Shown here: positions 1-42,975 of the stretch, one piece after another | Layout of the letters: each line of letters starts with the position of its first letter | Position numbering within the stretch: position 1 is the first letter of the stretch | Virus record (IMG/VR): IMGVR_UViG_2563366932_000014 | Direction: 5' to 3' (one strand) | DNA length: 42,975 nt | Source: a virus | Lineage: Duplodnaviria; Heunggongvirae; Uroviricota; Caudoviricetes | Made by a program: the position numbers and the translations under genes | The notes under the pieces: generated by a model | Databases searched by the model: none | What the model was told of the DNA's origin: nothing | Seen by the model: only the letters and a program-made list of their open reading frames with translations

Positions 1-198
1 ATGGCACTGGACAGTTATGCATCTCCGAATATTATTCCGGAGCTAAGACAACCGAATGCCGCAGCAGGTAAGATCACGCTAGGGGGGCTGGACAGAATGG
101 CTGTTACGCCCAGTGTGAAGAAAAGAAGGCTAAGTATGGTAGAATTTCCATACGCACAGACCTTGTTATCCGACTATACAGCCTGGAAGGCACTATGA
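1..198 (+). CDS. hypothetical small protein (65 aa), first gene of a two-gene operon
   Basis: ORF starts at window position 1; its stop overlaps the next start (ATGA at 195-198), suggesting translational coupling; no recognisable family. Confidence 0.3.
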   Translation: MALDSYASPNIIPELRQPNAAAGKITLGGLDRMAVTPSVKKRRLSMVEFPYAQTLLSDYTAWKAL

Positions 199-983
199 CA
201 AATCTACAACTGGAAGAAAGATTTAGGGCGCTTGAGAAAGATTACGATGCGCTCATTTCCACAAAATATACTGCGCAGAACGTTCTCACTCACACTATGG
301 AAACCTATGTTGATTCTGGTAAATATAAAAACTGGATCGCCAGAGTGAAAAAGTTAATAGAGGACAGCTACGGAAAAGAGTCTGATTATTACAATGACTT
401 CAATACTGTAAACAGCAGGTGGTCTTCTAATTACAATACACTGATCAAAAGTTATAAACCGTTGTTTGATGCGGCGAGAGATGATCTTGCGCACTCTGCT
501 GTCAGTACTAATACTCCTCAAGAAGGTTCGCCGCTGAGCCTCGTACTTAATATTCTTAACAGGTTTCCGACCTTTGTTCGCCAGTTAAAGAGGCGGTACA
601 ACGGCCGTGCGCCGCTTGAAGTTAATGATGAGTATGACGTACAGGATTTGATTTATGCACTGCTGACGCTTCATTTTAATGATATTAGGGCGGAAGAGTA
701 TACCCCCAGCTTTGCGGGCGCGGCCTCAAGACAGGACTTTCTTTTGAAAAAAGAGAAAATTGTGATAGAGGTGAAGAAAACCCGTGAATCTCTGGGAGCG
801 GGTAAAGTTGGTGGAGAGTTGCTTATTGATATGGCGCGCTACCGCGCTCACCAAGACTGCGATACGTTGATCTTGTTTGTATATGACCCGGATTGCTACA
901 TAAATAATCCTTTGGGCGTGAAAACCGATCTGGAATCTAAAGACGCGGAAGGAAAAGTGAAGGTTGTTATTGCGCAGTTCTGA
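195..983 (+). CDS. hypothetical protein (262 aa) with C-terminal PD-(D/E)xK-like nuclease motif
   Basis: long ORF coupled to upstream ORF; C-terminal residues ..EYDVQDLIYALL.. and ..EKIVIEVKK.. fit a D...(D/E)xK pattern by eye; fold not verified. Confidence 0.5.
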   Translation: MTNLQLEERFRALEKDYDALISTKYTAQNVLTHTMETYVDSGKYKNWIARVKKLIEDSYGKESDYYNDFNTVNSRWSSNYNTLIKSYKPLFDAARDDLAHSAVSTNTPQEGSPLSLVLNILNRFPTFVRQLKRRYNGRAPLEVNDEYDVQDLIYALLTLHFNDIRAEEYTPSFAGAASRQDFLLKKEKIVIEVKKTRESLGAGKVGGELLIDMARYRAHQDCDTLILFVYDPDCYINNPLGVKTDLESKDAEGKVKVVIAQF

Positions 984-1016
984 CACGCTTAAGTGTCACC
1001 TTACAGGATTAGGTTT

Positions 1017-1065
1017 GCGGCCGTGCCAGCAGGACGAGCATGAAAAAGGCCGCTGGCACGGCCGG
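1017..1065. terminator. 13/14-bp inverted repeat hairpin between convergent genes (possible terminator)
   Basis: gcggccgtgccagc at 1017-1030 pairs with gctggcacggccgg at 1052-1065; only a weak T-run follows. Confidence 0.35.
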
Positions 1066-1070
1066 ATTTG

Positions 1071-1364
1071 TCATCTTTGCCAGGTCAAATCAAAATCTAC
1101 GTGAAAATCCGCAGGCTTAAGCTCGCAACTGCCACCACGCCCAATTAACGACGTTATGTTTACAACGTTTGAACCTGTTGAGATGGCAAGTTGAGTGTCA
1201 TCTGTAAACGTGATGATTAGCATTTCAGTCTGATGAACCTGTACTCCAGTTTTCTGAAAACCAATCTGGACAGATTTCACCGTTTTCCCAACCATTTCAC
1301 GGGCTTGATTGATAGAGTAATTAGCTTCAACTTGTAGGTCATTCCTGAACTTGGGTAGTGTCAT
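1071..1364 (-). CDS. hypothetical protein (97 aa)
   Basis: ORF with GAGGA-type RBS upstream of ATG; no recognisable family. Confidence 0.45.
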   Translation of the reverse strand: MTLPKFRNDLQVEANYSINQAREMVGKTVKSVQIGFQKTGVQVHQTEMLIITFTDDTQLAISTGSNVVNITSLIGRGGSCELKPADFHVDFDLTWQR

Positions 1365-1494
1365 TTTACATCCTCTTTAGTGAAGTTTTCGCTATTTAAA
1401 TCAGCAGCATTCCTTTTAAATCACTGGCATGTCAGCAGTGGATAGTCTGAGTGTAACGTCCAGTGAGGGGAATAAATATTGGTCAGACTTTGCA

Positions 1495-1520
1495 CAAAAG
1501 AGCCAACTATCGCGGGCTCT
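1495..1520 (-). terminator. putative rho-independent terminator downstream of the GIY-YIG gene
   Basis: stem agagcc/ggctct with 10-nt loop, followed on the minus strand by TTTT. Confidence 0.4.
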
Positions 1521-1577
1521 CTCTCATCATGTGCGAAAATTGACCACAATATGAAATCCAGTTCCATTCCGAAATCA

Positions 1578-2301
<724 letters not shown>

Positions 2302-2715
2302 TAGACTGGCCCCCTGAATCTCCAGACAACCAATATCACTTATTTAAGTGATAGTCTTAATACTAGTTTTTAGACTAGTCATTGGAGAGCAGATGATTGA
2401 TGTCTTAGGACCGGAGAAACGCAGACGGCGTACCACACAGGAAAAGATCGCAATTGTTCAGCAGAGCTTTGAACCAGGGATGACGGTCTCCCTCGTTGCC
2501 CGGCAACACGGTGTGGCAGCCAGCCAGTTATTTCTCTGGCGTAAGCAATACCAGGAAGGAAGTCTTACTGCTGTCGCCGCCGGAGAACAGGTTGTTCCTG
2601 CCTCTGAACTTGCTGCCGCCATGAAGCAGATTAAAGAACTCCAGCGCCTGCTCGGCAAGAAAACGATGGAAAATGAACTCCTCAAAGAAGCCGTTGAATA
2701 TGGACGGGCAAAAAA

Positions 2716-3735
<1,020 letters not shown>

Positions 3736-3833
3736 TCAATTGACAACTTATAATCCCTACTAGTTAGCATTATGATTTCCAGAGTGAGGAATATAAAAAT
3801 CTCTGTTTCTGGCACATAACAGCCCTTAAGATC

Positions 3834-3891
3834 GTAGCTCGCCATCATGGGGTGTCGGGGGGCGGAGGTTCAAATCCTCTCGTGCCGACCA
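3834..3891 (+). other. 3' fragment of a tRNA-Pro(GGG)-like gene (anticodon loop through CCA), probable attachment-site remnant
   Basis: ..tcatggggtgtcgggg..ggaggttcaaatcctctcgtgccgacca: T-arm GGAGG-TTCAAAT-CCTCT, acceptor 3' strand and CCA present; no 5' strand pairs with the acceptor, so not an intact tRNA. Confidence 0.6.
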
Positions 3892-3906
3892 AAAATCCCT
3901 TAAGAA

Positions 3907-3931
3907 CCAGCCTATTATGGCTGGTTTTTTT
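3907..3931 (+). terminator. rho-independent terminator just after the tRNA fragment
   Basis: stem ccagcc/ggctgg, loop tattat, then 7 T. Confidence 0.7.
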
Positions 3932-4099
3932 ATGATTGTTTTTTATGCGGAGAAATACCGGGGAATAATTGGGGTAAAACACCTTTAGGCTATTCACTTA
4001 GCCTACCACCATCAAAATCTTTCCGAATGTATCCATCTCTTTTTTCTTATGCAGCTAAAACGAAGTCTTGATACTGTTTATTTACACAGATAAGAATAA

Positions 4100-4119
4100 T
4101 ACTGTCTACAAACGCAGTA
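4100..4119. promoter_or_regulatory. LexA (SOS) box-like site upstream of the dinI-like remnant
   Basis: tactgtctacaaacgcagta matches the TACTGT-N8-ACAGTA pattern with one mismatch, about 14 bp before the ATG. Confidence 0.5.
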
Positions 4120-4132
4120 CAAAAGAAGTGTT

Positions 4133-4380
4133 ATGCGTATTGAGATCTCCATAGCCAAAGACAAAATGACCAAATGCCAAACGGCGCTGTGGACGCGTTA
4201 AAGGAAGAATTAACCCAACACATTGGCAAGCGTTATGACGATGTGGAGATGATCGTAAAAGCCACCAGCAACGATAGTTTTTCAGTTAGACATACTGCAG
4301 ATAAAGATTGAGCTAAAACTTTCGTTCAGGAAACTCTGAATGATACCTGAGAGTCTACTGAAGAGTTGTTTGTTCACTAG
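4133..4380 (+). pseudogene. dinI-like gene remnant (frameshift plus two in-frame TGA stops)
   Basis: frame A gives [11 protein letters not shown]..; a second frame continues ..[37 protein letters not shown].. then stop; AKTFVQETLNDT stop ESTEELFVH stop; the pieces together resemble DinI (recalled, not searched). Confidence 0.5.
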
Positions 4381-4675
4381 TTAGCACGTAGGAAATCATT
4401 CAATACTCGCACTATCGGAAGTTCACCAGCCAGTCGTAGCACGTCCTTGCAAACGACGTGCCTACGGTTTCAATCACCTCTCACCATCAATTCTATCAAT
4501 AATAATTAAACAGCGCCTAGACAAAATAAATAACAACAAGTCAACAACCTCGACAGGATGCCGATGGGATGATGAAGAGATAAGAAAGAATAACCAGTAA
4601 AGCCCTAAAACGTCAGCGTTCAGACGCGTTTTTTACTTAATCGGTAACAAATACGTTGTATCATAGCAAAATAAA

Positions 4676-6625
4676 ATGATTGTTCTAAATCAGATTAACT
4701 CCTCACTTTTGTACAATGTCGCTTACAGGTATACCATGAAATCCGAGACGCTAACTGTCCAACAACTTTTTCAAGACCGCCGACAATACTGTGTTCCATT
4801 CTATCAACGTGCCTATGTATGGACTCAGCAAGACCAGTGGTCAGCTCTACTGGAGGATATCCTAGAGAAAGTACAATCCCGGCTCTCGGGTACAAAACCA
4901 ACTCCCCATTTCCTTGGTGCGGTTGTACTGGAACCTCAATCAAAAAAAGGATTATTAGGTGTAGATTCCATACATATTATTGATGGTCAGCAACGATTGA
5001 CCACTCTTCAATATGTTCTGGCATCCATCCGATTAGCATTACGTGCTACGGATCTTTCCAGCTTAGAGGCTCTCATTTCGCCTTGCCTGAAAAACTCAAA
5101 CGAAGACACAATGCGAAATAAAGAAGTAGAACGCTTCAAACTGTGGCCAACTTTTCGGGATCAAACTCATTTTATTCAAAGTTTTAATGTTGAAAATATT
5201 GACGATCTCCGGGACGTATTCTCTGATAGTTTCACGCAGCATGGTACGTTGCGTAAGCATTTTAATCACCCGCCATCACTAGAAGCATTATGTTTTTTTA
5301 CTGAAGCCTTTATAAAATGGATTAAAATAGAAAACCACTCACCACAAGAAAATGCTGTAGCTCTAATTGAGGCTGTCTTAACAGATCTGAAACTGGTAAG
5401 CATATTTCTCGAAGCTGAAGATGATGCCCAAATAATTTTTGAAACATTAAATGGGCGAGGGGCGGAACTTCATGCTACGGATCTTATTCGCAACTATATC
5501 TTTATGTGCGCTGAGCATGAAAATATTAATGCTATTGAATTATATGAAAATGAGTGGAAGAGCTTTGAAGATAAATACTGGTCGGAAAAACAACGCCGTG
5601 GACGTATTAATAAACCACGCATGGAGTGGCTAGTACATGCGACATTGCAATCAGAAAGGCAACGTGAAATTGATCTGTCTCGCCTTTACAATGAGTATCG
5701 TGATTATGTAAGTAAGGACTTGTCTTCACAACGAGCAGATCTGCAAGTAAAGCGCCTCAAACAATATGCATCACAATATAAAGAATTGGTTGATGGTTTT
5801 GGCACAACCCCCATCTCACACTTTGGATATCGCATCGCAGACTATGATGTGACGACACTTTATCCGCTTGCTTTGTTCATTTCGATAGCTAACATCGCTG
5901 ATGATGAGAAAGCAGCCATGTATAATGATCTTGTCTCCTACGTAGTACGAAGAGCCGTATGTGGCCTGACGCCAAAGAATTACAACAATGTATTTATGAA
6001 TGTATTGCGGCACTTGGCTAAAACGGAAATTTCCAGTGTTGAGTTACGTAATATCCTCAATAACTTAAATGGCGAAGCCTCACGTTGGCCTGGTGACTCA
6101 GAATTTCTCAACGCTTGCATCAATGCTCCACTTTATCCTGGCAGGCTCGACGCACCGAAAATGCGCTCAATGTTAACGGAACTTGAAAGAGAACTTTGTC
6201 GCCAAGTAAAGACAGAAAAGCCTGATGTTCCAAATCTTTCTAATCTCGATATCGATCATCTTATGCCTCAAAGTTGGTATTCCTGTTGGCCTCTCGAAAA
6301 TGGTCGTATGGTGACAAATTCAGATGCTACGGTATTGAACCAAATTGTTCTGTCTGGAACCGATCTTACCCCTGAACAGCTACTGGTAAGGAAACGGCAA
6401 CAAGCGATATCTACTTTGGGAAATCTAACTTTGCTTAACCTTAGCGTAAACCGTTCTGTTCAGAATGCTGTATTTCTGAAAAAACGTGATGCTCTCATCG
6501 TCCACACCAATCTACGACTGAACATTCCACTTATAGTTAAGGATAAATGGGATGAGGATGAAATCCTGGAGCGGGGTAAAAAGTTGGGGGAAATTGCATT
6601 GAAAGTATGGCCAAAACACGATTAA
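4676..6625 (+). CDS. GmrSD-family (DUF262 N-terminal, DUF1524/HNH-like C-terminal) putative type IV modification-dependent restriction endonuclease
   Basis: 649-aa ORF; N-terminal ..FYQRAYVW.. and DGQQR motif; C-terminal ..DIDHLMPQS.. and ..NLSVNRSVQN.. His-Me finger-like; AT-rich by inspection; start may be the ATG at 4736. Confidence 0.65.
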   Translation: MIVLNQINSSLLYNVAYRYTMKSETLTVQQLFQDRRQYCVPFYQRAYVWTQQDQWSALLEDILEKVQSRLSGTKPTPHFLGAVVLEPQSKKGLLGVDSIHIIDGQQRLTTLQYVLASIRLALRATDLSSLEALISPCLKNSNEDTMRNKEVERFKLWPTFRDQTHFIQSFNVENIDDLRDVFSDSFTQHGTLRKHFNHPPSLEALCFFTEAFIKWIKIENHSPQENAVALIEAVLTDLKLVSIFLEAEDDAQIIFETLNGRGAELHATDLIRNYIFMCAEHENINAIELYENEWKSFEDKYWSEKQRRGRINKPRMEWLVHATLQSERQREIDLSRLYNEYRDYVSKDLSSQRADLQVKRLKQYASQYKELVDGFGTTPISHFGYRIADYDVTTLYPLALFISIANIADDEKAAMYNDLVSYVVRRAVCGLTPKNYNNVFMNVLRHLAKTEISSVELRNILNNLNGEASRWPGDSEFLNACINAPLYPGRLDAPKMRSMLTELERELCRQVKTEKPDVPNLSNLDIDHLMPQSWYSCWPLENGRMVTNSDATVLNQIVLSGTDLTPEQLLVRKRQQAISTLGNLTLLNLSVNRSVQNAVFLKKRDALIVHTNLRLNIPLIVKDKWDEDEILERGKKLGEIALKVWPKHD

Positions 6626-6649
6626 TGCAATTAATAAAATGATTATAGT

Positions 6650-6669
6650 GGCCTTACATTAGTAAGGCC
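6650..6669 (+). terminator. hairpin downstream of the GmrSD-like gene (possible terminator)
   Basis: ggccttac atta gtaaggcc; no clean T-run follows. Confidence 0.3.
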
Positions 6670-6720
6670 GCTACTCACTATTAAATACTTTAATTTGCAT
6701 CAAGAACAGCAGTGTCAGCC

Positions 6721-6849
6721 CTAGGTCTCGGACTTTGTACCGCTTATCTTGTCTTCAAAAATCAGCTCGCATCCTGCACAGTTCAGCGCATTACGTTGTA
6801 GATCTGTGTTCTGGTCATTTGTTGACACACGTACATAGCCAATAAGCAT
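6721..6849 (-). pseudogene. truncated 5' remnant of a Pin/Gin/Cin-type serine DNA invertase gene
   Basis: minus strand encodes MLIGYVRVSTNDQNTDLQRNALNCAGCELIFEDKISGT.., then the match is lost and a stop follows; the remaining ~150 codons of an invertase are absent. Confidence 0.7.
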
Positions 6850-6903
6850 GGTAGATCTCCCTGACAAAAGCAGGAATGATGCCATTTGCTCGTTATTTCT
6901 GCA

Positions 6904-6929
6904 TTTTCATAAACGTTGGTTTGGGAGAA
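6904..6929. repeat. 26-bp hix/gix-like inversion crossover site, promoter-distal
   Basis: ttttcataaacg tt ggtttgggagaa; right half-site is the exact reverse complement of the left half-site of the site at 8831-8856; central dinucleotide TT versus AA. Confidence 0.65.
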
Positions 6930-7370
6930 GCGGCAAAACGGAATGTGGGCAACGGGGAAAACCAAATCCCTGATATGTCTTTCTGGACGGTTACTGGTGG
7001 CAATGGAAATTTTGTGATTCGTCAACCTGACGGGCTAATCATTCAGATGGTTACTGTAAGTATAAGCGGCCCAGTGGCGATGAATGGAATGACTGATAAT
7101 GCTTATGCCATCACAGGTTCTAATAAGTCTTATATTGCCACAGCCACATTGCCCTTTGTATTTCCTAATAAGGTGCTGGGCGTTATCCCTCTGGTATCAA
7201 CAACAGCTTATGGTGGTGTATCCAGTAATATTACAGGTTCATACGCGACGGCGGTTTGTTCTTTTGCCGCTGTCAGGGGGAATAATACGATTGTGTTCAA
7301 AGTCGACAAACCACTGAATGCAGCCTTTCCTTCAGATACCAGCGTCTCAGCGTTAATCATTGGACGGTAA
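6918..7370 (+). CDS. promoterless alternative tail-fibre C-terminal cassette (Sv'-like)
   Basis: frame is open from the crossover site; in-silico inversion would fuse it in frame to the constant N-terminal part (..ALENLGLGE) of the tail-fibre gene. Confidence 0.6.
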   Translation, partial: GLGEAAKRNVGNGENQIPDMSFWTVTGGNGNFVIRQPDGLIIQMVTVSISGPVAMNGMTDNAYAITGSNKSYIATATLPFVFPNKVLGVIPLVSTTAYGGVSSNITGSYATAVCSFAAVRGNNTIVFKVDKPLNAAFPSDTSVSALIIGR

Positions 7371-7372
7371 TA

Positions 7373-7816
7373 ATGAACTCAGTATTCTTTTCACCCGGAA
7401 GTAAAAGTTTTTATCTGCAAGAATTGTTTCCAGAATATGAGGATGCGGGAACGCTTCCTGATGATGTTATTGAAATTACCAGAGAAACATATGAGCAATT
7501 TCTTGGTCTGCATCCAGAAGGGAAAGAAATTGGCGCTGACAGTTCAGGACGGCCAGTATGGATTAATTCCCCACCCCCTTCAAAAGAGGATGAGGTGTTG
7601 ACGGCTGAAATGAAAAAAATATCTTTGGTTTCAGAAGTCAATACCTACATCAATACCCATCAGTGGCCTGGCAAAGCTGCTATTGGTCGTCTGAAAGGCG
7701 AGGAACTGGCGCAATATAATTCGTGGCTGGATTATCTGGACGCACTGGAACTGGTCGATACTTCCTGTGCGCCAGATATTGAATGGCCTACGCCTCCGGC
7801 AGTTCAGGCCAGATGA
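7373..7816 (+). CDS. alternative tail-fibre assembly protein (U'-like)
   Basis: 147-aa ORF right after the Sv' cassette; C-terminal ..WPTPPAVQAR resembles the tail-fibre assembly protein family; its 3' end overlaps the convergent assembly gene. Confidence 0.65.
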   Translation: MNSVFFSPGSKSFYLQELFPEYEDAGTLPDDVIEITRETYEQFLGLHPEGKEIGADSSGRPVWINSPPPSKEDEVLTAEMKKISLVSEVNTYINTHQWPGKAAIGRLKGEELAQYNSWLDYLDALELVDTSCAPDIEWPTPPAVQAR

Positions 7817-8390
7817 CATCCGGCGCTGTGCTGGTATTTGTTGCCGTCACCGCGTCAATGTAATCCAGCACAGCGTTAAGCCGGGTTGTTTCTGCCTGCA
7901 TCAGCTTCCGTCCGGCCTGTAATTTCAGCTGAATCAGACCGATGGAAGCCATTGCAGCATCAATCAGTGACTGACGCTGTGCTTCTGCCGCGTCTACTGC
8001 GGCGCTATGCTGTGCCTCAGTATCGGTCACCCATTTCTCACCATCCCATTTATCGTATGGCGTTAATGGGGCAATAGTGGTTGTATTTTCGGGGTAATCA
8101 CCCGGTGCTGTGATTTGTTTTGATTCTCCCGTTTCGGTGTTATAGACGATTTCACCGCGATGGTCTGGCACATATTCCCATGAATTTAAATTCACAGAAC
8201 GACAGATAGCATAACCCGCCTTATGTATACCTGGTGCATCCAGACAGGAATATGCCGGGATACCAACACCAACGGCAAGATATTCACTTGAAGTGGAAAT
8301 ATATTCCCGAGTTTCACCATCATAGTTATAAACGGTAATATCCCCTGCCTTTGTAGCAACAAGTCCACTATTTAATATTGCTTTATCCAT
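7788..8390 (-). CDS. tail-fibre assembly protein (Tfa/U-like)
   Basis: 200-aa ORF directly downstream of the tail-fibre gene. Confidence 0.7.
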   Translation of the reverse strand: MDKAILNSGLVATKAGDITVYNYDGETREYISTSSEYLAVGVGIPAYSCLDAPGIHKAGYAICRSVNLNSWEYVPDHRGEIVYNTETGESKQITAPGDYPENTTTIAPLTPYDKWDGEKWVTDTEAQHSAAVDAAEAQRQSLIDAAMASIGLIQLKLQAGRKLMQAETTRLNAVLDYIDAVTATNTSTAPDVIWPELPEA

Positions 8391-9133
8391 TATGCTGCTC
8401 TCACGATATAGTTAAATGCAATGTTGCGTGGACGGGTATCGACGGGGTTAACGGCCACTGTACCCGACACGGACTGGTCATTACCGTTGCTAACGGTAAT
8501 GTTACTACTGGTTGATCCAATCCCTACTGAATCGGTAAATTTAGCACCTGAGCCGCTCAAAGTTCCCGAGATGATAGCTAGCTCCACATAAAAAGTACCT
8601 ACAGTTGGCTCTTGTGTTGACAGCACCGCACGCCTTGAATCAACGCCGCGCCCATCATCCCAGCCACGAATAAACTCACCACGTAAATCAGGCAATTTAT
8701 TTGTCGGATAAGCCTTTGCCAGTTCCGGGTATTCTTCAGCAGAAAAAGCCGCACCGTTGCATTTCAGCCAGCCTGTTGGCGGTGTGGCTGAAGGCCATGG
8801 AACAGGCACACCAACAGGTAATGCAGAGCCTTCTCCCAAACCAAGGTTTTCGAGAGCCGTTTTCACCGTGCCGTCCGATTTGATATCGCTAAACGGATTC
8901 TTGCGGCTTAACAGCAGCGCACGAAGCGCGGTAAGCAGCTGGTCGTGCCGCGCCTTCTCCAGACTGGCACCGGATGCCTCCACCACGCTGCAGAGTTCTT
9001 CCTGCAACATGTCAAAGTAGTCATCATCCAGATCGGTGGCAGGCGTGCCTGTCTGGGGGTTACCACGGGTAAAACCGTTCTTACCCGCGCCGAACTTATC
9101 CTTCTGCGCGGTTTTCGTGTCTATACGATGCAT
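8390..9133 (-). CDS. tail-fibre protein (constant N-terminus plus currently expressed variable C-terminus)
   Basis: 247-aa ORF with tail-collar-like segment ..[18 protein letters not shown]..; crossover site lies inside it. Confidence 0.7.
8831..8856. repeat. 26-bp hix/gix-like inversion crossover site inside the tail-fibre gene
   Basis: ttctcccaaacc aa ggttttcgagag, of the form ..AAACC-NN-GGTTT..; encodes ..LENLGLGE.. Confidence 0.65.
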
Positions 9134-9136
9134 GGA

Positions 9137-9721
9137 TTACTCCGGATATTTAAAAATTACGTAGGTATGCGAAGGGCAGAGTTTGTTAAGCACACATTCG
9201 ACGACGGTGTCGCCCCAGATACGCAGCGCGGAATCACAGGGATCGCCACATGTCATCCAGGTGCTGTTGGTGGCGGCTGGCATGTTGACCTGCCAGTAAT
9301 ACCGCCATTCCGGCGCATTCACCGCGTCAGTACAGGCCGATGAGCAGGTGAACGTGCTTTTGTCGTATCGCGTGATGGTGGCGTCTGGTCTGCCCAGGGC
9401 AGCAAGCTGTGCAAGGTAAAAATCCTCATTGATGCCGCCCGCCAGGTTAACCTTCGCATCCAGTCGTTGCTGACGCTGGCGAAGGGTCTGTGTTCCTGCG
9501 GGAATACATTCATCCGGCAGGCCGCACAGACGCTCCCAGCGATTTATCAGTTCGGTGGTGGTGCGCGGATCCAGCTCCCGCATCAGGGCATCCGCACGCT
9601 GATGAACGCGGGTTAATGACTGTGCCGCACCGGCAATCGCCGGATCGCTGGCTGACCACGCCGGACCGGGCGGCAGCAGTGCCGACAACAGACGGATGTA
9701 ATCATCGTTTGTCACGCCCAT
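9137..9721 (-). CDS. tail/baseplate protein (Mu gp48-like)
   Basis: position between baseplate J and tail fibre; family call from recalled similarity. Confidence 0.5.
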
Positions 9722-10770
9722 GAAATCGTCCCCAGAACCGCCAGTTCATTTTTTGCAATGGAGATATTTTCCGCCGGTGCAAGCAATTGATGGCTGTATT
9801 CCCCGTTCGCACCGGAAATCGCTTCACTGATACGCGACACCTTCAGTTCTCCCTGCGGATAACCATCACGCAGCAGGAACGAACGCAACTCCGCGGTGAT
9901 GGCAGCCCGTATTTCCGGTGTATCCGGCGTCACACGGATATGAAAATCCACCGTATGCGCCACCGGCCTGAACACATACAAATCAGAGCCTGCCACCGGG
10001 GCCAGTGGCCCGATATGTTGTCTTGCCGCCGTTTCCGTTGATTCTTCCGGAATGGGATTAATCAGGTCACTGCTGGCAATCATCACACCGACAGTCCCCG
10101 TTCCCATCCAGTGACGGTATGCCCATGCGCGGGTAATGCCGGGCAATTCTTTAGCCCAGACAACATAGTCCCCGTCAGCCCCGCCCTGAGGCGTCCAGTA
10201 ATACCGCTCAATGACGCGGGCGCGCCACGTTTCCAGCTCTTCAGTATCAAATCCACCTGTCAGAGTGTCTGCCACGCCGGAAGACGGCAGACCATTAACC
10301 GGCGTGACCAGGATTAATGACGTACCGTCGTCAGCGTTACCGACCGCGCCTGCACTTGAGCAGGCGATCGGCACGCGCAGGACACCACCGGCGCTGGTTG
10401 CATCGGCAGTTGCCGTGTACTGAATCAGGTCATCGCGCTGAATAACACTCCCGGCGGTCACCTTCAGGCCATCGCTGACGCCTTCCCAGCGCATATACCC
10501 GCTGGCAGTCGTGGCCCCCTTGCGCGGACACCGTTTCATCGCAGCATGTCGCGCCAGCCAGGACTCATCGCACAGGTCAGGCAGCATGTTCATTGCCAGA
10601 TAATCGATGTACCCGTAAACCGTATGCAGCGCCGCCGCATACACCTTTGCCCGCACGTCTTCATCCATGCGCCGGAGCGTGTCGCTGACGTCCAGCCTGG
10701 CGAATAAATCGTTACGGAGCATACTGATATTTTCTGCCAGCGTCGGGCGCTGAAATTCACTGTCCGCCAT
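9712..10770 (-). CDS. baseplate J-like protein (Mu gp47-like)
   Basis: 352-aa ORF in baseplate gene order. Confidence 0.65.
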
Positions 10771-11185
10771 GCGTTATCGCACTCCACAGATCATCTAAAG
10801 AAATCATTACCGGTCCGTCACGACGCCAGAGAGTGATACTGTTACCCAGTTCATTAATCCCGGTGCGGAGGATATCCAGATCAATACGGGACACCACGCC
10901 GTCATCAATCATCCATTGCAGGCATTCGCGGATATACCCCCTTACCGTCTGCACCAGCTGATTGGTCAGTTTGCTGCGCTGAAGCAGCCACAGTCGGGAG
11001 CCGTAACGGTCATTCTGTACCGCAGGCCAGGTATCCCCCCACCATCCCATCGGGACGTCGGCGTTGTCATCAGGCTCCGCCCGCCGCCAGGTAAACAGGG
11101 AAATCACCACGGCGCGGGTCAGCGGATCCAGCGGTGCGCTGGCGCAGGTGCGTTTACCGTTCACCGTCAGCCACAGTTCCATCAT
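10757..11185 (-). CDS. baseplate protein (Mu gp46-like)
   Basis: 142-aa ORF between spike and J-like genes. Confidence 0.5.
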   Translation of the reverse strand: MMELWLTVNGKRTCASAPLDPLTRAVVISLFTWRRAEPDDNADVPMGWWGDTWPAVQNDRYGSRLWLLQRSKLTNQLVQTVRGYIRECLQWMIDDGVVSRIDLDILRTGINELGNSITLWRRDGPVMISLDDLWSAITHGGQ

Positions 11186-11730
11186 GCCTCCATCGCTTTA
11201 TCAGGTTTGTCGGTGTTACTGCCCTGACCGTTCTCTCTGTGACGATGCCCGTTATAGGCAAGCCGCATCGCTGACATGGTGGTGCCGCTGGAGTCGCACA
11301 GGTCTTTCACCTGTCCTGTCACTTCCAGGTCCATTTCAAAACGTGCTTCAGGTGCATTGCGAAACGTGATCGTTTTACCTGCACCGTCCACCACGATCCC
11401 CTCCCGGGTCAGCGTCACAGACTGCCCCTGATCGTCATAGACCGCCACCTCACCCGTCTGCAGCCCTTTCAGGCGGTAGCGCCGGTCCGACACCGTAACA
11501 ACCACCGCATGAGAACGGTCACCATCCGGAAACAACACCACCGCTTCCGCACCGCTGTTTGCCCTTGCGGTAAAACCGTAGGGTTCAAGATGTTCAACCC
11601 CGGCTTTGGGTTCACCGGCAATCAGGGACACATCCACGGTCTGACATTTCGTGGCGGCACTGATGCTTTTCACCACTGCCCGCCCAATCAGGCCGAGGAG
11701 TTGTCGCTGCATGGCTTCAATCGTACTCAT
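11182..11730 (-). CDS. baseplate assembly protein V / spike (Mu gp45-like)
   Basis: 182-aa ORF; position and translation fit gpV-like proteins. Confidence 0.6.
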   Translation of the reverse strand: MSTIEAMQRQLLGLIGRAVVKSISAATKCQTVDVSLIAGEPKAGVEHLEPYGFTARANSGAEAVVLFPDGDRSHAVVVTVSDRRYRLKGLQTGEVAVYDDQGQSVTLTREGIVVDGAGKTITFRNAPEARFEMDLEVTGQVKDLCDSSGTTMSAMRLAYNGHRHRENGQGSNTDKPDKAMEA

Positions 11731-12809
11731 CAGAACGGGTCCTCCTGTACTCTGGCTTTTTTCTTTTTCCGCGCGCCGGGGGCTTCGGGTTCAGGCAGAT
11801 AAGCATCAGGTGGGCCGACACGGATTTCCGTCAGGGTGCCGTTCTGGTCCTGAGTAAACGTGACTTCCGAGACAAGCAGTTCGGTATTGTCGAAACCACA
11901 GACCGGATCGAAGACAATCACCCGCTGGTTGGGCTGCCACAGCGTACCGTTACCCTGTCGCCAGCCCTGCACCACATAGGTGGTTTCATCCGTCCGCGCC
12001 GCCCGTTGTCGGGCTTCAAAGTCAGCACGCGCAATACAGCCTGCCCCCGTAGCCTGCCCTGTCTGCCTGATATACATCGGACGGTAACGGGCAATAAATG
12101 CGTCCTCTGTGCGGGCCCGCAGCGCGCTGGTGGTGGCCTCACCGAAATCATCGTCGTTTCCAGCACGCTGCCCCGCCACCTGGTAAACAGAAAACCGCTC
12201 CCGGATACTCTTCTCCGTATCGCAGGAAAGGATGTTTTCCCCGAGTACCAGCGCAGTATGTGCCCGCGTTGAGCCAATACCGCCAATCACCAGCCTGCCG
12301 TGTGGGTCGTCGTAAGCCAGTGCCTGCTGCTGACCGAGTATTTTGTTGATTACCTCAATCACCGTTTCACCGTGATCGGGCTGGACGTCAGGAATAACAC
12401 CCGACGGCGCACCGTTGTTCACCACCTCAATGCCGAAAGGCGCAGCAAGCGCCTGCGCAATCTGTACCAGCGATCGTCCGTTAAACTGTGTCGGTTCGGC
12501 TGCACAGTCAATCAGGTCAGCGGTCAGACTGCGTCCGGCAATACCGGTGCTGACCGAACGGGCATCGTAACGAACGGGCGTCGCCTCCACCCAGCCGGTG
12601 ATCACCAGCTCATCACCAATCAGCACCTCCACTTTTGAACCGTTTTTAATGCGCGGCTGAAGCGTGGTGATACCCTCATCACCCGGCCACTGGCGGGTGA
12701 TCTCCACACTGAAATCCCGCGCCAGCCGTTCAATACCGGCACCGATGCGCACCGATGTCCAGCCATTCCACTCCCGGCCATTTACCCGTAGCGTGACGTT
12801 ATCGTTCAT
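11730..12809 (-). CDS. tail protein (Mu gpP-like)
   Basis: 359-aa ORF downstream of the DNA circulation-like gene. Confidence 0.55.
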   Translation of the reverse strand: MNDNVTLRVNGREWNGWTSVRIGAGIERLARDFSVEITRQWPGDEGITTLQPRIKNGSKVEVLIGDELVITGWVEATPVRYDARSVSTGIAGRSLTADLIDCAAEPTQFNGRSLVQIAQALAAPFGIEVVNNGAPSGVIPDVQPDHGETVIEVINKILGQQQALAYDDPHGRLVIGGIGSTRAHTALVLGENILSCDTEKSIRERFSVYQVAGQRAGNDDDFGEATTSALRARTEDAFIARYRPMYIRQTGQATGAGCIARADFEARQRAARTDETTYVVQGWRQGNGTLWQPNQRVIVFDPVCGFDNTELLVSEVTFTQDQNGTLTEIRVGPPDAYLPEPEAPGARKKKKARVQEDPF

Positions 12810-14176
12810 TGCACTGGCACCTTCAGAGGGATCACCGGCACAAAGCCGGGATGCGTAATGGCATTACGCCGGATAATGTCCGCGTCACGCGCCGCGTTAT
12901 CAAACCAGGTCGCCGCCAGCACCAGCGCGGGTAAAACCTCATCCGGTGTGCGCTGAATGATCCGTGCAGACTGTTCAAGGCGCGTGTTGATATCCGCATT
13001 CAGATCTGCTTTCACCCGGCGCAGCGCCAGAAACAGCACATCACTGGTTGTACGGGACAACTCCTTATCAATTGCCGTATTCAGTGTGTCGCGAATGTCG
13101 GTCAGTTCTTCCCACGTTGGCAGGTCAACCGTGTTTTTCACCGCCGGTGCATTGTTCAGTGCCGGATGCGTGACAGAAGGCCAGCCGGTGCTCTGCGCGG
13201 GTGTTGTTGACTGCCCCACTGTGGCATTCTGCATCACCGCGGAAGTTGTGGGCGCAGGCAATCGTGTGACGGCATACGCCGCTTCGCTGATTGCGGTCGT
13301 ACGAAGGGTGCTGGCAACCACGTTACGCTGCTGCGTCGCCGTGGCGGTGGTTTTACTGTCCGTTTTCCAGACGCCGCGCGGTTGCAGATCGCTGCCGAGG
13401 CTGACACCGGAAAGCGTTTTGATCATGGTGACCAGGTCGCTGGCGTTACCATAAAGGCGTTTCCCGGTACGCCACATTTTCTGCACCTGCTCAACGAAAT
13501 TTTTGCCTGACGATGGCGGCGGCAGAAGTACCGAGATATCCCCCTGCAACAGCCTGGCGGCATCCGATACGGCAGAATCCACCACTTTCATCGCATCAGA
13601 AACATACCCAAGCATTGTGCTGGCATTACCGACGACGTCGTTCTGCACAAAATCTGCCACGCCATCGATACTGAAACCACTGAAGCTGTCACTGATGCAG
13701 TCATCCAGTGCAGAACAGGATGACATCAGCGTCTGCGCCGTCGCCGCACCTGAAGTGGGGTAAGAGAGTTCTCCCGCTTCGACAAACTTCAGGTCAAAGC
13801 GGACAATACGCCCTTCACTCTTCGATGTGCTGACCCGAACTTCCCCGTCAACACAGACTTTCAGCTCACCGTAAGTCGGATGGACAAGCGTGCCGGGACC
13901 GGGTTTATTCAGCGCGTCAATCAGGCGATCGCGCTGGTCAAAGCAGTCATCTCCCACCACATAAGCTGTGATGGACGGGCGGAAAGTGATTTTCCCCAGG
14001 TCTTCGGTATAGGGTTTGTCGCGGTTCGGGTATTCGTGCGTTTCCACACGACGACCGGTTCCCGCACTTTCTTCTTCAACCTTAAACGGCACACCGCGAA
14101 ATGACGCGTCCTGAAGTCTGTCTTTCCACGTCATATAAACTCCGTACATAAAAAATCCCACCGGAGTGGGACTCAT
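12806..14176 (-). CDS. Mu gpN-like DNA circulation protein
   Basis: N-terminal ..MTWKDRLQDASFRGVPF.. typical of this family (recalled). Confidence 0.6.
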   Translation of the reverse strand: MSPTPVGFFMYGVYMTWKDRLQDASFRGVPFKVEEESAGTGRRVETHEYPNRDKPYTEDLGKITFRPSITAYVVGDDCFDQRDRLIDALNKPGPGTLVHPTYGELKVCVDGEVRVSTSKSEGRIVRFDLKFVEAGELSYPTSGAATAQTLMSSCSALDDCISDSFSGFSIDGVADFVQNDVVGNASTMLGYVSDAMKVVDSAVSDAARLLQGDISVLLPPPSSGKNFVEQVQKMWRTGKRLYGNASDLVTMIKTLSGVSLGSDLQPRGVWKTDSKTTATATQQRNVVASTLRTTAISEAAYAVTRLPAPTTSAVMQNATVGQSTTPAQSTGWPSVTHPALNNAPAVKNTVDLPTWEELTDIRDTLNTAIDKELSRTTSDVLFLALRRVKADLNADINTRLEQSARIIQRTPDEVLPALVLAATWFDNAARDADIIRRNAITHPGFVPVIPLKVPVQ

Positions 14177-14194
14177 TAACAGATTAATTTTTCA

Positions 14195-16030
14195 TTACCT
14201 GCCAAAGCGCGTATAGCCAACATCATGGCTGACATCAAAACCGCTGGATCGCGTTTCCATAACCCGCATACCCGGAGGTGAATTCACAAAAGAGACCTTG
14301 ATCTCACCATCAACTTTTGGCGCAGAAGCTTTGTTAATCATGAAGGGATTCGGGCCTGTGGCACCGGAGGCGTTGTTTGACTGAGCCGGATCCACCGCCT
14401 GATAAGGTGTGTATCCCCGTGCCGGTATTCCCGTCCCATAAGCATCATAAGCACCCGCGCCCCACTGCGCAGAGTTAATGGCATCGACCGTGTCACCGGA
14501 ACTGTCGGTAAACCACTCAATAATTGGCTTCAGCTTGTCCCACATATCCTGAAACCACTTAACAACCGGTCCCCAGTTATTGATTACCATCCCCAGCGGC
14601 GACCAGGCAAAAACCTTCTTCAGAAGTTCCCGGCCAGCCTCAAAATAAGGACCAATGGTTTCCCAGAGCTTCTTGAAATAAGGTCCGACAACATCCCAGT
14701 TAGTGATAATTAATCCCGCAGCCAGGGCTATCGCCGTCGCAATCATGCCAATCGGCGTCATCGACATGATCCTGCTGACAATACTGATGGCACCGCCAAC
14801 GCCCATCAATCCCAGTTTCAGAATCGCAAGACCGGCAGCAAGCCCGACGACGCCGCGAATAACCCGGGGATTTTCATCCGCAAACTTCGTGAATTTCTCC
14901 CCCAACTCCCCCAGCCATTGCGTGATATTTTTAGCGTCACCAGAAAATGCGCCGCCAATAGCCGCAAGGCCGTTAGTTGCGGTCCCTGTCATTGCCTCCC
15001 ACAGGTTGGACAGCGTACCAAGCTGTGCCTGAACACGTTTATTCAGACTGGCCTGTTTATTCATCTTCTGCTGGATCTGGTCGTAGCCATCCTTTCCTTT
15101 ATCGATTAGTGCATTGACCACCTGAAGGGTTTCGGCATCATCACCAAATATTGCCTTAAGTACACCAGTTCGCTTAACGTCGGTCAGTTTTCGCAGCTTT
15201 GCCAGTTGCCTGAACATGTTATCAAGACCGCCAAAACTCCCTTTGCCGTCAGTAAAATCGAGCTGTACCCCGAGTTTCTGGCGGGCCATGACTTTATTGA
15301 CGTCCCTGATTTTCTTAACGCTTAATCCGGACTGGATAACTTTTCGCAGGGCGTTACCTGCCGACTCCCCGTTCATCCCCATCTGATCCATCATGACGCT
15401 GATGGGGGCAAGGCTCTGTGCAGCCTGAAGACCGTCCTTGTTCACCATCTTCAGAACAGAGCTGGTTTTAGTGAAGAAGGACAACATGTTGGTATCGTCA
15501 ACGCCCAGATAAAACGCCTTCTGGATAGTGTCGAACAGCCCCATCATGTCTTCTGACGCCGTTCCGGTAGCATCCTGCATCTTTGCGGCAAACTCGGCAG
15601 CCGCTTCCGGTGTTTTTTTCAGTTGTACCGCAAGATAAGCTGTCGCTTTACCCACACCGCCAAGAATGTTTTCTGCCGGGATCCCCTGACGCACCAGCAT
15701 CTGCATCATGTTCTGGAAATCAGCCGTTGTACCGGGTAGCTGGTTACCCAGACCAATAGCCAGTTTATTGATGTCCTGAAAGCGCTTTCCGACCTCACCG
15801 TTCGCATCCATCATGGCAACTTTCAGCCCGGTGGCGGCGTTTTCCTGATCGGCATAAGATTTCAGGGAAAGCGTCAGACCCGCAGCCAGTCCGCCACCAA
15901 GCGCCAGCCCACCCTGTGACGCTTCTTCCGCCTGGCGTTTAAATCCCCGGATTTTCTTTTGCATTTTCGACAGCGCGGGAGAAAGCCTGTCGACACCGGT
16001 GATCAACGCCTTAAGCTCAAATTCAGCCAT
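14195..16030 (-). CDS. tail tape measure protein
   Basis: 611-aa helical Ala/Gly/Lys-rich protein with hydrophobic segments, downstream of the chaperone pair. Confidence 0.8.
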   Translation of the reverse strand: MAEFELKALITGVDRLSPALSKMQKKIRGFKRQAEEASQGGLALGGGLAAGLTLSLKSYADQENAATGLKVAMMDANGEVGKRFQDINKLAIGLGNQLPGTTADFQNMMQMLVRQGIPAENILGGVGKATAYLAVQLKKTPEAAAEFAAKMQDATGTASEDMMGLFDTIQKAFYLGVDDTNMLSFFTKTSSVLKMVNKDGLQAAQSLAPISVMMDQMGMNGESAGNALRKVIQSGLSVKKIRDVNKVMARQKLGVQLDFTDGKGSFGGLDNMFRQLAKLRKLTDVKRTGVLKAIFGDDAETLQVVNALIDKGKDGYDQIQQKMNKQASLNKRVQAQLGTLSNLWEAMTGTATNGLAAIGGAFSGDAKNITQWLGELGEKFTKFADENPRVIRGVVGLAAGLAILKLGLMGVGGAISIVSRIMSMTPIGMIATAIALAAGLIITNWDVVGPYFKKLWETIGPYFEAGRELLKKVFAWSPLGMVINNWGPVVKWFQDMWDKLKPIIEWFTDSSGDTVDAINSAQWGAGAYDAYGTGIPARGYTPYQAVDPAQSNNASGATGPNPFMINKASAPKVDGEIKVSFVNSPPGMRVMETRSSGFDVSHDVGYTRFGR

Positions 16031-16205
16031 GTGTGCGTTTCTCCTGCTCTATCCTGTTTGCCTGACTGACCAGCAAGGGAATTTCACTGATCGGCATATT
16101 CAGCAATTCGAAGGGATTAATGCGCCAGTAGCTGGCGCAGTCAAAGAAGCGATCAGTGAGGTATTCAGCCGTCAGGCCTGGAGGAAAAAACCAGCCACAA
16201 GCCAC
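16023..16205 (-). CDS. tail assembly chaperone, frameshift-extension ORF
   Basis: overlaps the 3' end of 16172-16441 in another frame, directly upstream of the tape measure gene. Confidence 0.4.
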   Translation of the reverse strand: MACGWFFPPGLTAEYLTDRFFDCASYWRINPFELLNMPISEIPLLVSQANRIEQEKRTHG

Positions 16206-16441
16206 GCCGCAGCATTCAGGTCTGCCGGAGACATCTGGTCGACAGAGTTTTGCGGCACTTTCGCCAGCCGCACAATGTATTTCGATACCACATGCGCCAG
16301 AAGTCTGACGGACTCATCCTGATTCATCTGGTAGGGATACCCCAGCTCGCGGACATCTTTCCCGGTGGGCTCATCAAACTCCAGTACGGAGAGTGTCTCG
16401 CCATGAGCGGTAATCGGTTTCTTTAACTCAAGCTCTTTCAT
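16172..16441 (-). CDS. tail assembly chaperone
   Basis: 89-aa ORF between tube and tape measure genes. Confidence 0.55.
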   Translation of the reverse strand: MKELELKKPITAHGETLSVLEFDEPTGKDVRELGYPYQMNQDESVRLLAHVVSKYIVRLAKVPQNSVDQMSPADLNAAAWLVAGFFLQA

Positions 16442-16797
16442 TACTGGTAATCCCCTTCTTCACCGTGGAACTCAAGATCAACCGTCCCTTCTTCGGCATT
16501 ATGGTTCGCTTCGCCGTGCAGCCAGGCAGACGACAGTACATAGACCTGACCGTTCGCCAGCTCGGCAGTGATGGTCATCTCATCAGACGAGGTGATTTTG
16601 CTCACCGGAAAATTCTTCGGCACCTTGAAGGTCCCTTTAACATAAGGCGCACGGTGAGTTTCCTTGCGGTCCACTGAACCGTCCAGGCCGATGATGTCAT
16701 CATTGACCGTCCTGTTCATGGGCACCTCAATGCCGCCGGTCAGCGATAGCTGCTGACCGTCAATTTTGAAATAACAGGTTCCCCCGATACGGGCCAT
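16441..16797 (-). CDS. tail tube protein (contractile tail)
   Basis: 118-aa ORF directly after the sheath gene. Confidence 0.7.
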   Translation of the reverse strand: MARIGGTCYFKIDGQQLSLTGGIEVPMNRTVNDDIIGLDGSVDRKETHRAPYVKGTFKVPKNFPVSKITSSDEMTITAELANGQVYVLSSAWLHGEANHNAEEGTVDLEFHGEEGDYQ

Positions 16798-18293
16798 TAT
16801 GCGGACTCCTCTGAATACTGAAGACGGAACTGGTTAACCACGGCAAAGACACGCAACTGGTTAACATAGTCAGGCGGGAACAGCGTGTTCAGGCGGTTCG
16901 GATCGCTGGCATCACGCTCCACAACCAGGTACTGCTTAAAAAGTTCGTAGTTTTCCACGATCCCCGCACGCTCAAGCTGACGGTAGGTTGCCAGCAGTTC
17001 CCCTTTGATCACCGCCGGGGTGACAATCGCCTGACCGGGACCAAAGCGGGTACCGTCGCTGGCAAGCTTGTGACGCCCGTACTTACTGGTAATGACGGAT
17101 TTCAGTTTGCGCAGTACATACGCACTGGTATGCAGCGTCTCGCTGTCGAGGTAGCTGTTATCCGCAACCCCGTAAGCGTTTTTCCTGTACGTGGTGACAT
17201 CACGCTGAATGCGCAGTACCCCGCTTTCGACATACGCCGTTGCCACGCCATGAGACAGCAGGGTCTTTTGTTCGGTCATCGTGAACCGTTTCCCCTTCGG
17301 CGCAGGCAGCATACCCACCAGCTCACCGGTCTGCGTGGGACGTGCCGGATCGTTGCGGATAAACACCGCTGCGCGGGCGGTACGGCTTGCCGCCAGCTCG
17401 TCGGCAGGCGTCTGGGTGTCTTTTTCGTACCCCGCCAGGGTAATGTGCTGCTGGTTAAACTGGTCACCTGCGGTCACCAGTTCTGACAGCGTGCCGGTCT
17501 TTGCCGTATACACATGACCATACAGCTGACGCGCATAGCTCCAGCGACCGCTGGTATCGTTCATCTCGGTCACCAGCGTGTTAACGGAGGCCGTGTCGTT
17601 GAACGGCAGGCCGATATAATCAAACGGCTCATCCGCCATTGCAGCCACAGCGCCGGTGAGAACCGGAGCACCCGTTCCGGCGGTACCCGTCACCACGGCA
17701 ATCTGTACGCCCGCTGGCAGCACTTCGCCCCCACCAAAGCCGTAGTAATTGAGGCTGACAGGAATTTCATTCCCGCAAAGCCCCTTATGACGCGCGGTCA
17801 GTGTGACCACGCCTGCCGAAGATGAAGCCGTAAACGGCAGGGTCGGAACGGCATTGATGGCATCCTGGATACTGCTGGCAATCATCGTAACGTTATCGCC
17901 GTTAGTCACCGGTACCTGCACGCGGGTACGTCCCACATACACATTCACCGTGCCGGTTTCGGTTGCCGCCCCGGTCACCGTCAGCGTAACCGTTGCCGCC
18001 GCGCCTGTGGATTCAGGAACGGCAATCACATACAGCTCGCCAAACGGGTCAGTCTGGCGATAAGCCTCGACCATACGCGCCAGCTGACTTCCCGCACCAC
18101 AAATCTGGCGTGCATAGTCTGCCGACGGCATCAGTACCAGACTGTTGGCAACAATCTCTGCACCGTTATTGGCATGACCAATCAGCAGCGATGCTCCGCT
18201 GTCCTGTGCAGTATTCGCAGCCTGGTTATCCATTTCCGCATAAAACAGCGGAACCAGCGTATTCGACGGAATGGTGTTAAAGCTTATCGTCAT
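16797..18293 (-). CDS. tail sheath protein
   Basis: 498-aa ORF with sheath-like translation, start MTISFNTIPSNTLVPLFYAEM. Confidence 0.8.
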   Translation of the reverse strand: MTISFNTIPSNTLVPLFYAEMDNQAANTAQDSGASLLIGHANNGAEIVANSLVLMPSADYARQICGAGSQLARMVEAYRQTDPFGELYVIAVPESTGAAATVTLTVTGAATETGTVNVYVGRTRVQVPVTNGDNVTMIASSIQDAINAVPTLPFTASSSAGVVTLTARHKGLCGNEIPVSLNYYGFGGGEVLPAGVQIAVVTGTAGTGAPVLTGAVAAMADEPFDYIGLPFNDTASVNTLVTEMNDTSGRWSYARQLYGHVYTAKTGTLSELVTAGDQFNQQHITLAGYEKDTQTPADELAASRTARAAVFIRNDPARPTQTGELVGMLPAPKGKRFTMTEQKTLLSHGVATAYVESGVLRIQRDVTTYRKNAYGVADNSYLDSETLHTSAYVLRKLKSVITSKYGRHKLASDGTRFGPGQAIVTPAVIKGELLATYRQLERAGIVENYELFKQYLVVERDASDPNRLNTLFPPDYVNQLRVFAVVNQFRLQYSEESA

Positions 18294-18447
18294 CGGTGTT
18301 CACCTTTTTATTCACGCGCCGGATATCACCCGCTGCTTCACGGCGCAGCCAGTAGTTGTTCTCATCAACATTTCGCCCTTCGGCGGGCAAAAGGTCGCCG
18401 CGGGCAGGGTCAGGCACTGACCGCCCTTTAACAGGTTTCACAAACAT
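18277..18447 (-). CDS. small protein (56 aa) upstream of the sheath gene
   Basis: ORF below the 60-aa track cutoff, found by manual translation (MFVKPVKGRSVPDPARGDLL..); overlaps the sheath start. Confidence 0.4.
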   Translation of the reverse strand: MFVKPVKGRSVPDPARGDLLPAEGRNVDENNYWLRREAAGDIRRVNKKVNTDDDKL

Positions 18448-18455
18448 GATGATCC

Positions 18456-19016
18456 TCAGGAAGGAAGGGGTATTTCGGTGTGATGTTCGATATCGCCGTC
18501 AGACCCGTTACCGGGATCGAGATAATCAACATCAATCGCCAGCGTTCGCAGTTCATCCAGACTGTTCAGGTCATCCTGCTGGCGGGTATCGTCTTCGGTC
18601 AGCTCTCTGATGACCGAAAAATCGAACTGATAAATCAGCTCATGACGATTCAGATCCAGCAGCGTGCCGCCGTCATAGGTAATCGGGTTACCGCACGCTT
18701 CCGGGTTCCAGCCCAGCAGGGCCTTAAAGAGCATCTGCCGGACATCGTCCACCACATCATACGAGGCAAACTGACCGCGCTCATCACGTCCGTTACTCAG
18801 TATGACAACCACGGAGAAGCCCTCTTTCAGCTCCTGCCAGTAGTCGGTCTGGCTTTTGTTTTCTCCCGGAGAGTCATCACCCGGTACCACATATGCCGCC
18901 GGGAGTCTCAGCTTTCCGACCTCCGGCAGATTTTTGAACTGTGCCGCGCCTGCCACCCGGTTTTCAAAATACGGGCAGCGGGCACGCAGCGCAGCAATAA
19001 CAGGCGTCAGTTTCAT
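18456..19016 (-). CDS. tail completion / neck protein (tentative)
   Basis: 186-aa ORF between head-tail joining genes and sheath. Confidence 0.4.
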   Translation of the reverse strand: MKLTPVIAALRARCPYFENRVAGAAQFKNLPEVGKLRLPAAYVVPGDDSPGENKSQTDYWQELKEGFSVVVILSNGRDERGQFASYDVVDDVRQMLFKALLGWNPEACGNPITYDGGTLLDLNRHELIYQFDFSVIRELTEDDTRQQDDLNSLDELRTLAIDVDYLDPGNGSDGDIEHHTEIPLPS

Positions 19017-19519
19017 CTGCGTCGTCGCTCCGGCTTCAGTGATTTACGTAATTCCCGCGCCAGAAAATAGCGTGTCCAGCTGCGGTTCTTTTCAAGCGTT
19101 TCCACCATAAAGTTATTACGTGGAGCCAGTCGCCAGCCGCTGCCACCGGATGCACCACGATGATGGCTGCGACGACGCTTTGCCCCTCGCCTCACGCCAT
19201 AGAACAAAAAAGCCGGATAAAAATCACCGGTGATACGGCGGTTTCCCTCTCCATTACGCTGGTTAGGGGCTATACGTGCCATAAAACCAGGGCGATGTTT
19301 ACTGGCTCTGGGTACCATGTAACCAATCGAACGAGCCAGGCGTCCGGTCTGATAACCGGGGTTTTCACCCGGTGCCGACCGCGCACGGCGCATCACCAGC
19401 CGACGGGCATCACGCATATGACGCTGACCAATCGTGACAAACGCCCGCCGGACACGGGCGCGGTTAAAGCGCATCTCCGCGGGCTGCTGAAAATCAACGT
19501 GCAAAAAGGAAGTCGTCAT
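19013..19519 (-). CDS. head-tail joining protein (HK97 gp10-like, tentative)
   Basis: 168-aa basic protein in connector gene order. Confidence 0.45.
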   Translation of the reverse strand: MTTSFLHVDFQQPAEMRFNRARVRRAFVTIGQRHMRDARRLVMRRARSAPGENPGYQTGRLARSIGYMVPRASKHRPGFMARIAPNQRNGEGNRRITGDFYPAFLFYGVRRGAKRRRSHHRGASGGSGWRLAPRNNFMVETLEKNRSWTRYFLARELRKSLKPERRRR

Positions 19520-19904
19520 TGTTGCCTCCGTGACTCTGCCTACATTCGCCCAGCTCCGTACACTCCAGCAGCAGAAAGCGCCGCGCCCCGTTCAGATCGC
19601 GCTGACGTTTCACCCGGTACACACTGTCACCGCAGACCACCTCATAATCAGCGGTAATCCCCCGGCGGTAACGAATGGTGATGTAATGGGTGATGGCGTC
19701 CCCGGTCTGCGCGGTTTCCTGCCAGGTGGTGGCACTGGTCTGGATAACCTTCGCCCATGTCCGGAACGTAATCAGGTATTGAGGCTCCACGCCAAAGTTA
19801 TCCGCGGGCATATCCACCCGCAGGCGGATCAGGACGCGTTTATTCAGTTCACCGGGGTCCGGCAGAATGTAGGTTGCGCTGGTCTGCGCCTGACGAATTT
19901 TCAT
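19494..19904 (-). CDS. head-tail adaptor / head closure protein
   Basis: 136-aa ORF after the connector gene. Confidence 0.5.
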   Translation of the reverse strand: MKIRQAQTSATYILPDPGELNKRVLIRLRVDMPADNFGVEPQYLITFRTWAKVIQTSATTWQETAQTGDAITHYITIRYRRGITADYEVVCGDSVYRVKRQRDLNGARRFLLLECTELGECRQSHGGNNDDFLFAR

Positions 19905-20224
19905 TGCGGAAAGTACCTGTACGGGCCGACAAGCCAGCCAAAACTCTGCGGCATGTCGAGTTTCTCCACTTCCGTAACCGACGAGCGGTTTTCGTAAAAA
20001 TGGCTGATAAGCATCAGCATCCCCAGACGAATATCATCCGGCAGGTGCAGCCCGTCCGGATCGCTGTCCGGAATGGTTTCATCCGGTGCATAGAGCTTCC
20101 GGTTCAGATACGTTTCCGTCCGCTTTTGTGCCGCACAGGCCAGCAGTTGCAGATGGCGGTCATCAGCATCGAAATCCTCATCCAGCCGGAGTTGGGCTTT
20201 AATCTCTTCCATTGTCAGAAGCAT
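19901..20224 (-). CDS. head-tail connector protein (gp6-like)
   Basis: 107-aa ORF directly after the capsid region. Confidence 0.55.
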   Translation of the reverse strand: MLLTMEEIKAQLRLDEDFDADDRHLQLLACAAQKRTETYLNRKLYAPDETIPDSDPDGLHLPDDIRLGMLMLISHFYENRSSVTEVEKLDMPQSFGWLVGPYRYFPQ

Positions 20225-20226
20225 AC

Positions 20227-20427
20227 TCAGCCCTCTTTACTGGTCGTGGCTTTTTTCTCTTTTGCCGCTTTACTGCTTTTTGCACTGATTCCGCGCTCTG
20301 CTAACCCGGCCTGAAGTGCAATCTCCTGCACCCGGGCAGGAAGCGCCCCATCGTCATACTCACCGGCCCGAATGACCTCAACACGCATACCGTCCGGTGA
20401 CCATTTCAGATCTTGTTTCAGGATCAT
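20227..20427 (-). CDS. hypothetical small protein (66 aa)
   Basis: short ORF between capsid and connector genes. Confidence 0.35.
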   Translation of the reverse strand: MILKQDLKWSPDGMRVEVIRAGEYDDGALPARVQEIALQAGLAERGISAKSSKAAKEKKATTSKEG

Positions 20428-20476
20428 GATTCTTCACCCGTCAGAACAGGGGGCGCGGTTCCGCGCCCCTGAGTGA

Positions 20477-21682
20477 TTACGCCGCTGCAATCTTCAGCAG
20501 TTTGATGGCCTGCGAATCGACCAGCATCCCGCCGGTGCGCTTGGTGGTATAAAAACCGACAAACGGTTTATTGGTGTACGGGTCACGCAGAATGCGGGTG
20601 CCGATACGGTCAACGATGGTGTAACCCCGTTTGAAGTTACCAAATGCAATGGCTTTCGCATCAGCGGCGATATCCGGCATCTGTTCGTTTTCAGCGATAC
20701 CGTAACCCGCCAGAGAGGACGGCTGCCCCAGTTCCAGCTCCGGACGCCACAGATAGTTACCCTCGCTGTCTTTAAGCAGACGGATGGCAAACAGGCTGTT
20801 GTTGTTCATCATGAACTTCGCGCCAGTGCGGTGTGCCTTACGCAGCGTGTAAATCAGTTTGATAATGGCGTCTGCGGTCACCGCCGTCGCTTCGCCGGAT
20901 ACAATATGCTGAAGTTTGCCGAACGCCCGGACCTTATCGGTTTCATCAGTGGATTCATACGCCAGGAACCCTTTCGGCTTCTTGGTACCATCGCCGGTGG
21001 TAAAGGCAATTTCTTCCTGTTCGGCAAATTCGGTTGCCAGCTCGCTGTTGATCCATGCTTCCACGTTGAAAAAGGCATCATCCAGCATTTTCTGGGTGGC
21101 CTGCGGGTTACCGTAGATTTCCCCCATGAAAGGTTCAATCAGGCCCAGTTTTGAGGTGGCAGTCTGGGAGCGCGCGTCAGTCTCGCCAACCCATCCGGAA
21201 GCCGTGCCGCCCAGATTCACCAGTTTTTTGTAGTCGGAACCACCAACGGTGATCACCGTGGCTTCCTGGCGCATCACCACTTCATCTTTCAGCAGGGTGA
21301 GAATGTTGCGATCCAGTGCTTCCGGCACGGCATAGCCGCCGTCTTCATCGGTGCCCACCTGCAATGCCTTGCGCTCCAGATCGCGCAGACCATCTTCACG
21401 GCCTTTACGCAGGAAGCCCACAAACGCTTCTTTATGCTCGGTGGCCAGTTTATTTTGCGCACCACCTGCCGGACGTTTCAGCTCAAGCAGCTCTTTTTCA
21501 AGATCGCTTTTGAGGTTTTCCAGCTCGCTGAGTTTCCCGTTCAGGGTTTCCACCTGCCCGGCAAGTTTGCCTTTTTCCTGCTCAATCGCATCCACGCGCT
21601 TGTCGTTCTTTGCTTTGAAGTCGTCAAACTTCTGCTGCAGCTCCTGCGCGACCTGTTCGACATCTTTAATATCAACCGCCAT
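20477..21682 (-). CDS. major capsid protein (HK97 fold)
   Basis: 401-aa ORF with N-terminal coiled-coil delta-like region and capsid-like body, after the protease gene. Confidence 0.85.
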   Translation of the reverse strand: MAVDIKDVEQVAQELQQKFDDFKAKNDKRVDAIEQEKGKLAGQVETLNGKLSELENLKSDLEKELLELKRPAGGAQNKLATEHKEAFVGFLRKGREDGLRDLERKALQVGTDEDGGYAVPEALDRNILTLLKDEVVMRQEATVITVGGSDYKKLVNLGGTASGWVGETDARSQTATSKLGLIEPFMGEIYGNPQATQKMLDDAFFNVEAWINSELATEFAEQEEIAFTTGDGTKKPKGFLAYESTDETDKVRAFGKLQHIVSGEATAVTADAIIKLIYTLRKAHRTGAKFMMNNNSLFAIRLLKDSEGNYLWRPELELGQPSSLAGYGIAENEQMPDIAADAKAIAFGNFKRGYTIVDRIGTRILRDPYTNKPFVGFYTTKRTGGMLVDSQAIKLLKIAAA

Positions 21683-21696
21683 CGTATTTCTCCTGA

Positions 21697-22383
21697 TTAG
21701 AAGTTCAGATTTTTCAGTGCATTCAGTGCAGAGCCCACATCCTCAGCGTCGCGCAGGGACAGTGCGCCATAGCCCCCGGCCATGAATGCTTTGGCCTGGG
21801 TACGGGAGAGTCCGACATCACGCAGGACTCTTTCGATTTTTTTCTGTTCGGGGATTTCCCCGCGGGCCAGTGCGTTCTTGACGTCGCTGATCCGCGCCTC
21901 GTCGTTAGACGGGAACGTCACCAGGCTGACTTCCCAGAGGTCGATTTCTTTCAGCAGAAAGGCTTCTTTGCTCCGGTCGTATTCCCAGTCTTTCAGGACG
22001 TACCCAATAGAAAGGCCGGTTAACGAACCGGCCTTCATGTGTGCATGTGCGCGTTTTGCGAGGGGATCATCATCAATAAGCAACCGTCCCCTGACGTAAA
22101 GCCCGACATCGTCTTCCTTCATTTCGGTGTAAACACCGATGGGTTCATCCATGCGGTGCTGCCAGAGCAGCGCAGGTAACGCTTTTCTGTCACTCCACGC
22201 CCGCAGGGAAGCAGCAAATGCCCCGGACATCACCACATCATCGTGGCTGTCCTTTACACCAAAGACGGAGCCATACCCTTCAAACTCACCGGAGTCACTG
22301 ACAGATTTCAGACTCAGCGGTACATCAAGACGTTGTTTCGTCTGCATTGGCGTTATCCTTCTGCTTACCGGCTTTACTGCCAT
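21697..22383 (-). CDS. prohead maturation protease (HK97 family)
   Basis: 228-aa ORF between portal and capsid. Confidence 0.8.
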   Translation of the reverse strand: MAVKPVSRRITPMQTKQRLDVPLSLKSVSDSGEFEGYGSVFGVKDSHDDVVMSGAFAASLRAWSDRKALPALLWQHRMDEPIGVYTEMKEDDVGLYVRGRLLIDDDPLAKRAHAHMKAGSLTGLSIGYVLKDWEYDRSKEAFLLKEIDLWEVSLVTFPSNDEARISDVKNALARGEIPEQKKIERVLRDVGLSRTQAKAFMAGGYGALSLRDAEDVGSALNALKNLNF

Positions 22384-23566
22384 CGGAGGGTTTCGTGGTC
22401 ATGTTCATCGGTGTGAGATAGACATCCCCACCGGGACGGGGATTCATATCTTCCAGGTCGCGGCAGTCATTGGGAGAGTAAATTCCCCAGTTAATCCCGG
22501 TGGCGTAGGCTTCAAAACGGGACTTCATATCCCCGCGCAGTAACGCCCCGGCGTTAAATTTGGCGTAATAAACGCCCTGCTTACTTTTTCGAACCAGTCC
22601 GGTGTTGATCCGCTGCTCGATGCGGGTCAGATACGGCACCAGTGAATAGTTGATAAATCCCAGCCCCAGCTCTTCAATATTGTTGAAGGTGGCGCGATCG
22701 GTGTTCTGCACCATGTGCAACGGCACCCGGAACAGACGACAGATTTCTTCAAGCTGAAACTTGCGGGTTTCCAGGAACTGGCTGTCCTCGGCGTTCAGCG
22801 CCATCGACTTCCAGTCCAGCCCCATCTCAAGGATCATCGGGCGGTGAGCATTACCAAGCCCGGTGTGACGCTCCTCAAAATCTTTCTTCAGGCGCTCGTA
22901 AGCCTGATCTGACAGCGTCTGCTCTGTACGCAACACACCCGACGTCACCGCACCATTGCTGAACAGTCTGGCCCCGTGCTCTTCGGTCGCAGCTGCCAGC
23001 GATATTGCCTCGCGGGCATAGGCGATGGGATTCAGCCCCACCAGACCGTCCAGCGTCAGCGTGCGCACATGCCAGATATCTTCCTGGCTCAGCACATCCG
23101 TGGAGCCGTCCGAGAATGTGACCTGATAGACCGGCTCCCAGCTACTGTTAAGCTTCGGTACCACACAGCCAGGATCGACGGGCAGCAGTTCAGCCACTTC
23201 GCCAAATGCTTTCACTTTGTAGGCGTAAAAGTTTCCCCGCAGGCACAGACAGGTGACCACCAGCTCCCAGAACTCCTGCGGCGTCATATAGCCATTGGGA
23301 TGCGTGGAGATCAGCTTATGCAGACGTTCGCCGGTGGCCCTCTGTTTCAGGCTGCCGTTCAGGTGATACAGATTGCAGGGCAACATCCCGACCGACTCTG
23401 CCAGCACCCTGACGCAGGAAAAAACCGCCGTCAGTCGCATGGCCCGCTGGCTGCTGATCTGCTTTCCGGTATAGGTGTCGTATGACAGCCCGATAGCCTC
23501 CGCCAGCTCTGCTGGCGTGGTCACCGGCGCGTCACTTTTTCGTTGAAATAATCCCGAAAAGAACAC
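22325..23566 (-). CDS. portal protein (HK97 family)
   Basis: 413-aa ORF after terminase. Confidence 0.85.
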   Translation of the reverse strand: MFFSGLFQRKSDAPVTTPAELAEAIGLSYDTYTGKQISSQRAMRLTAVFSCVRVLAESVGMLPCNLYHLNGSLKQRATGERLHKLISTHPNGYMTPQEFWELVVTCLCLRGNFYAYKVKAFGEVAELLPVDPGCVVPKLNSSWEPVYQVTFSDGSTDVLSQEDIWHVRTLTLDGLVGLNPIAYAREAISLAAATEEHGARLFSNGAVTSGVLRTEQTLSDQAYERLKKDFEERHTGLGNAHRPMILEMGLDWKSMALNAEDSQFLETRKFQLEEICRLFRVPLHMVQNTDRATFNNIEELGLGFINYSLVPYLTRIEQRINTGLVRKSKQGVYYAKFNAGALLRGDMKSRFEAYATGINWGIYSPNDCRDLEDMNPRPGGDVYLTPMNMTTKPSDGSKAGKQKDNANADETTS

Positions 23567-23748
23567 TATTTACCTCCGCCGACAGACAGCTGTGTACGAT
23601 CGAGATATCGCGCCACCAGCCACGACCAGAACAGGCACAGCGCCCCGGCAACAACAAAACCCGCCGGGGGATAAATCAGCCAGGCACCATATGCCAGCAA
23701 AAGCGCACCCAGCACGCCCACCAGAGGCGCGAGAATCAGCATGATCAT
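23566..23748 (-). CDS. small hydrophobic protein (60 aa)
   Basis: two predicted TM segments; lies between terminase large subunit and portal. Confidence 0.4.
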
Positions 23749-23759
23749 AATTACCTCAG

Positions 23760-25493
23760 TTAAAGCGAGCGGATCCCGTAGGACTCAATGTGGTCAGACA
23801 GCGTGTCTTCTTTCTCGTACAACATGGCTCTGCCAACCGCCATAATCAGCGCAACTGCACCATCGATTTTGTTTTCCGCCTGCTCTTTGACGGGTTTCAC
23901 CACATCATCGTTACCCGGAATGGTTTTGCCGACCACGTTGCCGATACACCAGGTCATGATGGGATTGCCATCATGATGAAAGCGCCCCGATTCAATTGCC
24001 GCTTCCAGCTCTTTCATCGGGTCGGACATGTTGGTGTAGTTCTGAATGATAGTGATGGGGTTCAGGTCTTCATCAGCAAGGTCATGTGACAACCCGGTCG
24101 CCCCGAAGGGGTCGATGGGTGACTCACTGACCGGGCTGATTTTGTTCGCCGCTTTGGCCTCCTCGAGGATGTAGCGATAATCCACCTCCGCACCATCGGT
24201 AACGGTCAGAACGCCCATTTCCACCCATTTCTGAAAGCGTTCGGCTGTCCGTCGATCTTCATTTTTCTCGACGCTGTACACCGTGTCATACGGTACCCAG
24301 AAACGCGGGGCCACACTGTAGTAATGCGTTTTACCGTCAATCTCGCGGGTATAAAGTCGCGCCATGCTGTTCATATCCAGCTTACGCGCCAGGTCAAAGG
24401 CCAGAATGCACGGCTGCCCCTCGAACTGCTCAAGGGTCAGTGATTTATCCTCGCAGCTCTGCCAGCTCACCAGGTTGAAATACGCCGAACGCGCCGACAC
24501 CCAGATATTGAGGTGTTTTGTTTTAAAGACGTTTGCCAGACGGGCGTTATTTTTCGCACGCTGCTGCTGACTTAACAAAAATTCGCGATAAACCGACACG
24601 CCAATATTTGGATTGGCTTTTTCCAGCACCTGCGGGTCGGTCCAGTCGTCACCTTCATCAACGGTATAGATGATCCCGAACAGTTCATCGTTAGGCACCG
24701 AGCCATTGAGCATCTCGATGACTTCCCGCCGCTTGTCGTAGCACGGCCCCTCAATGTTGTACCCGGCGGTGGTGATAGCCCACATCAGTGGCTGACGTCG
24801 CGCCCCCATCCCGGTAAGCATCGTGGTGTAAAGCGCATCGGTGGCGTGCTCGTGATATTCATCCACCACCGCACAGTGGGGTGATGAACCATCACCGGGG
24901 TTACCGATCAGCGGTTCAAACCGCGCGCCATCCTCCGGACGGTTCATGTTTGAGGCGTTAACCTCAATCCCGAACGCTTCCGTCAGCATGGGTGTGCGTT
25001 TACACATCAGTCGAGCCGGGCGAAAGACTTCCCACGCCTGTTTCTCTGTCGTGGCACCGGAATACACTTCCGCGCCAAACTCGTTATCACAGGCAAAACA
25101 ATACAGGGCAACACCGGCAGAGATTGCCGATTTGCCGTTCTTACGGGGGATTTCGGTATACACCTCCCGGAAGCGGCGCAGCCGGGAGCCTTTATTGACC
25201 CAGCCAAACGCGCAGCAGATCACAAAGAGCTGCCACGGCTCCAGCGTGATGGGCATCCTCTTAAATGCCCACTCACCCTTGGTGTGCGGCAACAGCTGAA
25301 TAAATTTGGCGGCCCGTTCAGCCAGGTCCTTGTCGAAGCGGTAACGAAACGACTTACTTTTTTCCGCCATCAGGTCATCAAGATGGCGCTGGCAGGCCTG
25401 AATCACAAACTGGCAGGCCACAATCTTTCCGCGCACGACATCCCGGGCATACTGATTGGCAGCATTTACGTTGGGGTAAGATTTCCGGCTCAT
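23760..25493 (-). CDS. terminase large subunit
   Basis: 577-aa ORF with ATPase and nuclease-like regions. Confidence 0.9.
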
Positions 25494-25993
25494 GATTCGA
25501 TGATTTTCAGAAACGGGTTAGTGGCTTTCTTCTGCCCCGCCAGGCCAATCAGACGCTGACGGCTGCTGGGGTCGAGTCCGAGCATTGCCCCCGTGCTGCT
25601 CATCTCGGACTCCTGTTCTTTTTTGGCTGTCAGCTCCGGATTTTTGACCCTGCCGCCCATTGCGCCGGTGATGGTATTGCCCTGTATGGCAATATTTTTC
25701 ACAGCACGTCGCCAGAACTCATAGGCCACGCACCACCGCTCAAGCACCGCGAGGTCAGTCACGCACAGCAGGCCCTGACCGCAGAGTTCTTTGGTTGTCA
25801 GTTGCCACATGATCGTGGCGAGAGGGAGATCTTCTTCAGCGAACCACTCCGGTGGCTCAACACCTTTGATGGGCGTAAAAACAGGTTCATCTTTGTTCAG
25901 GGCTCGCTTGCCGGGGTTTCCGGCCAGCGCCTTGCGCGCCGTTGGCTTGGGGCGACGCCCGGAACGCCCCGCCGTTCCAGCCATATGCGGCAC
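25490..25993 (-). CDS. terminase small subunit (P27-like)
   Basis: 167-aa ORF overlapping the large-subunit start. Confidence 0.7.
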
Positions 25994-26109
25994 TCCTGGT
26001 TAAATTTCATTTTTCGCGGGTATAAAAAAACGATGGGGCGGGCAGTCCGGAAGACGTCAGGTCACAGGGATTTGACCCGCCCCTCCCCTCAGAAAGTTGA
26101 GAATTATTA

Positions 26110-26460
26110 TCACTTCAGTCGTTCACGGGCCGTCTTCGCCTTATGACACGGCCAGCACAGGCTCTGCAGATTGCAGTCTGCATCAGTGCCGCCATGCGCT
26201 TTAGGGATGATGTGGTCAACGGTTTTCGCCTCACGCACCACACCGACATGCAGGCACAACTGACACAGGCCTTTGTCACGCTTCAGCACGCGCGCGCGGA
26301 TAACATCCCACTTCGAACCGTAGCCGCGCTGGTGACGGGATTGTCCTGGCTTGTATTGTTTCCAGCCTTCGCTTTTGTGGCTTTCACAATAGCCTGACGG
26401 ATCAGTGGTGGTTTGGCGGCAGCCGCGAACGCGGCAGGCTTTTGGGGTTCGTGGGGGCAT
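26110..26460 (-). CDS. HNH endonuclease (packaging-associated)
   Basis: Cys pairs plus ..DHIIPKAHGGTD..N..LC..CH.. HNH motif, upstream of terminase. Confidence 0.8.
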   Translation of the reverse strand: MPPRTPKACRVRGCRQTTTDPSGYCESHKSEGWKQYKPGQSRHQRGYGSKWDVIRARVLKRDKGLCQLCLHVGVVREAKTVDHIIPKAHGGTDADCNLQSLCWPCHKAKTARERLK

Positions 26461-26562
26461 TTAAAGTGGGATCTAACTCTAATAATTTAAAAAATTTAAT
26501 TGGGTCTTGATATTAATCACATAGACTCAATGCTCTTTAGTTCTTACATAGGTGGTTGTATT

Positions 26563-27003
26563 ATGAGTATCCCCAGTTTAGATGTTCATAAAGTTGTTAA
26601 GTGCGCAGAGCATAAAAAGGCTTTAGATGCAATATCTCTCAAACTTAAGAATAACATTATTGACTCAAGCTCTGAATACGATTTTCTTGGCGACACAATA
26701 ATTTTCAATAAAGATAAAAAAAATAGGTTAACCCTCAAACTTTCAACATATGAACTAGAACTTATTTTCAAAGAAACACTGCTAGTCATTGATGAAGCTC
26801 CTGTATTGAAGTTTGCTGCCATTGACCCAACCGATGAAAATAACAACGAGCTGATTGATTTATTTTTATCCAAAGGTGGATTTATTTATATTAGAGAATA
26901 CAAATCCGAGCCACATTATGAGTATGGCGACACTTCTCTATTTTTACATATACTTGACGCTACTCTTAAAGAGCTTAAATCTGCAAACAAAATATCCTAT
27001 TAA
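26563..27003 (+). CDS. hypothetical protein, AT-rich insertion transcribed against the late operon
   Basis: ORF with AGGTGG RBS before the ATG at 26563 (listed ORF starts at 26500); very AT-rich by inspection; no recognisable family. Confidence 0.5.
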   Translation: MSIPSLDVHKVVKCAEHKKALDAISLKLKNNIIDSSSEYDFLGDTIIFNKDKKNRLTLKLSTYELELIFKETLLVIDEAPVLKFAAIDPTDENNNELIDLFLSKGGFIYIREYKSEPHYEYGDTSLFLHILDATLKELKSANKISY

Positions 27004-27109
27004 ATAAATTTTTGCTAACATAGCCCCGCGCCATGACAAGATTTTCTGTTCTAGATGCAAGGGCTATGTGTGAATATCTATAAACAAAAACCCCATCCGG
27101 TGATTTTTG

Positions 27110-27361
27110 TCATTTTTTAGCCATCTCAATTGCGGCATCAAAAAGTCGTTCAAGAATAAAATCAGGGTACTGTAATTTTTCTTGCTCGATATGAAGCTCA
27201 TAAATTTTCCCTTCCCACTCCCATTTAAAATTAAATCCAGAAGCAGAAGGTGCGAAATGTGTTTTAGCTTTAGGGTTAGCGTAACCAGCAACAGTCAACA
27301 CATCAAACTTAAAATCTTGAGGTTTAATACGCATAATCATATCCTTTGCCAAGTTCATCAT
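27110..27361 (-). CDS. hypothetical protein (83 aa)
   Basis: AT-rich ORF between the lysis cassette and packaging genes. Confidence 0.4.
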   Translation of the reverse strand: MMNLAKDMIMRIKPQDFKFDVLTVAGYANPKAKTHFAPSASGFNFKWEWEGKIYELHIEQEKLQYPDFILERLFDAAIEMAKK

Positions 27362-27431
27362 TATTCTTCGCGATTATAAAACAATGAATAAAATCATTAA
27401 AGCATAGACGTTAAATATCCTCAAAATGTGA

Positions 27432-27869
27432 TTAGTTGGGACATTGCGTCCTGATATACTCCTGCAAGTAATTGACCTGTGAGGTTATCTTGTCGATTCC
27501 ACTTCGGAGACGGTAATAATGGAGTTCAGCATCTGCTGTAAGTCTAGGGCTTTCTCCATCGCCCATGCCGCTGGCTCCGGTCGTTGACTTTGTACAGGTG
27601 GCGGCGACTTGCAGGCGCTTATGCCCAGCAGAAACATCAGCACGAAGACTTTCGATAGTCGCATTAGCATCAGCAAGCTCCTTTGTATATCTGGCATCGA
27701 GTTCAGCTACATTACGTTGACGCTTCTGCATATCAGCGATGATGGATGTGGCTTTATCGCGCTGTACTTTGTAGACGATGGCGTCATCACGGTAATTATC
27801 AACAGCCCATGACAAGCAGACGATGATGCAGATAACCAGAGCGGATATAATCACCGTTACTCTGCTCAT
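27432..27869 (-). CDS. Rz: i-spanin Rz
   Basis: [22 protein letters not shown].. and overall translation closely match lambda Rz (recalled). Confidence 0.85.
27485..27670 (-). CDS. Rz1: o-spanin Rz1 (embedded in Rz in the +1 frame)
   Basis: embedded ORF with lipobox-like ..LLGISAC and proline-rich segment. Confidence 0.65.
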
Positions 27870-28342
27870 ACCTGAATCTCTTTGACCGTTCCGCCGGCTT
27901 CTTTGAATTTTTCAATCAGGCTGTCAGCCTTATGCTCAAACTGACCATAACCAGCTCCCGGCAGTGAAGCCCAGATATTGCTGCAACGGTCGATAGCCTG
28001 ACGAATATCACCGCGATCAATCATCGGTAAAGCACCACGCTCTTTAATCTGCTGCAGTGCAACAGCATCCTGGCTTTTTGGAGAGAAGTCTTTCAGTCCA
28101 AGCTGTTTACGGTATGCATCCCACCAGCGGGAAAGAAGCTGGTAGCGCCCGGCAGCCGTTGATTTGAGTTTTGGGTTTAGCGTGACAAGTCTGCGAGGGT
28201 GATCGGAGTAATCAGTGAATATTTCTCCGCCCACAATGACGTCATAACCATGATTACGTGTCGGTTGTAGCCCATTATCCGTTCCTTCTGACCAGGCCAC
28301 CATATCGAGGAAAGCTTTACGCTGAGGATTAAGATTTTGCAT
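27866..28342 (-). CDS. R: endolysin (lambda R-type lytic transglycosylase)
   Basis: ..[39 protein letters not shown].. near-identical to lambda R (recalled). Confidence 0.9.
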
Positions 28343-28733
28343 TTTTCACCCCTGTCAGTCGTTCCCAGAAGTACGTCAGTGCAACCGAACCCATCGCACC
28401 ACTAATCCCCGCAGTTGCGAGAATCATGTAAATACTGAATCCACTTTCGATACTGATTAGGCCACCAATAACACCGGTGAATCCTGATACAACTATCTGA
28501 GCGAGGGTATTTATCCAGCTCCACGTTGCTTTACTCTGCTTCACATCAATCAGGTAACGGACAAGCCCCCCCCAACCTGCGATGATCAGCAAAACAAGCC
28601 AGAACGCTCCGGCAAGATTCTCTTTTTCGTGCATATGAATAGCCGCAGTTTCGCCTCCGACAGAAAATCGGAGCGTGAAATGATATGTTGATTTATTATT
28701 AATTCGAAAATTACATTCTAATTCATCAGGCAT
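28329..28733 (-). CDS. holin (class I-like, three TM segments)
   Basis: three hydrophobic segments and charged C-terminus, overlapping the endolysin start; true start may be the internal Met (..MHEKENLAG..). Confidence 0.6.
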   Translation of the reverse strand: MPDELECNFRINNKSTYHFTLRFSVGGETAAIHMHEKENLAGAFWLVLLIIAGWGGLVRYLIDVKQSKATWSWINTLAQIVVSGFTGVIGGLISIESGFSIYMILATAGISGAMGSVALTYFWERLTGVKNAKS

Positions 28734-28785
28734 TGATGATTTTATAATAATAAAGGCCGTTCGTTACGGCCTTTATTATTGATAT

Positions 28786-29121
28786 TTATTTTACATCCCA
28801 AGGTAGTTCCTCAAGAGAGAAGACTAATTCATTATCAATAATTTCGTATTCTGCATAACCTTCAACCTCTCCTGAGAAGTTATTGTCAACGCATCCTTCA
28901 TAATAGCTATATGGTGCTATAAAGTGAAACCCATATTCATCTATCTCTGTGATTTCAAAATTGTAGTAATCGTAAGAATATCGAATATCATCATCAGAAA
29001 TAGAACTAAGTACATAGTTATTAAATTTATCGGAATGCTTAACGATAAGTTCTGACAACGCGTCAAGATTCTCTGGAGAGATATTTCCTAACGGTAATCT
29101 GTACTCAACGGCATTAATCAT
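28786..29121 (-). CDS. hypothetical acidic, aromatic-rich small protein (111 aa)
   Basis: AGGAGG RBS; AT-rich; lies between the late terminator and holin. Confidence 0.5.
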   Translation of the reverse strand: MINAVEYRLPLGNISPENLDALSELIVKHSDKFNNYVLSSISDDDIRYSYDYYNFEITEIDEYGFHFIAPYSYYEGCVDNNFSGEVEGYAEYEIIDNELVFSLEELPWDVK

Positions 29122-29174
29122 ACAACCTCCTTTTTAACTGATATGAGGTTATATAATGTGTTTCAGTACAAGTA

Positions 29175-29199
29175 AATAAAAACCCGCTCAACAGCGGGT
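29175..29199 (-). terminator. rho-independent terminator downstream of the late promoter (tR'-like)
   Basis: minus strand acccgc tgttga gcgggt followed by TTTTTATTT. Confidence 0.6.
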
Positions 29200-29246
29200 T
29201 CGTGAAAATTATCAACGGCAGACATACAAAGCCCATCGTTGAGAAA

Positions 29247-29275
29247 ATCTTATCCATATTTTTTGAAAAATGCAA
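29247..29275 (-). promoter_or_regulatory. candidate late promoter (pR'-like) downstream of the Q-like gene
   Basis: minus strand TTGCAT - 17 nt - TAAGAT between the Q stop and the terminator; weak -10. Confidence 0.3.
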
Positions 29276-29306
29276 GCTTCATGTCACTATCTTCGGCGAA
29301 AATCAC

Positions 29307-30101
29307 TTATCTCGTCACCTTTCTCAATTGTGTTTCAGCATATGCTTCTTCCTGCCAGCACTTTGTTACTAGTTTATCAATTACGTCTGCATATCCTTTG
29401 TACCACTGATAATCAGTCAGGTCTGGAACCAGCTTCTGGACATGACGTCGTGCCAGTGTAGTCGGTAAACGGCTAAACCGGTTTCCATTGCAACGCCCAC
29501 AAGTCTTATAAACAGGCGTGCCATGAAGCCGGGTTCTTTTTTCATCCAGGACAATACCTTTACCCTTACACCCTCTGCACGCCGTGCTGACTTCTCCCTT
29601 GCCATGACAATGCTGACACAGTTCCTTCACCCACTCTTCTTTGATAACGGATTCCCCGCTTCTGGAATGTTTCACCACTTCGCGCAATACATTATGAAAT
29701 CCAGTACCAGTACAATGCTCACAGCGAGCCTTACTTGCCGCAGACCTGGAATAATCAGCAAAGGCAAAATTCACAAGGTAAGGGATGATCTGTAACCGGG
29801 TTTCTTCACTCAATTTGTTCAATGTCGGGTTATCCAGTGCCATCGCGTAATTGAGCAGGCCTTCAATCGCAAACTGAGGATCCTGAACACCAACTTTTGC
29901 CAGGAATAAGGCAAACCCAAGCGGTGCTTTCGACTGCACCATCCCCTGCGCAGCCATTACATCCGTAATTGTTAAACCACCCGAGCCTGTCGCCGATGCG
30001 TCATCGCTCAATTTTGGAGATTTTGGGGAGTAATATTTCGGTAAGGCTTCAAGGTTCATGCTCGTTCTCCACTTACACCAGTACGCCAATTGCCAGCGCA
30101 C
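29307..30101 (-). CDS. putative late antiterminator (Q-like) with four CxxCxGxG zinc-finger repeats
   Basis: position directly upstream of late promoter/terminator and lysis genes; CEHCTGTG, CQHCHGKG, CRGCKGKG, CGRCNGNR repeats. Confidence 0.5.
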   Translation of the reverse strand: MRWQLAYWCKWRTSMNLEALPKYYSPKSPKLSDDASATGSGGLTITDVMAAQGMVQSKAPLGFALFLAKVGVQDPQFAIEGLLNYAMALDNPTLNKLSEETRLQIIPYLVNFAFADYSRSAASKARCEHCTGTGFHNVLREVVKHSRSGESVIKEEWVKELCQHCHGKGEVSTACRGCKGKGIVLDEKRTRLHGTPVYKTCGRCNGNRFSRLPTTLARRHVQKLVPDLTDYQWYKGYADVIDKLVTKCWQEEAYAETQLRKVTR

Positions 30102-31068
30102 GATCGATAAAACGAAATATCAGCTCCAGCTGGGAGCCATACATCTCTTCAAATGCCACGGTATCCGCATGCAGCTCGTCGTGATGCTTTCTGCACAAAG
30201 GCAACACAAAAAGGTCATGCGCTTTTGTACCCATTCCACCCTGTCCGTGGCCTATCAGGTGGTGGGGATCATCAGCGGGCTTTCCACAACATGCACACGA
30301 CTGTGTCTTAACCCAGCGCGTGTACTTTTCATTAACCCAGCGGCGACGTTTTGGGCGTAACATAAAAGACTCCGGCGACTCCGGATCCACTTTCAGCGCC
30401 AGCACCTTTTTCGCCTTATCCTGGATGATGCTGGTGGCAGGAACCGAAGGCACAAGGTCACTTTCCCGGGTGACAGACGGCACAACAGGCTTCGGTAATC
30501 TCAGTGCCTTACGGGCTGCACTTTCCGGTAAGGCATCCGCCAGATCATTACGAACCAGCCACCAGCACAGTTCCGGCATTGTCACAACGTGACTGTCATC
30601 AAAACCGAGATCCCGACGCACAACAGACAACACCCAGCGGGCACAGTTATCCGTTGCCATTGATTCCAGCCGTTCCGTGAACTGATCGCGAAGCAGGTTA
30701 TCGCAGTGCCAGCACAGACGGATTGCGCCCGGCGCGTGTCGCATTGTGGTCATGTTCTCGCTGTGCCATCCGGAATGAGGCCACTGACAGCCCTTTTCAC
30801 GAAGTAACCAGCTTTCAAGACATTCCACACCCCCCGCACGACGAATAACTGCCTCATTGCGGAACACGGCCCGAATGGCAGGATCATCCGCCAGCGGTTG
30901 TGATGCCGCCGGAACGGCACCACTGGCAAAAGATGAATAACGTTCCGGCTCAGGCTCCAGCAGGACACGCCCCTGCATAAACAGGGGCATCAGCTCTGAA
31001 CCGGGCCTGAACAATACGATCCCCATACGCGGGGCAATTTCAGGGGTCAGTAGTGCTCTCACGGTCAC
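30073..31068 (-). CDS. DUF968-like prophage protein with C-terminal HNH-like Cys/His motif
   Basis: 331-aa ORF; ..CACCGKPADDPHHLIGHG..CRKHHDELH.. Confidence 0.55.
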   Translation of the reverse strand: MTVRALLTPEIAPRMGIVLFRPGSELMPLFMQGRVLLEPEPERYSSFASGAVPAASQPLADDPAIRAVFRNEAVIRRAGGVECLESWLLREKGCQWPHSGWHSENMTTMRHAPGAIRLCWHCDNLLRDQFTERLESMATDNCARWVLSVVRRDLGFDDSHVVTMPELCWWLVRNDLADALPESAARKALRLPKPVVPSVTRESDLVPSVPATSIIQDKAKKVLALKVDPESPESFMLRPKRRRWVNEKYTRWVKTQSCACCGKPADDPHHLIGHGQGGMGTKAHDLFVLPLCRKHHDELHADTVAFEEMYGSQLELIFRFIDRALAIGVLV

Positions 31069-31069
31069 C

Positions 31070-31867
31070 TCAATGAACGGTATCGAGCAGCTTTAACAGC
31101 TCAGGGAATCGGGATTCGAAGAAATGCGGCTGCGTCTCGCGCGGATTTGCAGGACTGGTGATGTTCTTGCCGAACATGCAGCCTTTCGCCGTCAGCGACC
31201 AGAATTTTTTGATGTTGTTAATCGCTGTACGGCTGTATCGTTCGCGCTGTTCGACGATCCCCAGCTTCGCCATCTGGTGATATGCCTGATTAGCCGTAAG
31301 GCGGATACCATACTGTTTCAGCAGTGCACTCAGCGACAGTGTCGGGCGACTTGAGCCATCAGGCGCGTCAGCAGGAGCATCAATGGCATAGCGCGGTGCC
31401 AGATTCGGTAAGCCAACAGCCTCCTGAAGCTTCTGACAGGCTCCAAGCACTGATGAGTTAGACAGGTTTAATTCCCGGCGCATAAAGTCCAGCAGGATCA
31501 CGCCAGCCTGCATCTTGTCAGCAGCCTGCCCGGATAATTTTTCCGGTGTGCTGGTTACCATATCGAAAGTACGGATCACCTTCAGATGGAATGACGGGCT
31601 TATCCACATTGCATAGGCATACACCAGTTCTTTGCAGACATACGTCCCCTGGTTATTTCCGCCACGAATAACGTTAACTGGCTCTATATTGACCGAGTTG
31701 CAAATCTGCAACTCGCTTATTAAACGTTCAGTTTGCTCATTGCGGAGCCAGAATGCAGGCTTATGCTTATCCAGAGAACCGGCAGCCCTGTGCAGATCGT
31801 TCAGGCTGTAACGCCCATAAGCATCACGACGAACTTCAATACCATCAATAACCATCAGATTATTCAT
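31070..31867 (-). CDS. KilA-N domain protein (possible antirepressor)
   Basis: 265-aa ORF with KilA-N-like N-terminal region (recalled). Confidence 0.55.
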   Translation of the reverse strand: MNNLMVIDGIEVRRDAYGRYSLNDLHRAAGSLDKHKPAFWLRNEQTERLISELQICNSVNIEPVNVIRGGNNQGTYVCKELVYAYAMWISPSFHLKVIRTFDMVTSTPEKLSGQAADKMQAGVILLDFMRRELNLSNSSVLGACQKLQEAVGLPNLAPRYAIDAPADAPDGSSRPTLSLSALLKQYGIRLTANQAYHQMAKLGIVEQRERYSRTAINNIKKFWSLTAKGCMFGKNITSPANPRETQPHFFESRFPELLKLLDTVH

Positions 31868-31886
31868 ACTTCGTTTCTCCTCTTAA

Positions 31887-32276
31887 TCAGGCAGCTGCAC
31901 CCGCCGTTTTCTCGTACTTACTGATAGTGATCTCGACCTTCCCTTCCGGGATAACCGGTCCCCACTCCACCAGCATTCTTTTCACCTGACTGTCGTCTTC
32001 CCACACACCCGCGTGGGTCAGGGCGTCAAACAGCGCCTTGTTATAGTTGTCCAGATCGCGGATCCGGTTATCCGGAGGAAACAACACGATCTCCACTGAA
32101 GCAGGTGCCGACGTTGGTTTTGGCAGACGACGTAACTGCTCAACTATTGCTGCACACGCCGCGCTCTGGAATTTGCGCCCCGCCGCGCTTATCAGGCTCT
32201 TACCAGCAAACGCCCCTTTGTTGGGGTGTCGCCAGTACGTGTTCACGCTGGGCGGAAACGGCAGAATCAGCTTCAT
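31887..32276 (-). CDS. rusA: Holliday junction resolvase RusA
   Basis: ..LPFPPSVNTYWRH.. and ..RDLDNYNKALFDALT.. match RusA motifs. Confidence 0.8.
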   Translation of the reverse strand: MKLILPFPPSVNTYWRHPNKGAFAGKSLISAAGRKFQSAACAAIVEQLRRLPKPTSAPASVEIVLFPPDNRIRDLDNYNKALFDALTHAGVWEDDSQVKRMLVEWGPVIPEGKVEITISKYEKTAGAAA

Positions 32277-32599
32277 ACTTTCAGGCCCCTCTCATGTAAC
32301 CAGTGGGCTGCACGCAGCCTGGCGTTTTCCTTACCGGCAAGCAGTGAGCGGATAATCCCGACCGCCTCGCTGTCGTCGTCCTTCACCGCGGTATGAAGAG
32401 TGATACCCCGGGCCACGCCACGCTTTATCGTGATGACGCCTTTTTTCTCCAGTGCTCGAAGATGCTCCACCGCTGCATTCACTGAACGGTATCCCAGCAT
32501 GGTTGCCACCTCCTGATTGGTTGGCGGGAAGCCACGTTCTTTCTGATAAGAAATCAGCATATCCAGCACCTGCTGCTGGCATTGAGTTAACGTCGTCAT
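32273..32599 (-). CDS. LexA N-terminal DNA-binding-domain-like protein lacking a peptidase domain
   Basis: ..QQQVLDMLISYQKERGFPPTNQEVATMLGYRSVNAAVEHLRALEKKGVI.. parallels the LexA winged-helix domain (recalled); only 108 aa, no S24 domain. Confidence 0.6.
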   Translation of the reverse strand: MTTLTQCQQQVLDMLISYQKERGFPPTNQEVATMLGYRSVNAAVEHLRALEKKGVITIKRGVARGITLHTAVKDDDSEAVGIIRSLLAGKENARLRAAHWLHERGLKV

Positions 32600-33249
32600 G
32601 CCGCCATCTCCCTGACCAGTTTTTCCGCCTGCTGGCGAACCTGCGCCAGAAACGCCTCACCACATGCCTCAAGTTCATCGCGCCCGATGTAGCTGATTGC
32701 CGGTCCCTTCCAGGTCTTGTCAAAAACAGCAATAGCACCAGCGAAGAAAGCTCCTGTCGGCACCTGCTTCTCGTCTTTCGGGATAAACCAGACAGGCAGT
32801 TCAAAACCAATACGCCCGCGAATAAAAGCAATATGATCTGCATCTTCCGGCCACCACACTTCGCTGGTGGCAGCTTTGATCAGGAAAACATAGCGCCCGC
32901 CTTTATCACGCATGGCACTGGCATGCTTCATGATGTAACGCATGCCGGTGATGTATTGCCCCTCATGCTGACTGGCGCGGCTGTATGGGGGATTACCAAA
33001 GGCAGCACCTTTAAGCTCCGCAAGACGTTCTGACCAGTCATGCGCCAGCGCATTGTCTTCCGCCGTGTAATACGCGGCACATTTGGCGTTACCACCGTCG
33101 GTGAACAGATCCAGAACAAACGGGCCAAACAGGGTGTTAATTCCCCAGAAAATGTTGTCCGGCGTGCGCCACTGATCGCCCACTTCCTTCAGTTCATGGG
33201 CTGGTTTGTTCCGCAGCTCCACCAGCGCCTGGCAATATTTATTACTCAT
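32596..33249 (-). CDS. phage-type DNA N6-adenine methyltransferase
   Basis: ..FGNPPYSRAS.. motif; start ATG overlaps the upstream stop (TAATG); listed ORF extends to 33282. Confidence 0.75.
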   Translation of the reverse strand: MSNKYCQALVELRNKPAHELKEVGDQWRTPDNIFWGINTLFGPFVLDLFTDGGNAKCAAYYTAEDNALAHDWSERLAELKGAAFGNPPYSRASQHEGQYITGMRYIMKHASAMRDKGGRYVFLIKAATSEVWWPEDADHIAFIRGRIGFELPVWFIPKDEKQVPTGAFFAGAIAVFDKTWKGPAISYIGRDELEACGEAFLAQVRQQAEKLVREMAA

Positions 33250-33743
33250 TAAGCCCCCACGTAATTCCCTGACAGATACCACTCTTCACCCGATGCAGCG
33301 CGCTTGCTGCTTTTCCGTAAGCACCGCTCACGACGCGCCAGAAAATTGTTTCGTTCTGGCTGGGAGTGGCTTTCACGGAATGCCGCCATCCACACGGTTG
33401 CAGCACGACGGTATAAACCCCTGGACTCCAGTTCTTCAGCCTGGCGGGTCAGGCACAAAATCACCCGTGGATCGTTAGTGCCGACATAGAAATTGCGCAC
33501 AGGTCTGGTTTCTCGAACTGGTTGTGGTTCCGGTTCCTGCGCTCTCTCAGTCAGGCGCGGGAAATGTCTGCGTGTATCTCCTTCACAACGGTGAGCCACA
33601 CGCCCACTCTGACGTAACTTGCTTGCTGACTGCAGAACGCGCTGTCGTGAGTAACCTGCAAAAGCATCCGCAATGTCACCGGAAGTACACCCCGGATGGG
33701 CTTCAATGAATTTCTGAACGTCATTTAACAGACTCATGATCAC
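33249..33743 (-). CDS. hypothetical protein (164 aa)
   Basis: ORF coupled between the replication initiator and the methylase; no ATPase motif seen. Confidence 0.4.
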   Translation of the reverse strand: MIMSLLNDVQKFIEAHPGCTSGDIADAFAGYSRQRVLQSASKLRQSGRVAHRCEGDTRRHFPRLTERAQEPEPQPVRETRPVRNFYVGTNDPRVILCLTRQAEELESRGLYRRAATVWMAAFRESHSQPERNNFLARRERCLRKSSKRAASGEEWYLSGNYVGA

Positions 33744-34680
33744 CCCCTGAATCCTGCCGGGATCTGGCTGTAGTCCACGTTGTCGTAACTGGCTTTGAAG
33801 TACGGGTCCTCGCGTTTTTCGGTGTACGTACTTACGGACGGCGATAAGCGCAGGGAAAGCTCATCCCATTTTTCCCGCAGCTTCGACGGGCTGAGCACGT
33901 TACGGCACCAGAACGGATCGCGGCTGACGCGGCTGTACATCTCGCAGATTTGTTTGTGAGTACGACCATCCTGCACACACATCAGGCGAATTTCGTTTGC
34001 CCAGGCTGTCCAGTTCGGTTCTTTGGGACGAACCACCTCGCCGTCACATTCGGCAGCCTGCTCGTACAGGGCGATGATTTTTTCCAGAGCCACTGTGCGC
34101 AGGTCAAATCATCCTGCGTTCCCCACTGGCGCTTTTTAGGGCTGAATACAACAGCATCAGGATGGCGAGTTAAAAACTCCTGTTCAGCCGTCTGCGTGTC
34201 CGGTTGCGAAGCGTCCGGACGAGAAGTTTTTTTATCTGACGGATCATGTTTTGATTTTACTGACGGATCCCCGCCAGATTCTGACGGGTGAAAACCCGCT
34301 TTTTTGCCAGATTTCGACGCATCAAATTTTGACGGGGCAGATTTTGATGCGTCAGATTTTGACGGGTCAGAATCTGACAGTTGAGAAAATGCCGCTGCCT
34401 GAAGCTTCGCAACGTTAAGCTGATAAACATTCGACGCATTGCGGTTACCCTGGCGACGCGCCTTACGCGTTAACCAGCCTTCTGCTTCCAGCCGTGCGAT
34501 AGCCGTTCTGACGGTACTCATCCCCGCGCCAATCTGGCGGGCAATGGTTTCAATTGATGGCCAGCACACACCTTCGTCATTACTGAAATCAGCCAGGCGG
34601 GCCATAATTGCCACGCTGGATAACTTCATGCCTGACGCAGCGCAACCATCCCATACATAGCCGGTTAATTTAGTGCTCAT
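33740..34680 (-). pseudogene. replication initiator (lambda O-like), reading frame split by an apparent 1-nt frameshift near 34106
   Basis: 232-aa N-terminal ORF with winged-helix segment and iteron-encoded linker; the coherent C-terminal frame (..FDLRTVALEKIIALYEQAAECDGEVV..) is open only downstream of the stop at 34109-34111 and overlaps the N-terminal frame. Confidence 0.55.
34232..34380. repeat. iteron array (candidate replication origin) inside the initiator gene
   Basis: about 8 imperfect direct copies of AGATTTTGACGG-like units. Confidence 0.6.
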
Positions 34681-34689
34681 GACCGACCT

Positions 34690-35028
34690 CTATTTCCCTG
34701 AATTTACGACGAAACTGTTCGAGCGGACTGAAGCATTCATGCTCATAGCCTTCGCGGAGGTAGATAACCCGTTGTGTTTCCGGTTCCCAACGAATGACTC
34801 TGACGGGCACTCCGTAGTGATCTTTGAACCAGCGGTTAACTTGTCGCAAAGGACTGTCTCCTTCTGCCGGTTGAAATCACCCACAGCCCACTCAGCAAAG
34901 CTGTGGGTTACAATTTCCCTGTCACCTGGTACATTTACTGCATAGCAATACTCCACCTTCGCTTTTCCACCCGGTACAGGAAGCGCAATCAGTTGCGAGC
35001 GACGGTAGTGTGTTGTTAAACTGTTCAT
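34690..35028 (-). CDS. hypothetical protein, possibly frameshifted
   Basis: listed ORF tail is Ser/Asn-rich; an alternative frame from about 34855 (..[48 protein letters not shown]..) ends at 34670 overlapping the initiator start. Confidence 0.4.
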
Positions 35029-35588
35029 GCGTTAGTTTCTCCACAGTCACGACACGCCACGGCGCCCGGAGCTGCACACTCGCGGGCGTCACTACTTTCT
35101 GAAACGCAAAAGATTTTGTAGACCAGTGCTGCATGCTCCTGCAGCTTCGAAATTGAGAGGTACAGCTCATCGTTAATTGCTGTCTTCTCATGCGGTTCCA
35201 CTACACCGTCTTCAATTGCTGAACGAATCTGTTTTGAATAACTGCCGATCTGTTCAATGACCTCCAGCAGGCGTTGGTTGATATCGGCGTTGTCCACATC
35301 CTCGACGTCAGGAAGAGACACAAAGACGCCATTTGCAGACTGCGCCACAGCATCAGCAATGAAGTGAGTGCCACCAGCACGCTGTAAAACCATTGCCCAT
35401 CCCAGCGGGAAAATCTGATCGCCATCTGCACGAAGGCGGTTGAATAAAGCGTTTTCTGTTACATCGAGCCAGTCAGCCGCTTCAGCGTAACCACCCGGCA
35501 ACGCCGCGATCGTTTTTCTGACAGCTTTCACGTACCACTCAGGCTGTTTTTCTATTTTCCAGTGATGCTTACCCACGATTAGCCTCAT
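35025..35588 (-). CDS. CII-like / YdaT-type regulatory protein (tentative)
   Basis: 187-aa ORF directly downstream of the cro-like gene; family call from position and recalled similarity. Confidence 0.4.
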
Positions 35589-35619
35589 CGTTCTGTGGTT
35601 AAAAATTGAAAGTGTTCTG

Positions 35620-35820
35620 CTAATCTTTCGGATAGATATCCGGTCTTAAGTCAGATTTCGTAATTGCACCTGACGTGCATTGCTCAAGTTTTTTAGCCAG
35701 CACAAAACTGGCTTTTTTATAGCCATTGAAAACCAGCCGTAAGTAGCCAGGTGTTGAGCCAACTTTTCCGGCCAACTCGCCCTGCTGTTCTTTGGTTAAA
35801 GAGTCCCAATACGCTTTCAT
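35620..35820 (-). CDS. Cro-like repressor (YdaS-type HTH)
   Basis: 66-aa product MKAYWDSLTKEQQGELAGKVGSTPGYLRLVFNGYKKAS..; divergent from the cI-like gene; listed ORF has a spurious N-terminal extension. Confidence 0.6.
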   Translation of the reverse strand: MKAYWDSLTKEQQGELAGKVGSTPGYLRLVFNGYKKASFVLAKKLEQCTSGAITKSDLRPDIYPKD

Positions 35821-35826
35821 ACAATG

Positions 35827-35895
35827 TGTACCTCCGGTGTACATATTACATGATTGAAATGAACCTTCAAGATACTTGTACCTTAACGGTACAAG
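35827..35895. promoter_or_regulatory. operator region between cro-like and cI-like genes with two GTAC-containing palindromes
   Basis: tgtac-N7-gtaca at 35827-35843 and the 21-bp near-perfect palindrome cttgtaccttaacggtacaag at 35875-35895. Confidence 0.5.
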
Positions 35896-35910
35896 GGTTT
35901 TAATTTCGTT

Positions 35911-36585
35911 ATGAAAACAATCCATGACATCCGGCGGTCTAACGCCAGAAAACTGAGAGATGGTGTTGGCGGGAATTCTTCCTTTGCCACTATGATTGAT
36001 CGCGAGCCAACCCAGACCAGCAGGTTTATGGGAGATGGTGCTACTAAAAATATCGGTGACAGCATGGCACGACACATCGAAAAATGTTTCGACCTGCCTG
36101 TCGGATGGCTCGATCAAGAACACCAGACAACGAACATCACAAAAAAACCTGATGTTTCAATCACTAATAAACAAATCACATTAGTCCCTGTCATATCATG
36201 GGTACAGGCCGGAGCATGGAAAGAAGTTGGATATTCTGAGGTTGATTTGAGCACAGCAGAAACGTATCCCTGCCCTGTACCCTGTGGGGAAATGACTTAT
36301 ATCTTGCGGGTGATAGGTGATTCAATGATTGATGAGTACCGCCCGGGAGACATGATTTTTGTCGATCCTGAAGTACCTGCCTGCCACGGTGACGACGTTA
36401 TTGCATTGATGCACGATACAGGTGAAACCACCTTCAAAAGGTTGATAGAAGATGGGACACAGCGTTATCTCAAAGCGTTAAACCCAAACTGGCCTGAGCC
36501 TTACATTAAGATCAACGGTAATTGCTCTATAATTGGTACTGTGATTTTCTCAGGAAAACCAAGAAGATACAAAATCAAAGCCTAA
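35911..36585 (+). CDS. cI-like repressor (HTH plus S24 LexA-like autopeptidase domain)
   Basis: N-terminal HTH; ..VQAGAW.. candidate Ala-Gly cleavage site; ..GDSM.. Ser and downstream Lys of S24 peptidases. Confidence 0.8.
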   Translation: MKTIHDIRRSNARKLRDGVGGNSSFATMIDREPTQTSRFMGDGATKNIGDSMARHIEKCFDLPVGWLDQEHQTTNITKKPDVSITNKQITLVPVISWVQAGAWKEVGYSEVDLSTAETYPCPVPCGEMTYILRVIGDSMIDEYRPGDMIFVDPEVPACHGDDVIALMHDTGETTFKRLIEDGTQRYLKALNPNWPEPYIKINGNCSIIGTVIFSGKPRRYKIKA

Positions 36586-36596
36586 TCAATGTTTAT

Positions 36597-36620
36597 GAAC
36601 CTGCTTCGGCAGGTTTTTTT
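36597..36620 (+). terminator. rho-independent terminator of the cI-like gene
   Basis: aacctgc ttcg gcaggtt followed by 7 T. Confidence 0.7.
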
Positions 36621-36624
36621 ATAC

Positions 36625-36662
36625 TTGACAATGTACCTTTGGGATACATAATGTACCCAAGA
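36625..36662 (+). promoter_or_regulatory. candidate pL-like promoter with operator-like GTAC half-sites
   Basis: TTGACA - 16 nt - CATAAT; AATGTACC repeated twice across spacer and -10. Confidence 0.4.
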
Positions 36663-36787
36663 GAAACAACAAACAGGCAGGACGCCCACGAAGTAGCCGC
36701 CTGGGGCATATGAAGTCCAGGATGATTCGTTAGCAACAAAAAAGCGCCCTATAGGACGCTTCGCTCTTTAACAATCTGGATGACTTA

Positions 36788-37300
36788 TTACTCAGATTTG
36801 AACTTTGGTTCTGGCAAAAGAGGAGGAGTTGAGTCCTCGAATCGTAGCCAGTGCTCCCAGATATCGTGGGATTGTAATTCCAGAAGACCAATTTGACGTG
36901 ATGCAACTGCAGTGCCAGCTATAGTTCCTCCTGCATAATCAACCTGGACGGACTTTGACGCTTTCTCAATTAATTCTGTCCAAGCTTCACTTTCCGCGTT
37001 AAAAGAAGCAGTTAATTCCTGCAGACGCTGTGGATCATCCTTGTTGTCTTGTTTCAAACGATTCAGGGCGGCCACCGAATACTTATTCTTAACCCAACTA
37101 ACCTGAGCTAACTGAACTCTCTGACAAGCGTCCATATCAGTAGTTGTTTCCTGAGGCATATCAAAGCAGGAAATAAAAAAAGTCTCAACACCATCATTTA
37201 GACTACTGCTCGGCTGGTTCAAAGCATCAGAAGCATTGGATGCTATCGGTATTATCAGTGCTACCGACAGAATCAAACGTTTAACATAAATCGCTCCCAT
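36788..37300 (-). CDS. secreted DUF1311 (LprI-like lysozyme-inhibitor family) protein
   Basis: N-terminal signal-peptide-like segment (..LILSVALIIPIASNA); family call from recalled similarity; GAGGGG RBS. Confidence 0.55.
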   Translation of the reverse strand: MGAIYVKRLILSVALIIPIASNASDALNQPSSSLNDGVETFFISCFDMPQETTTDMDACQRVQLAQVSWVKNKYSVAALNRLKQDNKDDPQRLQELTASFNAESEAWTELIEKASKSVQVDYAGGTIAGTAVASRQIGLLELQSHDIWEHWLRFEDSTPPLLPEPKFKSE

Positions 37301-37586
37301 TTAATTATCCCCTCTAAGAACAGAGTCATCCAGATTAGCCGAATCCTTGTTGTTGGGGAATAACCAGGCCCACCTCGCCTGATGTGGCTAAAAGCAGGCA
37401 CATAACAGCTAAGTATTTTCAACCAGAGAGAATCCTTAGCGTTGTGGTGAATGCGGCTCAGCGCACGCGGGTTAAGGTTGAGGCTGACAGTCGACCTTCT
37501 GTGGATACCCACCCGCCTGGTGTGCAACCTTCGCCAGGCACCGGGAGGCACCCGGCACCACAACTTTATGCTGTGTGTAGTCCTGG

Positions 37587-37632
37587 CGGTACCAGCTTGT
37601 ACCCTTGCTTCCGGCTGGTACCGCTCTTTTTA
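37587..37632 (+). terminator. strong intrinsic terminator within the early-left leader
   Basis: perfect 11-bp stem gcggtaccagc/gctggtaccgc, 17-nt loop, then TCTTTTT. Confidence 0.55.
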
Positions 37633-37768
37633 CAAAACAGAGAAGAGCATCACCGGACGACGGGCTCATAACCCAATCCACCCGGGCGGCTGCCACCGCA
37701 GGTGTTCTTCTCTGTTTTGTGGAGAAACCAACCGACCTTGCAGGGTCGATATGATGAGGAGCAGCAAA

Positions 37769-38131
37769 ATGGCTAGCGAACGCAGTACCAACGTGCAGGA
37801 ATTTATCGGGGAGCTGGACGGCGGCGTATTTGAAACCAAAATCGGCGCAGTTCTCAGTGAAGTCGCTTCCGGTGTGATGAACACGAAAACCAAAGGTAAG
37901 GTCTCGCTCAACCTGGAAATCGAACCGTTTGATGAGAACCGTGTGAAAATAAAACACAAACTCTCATATGTTCGTCCGACTAACCGCGGGAAAATTTCCG
38001 AAGAAGACACCACCGAAACGCCGATGTATGTCAATCGCGGTGGTCGCCTGACTATTCTGCAGGAAGACCAGGGACAATTACTGACTCTTGCCGGTGAACC
38101 TGACGGAAAACTCCGCGCAGCAGGTCATTAA
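37769..38131 (+). CDS. hypothetical early protein (120 aa)
   Basis: GAGGAG RBS then ATG at 37769; the listed 226-aa ORF's N-terminal part is Arg/Cys-rich translation of the structured leader. Confidence 0.5.
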   Translation: MASERSTNVQEFIGELDGGVFETKIGAVLSEVASGVMNTKTKGKVSLNLEIEPFDENRVKIKHKLSYVRPTNRGKISEEDTTETPMYVNRGGRLTILQEDQGQLLTLAGEPDGKLRAAGH

Positions 38132-38196
38132 TATCGTTCTTAATTAACTGATTATTTATCTCATCACTGAATATCTTTATATAGTGAGGACTTATT

Positions 38197-39021
38197 ATGT
38201 CTCAGAACTTAGACGCAACCGCAATTAATCAAATCCATGCCCTTATTTCTGCTCAGGGTGTTAATGAAATTATCAGTAAGATTGGTGCCGACGCAGTGGC
38301 ATTACCTGAAAATTTCCGCATTCATGATCTGGAAAAATTTAATTTAAATCGCTTCCGTTTCCGTGGTGCGCTTTCCACTGCCAGCATCGATGACTTTACC
38401 CGTTATTCTAAAGATCTTGCGGATGAAGGCACCCGCTGCTTTATCGATGCCGATAATATGCGTGCCGTCAGTGTGCTTAACCTGGGTACTATTGATGAGC
38501 CTGGTCACGCAGATAACACCGCCACTCTCAAACTGAAAAAGACAGCACCGTTCTCTGCTCTGTTGTCTGTTAACGGCGAGCGTAACTCCCAGAAGTCACT
38601 GGCAGAATGGATTGAAGACTGGGCCGACTACCTTGTGGGCTTTGATGCTAATGGTGATGCCATTCAGGCAACAAAAGCGGCTGCGGCAGTCCGTAAAATC
38701 ACGATTGAAGCAAACCAGACCGCTGATTTTGAAGACAATGACTTCAGCGGCAAACGCTCCCTGATGGAGTCTGTCGAAGCGAAGACCAAAGATATTATGC
38801 CAGTGGCATTTGAATTTAAATGCGTTCCGTTTGAAGGCCTGAAAGAACGTCCGTTTAAATTACGCCTCAGCATTATCACTGGCGATCGTCCTGTACTGGT
38901 TCTGCGCATTATTCAGCTGGAAGCAGTGCAGGAAGAAATGGCTAACGAATTTCGTGATCTGCTTGTTGAGAAATTCAAGGACAGCAAAGTAGAAACCTTT
39001 ATTGGTACTTTTACCGCCTGA
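38197..39021 (+). CDS. DUF2303 / YfdQ-like prophage protein (tentative family)
   Basis: 274-aa ORF with GTGAGG RBS; family from recalled similarity. Confidence 0.5.
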
Positions 39022-39148
39022 TTTCATTACTGCAAATGCCCCTGCGGGGGCATTTATGGAAACGTAATTGACTCAATAATCGCCGGATGGTGAGGGCTTT
39101 CTTTTACCAGAATTCAGCGCGGTGCAGCGCATATACGTGGAGAACAAA

Positions 39149-39673
39149 ATGTCATTTATTAAAACTTTTTCCGGGAAGCATTTTTATTATGACAGGATAA
39201 ATAAAGACGACATCGTTATTAACGATATCGCGGTTTCTCTTTCAAATATCTGTCGCTTTGCAGGACATCTTTCACATTTCTACAGCGTCGCCCAACATGC
39301 GGTGCTTTGCAGCCAACTGGTACCGCAGGAATTTGCTTTTGAAGCGTTAATGCATGATGCAACAGAAGCGTATTGCCAGGACATCCCGGCGCCACTGAAA
39401 CGCCTTCTTCCTGACTATAAACGGATGGAAGAAAAAATAGACGCCGTAATCCGTGAGAAATACGGGTTACCCCCGGTTATGAGTACGCCCGTGAAATATG
39501 CCGATCTCATCATGCTGGCAACCGAACGCCGCGATCTCGGGCTTGATGATGGCTCTTTCTGGCCCGTACTGGAAGGTATCCCGGCAACAGAGATGTTCAA
39601 AGTTATTCCACTGTCGCCAGGCCATACCTATGGGATGTTTATGGAACGCTTTAAAGAGTTAACTGAGTCGTAA
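39149..39673 (+). CDS. HD-domain phosphohydrolase
   Basis: H..H and ..LMHDATEAY.. HD motif; GGAG RBS before the ATG at 39149; listed ORF starts at 39122. Confidence 0.6.
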   Translation: MSFIKTFSGKHFYYDRINKDDIVINDIAVSLSNICRFAGHLSHFYSVAQHAVLCSQLVPQEFAFEALMHDATEAYCQDIPAPLKRLLPDYKRMEEKIDAVIREKYGLPPVMSTPVKYADLIMLATERRDLGLDDGSFWPVLEGIPATEMFKVIPLSPGHTYGMFMERFKELTES

Positions 39674-39781
39674 AAATCAGCACGTACGAATTCAAACTCT
39701 GCCATAAAAGAACATATAAGTAATTTATTAACATATAGATATAGGTTATATTACAAATTGAAAAATTATTGGAGAGCAACA

Positions 39782-40648
39782 ATGAATCAAAATCCATTCT
39801 CATTCTATGACTTTCTTGGATATTTAATACCAGGTGGTTTTTTTATCCTATTAATGTATTTCTGTGGTTTGACATTCGATCTAGATATTGTTATTGACTT
39901 AAGTGAATTGCTCAGAGGTCAAAGTCAAATCTTTGGCATTTTGAACTACGCTTCAATAGTTATTATATCTTATATAGCTGGACATTTTATTTCTATCACG
40001 TCAGCATTTTTTATCGAAAAATACATGAATAAAGAATTAGGATATCCTTCCAAATATCTATTTAAAAAATTGATAGATACCTCAGAAAGCATTTGTAGCC
40101 CATCATGCGATGAGAGAAGCGCTGATAAAAAAACAAAAATAAAGAATCGCATAATCAAATGCGTATTATGTCCAATAATACTATGGGATTTTATAACACA
40201 AAAACTATGTTATTCTCAATCTCTACCATTTCATTTAGCTAATACAACATGGTTAATGATCAAAGAAGGTTATGAGAAAAAGTTCATAACAAATCGCCAA
40301 TTATTACAAGATAAAAACGGACTTGATGATGATCTCTTCAGATTGGCATATCATTATGTTTATGAGTTTTCAAAACAACATCAAACAAAAATTCAAAACT
40401 ATGTTGCATTATATGGTTTTTGCAGAAACATATGTTTAATCTTTATAATTTCATTTTGGGTATCAGTTCCAACCTTTATTTATCGATTATGTACTCATAG
40501 TGATTATCTTTATAGTTTACTTTCAATAATGCTTAGCTTTTTCTTCGTCTATGTTTTCTATGTTGGTTTTGTTAAATTTTATAGAAGATATACTTTAGAA
40601 GTATTAATGGCATTTGCTGTACTTCAAAGTAACGACACTATTCGTTAA
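39782..40648 (+). CDS. very AT-rich four-TM membrane protein of unknown function
   Basis: two N-terminal and two C-terminal hydrophobic helices around a ~140-aa soluble region; GGAGAG RBS before the ATG at 39782; listed ORF starts at 39758. Confidence 0.55.
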   Translation: MNQNPFSFYDFLGYLIPGGFFILLMYFCGLTFDLDIVIDLSELLRGQSQIFGILNYASIVIISYIAGHFISITSAFFIEKYMNKELGYPSKYLFKKLIDTSESICSPSCDERSADKKTKIKNRIIKCVLCPIILWDFITQKLCYSQSLPFHLANTTWLMIKEGYEKKFITNRQLLQDKNGLDDDLFRLAYHYVYEFSKQHQTKIQNYVALYGFCRNICLIFIISFWVSVPTFIYRLCTHSDYLYSLLSIMLSFFFVYVFYVGFVKFYRRYTLEVLMAFAVLQSNDTIR

Positions 40649-40650
40649 TA

Positions 40651-40896
40651 ATGTTGCTCCCGTGTGCAGACGGGATAATGGAGAAACGTATGCTGAACCT
40701 CGATTGTGTTCCTATCTCAACTTATTGCAAAGAAACTGGCGAAACTCCTGAAGCAATAAACAAACGTGTACAGCGCGGTGTTTGGCGTGAAGGTGTTCAG
40801 GTTTTAAAGGTTGAAGGCGTTAAGGAGAGGTGGATTGATCTTAGTGAGGTTGCAAAATGGGCCAGACAAAACTGCTCAAACTACCGCGCGGCGTAA
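40651..40896 (+). CDS. excisionase-like protein
   Basis: small basic protein immediately upstream of and overlapping int; true start may be an internal Met. Confidence 0.55.
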   Translation: MLLPCADGIMEKRMLNLDCVPISTYCKETGETPEAINKRVQRGVWREGVQVLKVEGVKERWIDLSEVAKWARQNCSNYRAA

Positions 40897-42029
40897 CAAT
40901 CAGGAAACACCACCAGGGAGAAACGATCAATATAACTTTCACCTACAAAGGAGTTAGATGTCGTGAGCCGCTTTCCAATCTGGAAGTAACACCAAAGAAC
41001 ATTAAATACGCCGAGCGTACACTCGGCGAAATCCATAATAAGATCGAAAGGGGAACATTCATTTATGCAGAATATTTTCCCCGTTCTGCTCGTTTGAAAA
41101 TTTTTGGTAATGCTGCTGCAAGCAAAACGGTAAAGATGTACCTGGACGAATATCTTGAAATCTGCGAAACAAGAAAACTTTCACCCTCTACGATTGGTGG
41201 CTATAAAAAATGCCGTAGTGCGTTAGCCTCACTTCACATTTGCCCTGCAAGTGAATTAACACCAGCAACCCTGAAAGCGTGGATTCAAAGCCAGAAAACA
41301 ACCTTAAAAACCATTCGCAACCAGTTATCTTTCCTACGGTCAGCACTTGATGAAGCCGTGACCGATGGGGTACTTCAAATTAACCCCGTATCGTTAGTAA
41401 CAGCTTCGCGCTACCAAAGTGATAAGTCAGAAGCAGAAAGCAGCTATGTGGTTGATCCGCTATCACCAGCAGAAGTTGATGCATTACTAGCAGCAGCCGG
41501 AAACAAACAATGGGAAAATCTGTTCCGGTTCGCCATACATACAGGCCTGCGTAGTTCTGAATTATGTGCCCTACGATGGCATGATATCGACTTTGTTGGA
41601 AAAACAGCCCATGTTCAGAGCGCAAGTGTTGTCGGAGTTATCAAAGGAACAAAGACAAAAGCCGGTACCCGTAAAGTTGAACTGACTGAAGAAGCAATGT
41701 TGGCGTTGATAAACCAGAAGCCATTTACATTCATGAAGGATGCTACTGTCTTTGAAGATCCAAAGACCAATAAACCCTGGGCAAGTGCTGATGCAATTAG
41801 GAAAAAAGCATGGGTGCCAACATTGCGAAAAGCAGGTATTCGTTACAGAAACCCATATCAAACCAGGCATACATTCGCCACCAGCCATATCAGCCGGGGA
41901 GCAAACCTGTTTTGGCTTGCGGCTCAAATGGGCCATAAAGGGCCTGAAATGTTATTCAGGCACTATGGACAATACTTGAAAGAGTATGATGGGAGGGCAA
42001 GTATCAAGGATAAAAAGGCTTTATTTTAA
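40857..42029 (+). CDS. tyrosine integrase with N-terminal arm-binding domain
   Basis: N-terminal ..LPRGVTIRKHHQGETINITFTYKGVRCRE..; C-terminal R, H-x-x-R and Tyr (..HTFAT..FRHYGQYL..) motifs. Confidence 0.85.
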   Translation: MGQTKLLKLPRGVTIRKHHQGETINITFTYKGVRCREPLSNLEVTPKNIKYAERTLGEIHNKIERGTFIYAEYFPRSARLKIFGNAAASKTVKMYLDEYLEICETRKLSPSTIGGYKKCRSALASLHICPASELTPATLKAWIQSQKTTLKTIRNQLSFLRSALDEAVTDGVLQINPVSLVTASRYQSDKSEAESSYVVDPLSPAEVDALLAAAGNKQWENLFRFAIHTGLRSSELCALRWHDIDFVGKTAHVQSASVVGVIKGTKTKAGTRKVELTEEAMLALINQKPFTFMKDATVFEDPKTNKPWASADAIRKKAWVPTLRKAGIRYRNPYQTRHTFATSHISRGANLFWLAAQMGHKGPEMLFRHYGQYLKEYDGRASIKDKKALF

Positions 42030-42638
42030 GTCATTATGCCAATCGTCTACTGTTTGAAACCAAATTTTTAACCTTTGCATAAAGGTACGATCCTTTTTGG
42101 GAGGGTGGTACCTTTGAAAAGAAGTATGTAACGCTTCGATAACTCCCATACAAGCATCAATTACTTCTTGTGCTTTAACCGGGCGATCGGCATCTGAAAG
42201 CTTGTGAGCGACCTCACAATCCAGAGTTGCTTTCTCTAGTACAGATGAGAACACCTCGTCAGGTATATACAGTCCTCTGCTTTCCAAAATGCAAATCAGT
42301 TTGGAAACTTGTTGAGCTTTAGCCAAGATAGTTAACAAGTATGAAACAGAAGCCTTTGTTCTATCCTTTTGCAACCTTAACAATCGATGCTTTGATGCTC
42401 TAATTTTAGGTTGAGTTGTCTGACTGAGCCAATAGTTAGAAGAAATATCAGAAATTTCAATAACTAACTTTGAAATAGCATCAATAATTGATTTCGATTC
42501 AGAACGTGTCGCCAGTTTTACAGAATTATTGTACGCAACTCGCCATCCAATGAAAACTAAGCAGACGCTAACTACTGTGATACACCACGAATACTGTCCT
42601 ATTTGTGCTACTAATGACATTGGTTCCGTACTGATCAA
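42021..42638 (-). CDS. membrane-anchored hypothetical protein (205 aa)
   Basis: one N-terminal TM helix; AT-rich; convergent with and overlapping the int stop. Confidence 0.45.
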   Translation of the reverse strand: MISTEPMSLVAQIGQYSWCITVVSVCLVFIGWRVAYNNSVKLATRSESKSIIDAISKLVIEISDISSNYWLSQTTQPKIRASKHRLLRLQKDRTKASVSYLLTILAKAQQVSKLICILESRGLYIPDEVFSSVLEKATLDCEVAHKLSDADRPVKAQEVIDACMGVIEALHTSFQRYHPPKKDRTFMQRLKIWFQTVDDWHNDLK

Positions 42639-42648
42639 CTATCGCCTC

Positions 42649-42975
42649 TTATACTCTTTCTGGTTGTGCTAAATCAATAAATTTATCAATCTGTTCTTTG
42701 TAGAACGGAACATCACTTTTTATAATCAAACGTGCTTTAACGTTGGCTTTAGGTATCCCTTCCTTACGGATGAGACCTCCAAACGCCTCTTCTAAGAAAG
42801 AGGAACCAACACCCAGTGCTATACCGCGAAAATCAACCACAATCTCCTGTTCAGTACCCTTCAGCGCAGGCACCAAAAACTCTCTACGAAATCTTTCCGC
42901 ACTGTGTGGGCTATCCGTTGTGTAACGTCCGAAAGGTGTTCTGGAGAACTCCTTCGCTATGACGATATTTCTCAT
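42649..42975 (-). CDS. hypothetical small protein (108 aa), possibly STAS-like
   Basis: ATG is exactly at the window edge; 10-nt gap to the downstream gene; fold suggestion is tentative. Confidence 0.4.
   Translation of the reverse strand: MRNIVIAKEFSRTPFGRYTTDSPHSAERFRREFLVPALKGTEQEIVVDFRGIALGVGSSFLEEAFGGLIRKEGIPKANVKARLIIKSDVPFYKEQIDKFIDLAQPERV

Follow-up and report, generated by a model that had tools for sequence, protein, structure and literature searches.

The first 983 nucleotides of a 42,975-nucleotide stretch of caudovirus DNA (IMG/VR record IMGVR_UViG_2563366932_000014; the whole stretch is referred to here as the window) hold two reading frames, of 65 residues (1–198) and 262 residues (195–983), which overlap by ATGA. 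The locus raises the question of whether these frames form a translationally coupled pair, as the original prediction proposed, or whether a single gene lies downstream of its own leader. Both frames and their overlap are present as first described. We consider it about 80% probable that 195–983 encodes a stand-alone nuclease, DS-24, with its own promoter and ribosome-binding site and without a conserved partner, and that 1–198 is a chance frame.

The 262-residue protein is the phage-defence nuclease DS-24

The ATG-initiated ORF at 195–983 (plus strand) is an annotated CDS in UTI89, S88 and MS8345, in each case under the accession WP_000183405.1. Comparison with Table S8 of PMC13092281 revealed that the translation of 195–980 is identical to WP_000183405.1 letter for letter. 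This accession, with the working identifier RED2 or DS-24, originates from a natural isolate of E. coli and was reported by DeWeirdt et al. (DefensePredictor, Science 2026, PMC13092281; preprint 10.1101/2025.01.08.631726), and there is no protein-level difference between the published DS-24 and the protein in the window. The gene at 195–983 is DS-24, a single-gene phage-defence nuclease already in the literature with experimental validation.

In that study the cloned DS-24 fragment by itself protects MG1655 against phage, and DS-24 is listed as a one-CDS unit of 789 bp, defensive TRUE (Table S6), and marked as replicated. The −log10 EOP values for DS-24 (Table S7) are 7.5 for Bas1, 5.3 for Bas60, 5.0 for Bas3, 4.3 for Bas9, 4.0 for Bas6 and 3.9 for Bas11, with weak protection against T4, Candy and SECphi27. 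The protein is annotated there as a “remote defense homolog”, its best HHblits match being the PDDEXK effector LmuA of Lamassu, at a coverage of 0.38 (PMC13092281). DS-24 is not discussed in the main text of PMC13092281, which offers neither a mechanism nor mutants for it, and the strain and primer tables contain no catalytic mutant of DS-24. A search of main texts for WP_000183405.1 returned none; the accession turned up solely in supplementary tables belonging to PMC13092281, and no later literature naming DS-24 was found. The original reading of the gene as a nuclease with a defence function was correct, but previously known.

DS-24 carries a C-terminal PD-(D/E)xK domain

Residues 117–261 (543–977, plus strand) match the Pfam family PF18742, REase_DpnII-MboI, with E = 9.5e-49 and a score of 165.3 bits, where the curated gathering threshold is 27, over profile positions 3–149 of 150. 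The protein had been described as not placeable in a named family, a statement superseded by its assignment to PF18742 and its identity with DS-24. Further matches were to phrog_29450 in PHROGs (E = 7e-52), to the PADLOC Aga_Helical-REase model over residues 100–258 only (E = 1e-26; profile positions 212–372 of 378), and to EcbAgaN (PDB 23wq) over residues 140–231 only (E = 7.5e-6). Besides PF18742, no Pfam family was matched at E ≤ 1, the DpnII family included; Pfam detected no receiver domain, and there was no match to DUF4263 or Shedu in either Pfam or PADLOC.

The AF2 model of the protein (pLDDT 83.5) shows a canonical nuclease core, with the alpha-beta-beta-beta-alpha-beta topology of the PD-(D/E)xK superfamily, in line with the fold first suggested from sequence motifs. 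The pTM of the model is just 0.55, which leaves the mutual placement of the N- and C-terminal domains uncertain. Sequence conservation and the model together suggest a catalytic set of E146, D181 and E192-x-K194. E146 (codon GAG, 630–632, plus strand) would be the acidic active-site residue of helix 1 and lies in the model helix 146–158. D181 (GAC, 735–737, plus strand), the probable beta-2 catalytic aspartate and the “D” of the D-EVK motif, is matched in the profile alignment to 23wq by the aspartate of the RID tripeptide of EcbAgaN. The beta-3 E-x-K is formed by E192-V193-K194 (GAG GTG AAG, 768–776, plus strand), within the model strand 189–195. E146, D181, E192 and K194 are invariant in 79 of 79 sequences from bacteria and archaea. 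Further invariant residues are R134, D148, Q150, R165, E167, E168, R179, D212, Y216, D231, N238, P239 and D245. The high conservation of the C-terminal domain is partly an ascertainment effect, since the loci were retrieved by C-domain peptide patterns. The D...E-x-K pattern initially noted, composed of EYDVQDL (residues 146–152) and EKIVIEVKK (residues 187–195), is present, but it pairs the acidic residues of helix 1 with E-x-K and misses D181 of the RQD motif. By homology, the protein is probably a metal-dependent DNase, cleavage having been demonstrated only for the homologue EcbAgaN.

The N-terminal helical region of the original prediction corresponds to residues 1–105 (195–509, plus strand), a helical bundle with a beta-hairpin, which diverges fast and may have a regulatory or sensor role. 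Mean identity is 18.6% in this domain versus 59.9% in the nuclease domain. A profile search for fusions of the N-terminal domain to other effectors returned, among matches apparently restricted to short proteins, only short fragments or ORFs of at most 201 aa consisting of this domain, without any other Pfam domain.

Comparison of DS-24 with related nucleases

EcbAgaN, which carries a D-EVK motif, degrades DNA non-specifically in the presence of Mn2+ and brings about abortive infection (Song et al., Nat Commun 2023, PMC10620215). bAgaN and DS-24 have in common the C-terminal PD-(D/E)xK module with its D-EVK motif, and a two-domain organization in which a linker joins a helical N-terminal domain to the nuclease. 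However, bAgaN is about 390 aa long with a different and larger N-terminal region, whereas DS-24 has 262 aa and matches in the C-terminal domain only; and bAgaN is encoded beside, and activated by, a pAgo protein, whereas DS-24 acts by itself, with no pAgo gene next to it. Neither an adjacent long-B Argonaute gene nor a full-length AgaN match was found that would make DS-24 a member of BPAN. An REase (PF18742) effector domain is also present in some Detocs variants (Rousset et al., bioRxiv 10.1101/2023.01.24.525353, Fig. S8). Detocs, in contrast, is a phosphorelay of three genes whose effector is joined to a receiver domain, and DS-24 has none of these parts: no Detocs sensor kinase, buffer protein or receiver-domain effector is adjacent to it.

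The use of this nuclease module as an effector in both BPAN and some Detocs systems raises the alternative that DS-24 requires a separately encoded sensor, as bAgaN does with long-B Argonaute or REase-type Detocs with its kinase, and pAgo proteins do account for 2 of 146 immediate neighbours, in distant loci. Against this, the cloned gene protects MG1655 by itself, the PADLOC Aga models match only the C-terminal domain (residues 100–258), the pAgo-linked relatives are longer proteins of 390–420 aa, and no sensor gene recurs beside the form of about 255 aa; we regard a separate sensor as very improbable.

Lamassu LmuA resembles DS-24 as a PDDEXK defence effector with a variable N-terminal region, but the LmuB/SMC partner is absent at the DS-24 locus, and protein size and N-terminal fold differ. 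Shedu (SduA), which we take to combine a conserved PD-(D/E)xK nuclease with variable N-terminal regions in a manner similar to DS-24, likewise differs in size and N-terminal fold.

DpnII/MboI and DS-24 both belong to the PD-(D/E)xK superfamily, and the Pfam family of DS-24 is named after these enzymes. E. coli is Dam+, and DS-24 could in principle be an orphan type II enzyme of the DpnII/MboI type that cuts unmethylated GATC, with the host protected by Dam. Several observations make this highly improbable. The protein lacks a match to the DpnII family, as described above, and bAgaN, the nearest relative to have been characterised, degrades DNA non-specifically. No cognate DNA methyltransferase was found within 7 kb of the gene, and none recurs in the neighbourhood of 78 loci drawn from archaea and a wide range of phyla, hosts in which an unprotected GATC cutter would be lethal; methyltransferase matches were limited to 2 of 146 neighbours and to the generic Methyltransf_25/31 domains. 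Furthermore, N6-adenine methyltransferase genes are abundant in Drexlerviridae, and their products would be expected to shield these phages from an MboI-like enzyme.

The 65-residue frame overlies the probable promoter and the leader of DS-24

The 65-residue frame (1–198, plus strand) starts with ATG. In UTI89, an in-frame TAG is located 24 nt upstream of window base 1, and the ORF is therefore complete. It gave no match in Pfam, NCBIfam, PHROGs or PADLOC, and is unannotated in UTI89, S88 and MS8345, with no PGAP call. ORFs of 65 aa or more number 154 in the window, compared with 90 ± 9 in mononucleotide shuffles. Across 11 related loci, indels of 1, 5 and 16 nt close the frame or put it out of register, or the frame is absent, with at most 34 codons remaining open; indels that are not a multiple of three close or shift it in loci L003, L007, L009, L090–L093 and L094. 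The first ~85 nt have no counterpart in any related locus, and are followed by a conserved region of putative promoter and leader at ~85–194.

Alignment of 12 loci revealed two putative sites as the sole invariant upstream elements. At the first, T137, T140, A144 and T145 do not vary and A141 and A143 hardly do, which gives T-A-x-A-A-T, the pattern expected of a −10 hexamer for sigma-70. This conservation points to a probable extended −10 element, TGgTAGAAT, at 137–145 (plus strand), a site that a consensus promoter scan did not report. The second is a Shine–Dalgarno sequence, GGAAGG, at 184–189 (plus strand), 5 nt before the ATG at 195, in which GGA (185–187) is invariant. The ATG embedded at the probable −10 site is not conserved, being replaced by GTG, ATT or TTT in other loci. 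On this alignment, the DS-24 gene probably has its own promoter at 137–145. The functional RED2 insert begins 6 nt ahead of window base 1 and ends at 1058; the vector that carries it is described as lacking a promoter upstream of the insert (PMC13092281). The insert used in the defence assay includes all of the 65-residue ORF, and the published phenotype leaves room for a role of this frame.

These data bear on the proposal that the two frames form a translationally coupled module, for example an antitoxin or regulator followed by a nuclease toxin. The ATGA overlap and the presence of the entire small ORF within the defence-conferring fragment are consistent with such a module, as is a frame of 19–24 codons, ending at or beside the main ATG, that persists in 7 of 12 enterobacterial loci and could be a leader peptide in that subgroup. 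However, the lack of a counterpart for the first ~85 nt, the non-triplet indels, and the absence of both family matches and annotation argue against it, and chance alone would be expected to yield ORFs of this length. The conserved upstream positions fit a −10 hexamer and a Shine–Dalgarno sequence rather than codons, and distant family members have unrelated upstream neighbours. The coupled two-gene operon of the original prediction is thus unsupported, because the small ORF is broken or absent in all homologous loci examined and overlies the conserved −10 box and Shine–Dalgarno sequence, and we give it very little credence. Judged from the comparative sequence data, the 65-residue ORF is most likely a chance reading frame over the promoter and leader of DS-24.

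An Rfam scan of 1–4700 at E ≤ 1 gave no match, and thus no known RNA element in the leader. The conserved leader was also inspected by eye for a LexA or CRP operator, an idea rejected as there was no match to either consensus. Downstream of DS-24, between it and a convergent 97-residue ORF, lies a perfect inverted repeat of 13 bp at 1018–1064 (arms 1018–1030 and 1052–1064; no strand assigned), a probable terminator whose inner hairpin was found on both strands in a terminator scan.

DS-24 is cargo of mobile, defence-rich DNA

The neighbours of DS-24 are ssrA, the 97-residue ORF, PD-T4-3, an insertion element and a DUF262 gene, and the locus constitutes ssrA-adjacent prophage cargo beside PD-T4-3 and a GmrSD-like enzyme. 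The adjacent GIY-YIG gene is a homologue of PD-T4-3 (PADLOC, E = 2.8e-106). Comparison with UTI89 showed that 1330 bp have been inserted into it (2302–3631), an insertion that carries two overlapping ORFs (2348–3621). The insertion is presumably IS2, as the original prediction named it, to judge from the IS2 ends and the InsC/InsD sequences; the inactivation of the GIY-YIG neighbour is itself borne out. The tRNA-derived remnant could be specified as a 60-nt 3′ fragment of tRNA-Pro at 3836–3895, with a 93% match to an annotated tRNA-Pro; a scan found no intact tRNA. The non-IS part of 1–7000 has a GC content of 0.39–0.47, in agreement with the AT-richer DNA described initially, and the island setting, mobile and rich in defence genes, was likewise recognized correctly. 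A repeat of the ssrA 3′ end was sought within the window as an att site, without a match. The convergent 97-residue ORF (1071–1364) was rejected as a conserved partner of DS-24, as it had no family match in Pfam, NCBIfam, PHROGs or PADLOC; it shows no similarity to a 103-residue convergent ORF beside a Citrobacter homologue.

The DS-24 family comprises 3479 clusters at 50% identity from bacteria and archaea. Its members are uniform in length, at ~255 aa (about 250–295 aa), and the nuclease domain is always C-terminal. Many DS-24 homologues carry a propagated, incorrect label, “malate dehydrogenase”. Homologues were found on IncX1 and IncF plasmids, beside Abi genes, and also within integrase-bearing islands. 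The IncX1 copy has 64% identity to DS-24, and a cyanobacterial copy also belongs to the family. Together with the prophage cargo described here, the gene neighbourhoods are consistent with the mobile setting originally proposed. A tblastn search of a phage genome collection gave no match to DS-24.

Conservation of neighbours was assessed by all-against-all BLAST of the flanking ORFs of 78 diverse loci, and by searching the 146 immediate neighbours against Pfam and PADLOC. No conserved neighbour gene was found in the 78 loci. The largest recurrent neighbour family occurred in 5 loci; the recurrent families were recombinases, integrases and transposases, and the other neighbours belonged to unrelated families. 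DS-24 needs no conserved partner gene. Of the “defence or toxin module” initially suggested, the defence part stands, the protein being identical to the validated DS-24, while the idea of a toxin paired with a partner protein is unsupported because no neighbour is conserved across the 78 diverse loci.

A further reading is that DS-24 serves the maintenance or competition of mobile elements, by plasmid addiction, by excluding rival elements, or as a factor in recombination or excision, and that its action on phages is incidental. This is very unlikely, given the strong, phage-family-specific protection conferred by the gene cloned alone and the lack of an antidote gene. The recombinase neighbours come from differing families, as expected for cargo of mobile DNA and not for a functional partnership, and the similarity to XisH extends no further than the generic fold.

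Proposed mechanism and implications

Gating by the N-terminal domain, its trigger, the nuclease activity and the mode of action are all inferred. In the mechanism we propose, the DS-24 nuclease would be kept inactive in uninfected cells; upon infection, the N-terminal domain would sense a phage-specific cue, which would free DNA cleavage and block phage replication. The action could then consist either of indiscriminate DNA degradation, leading to abortive infection as for bAgaN, or of direct attack on phage DNA. The chances for abortive or indiscriminate cleavage appear evenly balanced, and direct attack on phage DNA is a possible but less probable mode.

In practical terms, the value of the analysis is a corrected annotation: the gene, currently labelled “hypothetical protein”, deserves the label DS-24 / PD-(D/E)xK defence nuclease, and the upstream 65-residue ORF should lose its gene status. 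The locus also provides an example of decay in defence cargo, with PD-T4-3 knocked out by the presumed IS2 and both DS-24 and the GmrSD-like enzyme intact. A constant C-terminal DNase, a variable N-terminal bundle, the lack of a partner, a defined leader with a putative promoter, and a set of invariant residues offer handles for mechanistic work.

Few of the single-gene systems validated recently are as widespread as DS-24. We tentatively suggest that it represents a very large pan-prokaryotic class of self-contained sensor-effectors, in which a hypervariable N-terminal domain may read phage molecules and gate a near-invariant DNase. If so, diversification of the N-terminal domain would track phage escape, and these domains would together make up a library, provided by nature, of modules that sense phages; the conserved leader and short upstream frame of enterobacteria might add a second, translational layer of control.

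Identity of the 262-aa protein and published defence activity

The 262-codon ORF at 195–983 (+) encodes WP_000183405.1, and DeWeirdt et al. ("DefensePredictor", Science 2026, PMC13092281) list an identical 262-aa protein in their supplementary tables as RED2, or DS-24. DS-24 is given there as a one-CDS transcription unit of 789 bp, classed as a "remote defense homolog" and carrying the flags "defensive TRUE" and "replicated TRUE". For testing in MG1655, each unit was inserted together with 200 bp of its upstream DNA into the pSC101 plasmid pCV1, which is described as promoterless ahead of the cloning site (PMC13092281). The −log10(EOP) values for DS-24 were 7.5 with phage Bas1, 5.3 with Bas60, 5.0 with Bas3, 4.3 with Bas9, 4.0 with Bas6 and 3.9 with Bas11 (Table S7); for Candy, SECphi27, T4, T5 and lambda the effect did not exceed about 1 log, and plaques were smaller (PMC13092281). 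According to its primers, the RED2 insert begins 6 nt ahead of window base 1 and ends at window position 1058. The main text of that paper contains no discussion of DS-24 and no DS-24 mutants are listed; a search for follow-up literature on DS-24 found no paper. The defence function of the gene is established, and the system is already known.

Nuclease domain and predicted structure

Residues 117–261 match Pfam PF18742 (REase_DpnII-MboI; E = 9.5e-49, 165 bits against a cutoff of 27), and DS-24 also matches phrog_29450 and the solved structure of EcbAgaN (PDB 23wq), the nuclease effector of a long-B Argonaute system. PADLOC "Aga_Helical-REase" models match the C-terminal half only. In an AlphaFold2 model built on 32 homologues (pLDDT 83.5), a helical bundle that includes a beta-hairpin forms the N-terminal part (aa 3–101); after a disordered linker comes the canonical alpha-beta-beta-beta-alpha-beta core of a nuclease, the fold that the original prediction called for. 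The predicted catalytic set is E146 (helix 1), D181 (beta-2) and E192-V-K194 (beta-3), corresponding to the D-EVK motif of EcbAgaN. The earlier reading of a D...E-x-K pattern was right about E-x-K, which it paired with helix-1 residues, missing D181; its assignment of the protein to nucleases and defence is right, but the system concerned is the published DS-24.

The upstream ORF, probable promoter and leader

The upstream ORF (65 codons, ATG start, 1–198, +) overlaps the DS-24 ORF by ATGA, as described originally, and is complete, since in UTI89 an in-frame TAG lies 24 nt before window base 1. The two had been interpreted as a coupled operon. The small ORF has no match in Pfam, NCBIfam, PHROGs or PADLOC and was not called by PGAP in three genomes. 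ORFs of this length are common by chance: shuffles yield 90 ± 9 with 65 or more codons, and the window itself has 154.

The weightiest evidence against the small ORF as a gene is comparative, and comes from loci with 55–89% protein identity on IncX1 and other plasmids and in Pantoea, Enterobacter, Serratia, Salmonella, Pectobacterium and Citrobacter. Upstream DNA similarity in all of these reaches only about 110 nt from the gene, so the first ~85 nt of the small ORF have no counterpart. Within the shared part, the frame is broken or shifted by 1-, 5- or 16-nt indels or by stop codons, leaving at most 34 open codons in any homologous locus. The invariant positions are instead T137, T140, A144, T145 and GGA at 185–187, with A141 and A143 nearly so, a pattern predicted to represent an extended −10 box (TGgTAGAAT) and a Shine-Dalgarno site. 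Where this box contains an ATG, other loci have GTG, ATT or TTT. The published result agrees with a promoter located inside the small ORF, since the construct starting at window position −5 was functional in a promoterless vector. As that construct contains the whole small ORF, the experiment by itself is also compatible with a role for this ORF. Taken together, we consider the two-gene model very improbable, and the operon most likely an artefact in which a chance ORF lies over the DS-24 promoter and leader.

Of 12 enterobacterial loci, 7 (window 136–198; L004, L005, L006, L007, L086 and L088) retain a shorter frame of 19–24 codons, which opens with the ATG inside the conserved ATGGTAGAAT box and closes on or next to the main ATG; in the others it is lost through 1-, 5- and 16-nt indels. 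Its retention could be due to chance among related loci, or the frame could encode a leader peptide in a subset of them.

Genomic context

The window is E. coli chromosome, and positions 1–1400 are 100% identical in UTI89, S88, APEC O1 and about 110 other complete genomes. The tmRNA gene ssrA lies 386 bp upstream of base 1. In S88 (NC_011742.1; locus L002, 1–5454), a P2-like prophage encoding CI, an integrase and a Dam-type methylase separates ssrA from the DS-24 gene; the cargo region with DS-24 thus persists while other elements at the ssrA hotspot come and go.

Downstream and convergent is a 97-aa ORF (1071–1364, −; hypothetical protein WP_000174562.1), itself downstream of the GIY-YIG gene, with no family match and no similarity to the 103-aa convergent ORF beside a Citrobacter DS-24 homologue. 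A perfect 13-bp inverted repeat between the two genes (1018–1030/1052–1064) is probably their shared terminator; the published RED2 insert stops inside it, at 1058.

The GIY-YIG neighbour noted originally is a PD-T4-3 homologue (1575–2219, −; PADLOC E = 2.8e-106, profile positions 44–254 of 256). Relative to UTI89 the gene (1575–2301) is split 47 nt within its 5' end by a 1330-bp insertion at 2302–3631, which carries two overlapping ORFs (2348–3621) and is probably IS2, judging from its ends and from InsC/InsD sequences. The gene is intact in UTI89, S88 and ATCC 11775; MS8345 instead carries an element of the IS3 family, just upstream of the gene.

The tRNA-derived remnant is likewise present, as a 60-nt 3' fragment (3836–3895) 93% identical to an annotated tRNA-Pro whose gene is present in every E. 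coli genome; a hairpin and T-run follow, and ARAGORN detected no intact tRNA. The layout and surroundings of the locus are thus as first described. The fragment is probably the att remnant of an element that formerly used tRNA-Pro, now within the ssrA-linked region, in which case the cargo region is a mosaic. Beyond it, an intact 649-aa DUF262/GmrSD-like type IV enzyme (4676–6625; PADLOC mREase_IV, 1415 bits) joins DS-24 and PD-T4-3 in a small defence cluster on the tail-fibre side of a prophage of about 40 kb, whose tail genes follow and whose integrase lies at the far end beside glaH. Between the integrase and the core gene glaH are three genes, encoding a STAS-like domain protein flanked by two hypothetical proteins (UTI89 NC_007946.1, 2941113–2942983; locus L097, 16114–17984; window about 42021–42975), which lie in the same ssrA–glaH variable interval and are possibly another module of cargo or defence genes.

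Family, variation and mobility

A word-indexed search returned 2483 DS-24 homologues, and an exhaustive profile search 3479 clusters at 50% identity with E ≤ 1e-3 (1614 with E ≤ 1e-30). Many homologues in NCBI and UniRef (P0004–P0110) are named "malate dehydrogenase", evidently a mistaken annotation of a PD-(D/E)xK nuclease that has spread. A scan of species-representative genomes placed relatives in Proteobacteria, Bacteroidota, Cyanobacteria, Firmicutes, Planctomycetota, CPR bacteria and several archaeal lineages. Lengths are mostly 250–295 aa, and the nuclease domain is C-terminal in all. Among 79 sequences, mean pairwise identity is 59.9% in the C-domain, with 17 invariant residues, and 18.6% in the N-domain, a contrast that is partly ascertainment because the loci were retrieved by C-domain motifs; 58 of 78 N-regions are BLAST-linked to the E. 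coli type. N-domain-only ORFs of about 97 aa occur in several metagenomic or MAG contigs (P0123, P0128, P0133, P0134), one of them on 7 contigs, the longest 82 kb; these may be remnants of truncated genes or else N-domains that stand alone, perhaps acting as inhibitors or decoys.

No neighbour is conserved across 78 loci, the biggest neighbour family occurring in 5, and 146 immediate neighbours match 111 different Pfam families. Serine recombinases, tyrosine integrases and transposases recur, and two pAgo neighbours lie beside longer, AgaN-type relatives. Rather than a housekeeping context, DS-24-type genes of Enterobacterales are always on mobile DNA, namely ssrA-linked islands, prophage cargo, an ICE-like element, and IncX1 (beside a resolvase gene and an Abi gene) and IncF plasmids; in distant phyla neighbours are mixed. 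A phage genome collection gave no DS-24 match. About half of 367 plasmid records contain truncated copies only (aa 1–70, 1–134, 1–176 or 1–218), mostly unannotated and on large IncF-size E. coli plasmids (H47–H70), so plasmid DS-24-like genes seem often inactivated. Overall, the original observation is partly confirmed and its interpretation partly supported.

Proposed mechanism

Any mechanism builds on a validated defence phenotype of the gene on its own fragment, and on a PD-(D/E)xK domain whose catalytic residues are intact and invariant. Homologues of the DS-24 nuclease include bAgaN, which carries out abortive infection as a Mn2+-dependent, non-specific DNase (PMC10620215), and the effector REases found in some Detocs systems. 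No partner gene was found for DS-24, which would be a self-contained nuclease. It would have to be held inactive in uninfected cells, because no immunity gene accompanies it and more than 100 E. coli genomes carry it intact and with identical sequence. The variable N-terminal bundle may supply regulation or sensing, and infection would release DNA cleavage. We favour such trigger-dependent, largely non-specific cleavage (abortive infection), with a probability of about 0.5, over direct attack on phage DNA, which is possible and rather doubtful. An orphan GATC-specific enzyme, with host Dam protecting the chromosome, is hardly plausible: a methyltransferase recurs beside DS-24-type genes in no phylum, DS-24 has no DpnII-family match, and Drexlerviridae abundantly encode adenine methyltransferases. 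The interest that remains lies in the mechanism of DS-24 and in the architecture of a very large family, in which a constant nuclease is joined to a variable N-domain.

Follow-up and report, generated by a model that had tools for sequence, protein, structure and literature searches.

A probable fossil proL-type attachment site inside a lambdoid prophage integrated at ssrA of Escherichia coli

Gene content of the window and its genomic setting

The DNA analysed here, 42,975 nucleotides long, comes from a Caudoviricetes record (IMGVR_UViG_2563366932_000014) and is called the window throughout. It is nearly the same, base for base, as positions 2,851,475-2,894,449 of E. coli CEA212U (NZ_CP166707.1), bases 3000-5000 being 100% identical. 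The first difference between the two is a C/T SNP at 30415, and the two coordinate mappings are offset by 1 nt in length, so that the window stems from a very close relative of this strain or from a different assembly.

The left end of the window opens with a gene for a DpnII/MboI-like protein with a restriction endonuclease domain (195-983, plus strand) and a 97-aa ORF (1071-1364, minus strand). Both are cargo lying between the left ssrA repeat (attL) of the prophage and a tRNA-like fragment derived from proL, the subject of this report. Next comes a LEM-3-like GIY-YIG nuclease gene, also cargo, which an IS2 copy has cut in two: its first ~17 codons lie at 3632-3684 and its remainder at 1575-2301 (minus strand in both cases). 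The IS2 copy itself (2302-3631, plus strand) is a simple insertion, as UTI89 bases 20000-20005 are present on both of its sides as a target-site duplication. The region upstream of the GIY-YIG gene (3685-3833, no strand assigned) forms the left flank of the proL fragment, which is followed by a terminator and a DinI-like pseudogene.

Further rightward lie a GmrSD-type (DUF262) restriction-like cargo gene (4676-6625, plus strand; RefSeq start 4736), located between the DinI-like pseudogene and an invertase remnant, and tail-fibre genes. From there as far as yfdR run genes for tail, head, lysis, a Q-like antiterminator, replication and a repressor. The right end (39669-42975) carries a 296-aa ORF, a xis-like ORF (40651-40896), a tyrosine integrase gene of ssrA type (40857-42029) and, on the minus strand, a 205-aa ORF and a DUF4325 STAS-like ORF.

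Two minor features of this gene content deserve mention. The invertase remnant, of Pin/Gin type (6727-6849, minus strand), sits beside opposed cassettes of tail-fibre and tail-fibre-assembly genes (6876-8390), and the host-range switch is probably frozen. At the other end, a weak HATPase-like ORF (L004 18456-19367) adjoins the STAS-like gene (42649-42975) beside the integrase. Judged by the encoded domains, cargo at both ends of the prophage looks defence-related, comprising the restriction endonuclease-domain protein, the LEM-3-like GIY-YIG nuclease, the GmrSD-type DUF262 protein and the STAS-like and HATPase-like products.

In CEA212U, smpB, ssrA, a P2-like prophage and a 46-nt ssrA repeat are found to the left of the window; to its right there are one more ORF, a partial ssrA repeat and then glaH. 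UTI89 shows this order too, but lacks both the P2-like phage and IS2. The P2-like prophage is complete (ogr through int; CEA212U 2,817,246-2,851,090) and stands in tandem at ssrA. Its right end is the perfect 46-nt ssrA repeat, ending ~430 bp left of window position 1. The true tandem pair of prophages consists of this P2-like phage, wholly outside the window, and the prophage of the window. A sequence-only reading of the same DNA had seen in the window a juxtaposition of at least two mobile elements; instead, it holds one mosaic prophage and one IS2.

The proL-derived fragment and its right flank

Positions 3834-3891 of the window read, on the plus strand, GTAGCTCGCCATCATGGGGTGTCGGGGGGCGGAGGTTCAAATCCTCTCGTGCCGACCA. 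Aligned with nucleotides 20-77 of K-12 proL, the gene of the tRNA-Pro with anticodon GGG, this stretch has 54 matches out of 58. The part from 3846 to 3891 is a proL-type att core, running from the anticodon loop (from CATGGGG) through the variable loop, T arm and 3' acceptor strand to CCA. It is identical to the last 46 nucleotides of proL at 45 positions, with a T to G change at 3862 as the sole difference, and its anticodon GGG lies at 3849-3851. The preceding 12 nucleotides (3834-3845, plus strand) are a degenerate tRNA-like stretch corresponding to proL nucleotides 20-31, that is, to the 3' strand of the D stem and the 5' strand of the anticodon stem (9/12 matches). The first 19 nucleotides of proL are missing. 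A 28-nt string from the T arm and acceptor strand occurs once in the window, with none expected from 100 shuffles.

The fragment lacks the full cloverleaf and the pair of acceptor strands that make a functional tRNA-Pro. ARAGORN predicted no tRNA gene over the window, the Rfam search of the window gave nothing at gathering score, and a tRNA model run over 3700-4000 found no match even at E<=10. In these respects the sequence-only reading was accurate: it had described a plus-strand fragment running from an anticodon loop with GGG through the T arm to CCA, followed by a terminator, and had taken it for something other than a gene because of its missing 5' acceptor strand; no intact tRNA is predicted here.

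An exact 9-nt direct repeat, CCCTTAAGA, flanks the tRNA-like piece (3823-3831 and 3897-3905) and extends to 12/14 matches over 14 nt. It is weakly above chance, 20 of 1000 shuffles having scored equally well. The left flank was also considered as a possible degraded tandem repeat of this piece, an idea that was rejected: TRF found none, and just a 9-mer was shared in the alignment.

Immediately after CCA comes the trailer AAAATCCC (3892-3899, plus strand), common to native proL and the phage arm, at which the block of identity between attB and the phage site ends in the alignment. It is followed at 3902-3931 (plus strand) by a hairpin of 11 pairs, five of them G-C, with a loop of 6 (3902-3929) and a T-run with its tail to ~3931. 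The hairpin also appears in the predicted fold, and hairpin and T-run together identify a putative Rho-independent terminator. This terminator, at which the restored proL gene of true proL lysogens ends, mimics the native one of proL and differs from it in sequence, K-12 proL being followed by the trailer and terminator AAAATCCCAAGAAAAAACCAACCCTTACGGTTGG TTTTTTT... 

Comparison with K-12, with E. coli ACN001 and with the virion genomes of phages Eeyore and Flotzy indicates that the terminator is borne by the phage. ACN001 has the remnant of a related prophage at proL, and the trailer and terminator following its intact proL (attL, beside yejM) are identical to those of the window in a four-way alignment. 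The displaced copy at the integrase side of that prophage bears the native K-12-type trailer, just before a yejO-like gene. What follows intact proL in ACN001, namely a DinI-like pseudogene, a GmrSD gene and tail-fibre genes, matches the window with 98-99% identity from 3834 onward; for the segment 3932-4350 (plus strand), which includes the DinI-like pseudogene (4133-4350), identity amounts to 98.9%. Among the matches listed, the block from 3834 on adjoins an annotated intact tRNA-Pro in many E. coli genomes.

The virion genomes give the undivided order: xis-like gene, int, P arm with core and terminator mimic, UmuD-like gene, DinI gene, an invertase gene in Eeyore only, and tail fibres. The integrase they encode shares 77% identity with the one linked to proL in ACN001. 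In the light of these comparisons, the core, the terminator and the DinI side of the window are recognizable as the phage-borne P' half of a proL-type att site. The other half is another matter. A P arm of this family beside its cognate integrase, as expected of a proL-type attP, is lacking: no integrase adjoins the fragment, and its left flank is unlike the P arms of Eeyore, Flotzy and ACN001. With a phage P' arm as its right flank, the fragment is part of the large prophage on that side, and the claim of the sequence-only reading that it points away from this prophage was wrong.

Integration at ssrA and replacement of the integration module

Both proL and ssrA are recognised prophage sites in E. 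coli (PMC8767318). The integrase of the window consists of Arm-DNA-binding and phage-integrase domains. It is 86% identical to the integrase of phage LLS (PQ299149) and has no significant similarity to the proL-type integrase. The annotated attP of LLS lies two genes downstream of int and is homologous to the same ~190 nt that are directly repeated around the prophage of the window.

These repeats, 188 nt with 90% identity, consist of the ssrA 3' end with ~150 nt downstream of it. They lie at ssrA (L005 17285-17472) and between the last phage-side ORF and glaH (L004 19516-19697). An empty site, in which ssrA is contiguous with the glaH-side DNA, is found in 709 E. coli genomes. Since the repeats bracket it and empty sites occur, everything between the repeats is inserted DNA. 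The prophage thus shows what is expected of one integrated at ssrA: border repeats, an empty site in relatives and an integrase of a clade that presumably targets ssrA. The LLS identity, the repeats and the empty sites together suggest that the integrase is specific for ssrA, the LLS attP being identified as a tmRNA pseudogene by its depositors' annotation.

The DNA separating the GIY-YIG cluster from the proL fragment has no ssrA core, which makes this cluster cargo of the one ssrA-bounded prophage. The cluster contains no integrase, and its IS2 is a simple insertion. The nuclease/IS2 cluster had earlier been taken for a separate element; it proved to lie within the insertion bounded by the ssrA repeats.

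The right-hand ssrA repeat, ~1.07 kb past the right end of the window, is without 5 nt (CTCCA) of the ssrA 3' end (L004 19516-19560). This loss and the ~90% identity to the left copy may affect the efficiency of excision.

Homology between the window and its proL-integrated relative in ACN001 begins at 3834, going rightward, and stops where yfdR ends, at 39668. The remaining DNA, which starts at 39669 and continues by way of the prophage ends to 3833, is unrelated to the integration module of ACN001 and comprises the ssrA-type xis and int, the halves of the ssrA attP and cargo genes. We infer that the two ends of this homology, 3834 and 39668, are the breakpoints of a module swap. The fragment had also been said to mark an element boundary. 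It does mark a boundary of ancestry, homology to the proL relative starting at 3834, but not the end of a separate element.

The fragment is thus very probably a non-functional fossil of a proL-type att site, lying inside a lambdoid prophage whose integration module has been changed. In relatives still using proL, attP consists of a P arm beside the integrase, a core equal to the 46 nt of the proL 3' end and a P' arm, which has the substitute terminator at its start and continues with dinI, an invertase gene and tail-fibre genes. Upon integration, the phage core and terminator replace the 3' end of the host proL, which stays a working gene, and the displaced host 3' end finishes at the integrase end of the prophage. 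The phage of the window would have kept the backbone rightward from the core, with the terminator, DinI-like pseudogene and tail, head and replication genes, as far as yfdR. The stretch from yfdR to the core, through the circular junction, would have been replaced by an ssrA-specific xis/int/attP together with cargo (restriction endonuclease-like, GIY-YIG and STAS-like genes).

The prophage is accordingly inserted at ssrA, with ~190-nt ssrA repeats just outside both ends of the window and a proL relic ~4.2 kb inside its left end (~2.9 kb without IS2). This relic has neither a partner nor a cognate integrase and is decaying by point mutation. The anatomy, homologies, repeats, empty sites and decay are seen directly in the compared DNA; from them we infer the order of events, a replacement of the module by phage-phage recombination, and the present lack of function.

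In this way, an exchange of a proL-type for an ssrA-type integration module is documented with breakpoints mapped to within a few bases, and the fossil site adjoins a variable cargo slot with nuclease and restriction-like genes. The relic is a product of ordinary phage mosaicism, and the current understanding of phage biology is unchanged by these findings.

The known systems agree with parts of this picture. Like the attP of Eeyore (PP925821) and Flotzy (PP925827) and the attL of ACN001, the window has the core, a substitute terminator after CCA and the order DinI, invertase, tail fibre. Unlike these proL phages, it has no cognate integrase and no Eeyore-type P arm at the relic, carries a single core substitution plus three more in the 12 nt that precede the core, and lies at the ssrA locus with no partner. 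LLS shares with the window, besides the integrase and the attP region, the overlap of xis and int; it differs in having no proL relic in its 6.2-kb int/attP region (to the DinI-like gene) and other cargo genes on the attP side. We found no description of this proL relic in the literature.

Relatives of the relic and alternative readings

The same relic is present in ssrA-locus prophages of E. coli HS and WP2-S18, ~1 kb from ssrA, but the genes on its left are unrelated. Between the ssrA attL and the relic there are two small ORFs in HS (L020 6154-7000), one 306-aa ORF in WP2-S18-ESBL-07 (L021 6080-7000) and three genes in the UTI89 type. The interval is a variable cargo slot bounded by the conserved relic.

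All three ssrA-locus copies have in common a G to A change just left of the anticodon loop. Because this change is seen neither in proL nor in the virion attP, the three relics share an ancestor. In HS and WP2 the acceptor strand has lost 1-2 nt, HS also has a damaged terminator, and the change private to the window copy is the T to G substitution. These changes in the ssrA-locus relics follow the pattern of neutral decay.

A core with the G variant is present in 2 of ~185,000 species-representative genomes, those of Citrobacter murliniae (CP163158; copy at L018 1522-1596) and Enterobacter sp. (CP193791; copy at L019 1910-1949). We considered whether the G variant might be a genuine tRNA of another species and rejected this, neither of the two matching copies being an intact tRNA. 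On the side homologous to the left flank of the relic, the Citrobacter copy is accompanied by NUDIX and SRAP ORFs, tonB, an IS-type transposase fragment and yciA-yciB-yciC. Its other side is phage DNA with UmuD-like and DinI-like genes.

Another copy with the same G variant is found in Gifsy-2 (NC_010393 44256-44334; L013 1507-1585). It consists of a truncated proL-like T arm, acceptor strand and terminator mimic, lying ~1.5 kb from the end of the record and upstream of sseI and tail-fibre genes. It resembles the window in the T arm, the acceptor strand, the terminator mimic, the G in the variable loop and the position inside a prophage on the tail-fibre/cargo side. It differs in that the homology starts only in the variable loop, and in its neighbours (sseI) and host genus. 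Gifsy-2 presumably sits between pncB and pepN and not at proL. Taken together, these copies indicate that the block of core, terminator and DinI occurs also at loci other than proL, in other phage-related contexts.

How the relic arose is less certain than what it is. It may descend from an attP whose homology to the tRNA was long, or else from an attL that aberrant excision captured from the chromosome. The second of these, by which the relic would derive from an attL made of the 5' part of proL, core and P' arm and not from an unrecombined attP, is a possible though not the likelier origin. In its favour is the resemblance of the 12 nt left of the core to proL, 9 of 12 in the window and almost perfect over nucleotides 19-31 in the Citrobacter copy, which the P arms of Eeyore and Flotzy match worse. 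Farther left, however, there is no similarity to the 5' half of proL or to yejM in any copy, 3685-3833 of the window resembling neither the virion P arms nor the chromosomal DNA 5' of proL. Moreover, the Citrobacter copy shares with the window ~40 nt left of the core, of which ~25 nt (3810-3833) are not tRNA. This non-tRNA flank, TGGCACATA..., common to E. coli and Citrobacter, looks like a phage P arm of a third type. Long tRNA homology is also known from some attP sites.

Against its being a dead fossil, the window copy has an intact overlap region and terminator and a near-perfect core, and it may have some residual activity as a secondary att site or as a terminator. We considered whether it is a working site: either a secondary, attB-like target for the proL-type integrases of co-infecting phages, or a terminator insulating cargo genes. 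The overlap region (the anticodon loop) and the right arm are unaltered, the left stem arm is one base off attB (CCATC vs CCGTC), and the hairpin of the window terminator is preserved. In addition, the DNA left of the relic differs among the three ssrA-locus lineages, which makes the spot a cargo hot-spot, and the presence of the relic in all three could be explained by selection instead of linkage. Yet no second phage inserted at the relic was seen among the matches listed. The CCAT arm is common to the three lineages, placing the breakpoints left of the overlap region and not within it, where site-specific exchange would need them. The deletions in HS and WP2 and the damaged HS terminator also speak against a retained function. 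GIY-YIG, which alone is annotated directly left of the relic, is on the minus strand, although the ORF at 195-983 and IS2, farther left, are on the plus strand.

On balance, we regard a working site as improbable. The fuller proposal, in which proL-type integrases could use the relic as a secondary att or recombination site and the interval between it and the ssrA attL would be a slot for integrase-assisted exchange of cargo, is a shade more doubtful still. If true, the secondary-att reading would explain the unrelated, partly defence-like genes left of the conserved relic in three lineages.

Duplicated 3' ends of tRNA genes, the direct repeats attL and attR, border phages and genomic islands integrated at tRNAs. 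The fragment resembles such classical repeats in covering the stretch of a tRNA gene that starts in the anticodon loop and finishes with CCA. It differs from them in that it is no border, has no partner and lies ~4.2 kb inside an element that has ssrA repeats at its borders. The sequence-only reading had taken it for an att-type direct repeat, namely the 3' copy (attR) displaced when an element on the left, corresponding to the nuclease/IS2 cluster, integrated at proL, with the prophage on the right being a separate neighbour. Its premise, that the displaced copy is distal with the element 5' of it, is correct in ACN001, where the copy is at the integrase end, but does not apply to the fragment of the window. 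It was also right that the fragment derives from the att site of a tRNA-integrating phage and is not a gene; a repeat it is not, there being no second copy of the proL core in the window or within 17 kb to its left or right (short-word BLAST).

Apart from the near-identity to the 3' part of the target tRNA (45/46), the fragment has none of the properties of a current attL or attR. No partner tRNA gene is found within island length: the next landmark to the left is not an intact proL but ssrA with the P2-like prophage. The genuine proL of CEA212U (2,337,064-2,337,140), the only one in this closest genome, is intact and unoccupied 518 kb left of the fragment, in the K-12-like order yejM-proL-yejO remnant-narP. 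Neither flank is native DNA of a tRNA locus, the right one being the P' arm and the left one GIY-YIG cargo, and the sole integrase is the LLS-like one of ssrA type. The junction which an attR predicts, joining the left flank, the core and the native K-12 trailer, does not occur in any of 5,426 complete E. coli genomes. The sequence-only reading had itself named, as something that would refute it, the lack of a matching tRNA gene within a plausible island length to the left, and this lack is what is found. The evidence refutes an element integrated at proL to the left and makes it very improbable. Least probable of all, and likewise refuted, is that the fragment is the chromosomal proL cut by an IS2-mediated inversion or deletion joining the proL and ssrA loci, since, although IS2 lies 200 bp to its left and ACN001 likewise has an IS2 near its proL-linked prophage, the IS2 has its target-site duplication, the junction is the same in UTI89, which lacks this IS2, the usual proL locus is undisturbed, neighbouring genes included, and the trailer of the fragment is of phage type.

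The fossil att site is useful as a caution for the calling of prophage boundaries. Fragments of tRNA genes are widely used to mark the borders of prophages and islands, and in this case the practice leads to a wrong border and also to a wrong direction.

Some further observations concern the surroundings of the relic in other genomes. Insertion sequences have hit the region independently, at L009 4766-5994 and 6884-8097 in MS8345 and at L002 8741-10071 in ACN001: in MS8345 an IS2 lies just upstream of GIY-YIG, in the window it splits this gene, and in ACN001 it stands between the DinI-like and GmrSD genes. In MS8345, another element of the IS3 family took the place of most of the prophage. The exact left junction of the relic was found in viral contigs just in copies of the UTI89-type prophage, and a diverged GIY-YIG flank in SE11 sits in the accessory region of a different prophage. 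Finally, at the integrase-side junction of ACN001, RefSeq annotates a 78-nt tRNA-Pro (2,330,087-2,330,164) where ARAGORN calls none. By its composition of P arm, core and native trailer, this segment is an attR, and the tRNA call is probably false.

What the first reader, a model, noticed from the sequence alone, without database searches (positions are those of the whole stretch)
4676..6625. GmrSD-family putative type IV restriction enzyme carried at the prophage tail end
A single 649-aa ORF combines a DUF262-type N-terminal domain (DGQQR motif) with a DUF1524/His-Me finger C-terminus, the architecture of modification-dependent restriction enzymes. It is clearly AT-richer than the adjacent tail genes and has its own promoter-like region and downstream hairpin. 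It may defend the lysogen against modified-DNA phages.
Basis: partly seen in the sequence, partly recalled or inferred. Interest (0 to 1): 0.6.

Follow-up and report, generated by a model that had tools for sequence, protein, structure and literature searches.

The report
Known prophage-borne GmrSD restriction enzyme
This gene is, residue for residue, the already published GmrSD "UT" enzyme of uropathogenic E. coli UTI89, a prophage-carried nuclease directed at the sugar-modified DNA of T4-like phages.

Summary
The ORF at 4676-6625 (+) is real. It has both GmrSD domains: Pfam GmrSD_N, E 7e-34, and GmrSD_C, E 4e-20. The accepted protein starts at ATG 4736 and is 629 aa, not 649. It is 100% identical to UTI89_C2960 (EcoUTGmrSD, WP_000834402.1), whose sequence is printed in He et al. 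2015. It is 93% identical to Eco94GmrSD, where D507, H508 and N522 were shown to be catalytic; all three are conserved here. The gene is AT-rich (41% GC against 56% for the structural genes). It sits at the tail-fibre end of an e14/SfII-like myovirus prophage, in a 2.3-kb module that cuts the pin invertase gene after codon 41. A strong hairpin follows the stop codon. No promoter match rises above chance. About 300 of 5,426 complete E. coli genomes carry the gene. Published work reports that the UT enzyme is insensitive to T4 IPI*, and restricts T2, T6 and RB69 but not T4. The purified protein was inactive in vitro. Verdict: correct interpretation, already known, low interest. Side observations: the neighbouring type IV enzyme CMoRE/PD-T4-3 is split by IS2 in this window, and the slot beyond pin holds McrA, CMoRE or GmrSD in related prophages.

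The parts
4736..6625 (+). gmrSD coding sequence (629 aa plus stop), identical to EcoUTGmrSD / UTI89_C2960 / WP_000834402.1
   Evidence: RefSeq annotation of identical DNA in UTI89 and CEA212U. The translation equals the UTI89 protein and the sequence printed in He 2015 Fig. S1. PADLOC mREase_IV PDLC03655: 1415 bits, profile 1-629 of 629.
4676..4735 (+). In-frame 20-codon upstream extension of the maximal ORF; probably not translated
   Evidence: Lies outside all profile matches. No Shine-Dalgarno-like sequence precedes ATG 4676. The published and RefSeq proteins start at MKSETL.
4757..5503 (+). N-terminal GmrS / DUF262 (ParB/Srx-like) domain
   Evidence: Pfam PF03235 GmrSD_N, E 7.2e-34, full profile 1-199.
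4982..4996 (+). DGQQR motif (residues 83-87), the proposed NTP-binding and hydrolysis site
   Evidence: Motif IIDGQQRLTTL found at residues 81-91. Its role is as proposed by Machnicka 2015 and tested by BrxU mutagenesis.
6086..6592 (+). C-terminal GmrD / DUF1524 His-Me finger (HNH) nuclease domain
   Evidence: Pfam PF07510 GmrSD_C, E 3.8e-20, profile 1-137 of 138. Motifs IDHLMPQ (506-512) and WDEDEILERGKKLGEIALKVW (605-625) are present.
6254..6301 (+). Catalytic D507-H508 ... N522
   Evidence: These residues are present at the same numbering as in Eco94GmrSD, where D507A, H508A and N522A abolish cleavage.
4392..4735 (+). Non-coding leader that travels with the gene; a promoter is presumed but not located
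   Evidence: Window 4392-6979 aligns at 96% identity to a prophage at another chromosomal site (strain Res13-Sevr-PER07-33), and homology stops at 4392. There is no significant promoter match, Rfam hit or fold.
6646..6673 (+). Strong hairpin 21 nt after the stop codon (12-bp stem, 4-nt loop), with no U-run
   Evidence: Fold z = -5.9, and 0 of 200 shuffles fold as well. The 96%-identical allele keeps the stem through two changes that give G-U pairs only on the + strand transcript.
6727..6849 (-). Remnant of the pin-type serine invertase gene (first 41 codons); marks the right edge of the gmrSD module
   Evidence: RefSeq annotates 'recombinase family protein, missing C-terminus'. Homology to the invertase genes of P2-like phages (the compared copy, NC_041848, is itself only 164 codons) starts at 6728; the translation stops after ...ISGTKSE.
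6911..8849 (.). Invertible tail-fibre segment bounded by inverted repeats 6911-6930 and 8830-8849 (context)
   Evidence: The arms match at 19 of 20 positions and lie 1899 nt apart. Alternative fibre tips and tail-fibre assembly genes lie on both strands.
3834..4350 (+). Mosaic left flank: a tRNA-Pro 3' fragment (3834-3891), its terminator-like hairpin (3902-3929), and a DinI-like pseudogene (4133-4350)
   Evidence: Matches annotated tRNA-Pro in thousands of genomes, and a tRNA-Pro::prophage junction in strain EC11 at 90% identity. ARAGORN finds no intact tRNA. DinI Pfam hit.

Best explanation

Shown here: the protein is identical to the published UTI89 enzyme. It has an N-terminal DUF262 domain with the DGQQR motif and a C-terminal DUF1524 His-Me/HNH domain with D507-H508-N522, about 195 residues apart. 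No methyltransferase partner is adjacent.

Inferred from close relatives: the N-terminal domain binds and hydrolyses NTP and gates activity. In BrxU, nucleotide binding converts an interlocked dimer to monomers. The C-terminal HNH site cuts DNA that carries hydroxymethyl- or glycosyl-hydroxymethyl-cytosine. In the 93%-identical Eco94GmrSD, cleavage falls between two modified cytosines on opposite strands 17-23 bp apart.

The lysogen is thereby protected from T-even-type phages. These phages answer with injected internal proteins such as IPI*. The UT allele is reported to be insensitive to T4 IPI* and to restrict T2, T6 and RB69 but not T4.

The allele differs from the IPI*-sensitive CT596/Eco94 type mainly in the first 160 residues. 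That pattern fits an arms race over inhibitor binding or substrate choice.
For: Pfam finds both domains above cut-off. PADLOC mREase_IV scores 1415 bits over its full length.

The DNA at 3632-7400 is 100% identical to UTI89. The protein equals UTI89_RS14420 / WP_000834402.1 and the UTI89GmrSD sequence printed in He 2015 Fig. S1.

D507, H508, N522, E271, E273, E278 and K280 are conserved at Eco94GmrSD numbering. Eco94GmrSD mutants D507A, H508A and N522A are inactive; the enzyme is ATP/GTP-stimulated, cuts 5hmC and glc-5hmC DNA, and restricts T4 lacking ip1 by more than 10^6-fold.

[quoted passage not shown] The BrxU reaction cycle and mutagenesis are.

The prophage context is shown. The intact ORF occurs in 300 of 5,426 complete E. 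coli genomes, 147 of them at 99% nucleotide identity or more. Of the 44 differences from Eco94GmrSD, 28 fall in residues 1-160 (binomial p = 1e-7).
Against: Purified UTI89_C2960 protein showed no cleavage or binding on T4, T2 or T6 DNA, or on modified oligonucleotides, under any condition tried (He 2015 supplement). The substrate of this exact allele is therefore not defined biochemically.

UTI89 also carries an intact CMoRE/PD-T4-3 gene about 1 kb away and a second GmrSD homologue, UTI89_C5048. Any restriction phenotype measured in the whole strain is confounded by these.

I could not read Rifat 2008 or Bair & Black 2007 directly. The in vivo data are therefore taken second-hand. No promoter was identified, so expression in the lysogen is assumed rather than shown.
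Confidence: 0.9

Rival explanations
1. The UT allele is an inactive or crippled GmrSD. It may be retained neutrally or need an unknown partner, and the T-even restriction seen in UTI89-type strains may come from neighbouring systems such as CMoRE/PD-T4-3 or the second GmrSD homologue.
For: The purified protein was inactive in vitro under all conditions tried. In UTI89 an intact CMoRE gene, 100% identical to the crystallised APEC O1 enzyme that restricts T2, T4 and T6, lies about 1 kb away. He 2015's supplement words the phenotype as a property of the 'UTI89 strain'.
Against: All experimentally defined catalytic residues and family motifs are intact. The full-length ORF is kept at 99% identity or more in 147 genomes, and as diverged but intact alleles in about 150 more. 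Loenen & Raleigh describe the tests as done with the cloned CT enzyme and its UT homologue. The reported spectrum (T2 and T6 but not T4) differs from that of CMoRE, which also restricts T4. GmrSD enzymes are notoriously hard to purify in active form, and this one co-purifies with GroEL.
Confidence: 0.08
2. The protein is a DUF262/DUF1524 enzyme of another functional class. It could be an SspE-like sensor of phosphorothioate status or a BrxU-like component of BREX, rather than a stand-alone type IV enzyme.
For: PADLOC also gives weaker partial hits to SspE (58 bits or less, N-terminal about 120 residues only), Orf5 and HEC-06 models.
Against: The best hit, mREase_IV, scores 1415 bits over its full length, against 262 bits or less for the others. 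No ssp, dnd or BREX genes are annotated anywhere in the window. The protein is identical to a named GmrSD.
Confidence: 0.02
3. The protein is made from ATG 4676 as the 649-aa form the first reader described, with a 20-residue N-terminal extension.
For: The extension is open, begins with ATG, and is conserved and open in a 96%-identical allele.
Against: No ribosome-binding sequence precedes 4676, while a weak AGG precedes 4736. No profile covers the extension. The CT596, Eco94 and UT proteins are all annotated, and Eco94 and UT were cloned, from MKSETL; the Eco94 protein made this way is active.
Confidence: 0.1

Closest known systems
EcoUTGmrSD (UTI89_C2960, 'UT enzyme') of E. coli UTI89
   Same: Identical in all 629 residues, with identical flanking DNA from 3632 to 7400. 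It has the same prophage and the same position beyond the tail-fibre genes.
   Different: The gene itself does not differ. In this window the left neighbour, CMoRE, is split by an IS2 that UTI89 lacks.
Eco94GmrSD (E. coli STEC_94C) and the two-chain EcoCT596 GmrS/GmrD
   Same: 93.0% identical and the same length. D507-H508-N522 and E271/E273/E278/K280 are shared. It also sits just downstream of the tail-fibre genes of an SfII-like prophage.
   Different: There are 44 substitutions, 28 of them in residues 1-160. The CT596 and Eco94 enzymes are blocked by T4 IPI* and restrict T4 lacking ip1. The UT enzyme is reported to be IPI*-insensitive and not to restrict T4 at all. Eco94GmrSD is active in vitro; the UT protein was not.
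BrxU (GmrSD-family enzyme inside a BREX locus; first solved structure of the family)
   Same: The same DUF262 + DUF1524 architecture with DGQQR and D-H nuclease motifs. It is nucleotide-dependent and cleaves modified DNA.
   Different: Very distant in sequence: Picton 2021 reports 13% identity to GmrSD, and phmmer against the PDB does not find it. BrxU is embedded in BREX on a plasmid and has a promiscuous substrate range. Whether the UT enzyme forms the interlocked dimer is unknown; it was reported to be monomeric.
McrA of prophage e14 (E. coli K-12)
   Same: A positional and functional analogue: a type IV HNH nuclease in the same slot, immediately beyond pin at the tail-fibre end of a related prophage.
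   Different: An unrelated protein family with no DUF262 or DUF1524 domain. The record annotates it as a 5-methylcytosine-specific endonuclease. In e14 the pin gene is intact.
CMoRE / PD-T4-3 (GIY-YIG type IV enzyme)
   Same: A single-gene, modification-dependent nuclease against 5hmC and glucosyl-5hmC phages. It occupies the same prophage slot in O157:H7 and strain S51, and lies about 1 kb from gmrSD in UTI89.
   Different: It has a GIY-YIG nuclease and a different sensing domain, and forms a tetramer. In this window it is inactivated by IS2.

Membership tests
[quoted passage not shown] | N-terminal DUF262 / GmrSD_N (ParB/Srx-like) domain with the DGQQR motif | tested here: met
   PF03235, E 7.2e-34, 118 bits against a cut-off of 33. 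IIDGQQRLTTL at residues 81-91.
[quoted passage not shown] | C-terminal DUF1524 / GmrSD_C His-Me finger domain with the (E/D)-H ... N nuclease motif | tested here: met
   PF07510, E 3.8e-20, 72.6 bits against a cut-off of 23. IDHLMPQ at 506-512, with D507, H508 and N522 present. The generic motifs L(G/A)NLxLLxxxN and NxxFxxKK are recognisable (LGNLTLLNLSVN, NAVFLKK) but each is off by one residue in spacing.
[quoted passage not shown] | Both domains on one chain, joined by a linker of 200-400 residues (the predominant fused form) | tested here: met
   The domains cover residues 8-256 and 451-619 of the 629-aa protein, about 195 residues apart. Helicity of the linker was not predicted here; He 2015 reports high helical content by circular dichroism.
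[quoted passage not shown] | Sequence identity to an experimentally studied member | tested here: met
   100% identical to the published UTI89GmrSD and 93.0% identical to Eco94GmrSD.
[quoted passage not shown] | No cognate methyltransferase (type IV: cuts modified DNA only) | tested here: met
   The neighbours are a DinI pseudogene and a pin remnant. The only methyltransferase in the window is a phage Dam-type gene about 26 kb away, among the replication and regulatory genes.
[quoted passage not shown] | NTP-stimulated cleavage of hmC or glycosyl-hmC DNA but not of unmodified DNA | not testable with these tools
   Shown for Eco94GmrSD. For this exact protein the only published in vitro attempt was negative.
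[quoted passage not shown] | Restriction of T-even phages in vivo, and interplay with injected internal proteins | not testable with these tools
   Reported for the UT enzyme by secondary sources citing Rifat 2008. The primary paper is not held.
SspE (phosphorothioate-sensing DUF262 nuclease) | Full-length match to SspE models and linkage to sspABCD | tested here: not met
   Only the N-terminal about 120 residues match, at 58 bits or less. No ssp genes are in the window.
BrxU (BREX-embedded GmrSD) | Location inside a BREX operon | tested here: not met
   No BREX genes are in the window; the gene lies between a DinI pseudogene and a pin remnant in a prophage.

The most novel reading that the evidence does not exclude
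The slot just beyond the pin invertase at the tail-fibre end of e14/SfII-like prophages may be a dedicated exchange point for modification-dependent (type IV) nucleases.

In a small hand-picked sample it holds McrA (K-12 e14), CMoRE/PD-T4-3 (O157:H7, S51) or GmrSD (UTI89, this window, Res13-Sevr-PER07-33). In other strains it holds unannotated ORFs: 437 aa in FAM21845; 343, 114 and 70 aa in 23AR1101; and a 280-aa protein with a marginal DpnII-MboI-nuclease hit in ECOR29. If the slot is such an exchange point, those ORFs are candidates for new type IV enzymes. So is the solo REase_DpnII-MboI protein at window 195-983.

Separately, this strain, with CMoRE knocked out by IS2 and GmrSD-UT intact, would be a natural background for settling what the UT allele actually recognises. 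One possibility is arabinosyl-hmC or another glycosyl form rather than T4-type glucosyl-hmC.
Probability: 0.3. Interest if true: 0.4.

Novelty: already known. Interest (0 to 1): 0.12.

Why it matters
As a discovery it matters little. The gene, its two-domain architecture, its prophage location next to the tail fibres and its anti-T-even role are all in print, and the exact protein has been cloned, purified and tested.

Its practical value is for annotation. RefSeq still labels it only 'DUF262 domain-containing protein', yet about 5% of complete E. coli genomes carry it. It should therefore be recognised as a type IV restriction enzyme when predicting phage susceptibility of ExPEC/ST95-type strains, for example in phage therapy with T4-like phages.

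One scientific question remains open: what the UT allele actually recognises, and why it resists IPI*. The clustering of substitutions in the first 160 residues points to where to look.

Tried and rejected
Promoter and terminator. The promoter scan of 3800-7000 was no better than shuffles and placed no site upstream of ATG 4736. The terminator scan does not call the downstream hairpin, because it has no T-run.

RNA elements. Rfam at permissive threshold over 3600-7000 gave only a chance sub-threshold snoRNA hit inside the CDS. Folding the leader (4590-4650 and 4640-4750) gave nothing beyond shuffles.

Attachment sites. A search for attL/attR-type direct repeats between the left end (3600-4700) and the integrase end found no shared 13-mer of note. 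ARAGORN finds no intact tRNA or tmRNA in the window.

Other collections. The deposited phage genomes hold no close homologue (best 24-28% identity), so the gene is known only from prophages in bacterial assemblies. In PLSDB one 'plasmid' record (1.3 Mb, probably chromosomal) covers at least 80% of the query, and a 19-kb E. albertii record covers 75%.

Solved structures. phmmer against the PDB found only one distant DUF262 structure, 9jfl, matching the N-terminal half at E 3.5e-8. BrxU was not reached by sequence. NCBIfam has no model.

Literature. Bair & Black 2007 and Rifat 2008 are not held.

Start codon. I tried to settle it by looking for a stop codon in the extension of a diverged allele, but the extension is open there too.

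Slot cargo. The ECOR29 slot protein and window 195-983 show no pairwise similarity, so they are not the same family despite both touching the DpnII-MboI model.

Not done. I did not run structure prediction or the large protein-database searches. Exact identity to a published enzyme made them unnecessary.
Full report
**Observation**

Pfam recovers both expected domains well above the curated cut-offs. GmrSD_N (formerly DUF262) covers residues 28-276 (E 7.2e-34). GmrSD_C (formerly DUF1524) covers residues 471-639 (E 3.8e-20).

The PADLOC model for type IV methyl-directed restriction enzymes (PDLC03655) matches at 1415 bits. The match runs over its entire 629 positions and begins at residue 21 of the ORF. 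RefSeq annotation of identical DNA also starts the gene at ATG 4736, giving 629 aa. A weak AGG lies 8-10 nt before 4736; nothing comparable precedes 4676. The 649-aa figure is therefore the maximal ORF, not the likely protein. The 20-codon extension is also open in a diverged allele, so comparison cannot formally exclude it.

**The other sub-claims**

- The gene is 41.2% GC, against 55.6% for the tail-to-head structural block (8390-25984) and 49.7% for the window. The claim of AT-richness holds. The immediately adjacent invertible tail-fibre segment is itself only 45.6% GC.
- A 12-bp hairpin at 6646-6673 follows the stop codon. The 75-nt fold has -25 kcal/mol, z = -5.9, and none of 200 shuffles folds as well. 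It lacks a U-run and is not called by the terminator scan.
- In a 96%-identical allele the hairpin stem carries two changes that keep pairing only as G-U on the + strand transcript. With two sequences this is only a hint that the RNA form matters.
- The 'promoter-like region' is not supported. The scan found nine sigma-70-like matches where shuffles give 7.8 +/- 2.5, and none is placed upstream of ATG 4736.
- Rfam and folding of the leader gave nothing.

**Identity**

Megablast places window 3632-7400 at 100% identity on the chromosome of E. coli UTI89 (2902724-2906492) and many ST95-type ExPEC/APEC genomes. The translated protein equals UTI89_RS14420 / WP_000834402.1.

He et al. 2015 (PMC4437046) print the full sequence of 'UTI89GmrSD' (ORF UTI89_C2960) in their Fig. 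S1. I transcribed it, and it is identical to the window's protein over all 629 residues. The protein is 93.0% identical to Eco94GmrSD (44 differences). In that enzyme D507A, H508A and N522A abolish cleavage, and the E271/E273 and E278/K280 mutants are impaired. All of these residues are present here at the same numbering. This is the published 'UT enzyme' (EcoUTGmrSD), not a new family member.

**What is known about how it works**

- Eco94GmrSD cleaves 5hmC and glucosyl-5hmC DNA but not unmodified DNA. It is stimulated by ATP/GTP and cuts between two modified cytosines on opposite strands 17-23 bp apart. It restricts T4 lacking ip1 by more than 10^6-fold, while T4 IPI* protects the phage.
- Machnicka et al. 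2015 assign a ParB/Srx NTPase fold, with DGQQR as the nucleotide site, to the GmrS half. They assign an HNH nuclease to the GmrD half.
- The BrxU structure shows an interlocked dimer that nucleotide binding resolves into monomers. Mutagenesis supports both motifs.
- For the UT enzyme specifically, secondary sources citing Rifat et al. 2008 state three things. It is insensitive to T4 IPI*. It does not restrict T4 or T4 lacking ip1. It does restrict T2, T6 and RB69.
- Against this, He et al.'s supplement reports that purified UTI89_C2960 protein was monomeric and folded but inactive. It failed on T4, T2 and T6 DNA and on modified oligonucleotides in every buffer and cofactor combination tried. 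The prophage also could not be induced.
- I could not read Rifat 2008 or Bair & Black 2007, which are not held. The in vivo evidence is therefore second-hand.

**Context**

The window is essentially one prophage. Its genes include:

- tail fibre, YmfQ, gp47/gp46/V baseplate, tape measure, sheath and tube;
- head, portal and terminase;
- lysis, antitermination and replication functions;
- a LexA-like repressor (ymfK), with ymfT and ymfL;
- an integrase at about 40857-42029.

This is the e14/SfII-like myovirus type that He et al. describe for both the Eco94 and UTI89 loci.

gmrSD lies directly beyond the tail-fibre invertible segment, whose inverted repeats at 6911-6930 and 8830-8849 match at 19 of 20 positions. 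The serine invertase gene that normally follows is cut off after codon 41 (6727-6849, - strand). Homology to invertase genes of P2-like phages begins at 6728.

A prophage at a different chromosomal site (strain Res13-Sevr-PER07-33) shares window 4392-6979 at 96% identity, including the same pin truncation. Its left flank is different. The mobile unit is therefore about 2.3 kb (4392-6727): a 344-bp leader, gmrSD and the hairpin, joined to the stump of pin.

To the left the sequence is mosaic. It contains a tRNA-Pro 3' fragment with its terminator hairpin (3834-3929) and a DinI-like pseudogene. These are 90% identical to a tRNA-Pro::prophage junction in strain EC11, although this locus lies next to ssrA.

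**Distribution**

- 300 of 5,426 complete E. coli genomes carry at least 80% of the gene at 90% nucleotide identity or more. Of the 306 genomes with any match, 147 are at 99% or more (the UT allele), 75 at 95-99% and 84 at 90-95%. All copies are chromosomal.
- No deposited phage genome has a close homologue; the best is 24-28% amino-acid identity.
- Relative to Eco94GmrSD, 28 of the 44 substitutions fall in residues 1-160 (binomial p = 1e-7). Other alleles about 93% identical show the same clustering. This fits selection on inhibitor evasion or substrate choice in the N-terminal domain. I did not test for positive selection.

**Side findings**

1. In UTI89 the gene about 1 kb to the left encodes a GIY-YIG protein. 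It is 100% identical over 256 residues to the crystallised APEC O1 CMoRE (PDB 9U7U; PADLOC PD-T4-3, 453 bits). CMoRE is a type IV enzyme that degrades 5hmC and glucosyl-5hmC DNA and restricts T2, T4 and T6.
2. In this window that gene is split by a 1331-bp IS2 (2302-3632) with a 5-bp target duplication, CATAC. UTI89-type strains therefore carry two adjacent hmC-directed enzymes, while this strain has only GmrSD intact. The CMoRE paper does not mention GmrSD or prophages.
3. In related prophages the slot beyond pin holds several different genes:
   - McrA in K-12 e14;
   - CMoRE in O157:H7 Z1769 and S51;
   - GmrSD here and in Res13-Sevr-PER07-33;
   - ORFs without a clear family in 23AR1101, FAM21845 and ECOR29.

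   Five of eight sampled ends thus carry a known type IV enzyme. The sample is small and hand-picked from a spread list, so this is a lead and not a result.
4. Window 195-983 encodes a 262-aa protein with a strong REase_DpnII-MboI domain (E 9.5e-49). It resembles the nuclease end of Argonaute-associated effectors and is uncharacterised.

**Verdict**

The object is an already characterised enzyme in an already described genomic position. Novelty is 'already known' and interest is low.

What remains open is the biochemical specificity of the UT allele: it failed in vitro and has an unusual phage spectrum. A second open question is whether the pin-distal slot of e14-like prophages is a true hotspot for modification-dependent nucleases.

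Noticed in passing
window 1575-2301 and 3633-3684 (- strand), interrupted by 2302-3632: The CMoRE/PD-T4-3 GIY-YIG type IV restriction gene is split near codon 17 by a 1331-bp IS2 with a 5-bp target duplication, CATAC. The intact UTI89 copy is 100% identical over 256 aa to PDB 9U7U. UTI89 and APEC O1 therefore carry two hmC-directed enzymes about 1 kb apart, while this strain keeps only GmrSD.
   Followed up: yes
window 195-983 (+): A 262-aa 'hypothetical protein' has a strong REase_DpnII-MboI domain (PF18742, E 9.5e-49, residues 117-261). It also matches the C-terminal nuclease part of PADLOC Argonaute-associated 'Aga_Helical-REase' models. It is a solo nuclease of unknown role between ssrA and the prophage end, next to CMoRE.
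   Followed up: partly
window 6727-6849 (-); compare L007, L008, L009, L010, L012, L013: The slot just beyond pin in e14/SfII-like prophages holds different cargo. It is McrA in K-12 e14, CMoRE in O157:H7 and S51, and GmrSD here and in Res13-Sevr-PER07-33. In 23AR1101 (343, 114 and 70 aa) and FAM21845 (437 aa) it holds ORFs without family hits. In ECOR29 it holds a 280-aa protein with a marginal DpnII-MboI hit. This may be a hotspot for type IV nucleases.
   Followed up: partly
window 6727-6849 (-) and 6911-6930 / 8830-8849: The pin-type invertase is truncated after codon 41, but the invertible tail-fibre segment keeps its crossover repeats (19 of 20 matching). It could still be flipped in trans by another Pin. 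In K-12, PinQ-driven inversion of the homologous e14 segment creates StfE2, which blocks T2 adsorption (PMC12529663).
   Followed up: partly
window 3834-3929 and 4133-4350 (+): An orphan 3' fragment of tRNA-Pro lacks about the first 19 nt, so ARAGORN finds nothing. It is followed by its terminator-like hairpin and a frameshifted DinI-like pseudogene. The stretch is 90% identical to a tRNA-Pro::prophage junction in strain EC11, although this locus lies beside ssrA. The prophage end is therefore a recombinant mosaic.
   Followed up: partly
window 4736-5215 (residues 1-160 of GmrSD): Amino-acid differences between the UT allele and the IPI*-sensitive Eco94/CT596 type are concentrated in the first 160 residues (28 of 44, binomial p = 1e-7). 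Other alleles about 93% identical show the same pattern.
   Followed up: partly
NZ_CP082083.1 (strain MS20654), hits H2 and H83: In this genome the same gmrSD gene is itself split by an IS3-family element and is annotated as separate 'DUF262' and 'HNH endonuclease' pieces. This is a second case of IS inactivation of a type IV enzyme in this island.
   Followed up: no
window about 42021-42975 (-): Just past the integrase lie a 205-aa hypothetical ORF and the start of a 'STAS-like domain-containing protein', cut by the window end. They may be cargo at the other prophage end. Not examined.
   Followed up: no

What the first reader, a model, noticed from the sequence alone, without database searches (positions are those of the whole stretch)
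6626..6849. Invertase gene cut off after ~37 codons where the restriction-gene island begins
The minus strand from 6849 encodes the recognisable N-terminus of a Pin/Gin/Cin serine invertase, including the catalytic-serine context VRVSTNDQ. The similarity stops abruptly near 6738 and a stop follows. What lies beyond is the 3' flank of the GmrSD-like gene. The defence gene therefore appears to have replaced most of the invertase gene, by insertion or deletion.
Basis: partly seen in the sequence, partly recalled or inferred. Interest (0 to 1): 0.6.

Follow-up and report, generated by a model that had tools for sequence, protein, structure and literature searches.

The report
Truncated prophage invertase beside GmrSD gene
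A prophage gene for the enzyme that flips a tail-fibre switch was cut down to its first 41 codons when a known anti-phage restriction gene (GmrSD) took over the end of the prophage; this is an ordinary pseudogene, but the switch it served is still found in both orientations in near-identical strains.

Summary
On the minus strand, ATG 6849 to TAG 6723-6721 encodes 42 codons. The first 41 are identical to PinE of e14-type prophages, including VRVSTNDQ (Pfam Resolvase E 2.9e-9). No other invertase-like sequence is in the window. DNA identity to intact pinE is 100% for 6900-6728, degenerate to about 6704, then absent. NCBI already annotates this as an incomplete recombinase pseudogene in UTI89.

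At the icd site, K-12 e14 has pinE-mcrA-attR. A relative has the 5' stub of pin, then GmrSD, then attR. A 2.8-kb cassette replaced mcrA plus the 3' three-quarters of pinE. About 290-300 of 5,426 complete E. coli genomes share the same junction in at least three contexts, so it arose once. The GmrSD is the characterised UTI89 'UT enzyme'.

The stub keeps the crossover site and the stretch where the Fis enhancer lies in hin. The 1.9-kb tail-fibre segment is precisely inverted in IHE3034 and APEC O1, with identical or near-identical flanks. Among module carriers, 84 genomes have the window's orientation and 29 the inverted one. The segment therefore flipped after the truncation, most likely through an invertase supplied in trans, which I did not identify. 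Modest interest.

The parts
6721..6849 (-). pin' : 42-codon remnant ORF plus stop of an e14-type PinE serine invertase; codons 1-41 identical to intact PinE, including the catalytic-serine motif VRVSTNDQ
   Evidence: annotated as an incomplete recombinase pseudogene in UTI89
6704..6727 (-). Degenerate tail of pin-derived sequence (~70% identity with two indels to YPE12/CAVP746 pinE); the true end of invertase homology
   Evidence: pinE alleles match from query position 505 = window 6704, or 529 = window 6728
6626..6703 (.). Spacer that belongs to the GmrSD cassette, with a 12-bp-stem hairpin at 6646-6673; probable terminator of GmrSD, not called by the T-run scan
   Evidence: conserved at 96% with the junction in L008 and L009
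4736..6625 (+). GmrSD (DUF262 + DUF1524) type IV restriction enzyme, convergent with pin'; identical in sequence to the copy annotated in UTI89, identified from the paper's description as UTI89_C2960, the 'UT enzyme'
   Evidence: Pfam GmrSD_N 7e-34 and GmrSD_C 4e-20; PADLOC mREase_IV 1415 bits over 1-629/629; 100% DNA identity to UTI89; PMC4437046
6904..6929 (-). Crossover site next to pin' (TTCTCCCAAACCAACGTTTATGAAAA); contains inverted-repeat arm 6911-6930; aligns with the Mu gix site; centre at 6916/6917
   Evidence: the e14 P-segment repeat TTGGTTTGGGAGAAGG is given in PMC12529663
8830..8856 (+). Second crossover site (TTCTCCCAAACCAAGGTTTTCGAGAG at 8831-8856) inside the tail-fibre gene; contains inverted-repeat arm 8830-8849
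6931..8829 (.). Invertible segment: alternative fibre C-terminus (to 7370, +), its tail fibre assembly (tfa) chaperone 7373-7816 (+), tfaE 7788-8390 (-), and the currently joined fibre C-terminus 8390-8829 (-)
   Evidence: found precisely inverted in APEC O1 and IHE3034; both orientations give a 247-aa fibre
8390..9133 (-). Tail-fibre gene as assembled in this orientation: constant N-terminus 9133-8850 plus variable C-terminus
   Evidence: (Collar domain)
6764..6828 (-). Predicted Fis-dependent recombinational enhancer within pin' codons 8-29. A Fis-like 15-mer GTGTCAACAAATGAC lies at 6828-6814, 95 bp from the crossover centre. Inferred by position and by homology to gin/hin; not tested
   Evidence: enhancer size, spacing and location in hin from PMC3798978 and PMC2724282
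3834..4350 (+). Left part of the mosaic next to GmrSD: tRNA-Pro 3' fragment (3834-3900, attP-type) and DinI-like pseudogene (4133-4350)

Best explanation
The feature is the dead 5' stub of a PinE-type serine DNA invertase in an apparently complete e14/SfV-like prophage that lies between ssrA and glaH. Shown: the space between the invertase gene and the attachment site of such prophages holds exchangeable defence cargo. That cargo is mcrA in K-12 e14, a PD-T4-3 GIY-YIG nuclease (with or without a type II restriction-modification pair) in other relatives, and GmrSD here. In one ancestral event a GmrSD cassette with its own hairpin replaced the previous cargo and the last three quarters of the invertase gene. 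It left 122-146 nt of coding sequence. That single junction has since spread by descent and recombination into several prophage and attachment-site contexts. Inferred: a 41-residue stub cannot be an enzyme, because it lacks most of the catalytic domain and the whole DNA-binding domain. However, it still carries the cis-acting DNA of the switch. These are the gix/pix-type crossover site 67 bp upstream of the ATG, and the stretch (codons 8-29) where the 65-bp Fis enhancer lies in hin. Shown: the tail-fibre segment has been cleanly inverted at the 20-bp repeats after the truncation. Inferred: this was done by an invertase supplied in trans, from another prophage, a plasmid or a superinfecting phage, either in the present host or in an earlier host of this probably mobile prophage. 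Flipping appears infrequent.
For: Stub identity and absence of any other invertase sequence. Breakpoint mapping against four intact pinE alleles. Replacement reconstructed at the icd site, K-12 e14 against SOI121. Single origin: 288 genomes cover at least 80% of 6560-6900 and 298 cover at least 80% of 6200-6800. All nine sampled rows that contain GmrSD run through the junction, and none stops at the cassette edge. The junction occurs in three contexts: ssrA prophage, icd prophage and a lambdoid prophage. Cargo variety downstream of intact pinE. Inversion after truncation: in IHE3034 the flanks 3632-6930 and 8830-11730 are 100% identical to the window, while 6911-8849 is reverse-complemented. 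The only two mismatches fall at the asymmetric outer position of each repeat, as expected for exchange inside the site. 84 genomes carry the whole module in the window's orientation and 29 in the inverted one. Both orientations encode a 247-aa fibre. Trans action has precedent: PinQ of prophage Qin inverts the e14 P segment, which has the same repeat (PMC12529663). [quoted passage not shown] The corresponding pin' DNA aligns closely with Mu gin.
Against: No trans-acting invertase was identified. PMV-1 has the inverted orientation but no blastn match to the missing part of pinE or to pinQ on its chromosome. Extra matches in other strains were not located. At least one common class of such matches is only a 168-nt remnant. 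Having an extra match is not significantly linked to the inverted orientation (8/9 against 16/29, Fisher p = 0.11). Near-clonal assembly pairs that I judged from near-identical chromosome lengths (N21/N41, GN06489/GN06758, E16002/E18006, four UTI89 records) agree in orientation, so switching is not fast. Enhancer function is inferred only. Synonymous-site conservation between pinE and gin is raised only in codons 1-15. The lambdoid-prophage lineage (L004/L008) has a 1-bp deletion at coding nt 89-93, just beyond the predicted 65-bp enhancer (coding nt 22-86). It frameshifts the stub ORF. The number of independent inversions in the lineage was not established.
Confidence: 0.8

Rival explanations
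1. The stub is a plain pseudogene and the switch is now locked. The two orientations arose without any site-specific recombinase. Either rare RecA-type recombination occurred between the 20-bp repeats, or homologous exchange or re-lysogeny brought in a copy that had been flipped elsewhere.
For: No invertase candidate was verified. PMV-1 is inverted without any detectable homologue. Near-clonal assemblies agree in orientation. The prophage looks complete and could move between strains.
Against: The repeats share only 15 identical bases inside the asymmetric position, which by my own knowledge is far below efficient RecA substrate length. The inversion is exact at sites that match the experimentally used e14 crossover repeat. 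The flanks are 100% identical over 6.2 kb in IHE3034, so import from a diverged relative with an intact pin is unlikely. A copy flipped in another host still needed an invertase acting in trans there.
Confidence: 0.17
2. The 42-codon ORF is kept because its peptide does something, for example as a dominant-negative or regulatory fragment of the invertase.
For: The ORF has its native start and upstream region and is identical to PinE for 41 codons.
Against: The same stub is frameshifted by a 1-bp deletion in L004/L008. It ends at a different place in L009, where one extra base lets it read on. A 41-residue piece lacks the dimer helix and most of the catalytic domain, since the Pfam match covers profile positions 2-48 of 145. 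The stub is no better conserved than its neighbours: 96.7% against 96.2% for the spacer.
Confidence: 0.02
3. The truncation is apparent only: a sequencing or assembly error, or a full-length gene in another frame or displaced nearby.
For: None found.
Against: tblastn with PinE finds only residues 1-44 anywhere in the window. The identical junction is present in ~290-300 independent complete genomes.
Confidence: 0.01

Closest known systems
pinE-mcrA right end of cryptic prophage e14 (E. coli K-12)
   Same: Same gene order and the same site. The invertible tail-fibre segment has the same crossover repeat. The invertase gene comes next, then a modification-dependent (type IV) restriction gene, then the attachment site. 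pinE 5' DNA is 95% identical to the window's stub.
   Different: In e14 pinE is intact and mcrA is co-directional with it. Here the restriction gene is GmrSD, it is convergent, and it has removed the invertase gene from codon ~42-49 onward.
Gin/Cin/Hin/Pin DNA invertase systems with a Fis enhancer inside the invertase gene
   Same: The crossover sites align with Mu gix. The catalytic-serine motif and the 5' coding DNA are conserved with gin. The predicted proximal Fis site lies 95 bp from the crossover centre, against ~100 bp in hin.
   Different: The enzyme itself is gone; only the cis elements remain.
Cross-acting invertases: PinQ of Qin on the e14 P segment (PMC12529663); Fin of Fels-2 on the Salmonella H segment (Kutsukake 2006, my own knowledge plus the reference list seen)
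   Same: An invertase encoded on one mobile element flips a segment on another. This is what the post-truncation inversions here require.
   Different: In those cases the resident invertase is also present. Here the segment would depend entirely on foreign enzymes, and no donor has been identified.
EcoUTI89GmrSD / Eco94GmrSD single-chain type IV restriction enzymes (PMC4437046)
   Same: The window's gene is identical in sequence to the UTI89 copy. That paper already noted that these genes sit on prophages directly beside tail-fibre genes.
   Different: The paper does not mention the invertase stub ('invertase' occurs 0 times) or the invertible segment.

Membership tests
Serine DNA invertase (Pin/Gin/Cin/Hin; Pfam Resolvase PF00239 + C-terminal HTH) | N-terminal catalytic-serine motif | tested here: met
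   YVRVSTNDQ is present; residues 1-41 are identical to PinE; Pfam E 2.9e-9
Serine DNA invertase (Pin/Gin/Cin/Hin; Pfam Resolvase PF00239 + C-terminal HTH) | Complete catalytic domain (~140 aa) including the oligomerisation helix | tested here: not met
   The match covers profile positions 2-48 of 145 only; a stop follows at codon 43
Serine DNA invertase (Pin/Gin/Cin/Hin; Pfam Resolvase PF00239 + C-terminal HTH) | C-terminal helix-turn-helix DNA-binding domain | tested here: not met
   No match to PinE residues 45-184 anywhere in the window
Invertase-controlled tail-fibre switch (Mu G / P1 C / e14 P segment type) | Two inverted crossover sites of gix/pix type, one inside the fibre gene and one next to the invertase gene | tested here: met
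   Inverted-repeat arms 6911-6930 and 8830-8849; they align with Mu gix; they contain the e14 repeat quoted in PMC12529663
Invertase-controlled tail-fibre switch (Mu G / P1 C / e14 P segment type) | Two alternative fibre C-termini, each with its own assembly chaperone, in opposite orientation | tested here: met
   ORFs 6876-7370/7373-7816 (+) and 8390-9133/7788-8390 (-); both tail fibre assembly genes match Caudo_TAP; both orientations give a 247-aa fibre
Invertase-controlled tail-fibre switch (Mu G / P1 C / e14 P segment type) | Both orientations occur in nature | tested here: met
   84 genomes have the window's orientation and 29 the inverted one; the inversion is exact in APEC O1 and IHE3034
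Invertase-controlled tail-fibre switch (Mu G / P1 C / e14 P segment type) | Functional Fis-dependent enhancer in cis | not testable with these tools
   The homologous DNA (6828-6764) is retained and lies at the expected distance, but Fis binding and enhancer activity need experiments
Invertase-controlled tail-fibre switch (Mu G / P1 C / e14 P segment type) | A resident active invertase | tested here: not met
   Only the 41-codon stub is present in the window
GmrSD type IV restriction enzyme | DUF262 (GmrS) N-terminal and DUF1524 (GmrD, HNH-type) C-terminal domains in one chain | tested here: met
   Pfam GmrSD_N 7.2e-34 and GmrSD_C 3.8e-20; PADLOC mREase_IV full-length match, 1415 bits
GmrSD type IV restriction enzyme | Restriction of phages with glucosyl-hydroxymethylcytosine DNA | not testable with these tools
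   Reported for the UTI89 enzyme, which has the same sequence (restricts T2 and T6, insensitive to IPI*) in PMC4437046

The most novel reading that the evidence does not exclude
The stub persists because it is still a working part. It carries the crossover site and the Fis enhancer of an 'orphan' tail-fibre switch that is now operated only by invertases of other mobile elements. Defence-gene swaps at this prophage end may survive only when they cut the invertase gene beyond the enhancer. Two independent junctions, at coding nt ~107 (XF1762-family fusion, L005) and nt 122-146 (GmrSD), both lie just past the predicted enhancer end at nt 86. Given the report that inversion of the homologous e14 segment blocks T2 adsorption, the orientation could also matter for host defence, next to a restriction enzyme reported to restrict T2 and T6.
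Probability: 0.3. Interest if true: 0.55.

Novelty: new member of a known kind. Interest (0 to 1): 0.35.

Why it matters
The finding documents, base by base, how the defence cargo at the end of e14-type prophages is exchanged. One type IV restriction gene (mcrA) was swapped for another (GmrSD), and the exchange removed most of the neighbouring gene. It also gives a natural case in which a phase-variable tail-fibre switch lost its own recombinase yet still changed orientation. That bears on cross-talk between invertases of co-resident prophages. It also bears on how annotation pipelines should treat 'incomplete recombinase' stubs, which may still hold cis-acting sites. The pseudogene itself is routine and already annotated.

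Tried and rejected
1. I looked for a trans-acting invertase in the UTI89-type genomes. Queries joining a GmrSD-specific 701 bp to the missing part of pinE, or to K-12 pinQ, gave per-chromosome counts of extra matches. The tool does not report where second matches lie. A spread listing and inspection of one common class (a 168-nt remnant near ypjA) showed that such matches need not be intact genes. I read the UTI89 prophage at icd and it holds no invertase. The donor remains unidentified.

2. I tested for dual coding constraint on the enhancer by synonymous-site conservation between pinE and gin. There was a weak signal in codons 1-15 only, so I did not use it as evidence.

3. I compared conservation of the stub with its neighbours across three lineages. 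There was no excess conservation.

4. I searched for GmrSD relatives in sequenced phages (none at E 1e-20) and in one genome per species. The closest, at 78% identity in Enterobacteriaceae bacterium B14, has no invertase remnant, and DNA homology ends inside the coding sequence. The cassette's donor and the pre-truncation state were not recovered.

5. YPE12 (L007), a close relative with an intact pinE, cannot serve as a simple 'before' state. Its PD-T4-3 gene is convergent with pinE, whereas here that gene is 3 kb away, on the same strand as the stub, and only 74% identical.

6. The consensus scan found no promoter in 6450-7000, and its only terminator-like site lies inside the segment (6953-6972), not in the spacer.

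7. Two look-ups for the Kutsukake 2006 paper and the Johnson 2015 review failed because the papers are not held.

Full report
**What is there**

The window matches UTI89, S88 and related extraintestinal pathogenic E. coli at 100% identity over 4300-9200. By my own knowledge these belong to the ST95 complex.

In UTI89 the region lies just downstream of ssrA. It is the cargo-plus-tail end of an apparently complete e14/SfV-like prophage. That prophage has a contractile tail, an HK97-type head, ymfK/ymfL/ymfQ/ymfR-type genes, and an integrase at the far end next to glaH.

The window differs from UTI89 by an IS3-family insertion at 2305-3631.

On the minus strand, ATG 6849 opens a 42-codon ORF, MLIGYVRVSTNDQ...ISGTKSET*, that stops at 6723-6721. 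Support for its identity:
- Pfam Resolvase matches at E 2.9e-9, covering profile positions 2-48 of 145.
- tblastn with an intact PinE matches residues 1-44 and nothing else in the window.
- PGAP already marks these 123 nt in UTI89 as an incomplete recombinase gene missing its C-terminus.

**Breakpoint**

Against O157-type pinE, DNA identity is 100% from 6900 down to 6728 and then collapses. Against the YPE12 and CAVP746 alleles the alignment continues, at about 70% identity with two indels, to about 6704.

In strain SOI121 one extra base keeps the frame open. The peptide there continues ...SESLGLTVLFL, faintly like PinE ...SERPGLKKLLR.

So invertase-derived DNA ends near 6704. The piece 6704-6727 is oddly diverged next to a perfectly conserved 5' part. 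That could reflect an old divergent allele whose 5' part was later homogenised by exchange with other pin genes. This was not resolved.

From 6703 to 6626 lies a spacer with a strong hairpin at 6646-6673 (dG -25.8 kcal/mol, z -6.0). The stop codon of the convergent GmrSD gene (4736-6625) follows.

**The replacement event**

K-12 e14, oriented like the window, reads iraM, icd', mcrA, pinE, invertible segment (L011). SOI121 carries a full e14-like prophage at the same site. It reads iraM, icd', GmrSD, pin stub, invertible segment (L009).

BLAST between the two shows homology up to a few bases past icd'. Then 2,787 bp in SOI121 stand in for 1,584 bp in K-12. Homology resumes at pinE coding nt ~136.

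GmrSD therefore replaced mcrA, the spacers and the 3' ~420 nt of pinE.

The junction is not private to this strain:
- 288 genomes cover at least 80% of 6560-6900, and 298 cover at least 80% of 6200-6800.
- Every sampled row that contains GmrSD runs through the junction.
- The junction sits in at least three contexts: the ssrA prophage here, the icd prophage (L009), and a lambdoid prophage (L008).
- A derivative of the lambdoid prophage has IS903 removing GmrSD 50 bp past the junction (L004).
- GmrSD coding sequences in these contexts differ by 3.5-7%.

The junction therefore arose once, long ago.

To the left of GmrSD the contexts differ. In the window there is a 3' fragment of tRNA-Pro (an attP-type piece) and a DinI-like pseudogene. 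Both match the end of a prophage integrated at proL in another strain.

**A cargo hotspot**

The genes downstream of intact pinE in relatives vary:
- mcrA in K-12.
- A GIY-YIG protein that matches the PD-T4-3 defence family over its full length.
- That GIY-YIG protein plus a type II methylase and endonuclease in YPE12.

One strain shows a second, independent cut of pin at coding nt ~107. There the ORF runs into an XF1762-family protein.

The window's GmrSD matches the PADLOC type IV model over 629/629 positions. It is identical in sequence to the UTI89 copy. That enzyme, UTI89_C2960, is reported to restrict T2 and T6 and to resist the T4 inhibitor IPI*. Its authors noted that such genes lie beside prophage tail-fibre genes (PMC4437046). 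They do not mention an invertase.

**What the stub still carries**

The inverted-repeat arms at 6911-6930 and 8830-8849 contain the repeat used for e14 P-segment inversion (PMC12529663). The 26-bp sites align with Mu gix.

They bracket a standard fibre switch. It has two alternative C-termini with two chaperones, and both orientations yield a 247-aa fibre.

In hin the Fis enhancer is 65 bp long. [quoted passage not shown]

The corresponding stretch of the stub (6828-6764) is retained. It aligns closely with gin. It starts with a Fis-like 15-mer, GTGTCAACAAATGAC, 95 bp from the crossover centre. Both independent truncations end beyond it. Enhancer activity itself is inferred, not shown.

**The segment flipped after the truncation**

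In IHE3034 the flanks 3632-6930 and 8830-11730 are identical to the window, while 6911-8849 is reverse-complemented. APEC O1 is the same apart from one indel and one mismatch. The only two mismatches in the inverted block are at the asymmetric outer base of each repeat. That pattern is expected if exchange occurs inside the site.

With mirror-image 4.9-kb queries, 84 genomes carry the module in the window's orientation and 29 in the inverted one. Most of the 29 are 98-100% identical to the window.

All these genomes share the same stub-GmrSD junction, so the inversion(s) came after the loss of the enzyme. Both orientations occur among O18:K1:H7 strains (UTI89 against IHE3034; the IHE3034 serotype is from my own knowledge) and among O1:K1:H7 strains (APEC E16002 against APEC O1). 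This hints at more than one event, but I could not build a tree.

Near-clonal assembly pairs agree in orientation, so flipping is not rapid. I judged clonality from near-identical chromosome lengths.

**Who does the flipping is open**

Counts of extra blastn matches to the missing part of pinE and to pinQ, in that order, vary by strain:

| Strain | pinE 3' part | pinQ |
|---|---|---|
| UTI89 | 1 | 0 |
| IHE3034 | 1 | 0 |
| S88 | 0 | 1 |
| APEC O1 | 0 | 1 |
| PMV-1 | 0 | 0 |

The matches were not located, and they can be mere remnants. Plasmids were not covered.

Having an extra match is not significantly linked to the inverted orientation (8/9 against 16/29, p = 0.11).

PinQ is shown to invert the e14 segment in trans. 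In the same paper the complete pinE deletion mutant is locked. That fits an enhancer inside pinE, though the authors do not say so.

The prophage looks complete. Inversion could therefore also have happened in a former host that carried an invertase.

**Verdict**

The pseudogene is ordinary and already annotated, and the GmrSD and its position next to tail-fibre genes are published.

What I did not find described in the papers I searched:
- The exact reconstruction of the mcrA-to-GmrSD swap that truncated pinE.
- Its single origin and wide spread.
- The evidence that the orphaned fibre switch still changed orientation.

Noticed in passing
window 3834-3900 (and to 4350): A 3' fragment of a tRNA-Pro gene (T-arm and acceptor end; ARAGORN calls no whole tRNA), followed by a terminator-like hairpin and a DinI-like pseudogene (4133-4350). 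The same arrangement sits next to the real proL gene in strain 51008369SK1. It looks like the attP-side end of a proL-integrating prophage, now buried in the cargo arm of the ssrA prophage.
   Followed up: partly
window 2305-3631 (gene pieces 1575-2304 and 3632-3684, minus strand): An IS3-family element splits a GIY-YIG gene. The intact UTI89 copy of that gene matches the PD-T4-3 anti-phage family over its full length (453 bits). UTI89 lacks the insertion.
   Followed up: partly
window 195-983 (+): A 262-aa protein with a DpnII/MboI-type restriction endonuclease domain (Pfam 9.5e-49). It partly matches Argonaute-associated REase models in PADLOC. No methyltransferase gene was seen among its immediate neighbours.
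   Followed up: no
L005 6052-6756 (strain 09A19CPO009): An independent truncation of pin at coding nt ~107. The annotated ORF starts at the pin ATG and continues into an XF1762-family protein, with the family match beginning at residue 75 of 234. It is followed by a 344-aa protein of unknown family, next to torT.
   Followed up: partly
L014 2586-4476 (APEC O1): The APEC O1 copy of the same GmrSD gene is annotated as frameshifted. There is one indel relative to the window.
   Followed up: no
L022 3985-4152 (strain NCTC122, near ypjA): A 168-nt internal remnant of a pin-like recombinase gene, missing both ends, lies in the ypjA/ypjC region. The same short match appears in many other genomes. It inflates blastn counts of 'invertase homologues'.
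   Followed up: partly
L007 6844-9520 (strain YPE12): A close relative of this prophage has an intact pinE. Downstream it carries PD-T4-3 plus a cytosine methyltransferase and a type II restriction endonuclease. This is another cargo set at the same prophage end.
   Followed up: no
window 6704-6727: These 24 bases are only ~70% like any intact pin allele, directly next to 173 bases that are 100% identical to O157 pinE. The step in divergence is unexplained. It may reflect gene conversion of the 5' part, or mutation at the junction.
   Followed up: partly

Follow-up and report, generated by a model that had tools for sequence, protein, structure and literature searches.

Can a phage tail-fibre switch still operate once its own recombinase has been cut away, and if so, which enzyme turns it? 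The question is raised by a stretch of 42,975 nucleotides (IMG/VR virus record IMGVR_UViG_2563366932_000014, Caudoviricetes; the whole stretch is referred to as the window), in which two oppositely oriented tail-fibre cassettes lie between inverted crossover sites, next to a truncated invertase gene. The element is part of a complete e14/SfV-like prophage of about 41 kb with an HK97-type head and a Mu-type tail, located at ssrA of ST95 E. coli. Based on site alignment, in-silico inversion and comparisons to public genomes, we propose that the locus is very probably a tail-fibre inversion switch of the Pin type (Gin/Cin/Hin/Pin family) that has been orphaned and is flipped in trans.

Anatomy of the invertible segment

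The original prediction described two 26-bp sites in inverted orientation, with an identical half-site and complementary TT and AA centres, one of them placed inside the tail-fibre gene, and alignment bears out each of these points (Table 1). As inverted copies, the left and right sites match at 21 of 26 positions, including an exact 15-bp run that comprises the centre and the inner half-site. The inner half-sites are identical and, brought into the same relative orientation, both centres read AA, i.e. the locus has the two imperfectly palindromic, inverted 26-bp sites with identical 2-bp cores that define Din-family systems. The right site indeed lies within the minus-strand fibre gene. The pair is the top inverted repeat of positions 6600-9200 (20 nt, 95%), and exact inverted repeats of at least 15 nt, with arms at least 100 nt apart, were obtained in 2 of 500 shuffles of this 2.6-kb region. 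The same sites recur elsewhere. The left site is identical at 26 of 26 positions to the invertase-proximal site in the P2-like prophage of strain AH21G053, and is variable at 1 of 26 positions among five truncated-pin loci, and exact copies of the right site are found in UTI89 and KE58.

Table 1. Features of the tail-fibre inversion locus, in window coordinates.
Feature	Position	Strand	Basis or remark
GmrSD-family (DUF262/DUF1524) type IV restriction gene	4676-6625	+	Pfam GmrSD_N, GmrSD_C
pin invertase remnant	6727-6849	-	codons 1-41, then T and stop; catalytically dead
Putative recombinational enhancer	6765-6828		two G-N13-C Fis-core-like 15-mers, 49 bp start to start
Short leader, 17 aa	6879-6917	+	MPFARYFCIFINV plus site-encoded GLGE; fused to the cassette facing the invertase remnant
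Left crossover site, pix/hix-like, 12+2+12 bp	6904-6929		TTTTCATAAACG/TT/GGTTTGGGAGAA; centre TT at 6916-6917; adjoins the invertase remnant
Invertible segment, 1,929 bp centre to centre	6916-8844		reverse complement reproduces public genomes
Alternative C-terminus, gp53-like cassette, currently unexpressed	6918-7370	+	Gp53-like_C and in-frame fusion
Alternative tail-fibre assembly gene	7373-7816	+	Pfam Caudo_TAP, E=6e-28
tfaE-like assembly gene of the expressed cassette	7788-8390	-	Pfam Caudo_TAP, E=4e-30; tfaE in RefSeq
Complete tail-fibre gene, current state	8390-9133	-
Variable C-terminus now expressed, Collar-domain cassette	8390-8842	-	Pfam Collar, E=1.2e-15
Right crossover site, in the tail-fibre gene	8831-8856		TTCTCCCAAACC/AA/GGTTTTCGAGAG; centre AA at 8843-8844; codons LENLGLGE
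Constant N-terminal part of the tail-fibre gene	8845-9133	-	about 97 codons to the crossover centre

Between the sites, Pfam domains and open reading frames agree with the predicted layout, i.e. the current pair of variable C-terminus and assembly gene on the minus strand and the alternative pair on the plus strand. The constant part of the fibre amounts to 101 aa if the shared GLGE motif is counted in full. The match of the alternative C-terminus to Pfam Gp53-like_C scores 24.6 bits, below the cut-off of 24.9. In-silico inversion, i.e. replacing 6916-8844 by its reverse complement, yields a 247-aa fibre ORF in either state, and the expectation that the alternative C-terminus and assembly gene would join in frame thus held on re-translation.

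The silent cassette had also been called promoterless. A promoter scan of the spacer that precedes the leader ORF detected no sigma-70-like promoter, and expression of the silent cassette is consequently unsupported. The cassette is not strictly ORF-less, as the leader is fused to one cassette in either state, in the present one as a 163-aa ORF (6879-7370), and both leader fusions are present among annotated proteins. StfE2, the K-12 counterpart of this leader-cassette ORF, has been reported to block T2 adsorption (PMC12529663).

The fibre cassettes are mosaic across the family, with the gp53-like allele being identical at the protein level in P2-like and pin-intact prophages. The dN/dS ratio is about 0.2 for both tfa genes (0.20 for the alternative Tfa compared to KE58), which says little on use after the truncation, since the cassettes are mosaic and the comparison is not restricted to lineages without an invertase.

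Loss of the invertase

The claim that the invertase is truncated, with no cognate enzyme at hand, stands: just nucleotides 1-122 of pinE, i.e. codons 1-41, are left. Over these 122 nucleotides the remnant is identical to the pinE of KE58 e14 at 121 positions, followed by abrupt divergence. Of the 145 positions of the Resolvase profile, just 2-47 are matched by the ORF at 6721-6885, and RefSeq labels the remnant 'recombinase family protein, incomplete, missing C-terminus'. The same truncation junction is found in prophages at four different chromosomal sites. The GmrSD gene sits where e14 of KE58 and K-12 has the 3' part of pin and mcrA. No further serine recombinase is annotated in the window, the others being a tyrosine integrase and an IS2 transposase; the segment hence lacks the adjoining functional serine invertase gene of Din-family systems.

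The 67-bp spacer is intact, and the remnant itself contains the enhancer-like stretch. Its two Fis-core-like 15-mers are centred 95.5 and 144.5 bp from the centre of the left site, represent the sole such pair in the region, and fall in sequence blocks shared with e14 pinE, the P2-like invertase and Mu gin. We take them to be putative Fis cores, by comparison to the hin enhancer sequence. The position and the 64-bp span of the stretch agree with the Hin enhancer as described (PMC3798978). In Din-family systems, an enhancer with two Fis sites normally lies in cis in the 5' part of the invertase gene, roughly 100 bp away from one of the crossover sites, and inversion requires Fis as well as negative supercoiling. 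It is compatible with these features that the 122-nt remnant may act as an enhancer for inversion of the segment. Among the five truncated-pin loci, no excess conservation of the remnant was observed (13 of 122 sites variable, against 6 of 102 in its neighbours), i.e. it is no better conserved than the flanking sequence, and selection for an enhancer is therefore not demonstrated.

Both orientations in near-identical genomes

The orientation of the window is found in about 108 complete genomes at an identity of at least 99%. A further 23 complete ST95-type genomes, namely IHE3034, APEC O1 and 21 others, contain the exact inverted form derived in silico, GmrSD/pin junction included, at 99.2-100% over 2,601 bp, and exact matches to the predicted inverted fibre fusion protein were obtained on 382 public contigs. 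UTI89 (state A) and IHE3034 (state B) are distinguished by the inversion and 1 SNP in 42,601 bp, with the SNP located outside the segment. The segment hence inverts at the population level, as judged from near-identical genomes in both orientations, again in agreement with the Din-family systems.

How often this has happened can be approached through UTI89, IHE3034, APEC O1 and S88. These carry private differences only over 27.9 kb of prophage, and no phylogenetically informative SNPs exist among the four in the 28-43 kb around the locus. In the published phylogeny, S88 and APEC O1 belong to one clade, and UTI89, IHE3034 and PMV-1 to another (PMC6180223). Both orientations occur in each of these two ST95 clades, and at least two inversions must hence have taken place since the truncation, a number that relies on the published tree, the SNPs at the locus all being private. 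Judging by the genomes compared, the switch is not a fossil and has flipped after the loss of its own invertase. A literature search for inversions in UTI89 gave no hits, nor did one for the Din enhancers.

The opposite view, in which the element has been locked since the truncation and the two states stem from independent truncations or from homologous import of the segment, is hardly credible. It would fit the single orientation seen in most genomes per strain or sub-lineage (four UTI89 records; ATCC 11775 and JCM 20135), as well as the many genomes in which no helper is identifiable. However, the truncation junction is base-for-base identical in both orientations and at four attachment sites, and UTI89 and IHE3034 are separated by merely one SNP that lies outside the segment. 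In addition, the inverted ST95-type copies match the in-silico inversion at 99.2-100%, whereas non-ST95 relatives are just 95-98% identical, which excludes import from these relatives.

If the segment has flipped, it might have done so without any invertase, through RecA-dependent or replication-associated recombination at the 15-20-bp inverted repeats. Several inverted genomes are without another pin-like chromosomal locus, and a crossover anywhere in the 15-bp identical run would give a product indistinguishable from that of a site-specific event. Nevertheless, we find this highly unlikely. Repeats of 15-20 bp are shorter than what is usually needed for efficient homologous recombination, and at least two events have occurred while the prophage copies differ by 0-4 substitutions (plus single-base indels) per 28 kb, which argues for a catalysed reaction. 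Moreover, pinE and pinE pinQ mutants of K-12 are reported to be locked in a single orientation despite carrying the same repeats (PMC12529663).

Probable origin of the inverting enzyme

The original prediction left open whether the switch is locked or depends on an invertase supplied in trans. The former does not agree with the exact inverted form accompanied by truncated pin in the 23 genomes and 382 contigs, and the latter is favoured. The flips appear to have been catalysed in trans by a related invertase, most likely one borrowed from another phage. In one ST95 genome, a P2-like prophage encodes an intact invertase of 197 aa, adjacent to a site that equals the left site at 26 of 26 positions, and such P2-like prophages occur in 546 of 5,426 E. 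coli genomes.

Cross-acting enzymes of this kind have known counterparts. Fin of Fels-2, described by Kutsukake et al. in 2006, reportedly acts on the Salmonella H segment. Likewise, PinQ of Qin, a prophage-encoded invertase, inverts another locus with compatible sites in trans, the P segment of e14, which has the same repeat core (PMC12529663). Unlike e14 and the H segment, which keep their own invertases (PinE and Hin, respectively), the present target has none, and would therefore depend entirely on supply in trans.

Helper genes were counted using chimeric blastn queries, in which the unique GmrSD anchor was joined to pinE. At blastn sensitivity, no other pin-like chromosomal sequence was detected in 7 of the 23 inverted genomes. 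The association between a second pin-like locus and the inverted state is not significant (7/10 vs 13/40, Fisher p=0.067), with the second-locus count inflated by dead pinH-like fragments. Counts of places per record are unreliable, since dead pinH-like fragments of 168 bp are scored as places and plasmids are filed as records of their own.

A further possibility is that a resident invertase flips the segment continuously in every carrier, such that cultures are mixtures of the two states. Public contigs break off precisely at the central dinucleotide of a crossover site, as expected for an orientation mixture in the assembly graph, and some of them also carry truncated pin and GmrSD (L014 from SRR13520020, L015 and L031). 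In line with this, a partial protein starting at the site centre is present in 142 indexed blocks, 129 of which have contigs below 2 kb, and a second blastn place is detected in UTI89, IHE3034 and other O18 strains. However, a second prophage with this cassette in the opposite state would produce contig ends of the same kind, and P2-like and pin-intact prophages do carry an identical gp53-like allele. The second place in the O18 strains is perhaps a dead fragment such as pinH, and blastn identified no second pin-like place in S88, ATCC 11775 or APEC O1. Continuous flipping is thus unlikely in our view, and the inversions by a borrowed invertase appear to be sporadic.

Proposed mechanism

The anatomy of the element, the loss of its invertase and the presence of both orientations in near-identical genomes are directly established. 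On this background, we propose the following mechanism. The fibre gene, on the minus strand, would be read out of the baseplate operon, through the right site and into one of the two cassettes, each consisting of a variable C-terminus and its own assembly chaperone. A serine invertase would bind both 26-bp sites, cut at the matching central dinucleotides and invert the 1.9-kb segment, thereby bringing the other cassette in frame. At some stage the GmrSD gene would have taken the place of the 3' part of pin, so that the invertase gene ends after nucleotide 122 and the element is unable to flip itself. With both sites, the 67-bp spacer and the enhancer-like part preserved, the segment could be flipped in trans by any related invertase in the cell, candidates being enzymes from a P2-like prophage, P1 or Mu, or a PinQ-like enzyme.

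A bolder version holds that the GmrSD/truncated-pin module is a selected arrangement with the remnant kept as an enhancer, making the fibre switch a 'slave' inverton. We consider this rather improbable. If true, the segment would flip only when a phage with an invertase (P2-like, P1, Mu) enters the cell or is resident there, and receptor specificity, or a StfE2-like adsorption block through the leader-cassette ORF (6879-7370), would be tied to the presence of competing phages.

Relation to known inversion systems

The locus had been described as Mu G-segment-like, which is appropriate for its design, but the nearest relative is the P segment with Pin of e14, as shown by the core, pinE (121/122) and the constant part (95%). 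In K-12, the e14 segment comprises stfP-tfaP / tfaE-stfE together with pinE and mcrA, and the inverted-repeat core TTGGTTTGGGAGAAG is common to both elements (PMC12529663). Compared to this published core (TTGGTTTGGGAGAAGG / CCTTCTCCCAAACCAA), the right copy agrees over 16 of 16 bp and the left copy over 15 bp, the 16th base of the latter being set by the adjacent cassette. The order of genes is likewise common to both (ymfQ, fibre, two tfa genes, silent cassette, pin), with the segment flanked by the ymfQ-stfP tail genes on one side and pin on the other. The constant part of the fibre is a homologue of StfP (95% identical to residues 1-106 of K-12 StfP). The e14 of KE58 contains the same two cassettes at 94-95% identity, with pinE-mcrA intact. 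As for the K-12 cassettes, the Collar cassette shares 60% identity with StfE and the alternative Tfa 54% with TfaP, mostly in the C-terminal part, and no significant similarity was detected between the gp53-like cassette and the C-terminus of StfP. Unlike in e14, the present pin is cut after codon 41, with GmrSD replacing its 3' part and mcrA, and unlike the defective e14 at icd, the present prophage is complete (~41 kb) and located at ssrA.

The Mu G segment with Gin, as well as the P1 C segment with Cin, follows the same logic, with a constant N-terminus and two opposed cassettes, each with an assembly gene. In both Mu and the present element, the sites measure 26 bp, the invertase gene adjoins the segment on the outside, and Mu-like baseplate genes lie upstream. 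The Mu site and invertase 5' region align with the present element in conserved blocks. However, the Mu segment is larger (about 3 kb), Gin is intact, and the half-sequences of the sites differ. Instead of Sc / Sv-U / Sv'-U' with gin adjoining, we find an analogous arrangement with no intact invertase and an e14-like sequence; on sequence grounds the element is Mu-like in design, and not a G segment.

P2-like prophages with an invertible fibre region and a Din-family invertase (AH21G053; 'Escherichia phage P2' of O157:H43 T22, KC618326) have a similar spacer and invertase 5' end, and related cassettes. They differ in possessing a P2-type tail module and an intact invertase (197 aa; 188 aa in other copies), and are hence candidate helpers rather than the same element. 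The Shigella serotype-converting phages SfV, SfII, SfIV and SfI share the baseplate genes and the constant fibre part at 97% nucleotide identity, with the homology ending at the right crossover site (window position 8830), and a homology search detected neither an invertible segment nor a pin remnant in these four. In IMT5155, homology starts exactly at the left site; a site-mediated rearrangement was considered here and rejected, as the boundary is caused by an IS66 insertion in the spacer.

Implications

Knowledge of invertible tail-fibre cassettes and of cross-acting invertases dates from the 1980s, and the kind of system is therefore ordinary, with the invertase-less variant being modestly new. 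What is new is a natural switch without its own enzyme, yet with sites, spacer, enhancer-like remnant and both cassettes intact, and with at least two flips within one pathogenic clone (ST95: UTI89, IHE3034, S88, APEC O1). The dependence of one prophage on another for phase variation thereby becomes directly testable in well-studied strains. If the leader-cassette ORF acts like K-12 StfE2, by analogy, the orientation could alter the sensitivity to other phages, which, if true, would be relevant to phage therapy against ExPEC. For genome comparisons, when otherwise identical genomes differ in the orientation of this locus, the difference represents real biology and not assembly error, and the locus breaks short-read assemblies exactly at the centre of the site.

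Architecture of the invertible segment

The window carries a complete e14/SfV-like prophage adjoining ssrA (about UTI89 coordinates 2,900,429-2,942,000). The two 26-bp inverted sites on which the original prediction was built are real: aligned as inverted copies, they are equal at 21 of 26 positions and share the same inner half-site with a 15-bp exact run. In a repeat search of the region no inverted repeat ranked above this pair, and an exact repeat as long as their run occurred in 2 of 500 shuffles. In-silico reverse complementation of 6916-8844, followed by re-translation, brings the gp53-like cassette in frame with the constant 101 residues of the fibre, and the ORF again measures 247 aa, confirming what had been proposed for sites and fusion in all particulars.

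Features of the locus, in window coordinates
Feature	Position	Strand or direction	Context or basis	Sequence
GmrSD (DUF262/DUF1524) gene	4676-6625	convergent with pin remnant	domain match	
Inverted repeat, 12 bp, 4-nt loop	6646-6673		between GmrSD stop codon and pin remnant	TAGTGGCCTTAC ... GTAAGGCCGCTA
ORF with Resolvase match	6721-6885	minus	profile match	
G-N13-C 15-mer, distal	6765-6779		presumed Fis core	
G-N13-C 15-mer, proximal	6814-6828		presumed Fis core	
Left site	6904-6929			TTTTCATAAACG/TT/GGTTTGGGAGAA
gp53-like C-terminal cassette	6918-7370	plus, facing tail operon	domain match	
Second Caudo_TAP gene	7373-7816	plus, facing tail operon	domain match	
Caudo_TAP assembly gene	7788-8390	minus	next after fibre gene; domain match	
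Tail-fibre gene, 247 aa, Collar domain	8390-9133	minus	late tail operon	
Right site	8831-8856			TTCTCCCAAACC/AA/GGTTTTCGAGAG
Mu gp48/YmfQ homologue	9137-9721	minus	late tail operon	
Baseplate_J	9712-10770	minus	late tail operon	

Whichever state the segment is in, the cassette facing the pin remnant has a short leader ORF fused to it. For StfE2, the K-12 counterpart of this fusion, a block to phage adsorption has been reported (PMC12529663), and by that parallel, between cassettes that differ in sequence, the leader-cassette ORF may act similarly.

Relationship to the e14 P segment

The segment had been likened to the Mu G segment, and the design is indeed that of Mu, but sequence comparison points to the e14 P segment as the closest relative. 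K-12 e14 has a gene order like that of the window, its constant fibre part matches at 95% over 106 aa, and the published e14 repeat core, TTGGTTTGGGAGAAGG, is the same (PMC12529663). The KE58 e14 at icd holds both cassettes at 94-95% identity, yet, unlike the window, continues into intact pinE and mcrA. Mu differs in its larger segment and intact gin, although its site and invertase 5' end can be aligned to those of the window, with conserved blocks. In isolated phages of the SfV family (SfV, SfII, SfIV, SfI), baseplate and constant fibre part are 97% identical to the window and homology ends at the right site (window 8830), so that a mosaic boundary of the tail-fibre gene lies at this very site.

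Exact copies of the gp53-like cassette (150 aa) also occur in P2-like prophages (444-515-aa P2-type fibre fusions, intact 188-aa invertases), in e14-like pin-intact prophages (184-aa invertase) and in truncated-pin prophages, i.e. identical cassettes circulate among unrelated phage types sharing the 26-bp site.

Loss of the cognate invertase and spread of the truncation

The Resolvase match covers profile positions 2-47 of 145. As predicted, the invertase is truncated: 121 of the first 122 nt equal intact KE58 pinE, beyond which the remnant diverges sharply into the stretch preceding GmrSD, a gene that stands where e14 has the pin 3' part and mcrA. RefSeq labels the remnant an incomplete recombinase. 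Since the only other recombinase of the prophage is a tyrosine integrase, the cognate invertase is absent. The inverted repeat between the convergent GmrSD gene and remnant looks like a terminator; it is missing from the output of a simple terminator scan.

The GmrSD/pin-remnant junction recurs, base for base, in related prophages (95-98% identity, fibre genes decayed in some) at four chromosomal sites: ssrA, near paoD, icd, and a fourth adjoining another integrase. Truncation was therefore a single event, after which the module spread among e14-family prophages. Located at the end of the prophage that carries mcrA in e14, it behaves like a mobile unit bearing a defence gene. The module (window 4676-6849) is also seen with different baseplate modules. 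The Collar cassette adjoins the remnant in 72 genomes.

Repeated inversion within ST95

A 2,601-bp query inverted in silico, which includes the truncated pin and the GmrSD end, was searched against 5,426 complete E. coli genomes and matched at full length and 99.2-100% identity in 23 ST95-type genomes, including IHE3034, APEC O1 and PMV-1, while the window's orientation is found in about 108, including UTI89, S88, NU14 and ATCC 11775. In an independent collection, the predicted inverted fibre protein occurs exactly in 382 contigs and the present form in at least 1,000. With the inversion undone, UTI89 and IHE3034 differ by 1 SNP in 42,601 bp and are without differences over the 27.9-kb prophage part. 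The switch, foreseen as either locked or dependent on an invertase in trans, has hence not stayed locked in this lineage; the finding is real and the earlier interpretation supported.

In a published core-genome phylogeny, S88 and APEC O1 fall in one clade, and UTI89, IHE3034 and PMV-1 in another (PMC6180223). Each clade includes genomes of either orientation, which implies at least two flips after the ST95 ancestor; that ancestor already had the truncated pin. No SNPs informative for branching were found near the locus, all differences being private. Systems of this kind are well known; what is modestly new is a P segment that lacks an invertase and yet, in a major pathogenic clone, has inverted repeatedly.

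Candidate helpers and mode of flipping

PinQ of prophage Qin inverts the e14 P segment in trans, and pinE and pinE pinQ mutants are reported to be locked in one orientation (PMC12529663), which speaks against these repeats being flipped without an invertase. A candidate helper is the intact 197-aa invertase of a P2-like prophage in AH21G053 (ST95), where the adjacent site equals the left site at 26/26 positions; prophages of this type occur in 546 of 5,426 genomes. Chromosome searches at blastn sensitivity found no second pin-like locus in 7 inverted-orientation genomes, nor in S88 or ATCC 11775. Association of a second locus with orientation was not significant, with counts per chromosome confounded by dead pinH-like fragments. 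One such pseudogene, a 168-bp internal pin-like fragment beside ypjA in K-12, is widespread in E. coli chromosomes and gives blastn matches mistakable for helper invertases.

These data fit sporadic flips during the transient presence of a helper, the state then being inherited. One lead suggests, alternatively, that switching is ongoing in carrier strains: public contigs, some also carrying truncated pin and GmrSD, break off precisely at the central dinucleotide of a site, the pattern expected from reads of both orientations. Many contigs, among them L013-L015 and L031 (e.g. SRR13520020, GCA_000326805.1, GCA_000351505.1), start at the central TT, TTGGTTTGGGAGAAGG..., as do partial proteins (indexed in 142 and 1,479 blocks, mostly contigs <2 kb). 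However, a second prophage sharing the cassette in the other state would give the same ends, and exact copies of the gp53-like allele do exist in P2-like and pin-intact prophages.

A possible enhancer in the pin remnant

The Hin enhancer, 65 bp with a Fis site at either end, is separated from one of the crossover sites by about 100 bp and remains active at kilobase distances (PMC3798978). The pin remnant, extending to 189 bp from the left-site centre, contains a sole Hin-spaced pair of G-N13-C 15-mers, centred 95.5 and 144.5 bp from that centre, in blocks conserved across e14 pinE, a P2-like invertase and Mu gin. Going by the hin sequence, these may be Fis cores. No unusual conservation of the remnant was seen across the truncated-pin loci compared. 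In APEC IMT5155 (NZ_CP005930.1, ~804,599-807,214), where the segment is inverted, the IS66-family element ISCro1 lies between remnant and left site, placing the latter ~2.7 kb from the enhancer-like region, and another IS66 copy cuts GmrSD.

Strain-level differences in the prophage

Window 2302-3632 is occupied by IS2 (1,331 bp with InsC/InsD ORFs, and a 5-bp target duplication), inserted in a LEM-3-like GIY-YIG gene of the cargo region; the insertion is absent from UTI89 and most ST95 genomes, and among the matches listed, only CEA212U (NZ_CP166707.1) aligns without a break over the window's first 25 kb. Relative to UTI89, the window has three SNPs (20739, 27912, 28508) and one inserted base at 26723, intergenic, after an HNH endonuclease gene. 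In S88 (NC_011742.1, 2,818,029-2,832,219), a P2-like prophage separates ssrA from this prophage, in a tandem arrangement.

Follow-up and report, generated by a model that had tools for sequence, protein, structure and literature searches.

Two uncharacterised single-gene cargo families between the lysis and packaging genes of an Escherichia coli prophage

Background

Accessory genes of the kind found in prophages are often called morons, in a sense that reportedly goes back to Juhala and Hendrix and their comparison of HK97 and HK022. The nearest positional counterpart to the genes studied here is bor of phage lambda, which lies after Rz/Rz1 and near cos, is antisense to the late operon and is expressed in the lysogen. 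The junction between the lysis and packaging genes of lambdoid and HK97-like prophages is already recognised as a cargo slot.

We analysed a stretch of 42,975 nucleotides (called the window below) that comes from an E. coli prophage integrated at or next to ssrA, and we concentrated on two small convergent genes, ORF146 and ORF74, that form an AT-rich island at this junction. The island genes resemble morons in that their composition is unlike that of the flanks, they are inserted precisely between conserved phage genes, they are absent from close relatives, and they have putative promoters of their own and a terminator-like hairpin. The slot and orientation of ORF146 are identical to those of lambda bor. 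Unlike Bor, both island proteins are predicted to be soluble and have neither signal peptide nor lipobox; they have no sequence similarity to Bor or to any named moron, and their expression in the lysogen is putative. This kind of feature is well known and is not a surprise; the two protein families are uncharacterised.

Results

Prophage setting and boundaries of the island

The window is 99.96-99.99% identical to the chromosome of strain ATCC 11775, leaving aside a 1327-nt insertion sequence at 2305-3631. The genes around the island are as follows.

29307-30101, minus strand: Q antiterminator (late gene)
Between the Q antiterminator and the lysozyme, minus strand: an AT-rich 111-aa ORF, then the holin (late genes)
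27866-28342, minus strand: lysozyme (late gene)
27432-27869, minus strand: Rz (PF03245) with embedded Rz1
26461-27431, between Rz and HNH: the island, 33% GC
26110-26460, minus strand: HNH endonuclease (PF01844)
25490-25993, minus strand: TerS of the P27 family (family match)
23760-25493, minus strand: TerL, after which the HK97-type head genes come

A 70-aa ORF at 27485-27697 (minus strand) lies out of frame inside Rz at a position where RefSeq has no annotation, and its N-terminus is lipoprotein-like (LLGISAC); presumably this is the Rz1 o-spanin.

The initial annotation placed two genes in strongly AT-rich DNA at a common cargo site between Rz and the HNH and terminase genes, and this description holds in all its parts. 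The flanks are Rz on one side and HNH, the P27-family TerS and TerL on the other, all on the minus strand, and the island spans exactly the interval from the Rz stop codon (27432) to the HNH start codon (26460). Its GC content is 0.33 compared with a window mean of 0.50 (z = -2.5, within the lowest 1% of 971-nt windows) and with 0.47-0.59 in the surrounding phage genes. Codon usage follows the same pattern, with a GC3 of 0.29 in ORF146 and 0.25 in ORF74 versus 0.44-0.66 for Rz, lysozyme, holin, HNH, TerS and TerL.

Homology to more than 4000 E. coli genomes ends at these same stop and start codons. Of the 5426 complete E. coli genomes, over 4000 have the Rz and HNH flanks, about 90-93% identical, and only 102-105 have the island, every copy being at least 99% identical. 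Sister E. coli prophages (loci L006-L008), with HNH proteins that are 94-96% identical and DNA flanks that are about 91-93% identical, fill the slot with other genes, namely those for an 83-aa hypothetical protein, a 229-aa hypothetical protein and a DUF2441 protein. None of the alternative cargo in the sister prophages and related loci matched a PADLOC defence model. The space between the lysis and packaging genes is thus an ordinary phage cargo slot that holds, in this case, two uncharacterised protein families; what this locus adds to the recognised slot are base-pair-exact boundaries and interchangeable contents.

Two related loci show further rearrangements at this junction. In a Citrobacter koseri prophage (L013), two more late-strand genes lie at 3887-5922 (minus strand) between the ORF146 homolog and HNH; they encode a 485-aa protein with a weak match to GT2 glycosyltransferases and a 198-aa protein, and are further cargo at the lysis-packaging junction. 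In E. coli ZJ3920 (L030, 2501-3361) an IS1 element interrupts the island after 148 nt; the remainder of the island is absent together with the lysis and early regions, and the terminase side is fused to yfdR-side genes.

ORF146 and its 5' region

The presence of a 146-aa ORF directed against late transcription and equipped with its own ribosome binding site had been proposed from the letters of the DNA, and we found both the gene, which is a RefSeq coding sequence, and the site, at the following positions.

26461-26562, plus strand: 5' non-coding region of the ORF146 cassette, with a candidate weak promoter and the Shine-Dalgarno sequence
26507-26512 and 26529-26534, plus strand: candidate promoter of ORF146, with -35 TTGATA, a 16-nt spacer and -10 AATGCT
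26550-26555, plus strand: Shine-Dalgarno sequence AGGTGG, 7 nt before the ATG
26563-27003, plus strand: ORF146 (WP_000026993.1), 146 aa, predicted soluble, pI 5.4, antisense to the late operon
26716-26723, plus strand: A8 homopolymer in codons 51-54 of ORF146, the site of the frameshift allele

The chance of a 146-codon open frame in DNA of the island's composition is about 1.6e-5, and dN/dS is 0.3-0.4 (Nei-Gojobori, unsaturated comparisons). These values indicate that ORF146 is a genuine coding gene under purifying selection.

The 99 nt that precede the ATG are 65-67% identical to the corresponding DNA of the Salmonella/Citrobacter-type homologs (L019, L002), and the coding sequences are 74-75% identical; beyond these 99 nt and past the stop codon, these loci and the E. 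coli locus are unrelated. Within the conserved stretch TTGAT(A/G) and TCAATG are kept at a fixed spacing, which in the window corresponds to TTGATA, 16 nt and AATGCT, and the more distant lineages have TGTTATAAT or TATAAT at the equivalent upstream place. A simple sigma-70 consensus scan of the region upstream of ORF146 gave no promoter with at least 9 of 12 matches, and from this we infer that the promoter is weak or unconventional. The conserved antisense placement and the conserved 5' flank of about 100 nt fit an autonomous transcription unit.

Relatives and genomic neighborhoods of ORF146

An exhaustive HMMER search of 1.84 billion representative proteins returned only six clusters for ORF146, three of which are fragments. 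The full-length relatives are 62%, 35% and 30% identical (homologs range over 30-64%), and one further relative with 42% identity comes from a viral contig. The hosts are Salmonella enterica, Citrobacter freundii, C. koseri, C. gillenii, Atlantibacter hermannii and E. coli. The initial annotation recognised no family for either gene, and the databases agree: scans of Pfam, PHROGs, NCBIfam and PADLOC gave no family match for ORF146, ORF74 or any member of their families (with the PADLOC-DB v2 HMMs, the best E-value of ORF146 was a non-significant 0.016 over 31 residues, and ORF74 had none). DNA and protein searches of cultured phages and plasmids matched neither gene, a scan of GTDB representative genomes found no relative, and literature searches by accession and locus tag found no publications or transcription data for these proteins. 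A paper on Gifsy defence genes concerns an ATPase unrelated to either protein (PMC12724215). Both genes are conserved across genera in other prophages with dN/dS below 1, and the two families, new to all four collections, are restricted to the Enterobacteriaceae and related enterobacteria (ORF74 also occurs in Pantoea).

We examined about 20 loci from 7 lineages, covering 30-100% protein identity, and in all of them the ORF146 homolog is antisense to the late operon. It is a single AT-rich gene (GC 0.30-0.35 vs 0.47-0.56 in the flanks) placed where the lysis cassette ends and before the packaging genes begin, and the packaging modules next to it are of several kinds, among them the lambda gpA/Nu1 type (L021). 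It usually faces an HNH gene, the product of which is 36-100% identical to that of the window. We considered ORF146 as an immunity or inhibitor partner of HNH and rejected this role, given that L021 has an intact homolog beside a gpA terminase, a DUF1441/Nu1-like gene and a lambda portal with only a 29-aa remnant of HNH, and that HNH genes 94-96% identical to ours occur without ORF146. To judge from these neighborhoods, the association with HNH reflects ancestry and slot position, not a functional requirement.

The HNH remnants themselves are worth describing. At 5548-5634 in L021 and 5539-5634 in L018, the ORF146 cassette is accompanied by N-terminal pieces of 29-32 aa that are 65% identical to the window's HNH; L021 has a different packaging module, and L018 a more distant HNH gene. 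These pieces appear to be traces of the recombination junctions through which the cassette was transferred.

Predicted fold of ORF146

The N-terminus of ORF146, MSIPSLDVHKVVKCAEH, has no hydrophobic leader and the protein has no transmembrane segment (GRAVY -0.20); the same is true of ORF74, which begins MRIKPQDFKFD (GRAVY -0.47). A Bor-like lipoprotein was rejected for both, as their N-termini contain neither a signal peptide nor a lipobox cysteine.

With only three sequences in the alignment, AlphaFold returned a pLDDT of 39 for ORF146. Three distant homologs from the exhaustive search were added later, and the resulting six-sequence alignment, which includes the relatives of 30-35% identity, produced a confident model (pLDDT 84.8, pTM 0.76). 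In the model, a helix of 31 residues at the N-terminus is followed by seven antiparallel strands and then by a helix at the C-terminus, and the predicted protein may be described as a small, soluble alpha-beta sandwich of frataxin-like topology. Most invariant residues are hydrophobic and belong to the core; the others are D7, K18, D22, K29 and D34, all on the first helix. We saw no catalytic motif, and the model has no enzyme-like match.

Foldseek comparison of the model with the PDB found nothing significant. The sole significant structural match among viral models is an uncharacterised 151-aa protein of Burkholderia phage Mana (UniProt A0A873WDE3; E 1.4e-5, TM 0.72/0.70), which, to judge by its length, is CPT_Mana_015. 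Like ORF146, CPT_Mana_015 occupies a variable late-region slot of a temperate phage, in its case between the tail completion genes and gpV, and a terminator follows it. Unlike ORF146, it is co-oriented with the late genes and comes from a P2-like phage that infects a different host; the sequences of the two proteins show no detectable similarity.

The likeness to frataxin is one of topology. Frataxin/CyaY structures (PDB 4hs5, 4jpd) and the complex I subunit Nqo15 (2fug_7) are 13% identical to ORF146; the N-terminal helix of ORF146 is much longer than that of frataxin, and no acidic ridge is seen among its conserved residues. There was no Pfam hit to frataxin, a profile search of PDB sequences found no frataxin (for the ORF146 and ORF74 families alike, such searches gave only noise), and hhalign against an approximate E. 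coli CyaY sequence gave a probability of 0.07%. The scores of the E2/UBC, Mediator and type III secretion chaperone folds come close to that of frataxin; the resemblance is therefore a shared topology and not evidence of homology. On the strength of the model, we take ORF146 to be a binding protein of frataxin-like topology and not a member of the frataxin family.

ORF74 and the convergent spacer

The second gene and the DNA around it are arranged as follows.

27004-27109, no strand assigned: convergent intergenic region, with a long hairpin (arms 27018-27026 and 27061-27069)
About 27083-27111: A/U-armed hairpin that overlaps the ORF74 stop codon, weaker than a canonical terminator
27110-27334, minus strand: ORF74 (WP_001220676.1), 74 aa, predicted soluble, on the late strand directly after Rz
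27110-27361, minus strand: open frame of the 83-aa reading of ORF74
27335-27431, minus strand: region upstream of ORF74, with the Shine-Dalgarno sequence AAAGGA at 27347-27342
27378-27373, minus strand: -10 element of ORF74, a perfect TATAAT with a weak -35 TTTAAT (candidate promoter)

The minus-strand gene was initially read as 83 aa. The gene is real and its length needs correction: the true start is almost certainly Met10 at 27334, because RefSeq calls a protein of 74 aa, intact homologs have 72-74 aa, and the motif AAAGGA-N6-ATG at Met10 is invariant across four lineages, while the sequence further upstream diverges. A 74-codon open frame has a chance of about 4e-3 in DNA of the island's composition. 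With a dN/dS of 0.05-0.2 (Nei-Gojobori, unsaturated comparisons), ORF74 is a genuine coding gene under purifying selection and more strongly conserved than ORF146. Its relatives, 33-78% identical, occur in Enterobacter, Pantoea, Citrobacter and viral contigs and represent at least 8 lineages. All are encoded on the late strand, upstream of TerS genes that match two different query families and, where a spanin gene could be identified, 70-700 nt downstream of it.

The TATAAT element is about 40 nt upstream of ORF74 in the window and likewise about 38 nt upstream in the Enterobacter copy; in the simple consensus scan it stays below the threshold, with no 9/12 match upstream of ORF74. The Enterobacter and Pantoea copies (L003, L005) have a canonical GC hairpin with a T-run within 4 nt downstream. 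The presence of the TATAAT and of terminators after the homologs means that purely late expression of ORF74 cannot be assumed. The hairpins of the convergent spacer have z-scores of -2.45 and -3.45, and the A/U-armed one is a possible weak bidirectional terminator. The spacer matched no Rfam family and is no repeat, and it shares no homology with the DNA that follows ORF146 homologs in other lineages.

Independent distributions of the two genes

The island had been described as an inserted gene pair. This part of the initial annotation did not survive the comparison of neighborhoods, since ORF146 and ORF74 have independent distributions and co-occur only in E. coli copies that are about 90% identical or more. 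Outside these copies, ORF146 homologs occur without ORF74 and have unrelated small genes as neighbors (the 76-aa neighbor in L002 is 18% identical to ORF74), and ORF74 homologs are never accompanied by ORF146, their companions being DUF2158, other small genes or none. A toxin-antitoxin or other two-component pair was rejected on these distributions and because strain UTI89 keeps ORF74 intact with a truncated ORF146.

The A8 tract and allelic decay of ORF146

Over the 901 nt compared, the sole difference between UTI89 and the window is that UTI89 lacks one A of the A8 run, and this 1-nt deletion cuts ORF146 short at 55 aa. In 44 of the 102 E. coli copies there is a difference within a probe of 78 nt centred on this run, and we estimate that a frameshifted ORF146 is probably present in about 43% of the E. 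coli copies, UTI89 being the only one aligned directly. The 55-aa allele is present on 871 contigs and the intact gene on at least 1000. In a variant of 89-94% identity (L024), ORF146 has a frameshift and ORF74 a stop codon. The existence of frameshifted copies and of this doubly damaged locus implies that the genes are dispensable for the lysogen. Judging by the protein alignment, the relatives in Salmonella/Citrobacter, Atlantibacter and C. koseri lack the A tract, which looks more like a spot prone to mutation than like a purpose-built switch.

The prophage bearing ORF146 occurs in well-studied extra-intestinal pathogenic strains (UTI89, APEC O1, S88, UM146 and ATCC 11775), and the natural intact (A8) and truncated (A7) alleles make an isogenic comparison straightforward.

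Discussion

On balance, we favor the explanation that the island holds two independent single-gene morons and that ORF146 is expressed from its own weak promoter, probably in the lysogen, as a partner-binding protein. The two genes would have been acquired independently and now stand side by side in the Rz/Rz1-HNH slot of a prophage with an HK97-type head. ORF146 would be a self-contained cassette made up of the conserved 5' region of about 100 nt, the Shine-Dalgarno sequence and the coding sequence. The gene is antisense to the late operon; therefore, Q-dependent late transcription cannot express it, and it would depend on its own weak promoter of the sigma-70 type, with the lysogen as the most likely setting. 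Its product may act by binding a partner rather than as an enzyme, the conserved charged residues being placed by the model on the long N-terminal helix. ORF74, with a -10 element of its own and a terminator-like hairpin, would be read through in lytic growth and possibly also transcribed alone. Points that weigh against this explanation are that the window shows no strong promoter consensus upstream of ORF146, that about 43% of E. coli copies are probably frameshifted, and that both genes are damaged in L024.

As for what ORF146 does, our preferred specific guess, a tentative one, is a prophage-encoded exclusion or defence factor, although neither protein nor the alternative slot cargo matches a PADLOC defence model. 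Going further, ORF146 might found a new family of single-protein, non-enzymatic factors in phage conflict, acting in exclusion and defence or as an anti-defence protein that enters first; we regard this as doubtful. The frataxin-like sandwich would then be made from its own promoter, against the late operon, to sequester a phage or host protein, and slippage in the A8 tract would have silenced it in many lineages of E. coli. Should one of the genes influence phage susceptibility or host fitness, it would provide a new single-gene accessory function; otherwise the genes are unexplained prophage cargo.

Other explanations make the genes serve the phage itself. T7 Ocr, an early anti-restriction protein, is the positional model for the rather unlikely case that ORF146 is a first-entering, early anti-restriction or anti-defence protein with a promoter near the genome end. 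By analogy with HK97, cos would lie between HNH and TerS and the last DNA packaged would be the first ejected, so that the ORF146 promoter and gene, pointing inward, would be among the first DNA to reach a new host. Both the cos position and the entry polarity come from that analogy, however, and lambda bor, in the same position and orientation, is established as a lysogen-expressed gene. The two late genes between the homolog and HNH in L013 and the other cargo before the terminase genes at L021, where the homolog adjoins a lambda-type packaging module, also speak against this case, and the similarity of ORF146 to Acr proteins is within noise. A role of one or both genes in the lytic cycle (lysis timing or packaging) is unlikely. 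It would suit ORF74 best, a strongly selected late-strand gene co-transcribed with the late operon and lying 70-700 nt beyond the spanin gene in the lineages with an identified one, but sister prophages with near-identical lysis and packaging genes have neither ORF146 nor ORF74. ORF74 itself accompanies different lysis cassettes and terminase genes that match different query families, ORF146 is antisense to late transcription and is present with or without HNH, and neither gene is in any cultured phage record.

That the ORFs are in decay, or fill xenogeneic AT-rich DNA without any function, is very unlikely. The estimated frequency of the frameshift allele, the two lesions of L024 and the lack of any known family or function for either gene could be read in that way, but full-length homologs of 30-64% identity in four genera, dN/dS values well below 1, conserved Shine-Dalgarno sequences and a confidently predicted fold speak against it. 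The adjacency of the convergent genes, their common AT-rich composition and their common terminator-like region in 102 E. coli genomes are what a single two-gene module, either toxin-antitoxin or two-component defence, would display. Such a module is highly improbable and largely refuted by the distributions given above: the genes do not co-occur beyond the near-identical E. coli copies, each has its own set of neighbors elsewhere (including the ORF74-unlike 76-aa neighbor in L002 and DUF2158, other small genes or nothing beside ORF74 homologs), and UTI89 retains ORF74 with a truncated ORF146.

Other features of the prophage

Several more stretches of the window stand out. The interval between Q and the holin, which is the slot where Stx phages carry their toxin genes, contains a third AT-rich single gene at 28786-29121 (minus strand; 111 aa, GC 0.33, pI 4.05), the sole match of which is phrog_13663, of unknown function (E 9e-54). 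A 296-aa ORF without a Pfam match adjoins the integrase at 39758-40648 (plus strand), in the most AT-rich stretch of the window (GC 0.27-0.30). The 1327-nt insertion relative to ATCC 11775 contains HTH_Tnp_1 and rve ORFs and therefore belongs to the IS3 family; there is a 9-nt overlap between the flanking alignments, and the element splits a gene that is annotated with a GIY-YIG domain in ATCC 11775. At the tail-fibre end of the window there is restriction-type cargo at 4676-6625 and 195-983 (both plus strand), consisting of a GmrSD-type (DUF262) type IV restriction enzyme and a protein with a DpnII/MboI-like endonuclease domain.

Follow-up and report, generated by a model that had tools for sequence, protein, structure and literature searches.

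The window, by which we mean the whole 42,975-nt stretch of DNA analysed here, carries a self-contained, AT-rich accessory ("moron") cassette as the first gene after pR'/tR'. The cassette encodes a single 111-aa, acidic and Tyr-rich protein (28786..29121, minus strand; WP_000606308.1) belonging to PHROG 13663, and the most striking property kept across this family is its position between the Q gene and the holin gene. The element is of a familiar kind, a moron in a known hypervariable cargo slot, and so far holds nothing surprising for a phage geneticist; the PHROG 13663 protein family itself is uncharacterised. We propose, with a probability of about 35%, that the protein may be a cytosolic stoichiometric binder or decoy of a basic protein in phage-host or phage-phage conflict. 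The evidence reaches as far as architecture, conservation and predicted fold.

The 111-aa, very acidic, Tyr/Glu/Asp-rich ORF that an earlier note on this DNA had pointed out ahead of the holin is present as described (29121 to 28786), with a pI of 4.05, a net charge of -19 (24 D+E versus 5 K+R), 22% D+E, 12 Tyr and 17% aromatic residues. Measured against the other annotated CDS (56 in all) of the corresponding UTI89 segment, its charge per residue is the most negative (-0.171, the runner-up having -0.095), its Tyr content is the highest (10.8%, against a mean of 3.4%) and its GC content is the second-lowest (0.333, against a mean of 0.50, which is also that of the window). The ORF is thus a clear outlier in charge, Tyr and GC, and therefore no chance ORF. 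An 801-bp region containing it occurs at 100% identity in many complete E. coli genomes, including those of UTI89, S88, IHE3034, APEC O18, NU14 and ATCC 11775, where it is annotated as "hypothetical protein" WP_000606308.1. Comparison with the Salmonella homologue gives a pN of 0.17 and a pS of 0.80 (saturated synonymous sites), while dN/dS is 0.12–0.39 for other homologue pairs; the low pN versus saturated pS indicates that purifying selection acts on the protein. Based on at least 25 homologues and the pN/pS values against Salmonella, we reject the reading as a spurious ORF, and the ORF is a genuine gene. No signal peptide and no hydrophobic or membrane segment was found in its product.

All genes and signals of the late region described here lie on the minus strand, except where noted. 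Upstream of the cassette is a Q-type late antiterminator (29307..30059; PF03589 Antiterm, E 2.7e-54), annotated in UTI89 as antitermination protein WP_001047143.1. The promoter-like element that the earlier note had placed after this gene is a predicted pR'-like late promoter (29247..29275; TTGCAT-17 nt-TAAGAT), read from the sequence and from alignment with other genera, in which the -35/-10 counterparts are TTGAAT/TTAAAT (Salmonella), TTGCAG/TTAAAT (Enterobacter) and TTGCAA/TAGTAT (Duffyella). The terminator given in that note as 29175-29199 was found by a terminator scan at 29174..29201; it is a tR'-type intrinsic terminator (GAACCCGCTGTTGAGCGGGTTTTTATTT) with a 9-bp stem containing five GC pairs, a 4-nt loop and a T-run (RNAfold dG -14.9 kcal/mol), and is homologous to a terminator annotated in SfV. 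The strong AGGAGG RBS of the note is likewise in place (29126..29131, 4 nt before the ATG), and purine-rich equivalents are present in homologous loci.

Two features were identified beyond those of the earlier note. The first, between tR' and the RBS, is a candidate sigma-70 promoter of the cassette's own (29148..29176; TTTACT-17 nt-TATAAC), predicted from 9 of 12 matches and without the -7 T; the Salmonella homologue contains TTTACA-17-TATAAC in the equivalent place. The blocks TTTATTTAC and TTATATAACCT are conserved between E. coli and Salmonella (TTATATAACCT being identical) despite the saturated synonymous sites in the adjoining gene, and in a second, more distant subfamily seven loci from several genera contain an invariant TTG(A/G)CA-15-TAnnnT block preceded by an A-tract. 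The second feature is a cassette terminator directly after the ORF stop (28744..28780; terminator scan, 15-16-bp hairpin, RNAfold dG -20.2), which is potentially bidirectional, with an A-run and a T-run flanking the hairpin. In the Salmonella, Enterobacter and Duffyella homologues, too, the stop codon is succeeded by an analogous hairpin with a T-run. An Rfam search of positions 26000-30200 returned only sub-threshold chance matches (IS102 RNA, E 0.17; mir-374).

Across more than 3,000 E. coli genomes, homology on the Q/tR' side ends at about 29176-29180 and homology on the holin side begins at about 28666, and these breakpoints (~29178 and ~28666) therefore delimit a variable cargo segment of 28666..29178. 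When the cassette was deleted in silico and the resulting junction searched for, no E. coli genome was found in which the flanks are joined directly. Variable presence, a downstream terminator of its own and deviating GC identify the cassette as a moron. It is followed by a holin (28329..28634; PF16083 LydA-type, E 1.5e-21, and RefSeq annotation), a GH24 endolysin (27866-28342) and Rz (27432-27869; PF03245). The holin frame stays open upstream to an ATG at 28733, which would give 134 aa rather than the annotated 101 aa; since homology of the holin region starts only at about 28666, the 134-aa form is probably unused.

The prophage that carries the cassette is apparently intact, encoding integrase, repressor, replication, Q, lysis and terminase functions together with HK97-type head and contractile-tail genes, and is of the SfV-like, Mu-tailed lambdoid type of extraintestinal pathogenic E. 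coli. Several other segments of the window drew our attention. At the tail-fibre end (195-6625) are two hypothetical genes, a GIY-YIG gene, a DinI-like pseudogene (4133-4350) and a 629-aa DUF262 protein (4736-6625); this block of cargo may be a defence island, because DUF262 is the domain of GmrSD-type type IV restriction enzymes. The GIY-YIG gene, which is LEM-3-like (~1575-3684), is interrupted by a 1.33-kb IS2 insertion (2302-3631; InsC/InsD-like ORFs at 2348-2758 and 2716-3621, left end TAGACTGGCCCCCT) that is absent from UTI89, otherwise 99.98% identical to the window; the window thus stems from a strain closely related to UTI89 rather than from UTI89 itself. Beside the integrase, a 288-aa hypothetical ORF (39782-40648) has the lowest GC of the region (0.284), 18% aromatic residues and a pI of 8.6, and is likely another cargo gene. 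Between Rz and the HNH/terminase genes lies a second low-GC island (26470-27400; GC 0.30-0.37), containing a 167-aa unannotated ORF on the opposite strand (26500-27003, plus) and a 74- or 83-aa ORF in late-operon orientation (27110-27334 or 27110-27361, minus). Neither ORF has a Pfam or PADLOC match, and the 167-aa ORF has no phage tblastn match; the island recalls the phi80 Tai/Ati hotspot by its place and antisense layout only (PMC11364771).

The segment from the Q 3' end through pR' and tR' shares ~90% identity with that of SfV, mEp460 and the Stx2c and Stx2k phages; with the ydfT region of K-12 Qin the identity is 85%. Homology to all of these stops right after tR', where each phage has its own cargo: SfV has orf47 and a DNA methyltransferase, mEp460 has other small ORFs and a methylase, and phiSTEC1575-Stx2k has several ORFs, three tRNAs and stx2k, the latter 2.3 kb downstream of the Q module. 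The earlier note was therefore right in recognising this as the slot in which Stx phages carry their toxin genes.

The protein matches the PHROG 13663 profile (function unknown) over its full length (residues 1-111 on positions 1-111; E 9.4e-54), as does each of the 25 family members that were aligned. When 1.84 billion representative proteins were scanned exhaustively with HMMER at a family cut-off of E <= 0.001, 26 proteins were identified. Homologues include those of Salmonella (72% identity) and Citrobacter (69%), and every organism-named member belongs to the Enterobacterales (Salmonella, Citrobacter, Enterobacter, Duffyella and Erwinia). The homologue genes are low in GC (0.36-0.40; 0.33-0.40 for the whole set), and acidity is kept in all 25 aligned members, with net charges of -9 to -20 and pI values of 4.05-4.99. 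One other protein, P0019 (2,661 aa), gave nine partial matches to profile residues 68-102 (E 7.7e-10); these matches probably reflect Tyr/Asp-rich beta-hairpin repeats such as YD/Rhs, not homology.

Database searches place the family apart from characterised proteins. No Pfam or NCBIfam match was obtained for any of the 25 members, the sole Pfam line (NIR_SIR_ferr, E 0.016) failing the cut-off, and the PADLOC-DB defence models gave 0 families for the 111-aa protein at E up to 1. Sequence and profile searches of the PDB returned chance matches only (E >= 0.18), and a literature search by accession, PHROG and slot found no study of the protein. Apart from one member located outside any prophage, the family is seen in prophages and UViGs, and a tblastn search of 50,697 isolated phage genomes with two family members gave zero matches.

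Within E. coli, the cassette with these flanks is present in ~146 of 5,426 complete genomes, and the carriers listed by name are mainly extraintestinal pathogens (UTI89, S88, IHE3034, APEC O18). These carriers, together with the slot and a predicted dual control like that of the stx operon, which is governed by its own promoter and by Q-dependent read-through (PMC6266700), are what one would expect of a cargo protein that is over-produced late, freed by lysis and active on competitors or on the eukaryotic host. We regard this as very improbable, as the protein has neither a signal peptide nor a toxin-like domain or fold, homologues also occur in plant-associated and environmental Erwiniaceae, and the pattern of carriage within E. 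coli resembles that of a single prophage inherited clonally.

The position of the gene is maintained well beyond E. coli. Nine of 11 family representatives, the window included, are placed between Q and the holin, next to at least four Q types and at least four lysis-cassette types; these homologues come from Salmonella, Enterobacter, Duffyella, Citrobacter, Erwiniaceae and metagenomic loci. All 27 IMG/VR loci retrieved with two family members likewise have the gene 147-223 nt downstream of the Q gene and upstream of the lysis genes, although close relatedness among many of these loci means that they represent fewer than 27 independent events. The neighbouring Q types are PF03589, PF06530 (121 aa), DUF1133+PF06530 (192 aa) and a 204-aa protein without a family, while the lysis cassettes are PF16083+GH24, PF16931+PF05449+GH19, PF04971+Phage_lysozyme, and PF16931+PF05449 followed by a 147-aa product without a family (L028). 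Some members deviate from this: two Citrobacter/Salmonella lineages have the gene 2.5 kb downstream of Q, amid other cargo and a methyltransferase; one member is found close to Q fragments in an Erwinia tracheiphila prophage that has decayed; and one lies in a non-prophage chromosomal gap.

Two of these groups of loci have further noteworthy contents. In Citrobacter and Salmonella loci L015/L016/L017 and L022/L023, the Q-to-holin interval is expanded to 3-4 kb; besides the family member it contains three genes on the reverse strand, small ORFs and, in most of these loci, an N6_N4 DNA methyltransferase, resembling the Q-methylase-cargo layout of SfV, mEp460 and Stx phages. An Erwiniaceae prophage (L024, 6598-8330; L025, 2917-4649) encodes a 766-aa S-type pyocin/colicin-DNase (PF06958, PF21431) just past the lysis cassette and 2.3 kb from the Q-to-holin family member, a location suited to freeing this bacteriocin through phage lysis.

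Because the gene nearly always adjoins the Q/pR'/lysis block, its product might be thought to modulate lysis timing or late transcription, with the holin, the endolysin or Q-modified RNA polymerase as its target. The neighbouring proteins argue otherwise: the Q proteins (PF03589, PF06530/DUF1133) and holins (PF16083, PF16931+PF05449, PF04971) belong to several unrelated families, making a specific protein partner among them unlikely. In addition, the gene is missing altogether from phages that share this Q module, and one family member is found outside any prophage, so that we hold a modulator to be highly unlikely. An antiholin or other lysis partner was considered unlikely for the same diversity of neighbouring holin families. 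Nor was any constant companion gene of the family found across the loci examined, and the 111-aa protein therefore most likely acts alone. We reject the suggestion of the earlier note that the product might be an immunity-type protein: no toxin gene is adjacent in ~40 loci, and the searches of Pfam, NCBIfam and PADLOC yielded no immunity-family match.

An AlphaFold2 model built from a 25-sequence alignment (mean pLDDT 86.7, pTM 0.77) predicts an alpha+beta roll, with a strand at residues 3-10, helices at 19-28 and 30-41, and strands at 48-50, 56-60, 64-75, 80-95 and 98-105. The family shares an aromatic core (Y7, F33, Y48, F55, F67, Y73, Y74, Y92 and W108), a nearly invariant hairpin loop, G76-C77-[KR]-D79-x-[ND], and a C-terminal L-D-E-x-x-W motif. 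In its general architecture, an N-terminal strand followed by helices packed on a curved antiparallel sheet, the model resembles NTF2-like, cystatin-like and VirB8-like alpha+beta rolls (such as TraE 5i97, OrfG 8s7l and 3d9r). No match to an enzyme family was found with this confident model, a Foldseek search of BFVD returned nothing at E <= 0.001, and neither fold nor sequence similarity to any known inhibitor was found.

The earlier note had also suggested that the composition would suit a DNA mimic, which in an anti-restriction role would fill the groove in which restriction enzymes, or others that target DNA, bind their substrate. The charge, pI and D+E content of the protein, the acidity of the whole family and the compact single-domain model are compatible with such a role. 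However, the comparison with known structures did not bear it out, as no DNA mimic, anti-CRISPR, immunity protein or nucleotide sponge is among the best 60 structural matches to the model, and the protein has no sequence relation to a known mimic. Across the family only ~10 acidic positions are kept in place. T7 Ocr and ArdA are made first in infection, and a gene placed behind Q would be expressed at the wrong time to protect incoming DNA by classical anti-restriction; moreover, the promoter-like block and the terminator that belong to the cassette point to expression in the lysogen too. As nothing beyond composition speaks for it, we consider a DNA mimic improbable.

Two modes of expression are predicted for the gene. 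In the lysogen, the gene would be weakly transcribed from its own sigma-70-like promoter and by read-through of tR', and the cassette hairpin would stop these transcripts ahead of the holin, providing insulation. After induction, by analogy with the stx case (PMC6266700), Q-modified RNA polymerase would read through both terminators, resulting in very high expression; on the late transcript antiterminated by Q, the gene would come first and those for lysis, terminase and virion would follow. Late, Q-dependent expression is predicted from the position behind Q/pR'/tR', and, as the Q-to-holin interval is the site of Shiga-toxin expression, a conserved occupant would be made in very large amounts at induction. 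The position agrees with the expectation of the earlier note that the protein is produced late in infection, and the promoter-like block and terminator of the cassette suggest that production would extend to the lysogen as well. Prophage transcriptomics of E. coli LF82 are inapplicable here, as no LF82 prophage described there is of this type (PMC9928086).

The abundant product could then act stoichiometrically, binding and neutralising a protein that is positively charged, probably binds nucleic acids and comes from the host or from another mobile element in the same cell. The proposal builds on the purifying selection, the outlying charge, Tyr content and GC, the cassette boundaries and terminator, the promoter-like blocks kept despite saturated synonymous sites, the position maintained beside non-homologous neighbours, the acidity of all 25 aligned members, the lack of a signal peptide or membrane segment, and a confident model that matches no enzyme family. 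Among phage proteins that are small, acidic and cytosolic, inhibition of host proteins is the most frequent role (Ocr, ArdA and many anti-CRISPRs), which serves us as a prior and not as a test. Such binding would make the 111-aa protein a counter-defence or host-takeover decoy that shields late phage development, rather than a virion, lysis or toxin component. The occurrence of homologues in Enterobacterales of animals as well as in those of plants (such as Erwinia and Duffyella) argues for a target in the bacterial cell and against one in an animal host. Several observations weigh against a binder. There is no similarity to known inhibitors and the family is absent from isolated phage genomes; the G-C-[KR]-D-x-N loop and LDExxW motif could mark a ligand or catalytic site and not a decoy surface; and cargo of many kinds accumulates between Q and S, which means that the position could reflect recombination at conserved flanks and not function. 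The conserved promoter and terminator of the cassette suit a gene of benefit to the lysogen (defence or exclusion) at least as well as one for counter-defence, and the E. coli promoter candidate itself is without the conserved -7 T.

A rival reading is a role in lysogenic conversion, in which a product of the repressed prophage keeps out superinfecting phages or satellites, perhaps through binding to one of their proteins, and over-expression late in the cycle is incidental. A classic moron layout, with a promoter-like block and a terminator kept across genera, an AT-rich cargo composition and occurrence in prophages and UViGs but not in isolated phages would all be consistent with this defence or exclusion role. 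Most of the single-gene exclusion proteins known from lambdoid phages reside in the membrane, whereas the 111-aa protein has no hydrophobic segment; it also matches no PADLOC model, and exclusion leaves unexplained why the gene occupies a near-constant first position in the late transcript and not other prophage hotspots. Precedents are provided by prophage morons of the same layout that are known exclusion genes, such as HK97 gp15 (cited in PMC11364771). We consider exclusion rather unlikely, but nearly as plausible as the binder, because the conserved promoter and terminator of the cassette argue for a role in the lysogen.

A more specific form of the decoy reading takes the position itself as the clue. 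PHROG 13663 might be a dedicated first-late-gene counter-defence family, whose acidic decoy would be made just before the terminase, portal, capsid and tail proteins and would pre-empt abortive-infection sensors triggered by those late proteins, or satellite parasitism, with low-level expression from its own promoter priming the lysogen. Such a role would explain the fixed position behind unrelated Q proteins and before unrelated lysis cassettes; we offer it as speculation that is unlikely to hold. If a defence or counter-defence role proves true, the family would be a new one among inhibitors, and the first late-operon position would be one used for conflict genes; if there is no phenotype, the gene is one more hypothetical moron. 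Its strictly conserved position and its occurrence in model uropathogenic strains make it reasonable to include in screens for defence and counter-defence; it is carried by well-studied uropathogenic, meningitis and avian E. coli (UTI89, S88, IHE3034).

Among known systems, the stx operon occupies the identical slot, from Q/pR'/tR' to the holin, and the same dual control is predicted for the 111-aa gene. The two differ in that their products have no relation in sequence, domain or fold, and in that the present cassette is a single small gene without a signal peptide and without accompanying tRNA genes.

In its make-up, the cassette resembles the morons of lambdoid phages, a concept reportedly going back to Juhala/Hendrix 2000. 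Examples are lambda bor, lom and HK97 gp15, whose products are envelope proteins. Like these, it is an extra gene between conserved late genes, with low GC, a terminator of its own and a promoter-like element, and some phages carry it while their close relatives do not. In contrast to their envelope products, the protein predicted here is soluble, highly acidic and cytosolic, and the cassette lies directly behind tR', ahead of the lysis genes, rather than downstream of Rz or among the tail genes.

T7 Ocr, ArdA and PBS2 UGI share with the 111-aa protein a small size and an extreme negative charge. They differ from it in sequence and fold, its predicted architecture being a different one, an alpha+beta roll, and DNA-mimic anti-restriction genes are expressed first, whereas this gene sits behind the late switch.

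Compared by arrangement, phi80 Ati (orf64) offers a parallel for a conflict gene at this stage, as it is a counter-defence gene inside a Q-controlled late operon (PMC11364771). [quoted passage not shown] Both are small accessory late-operon genes under Q control, predicted in the present case, and Ati serves in phage conflict and not in virion structure, as is proposed for the 111-aa protein.
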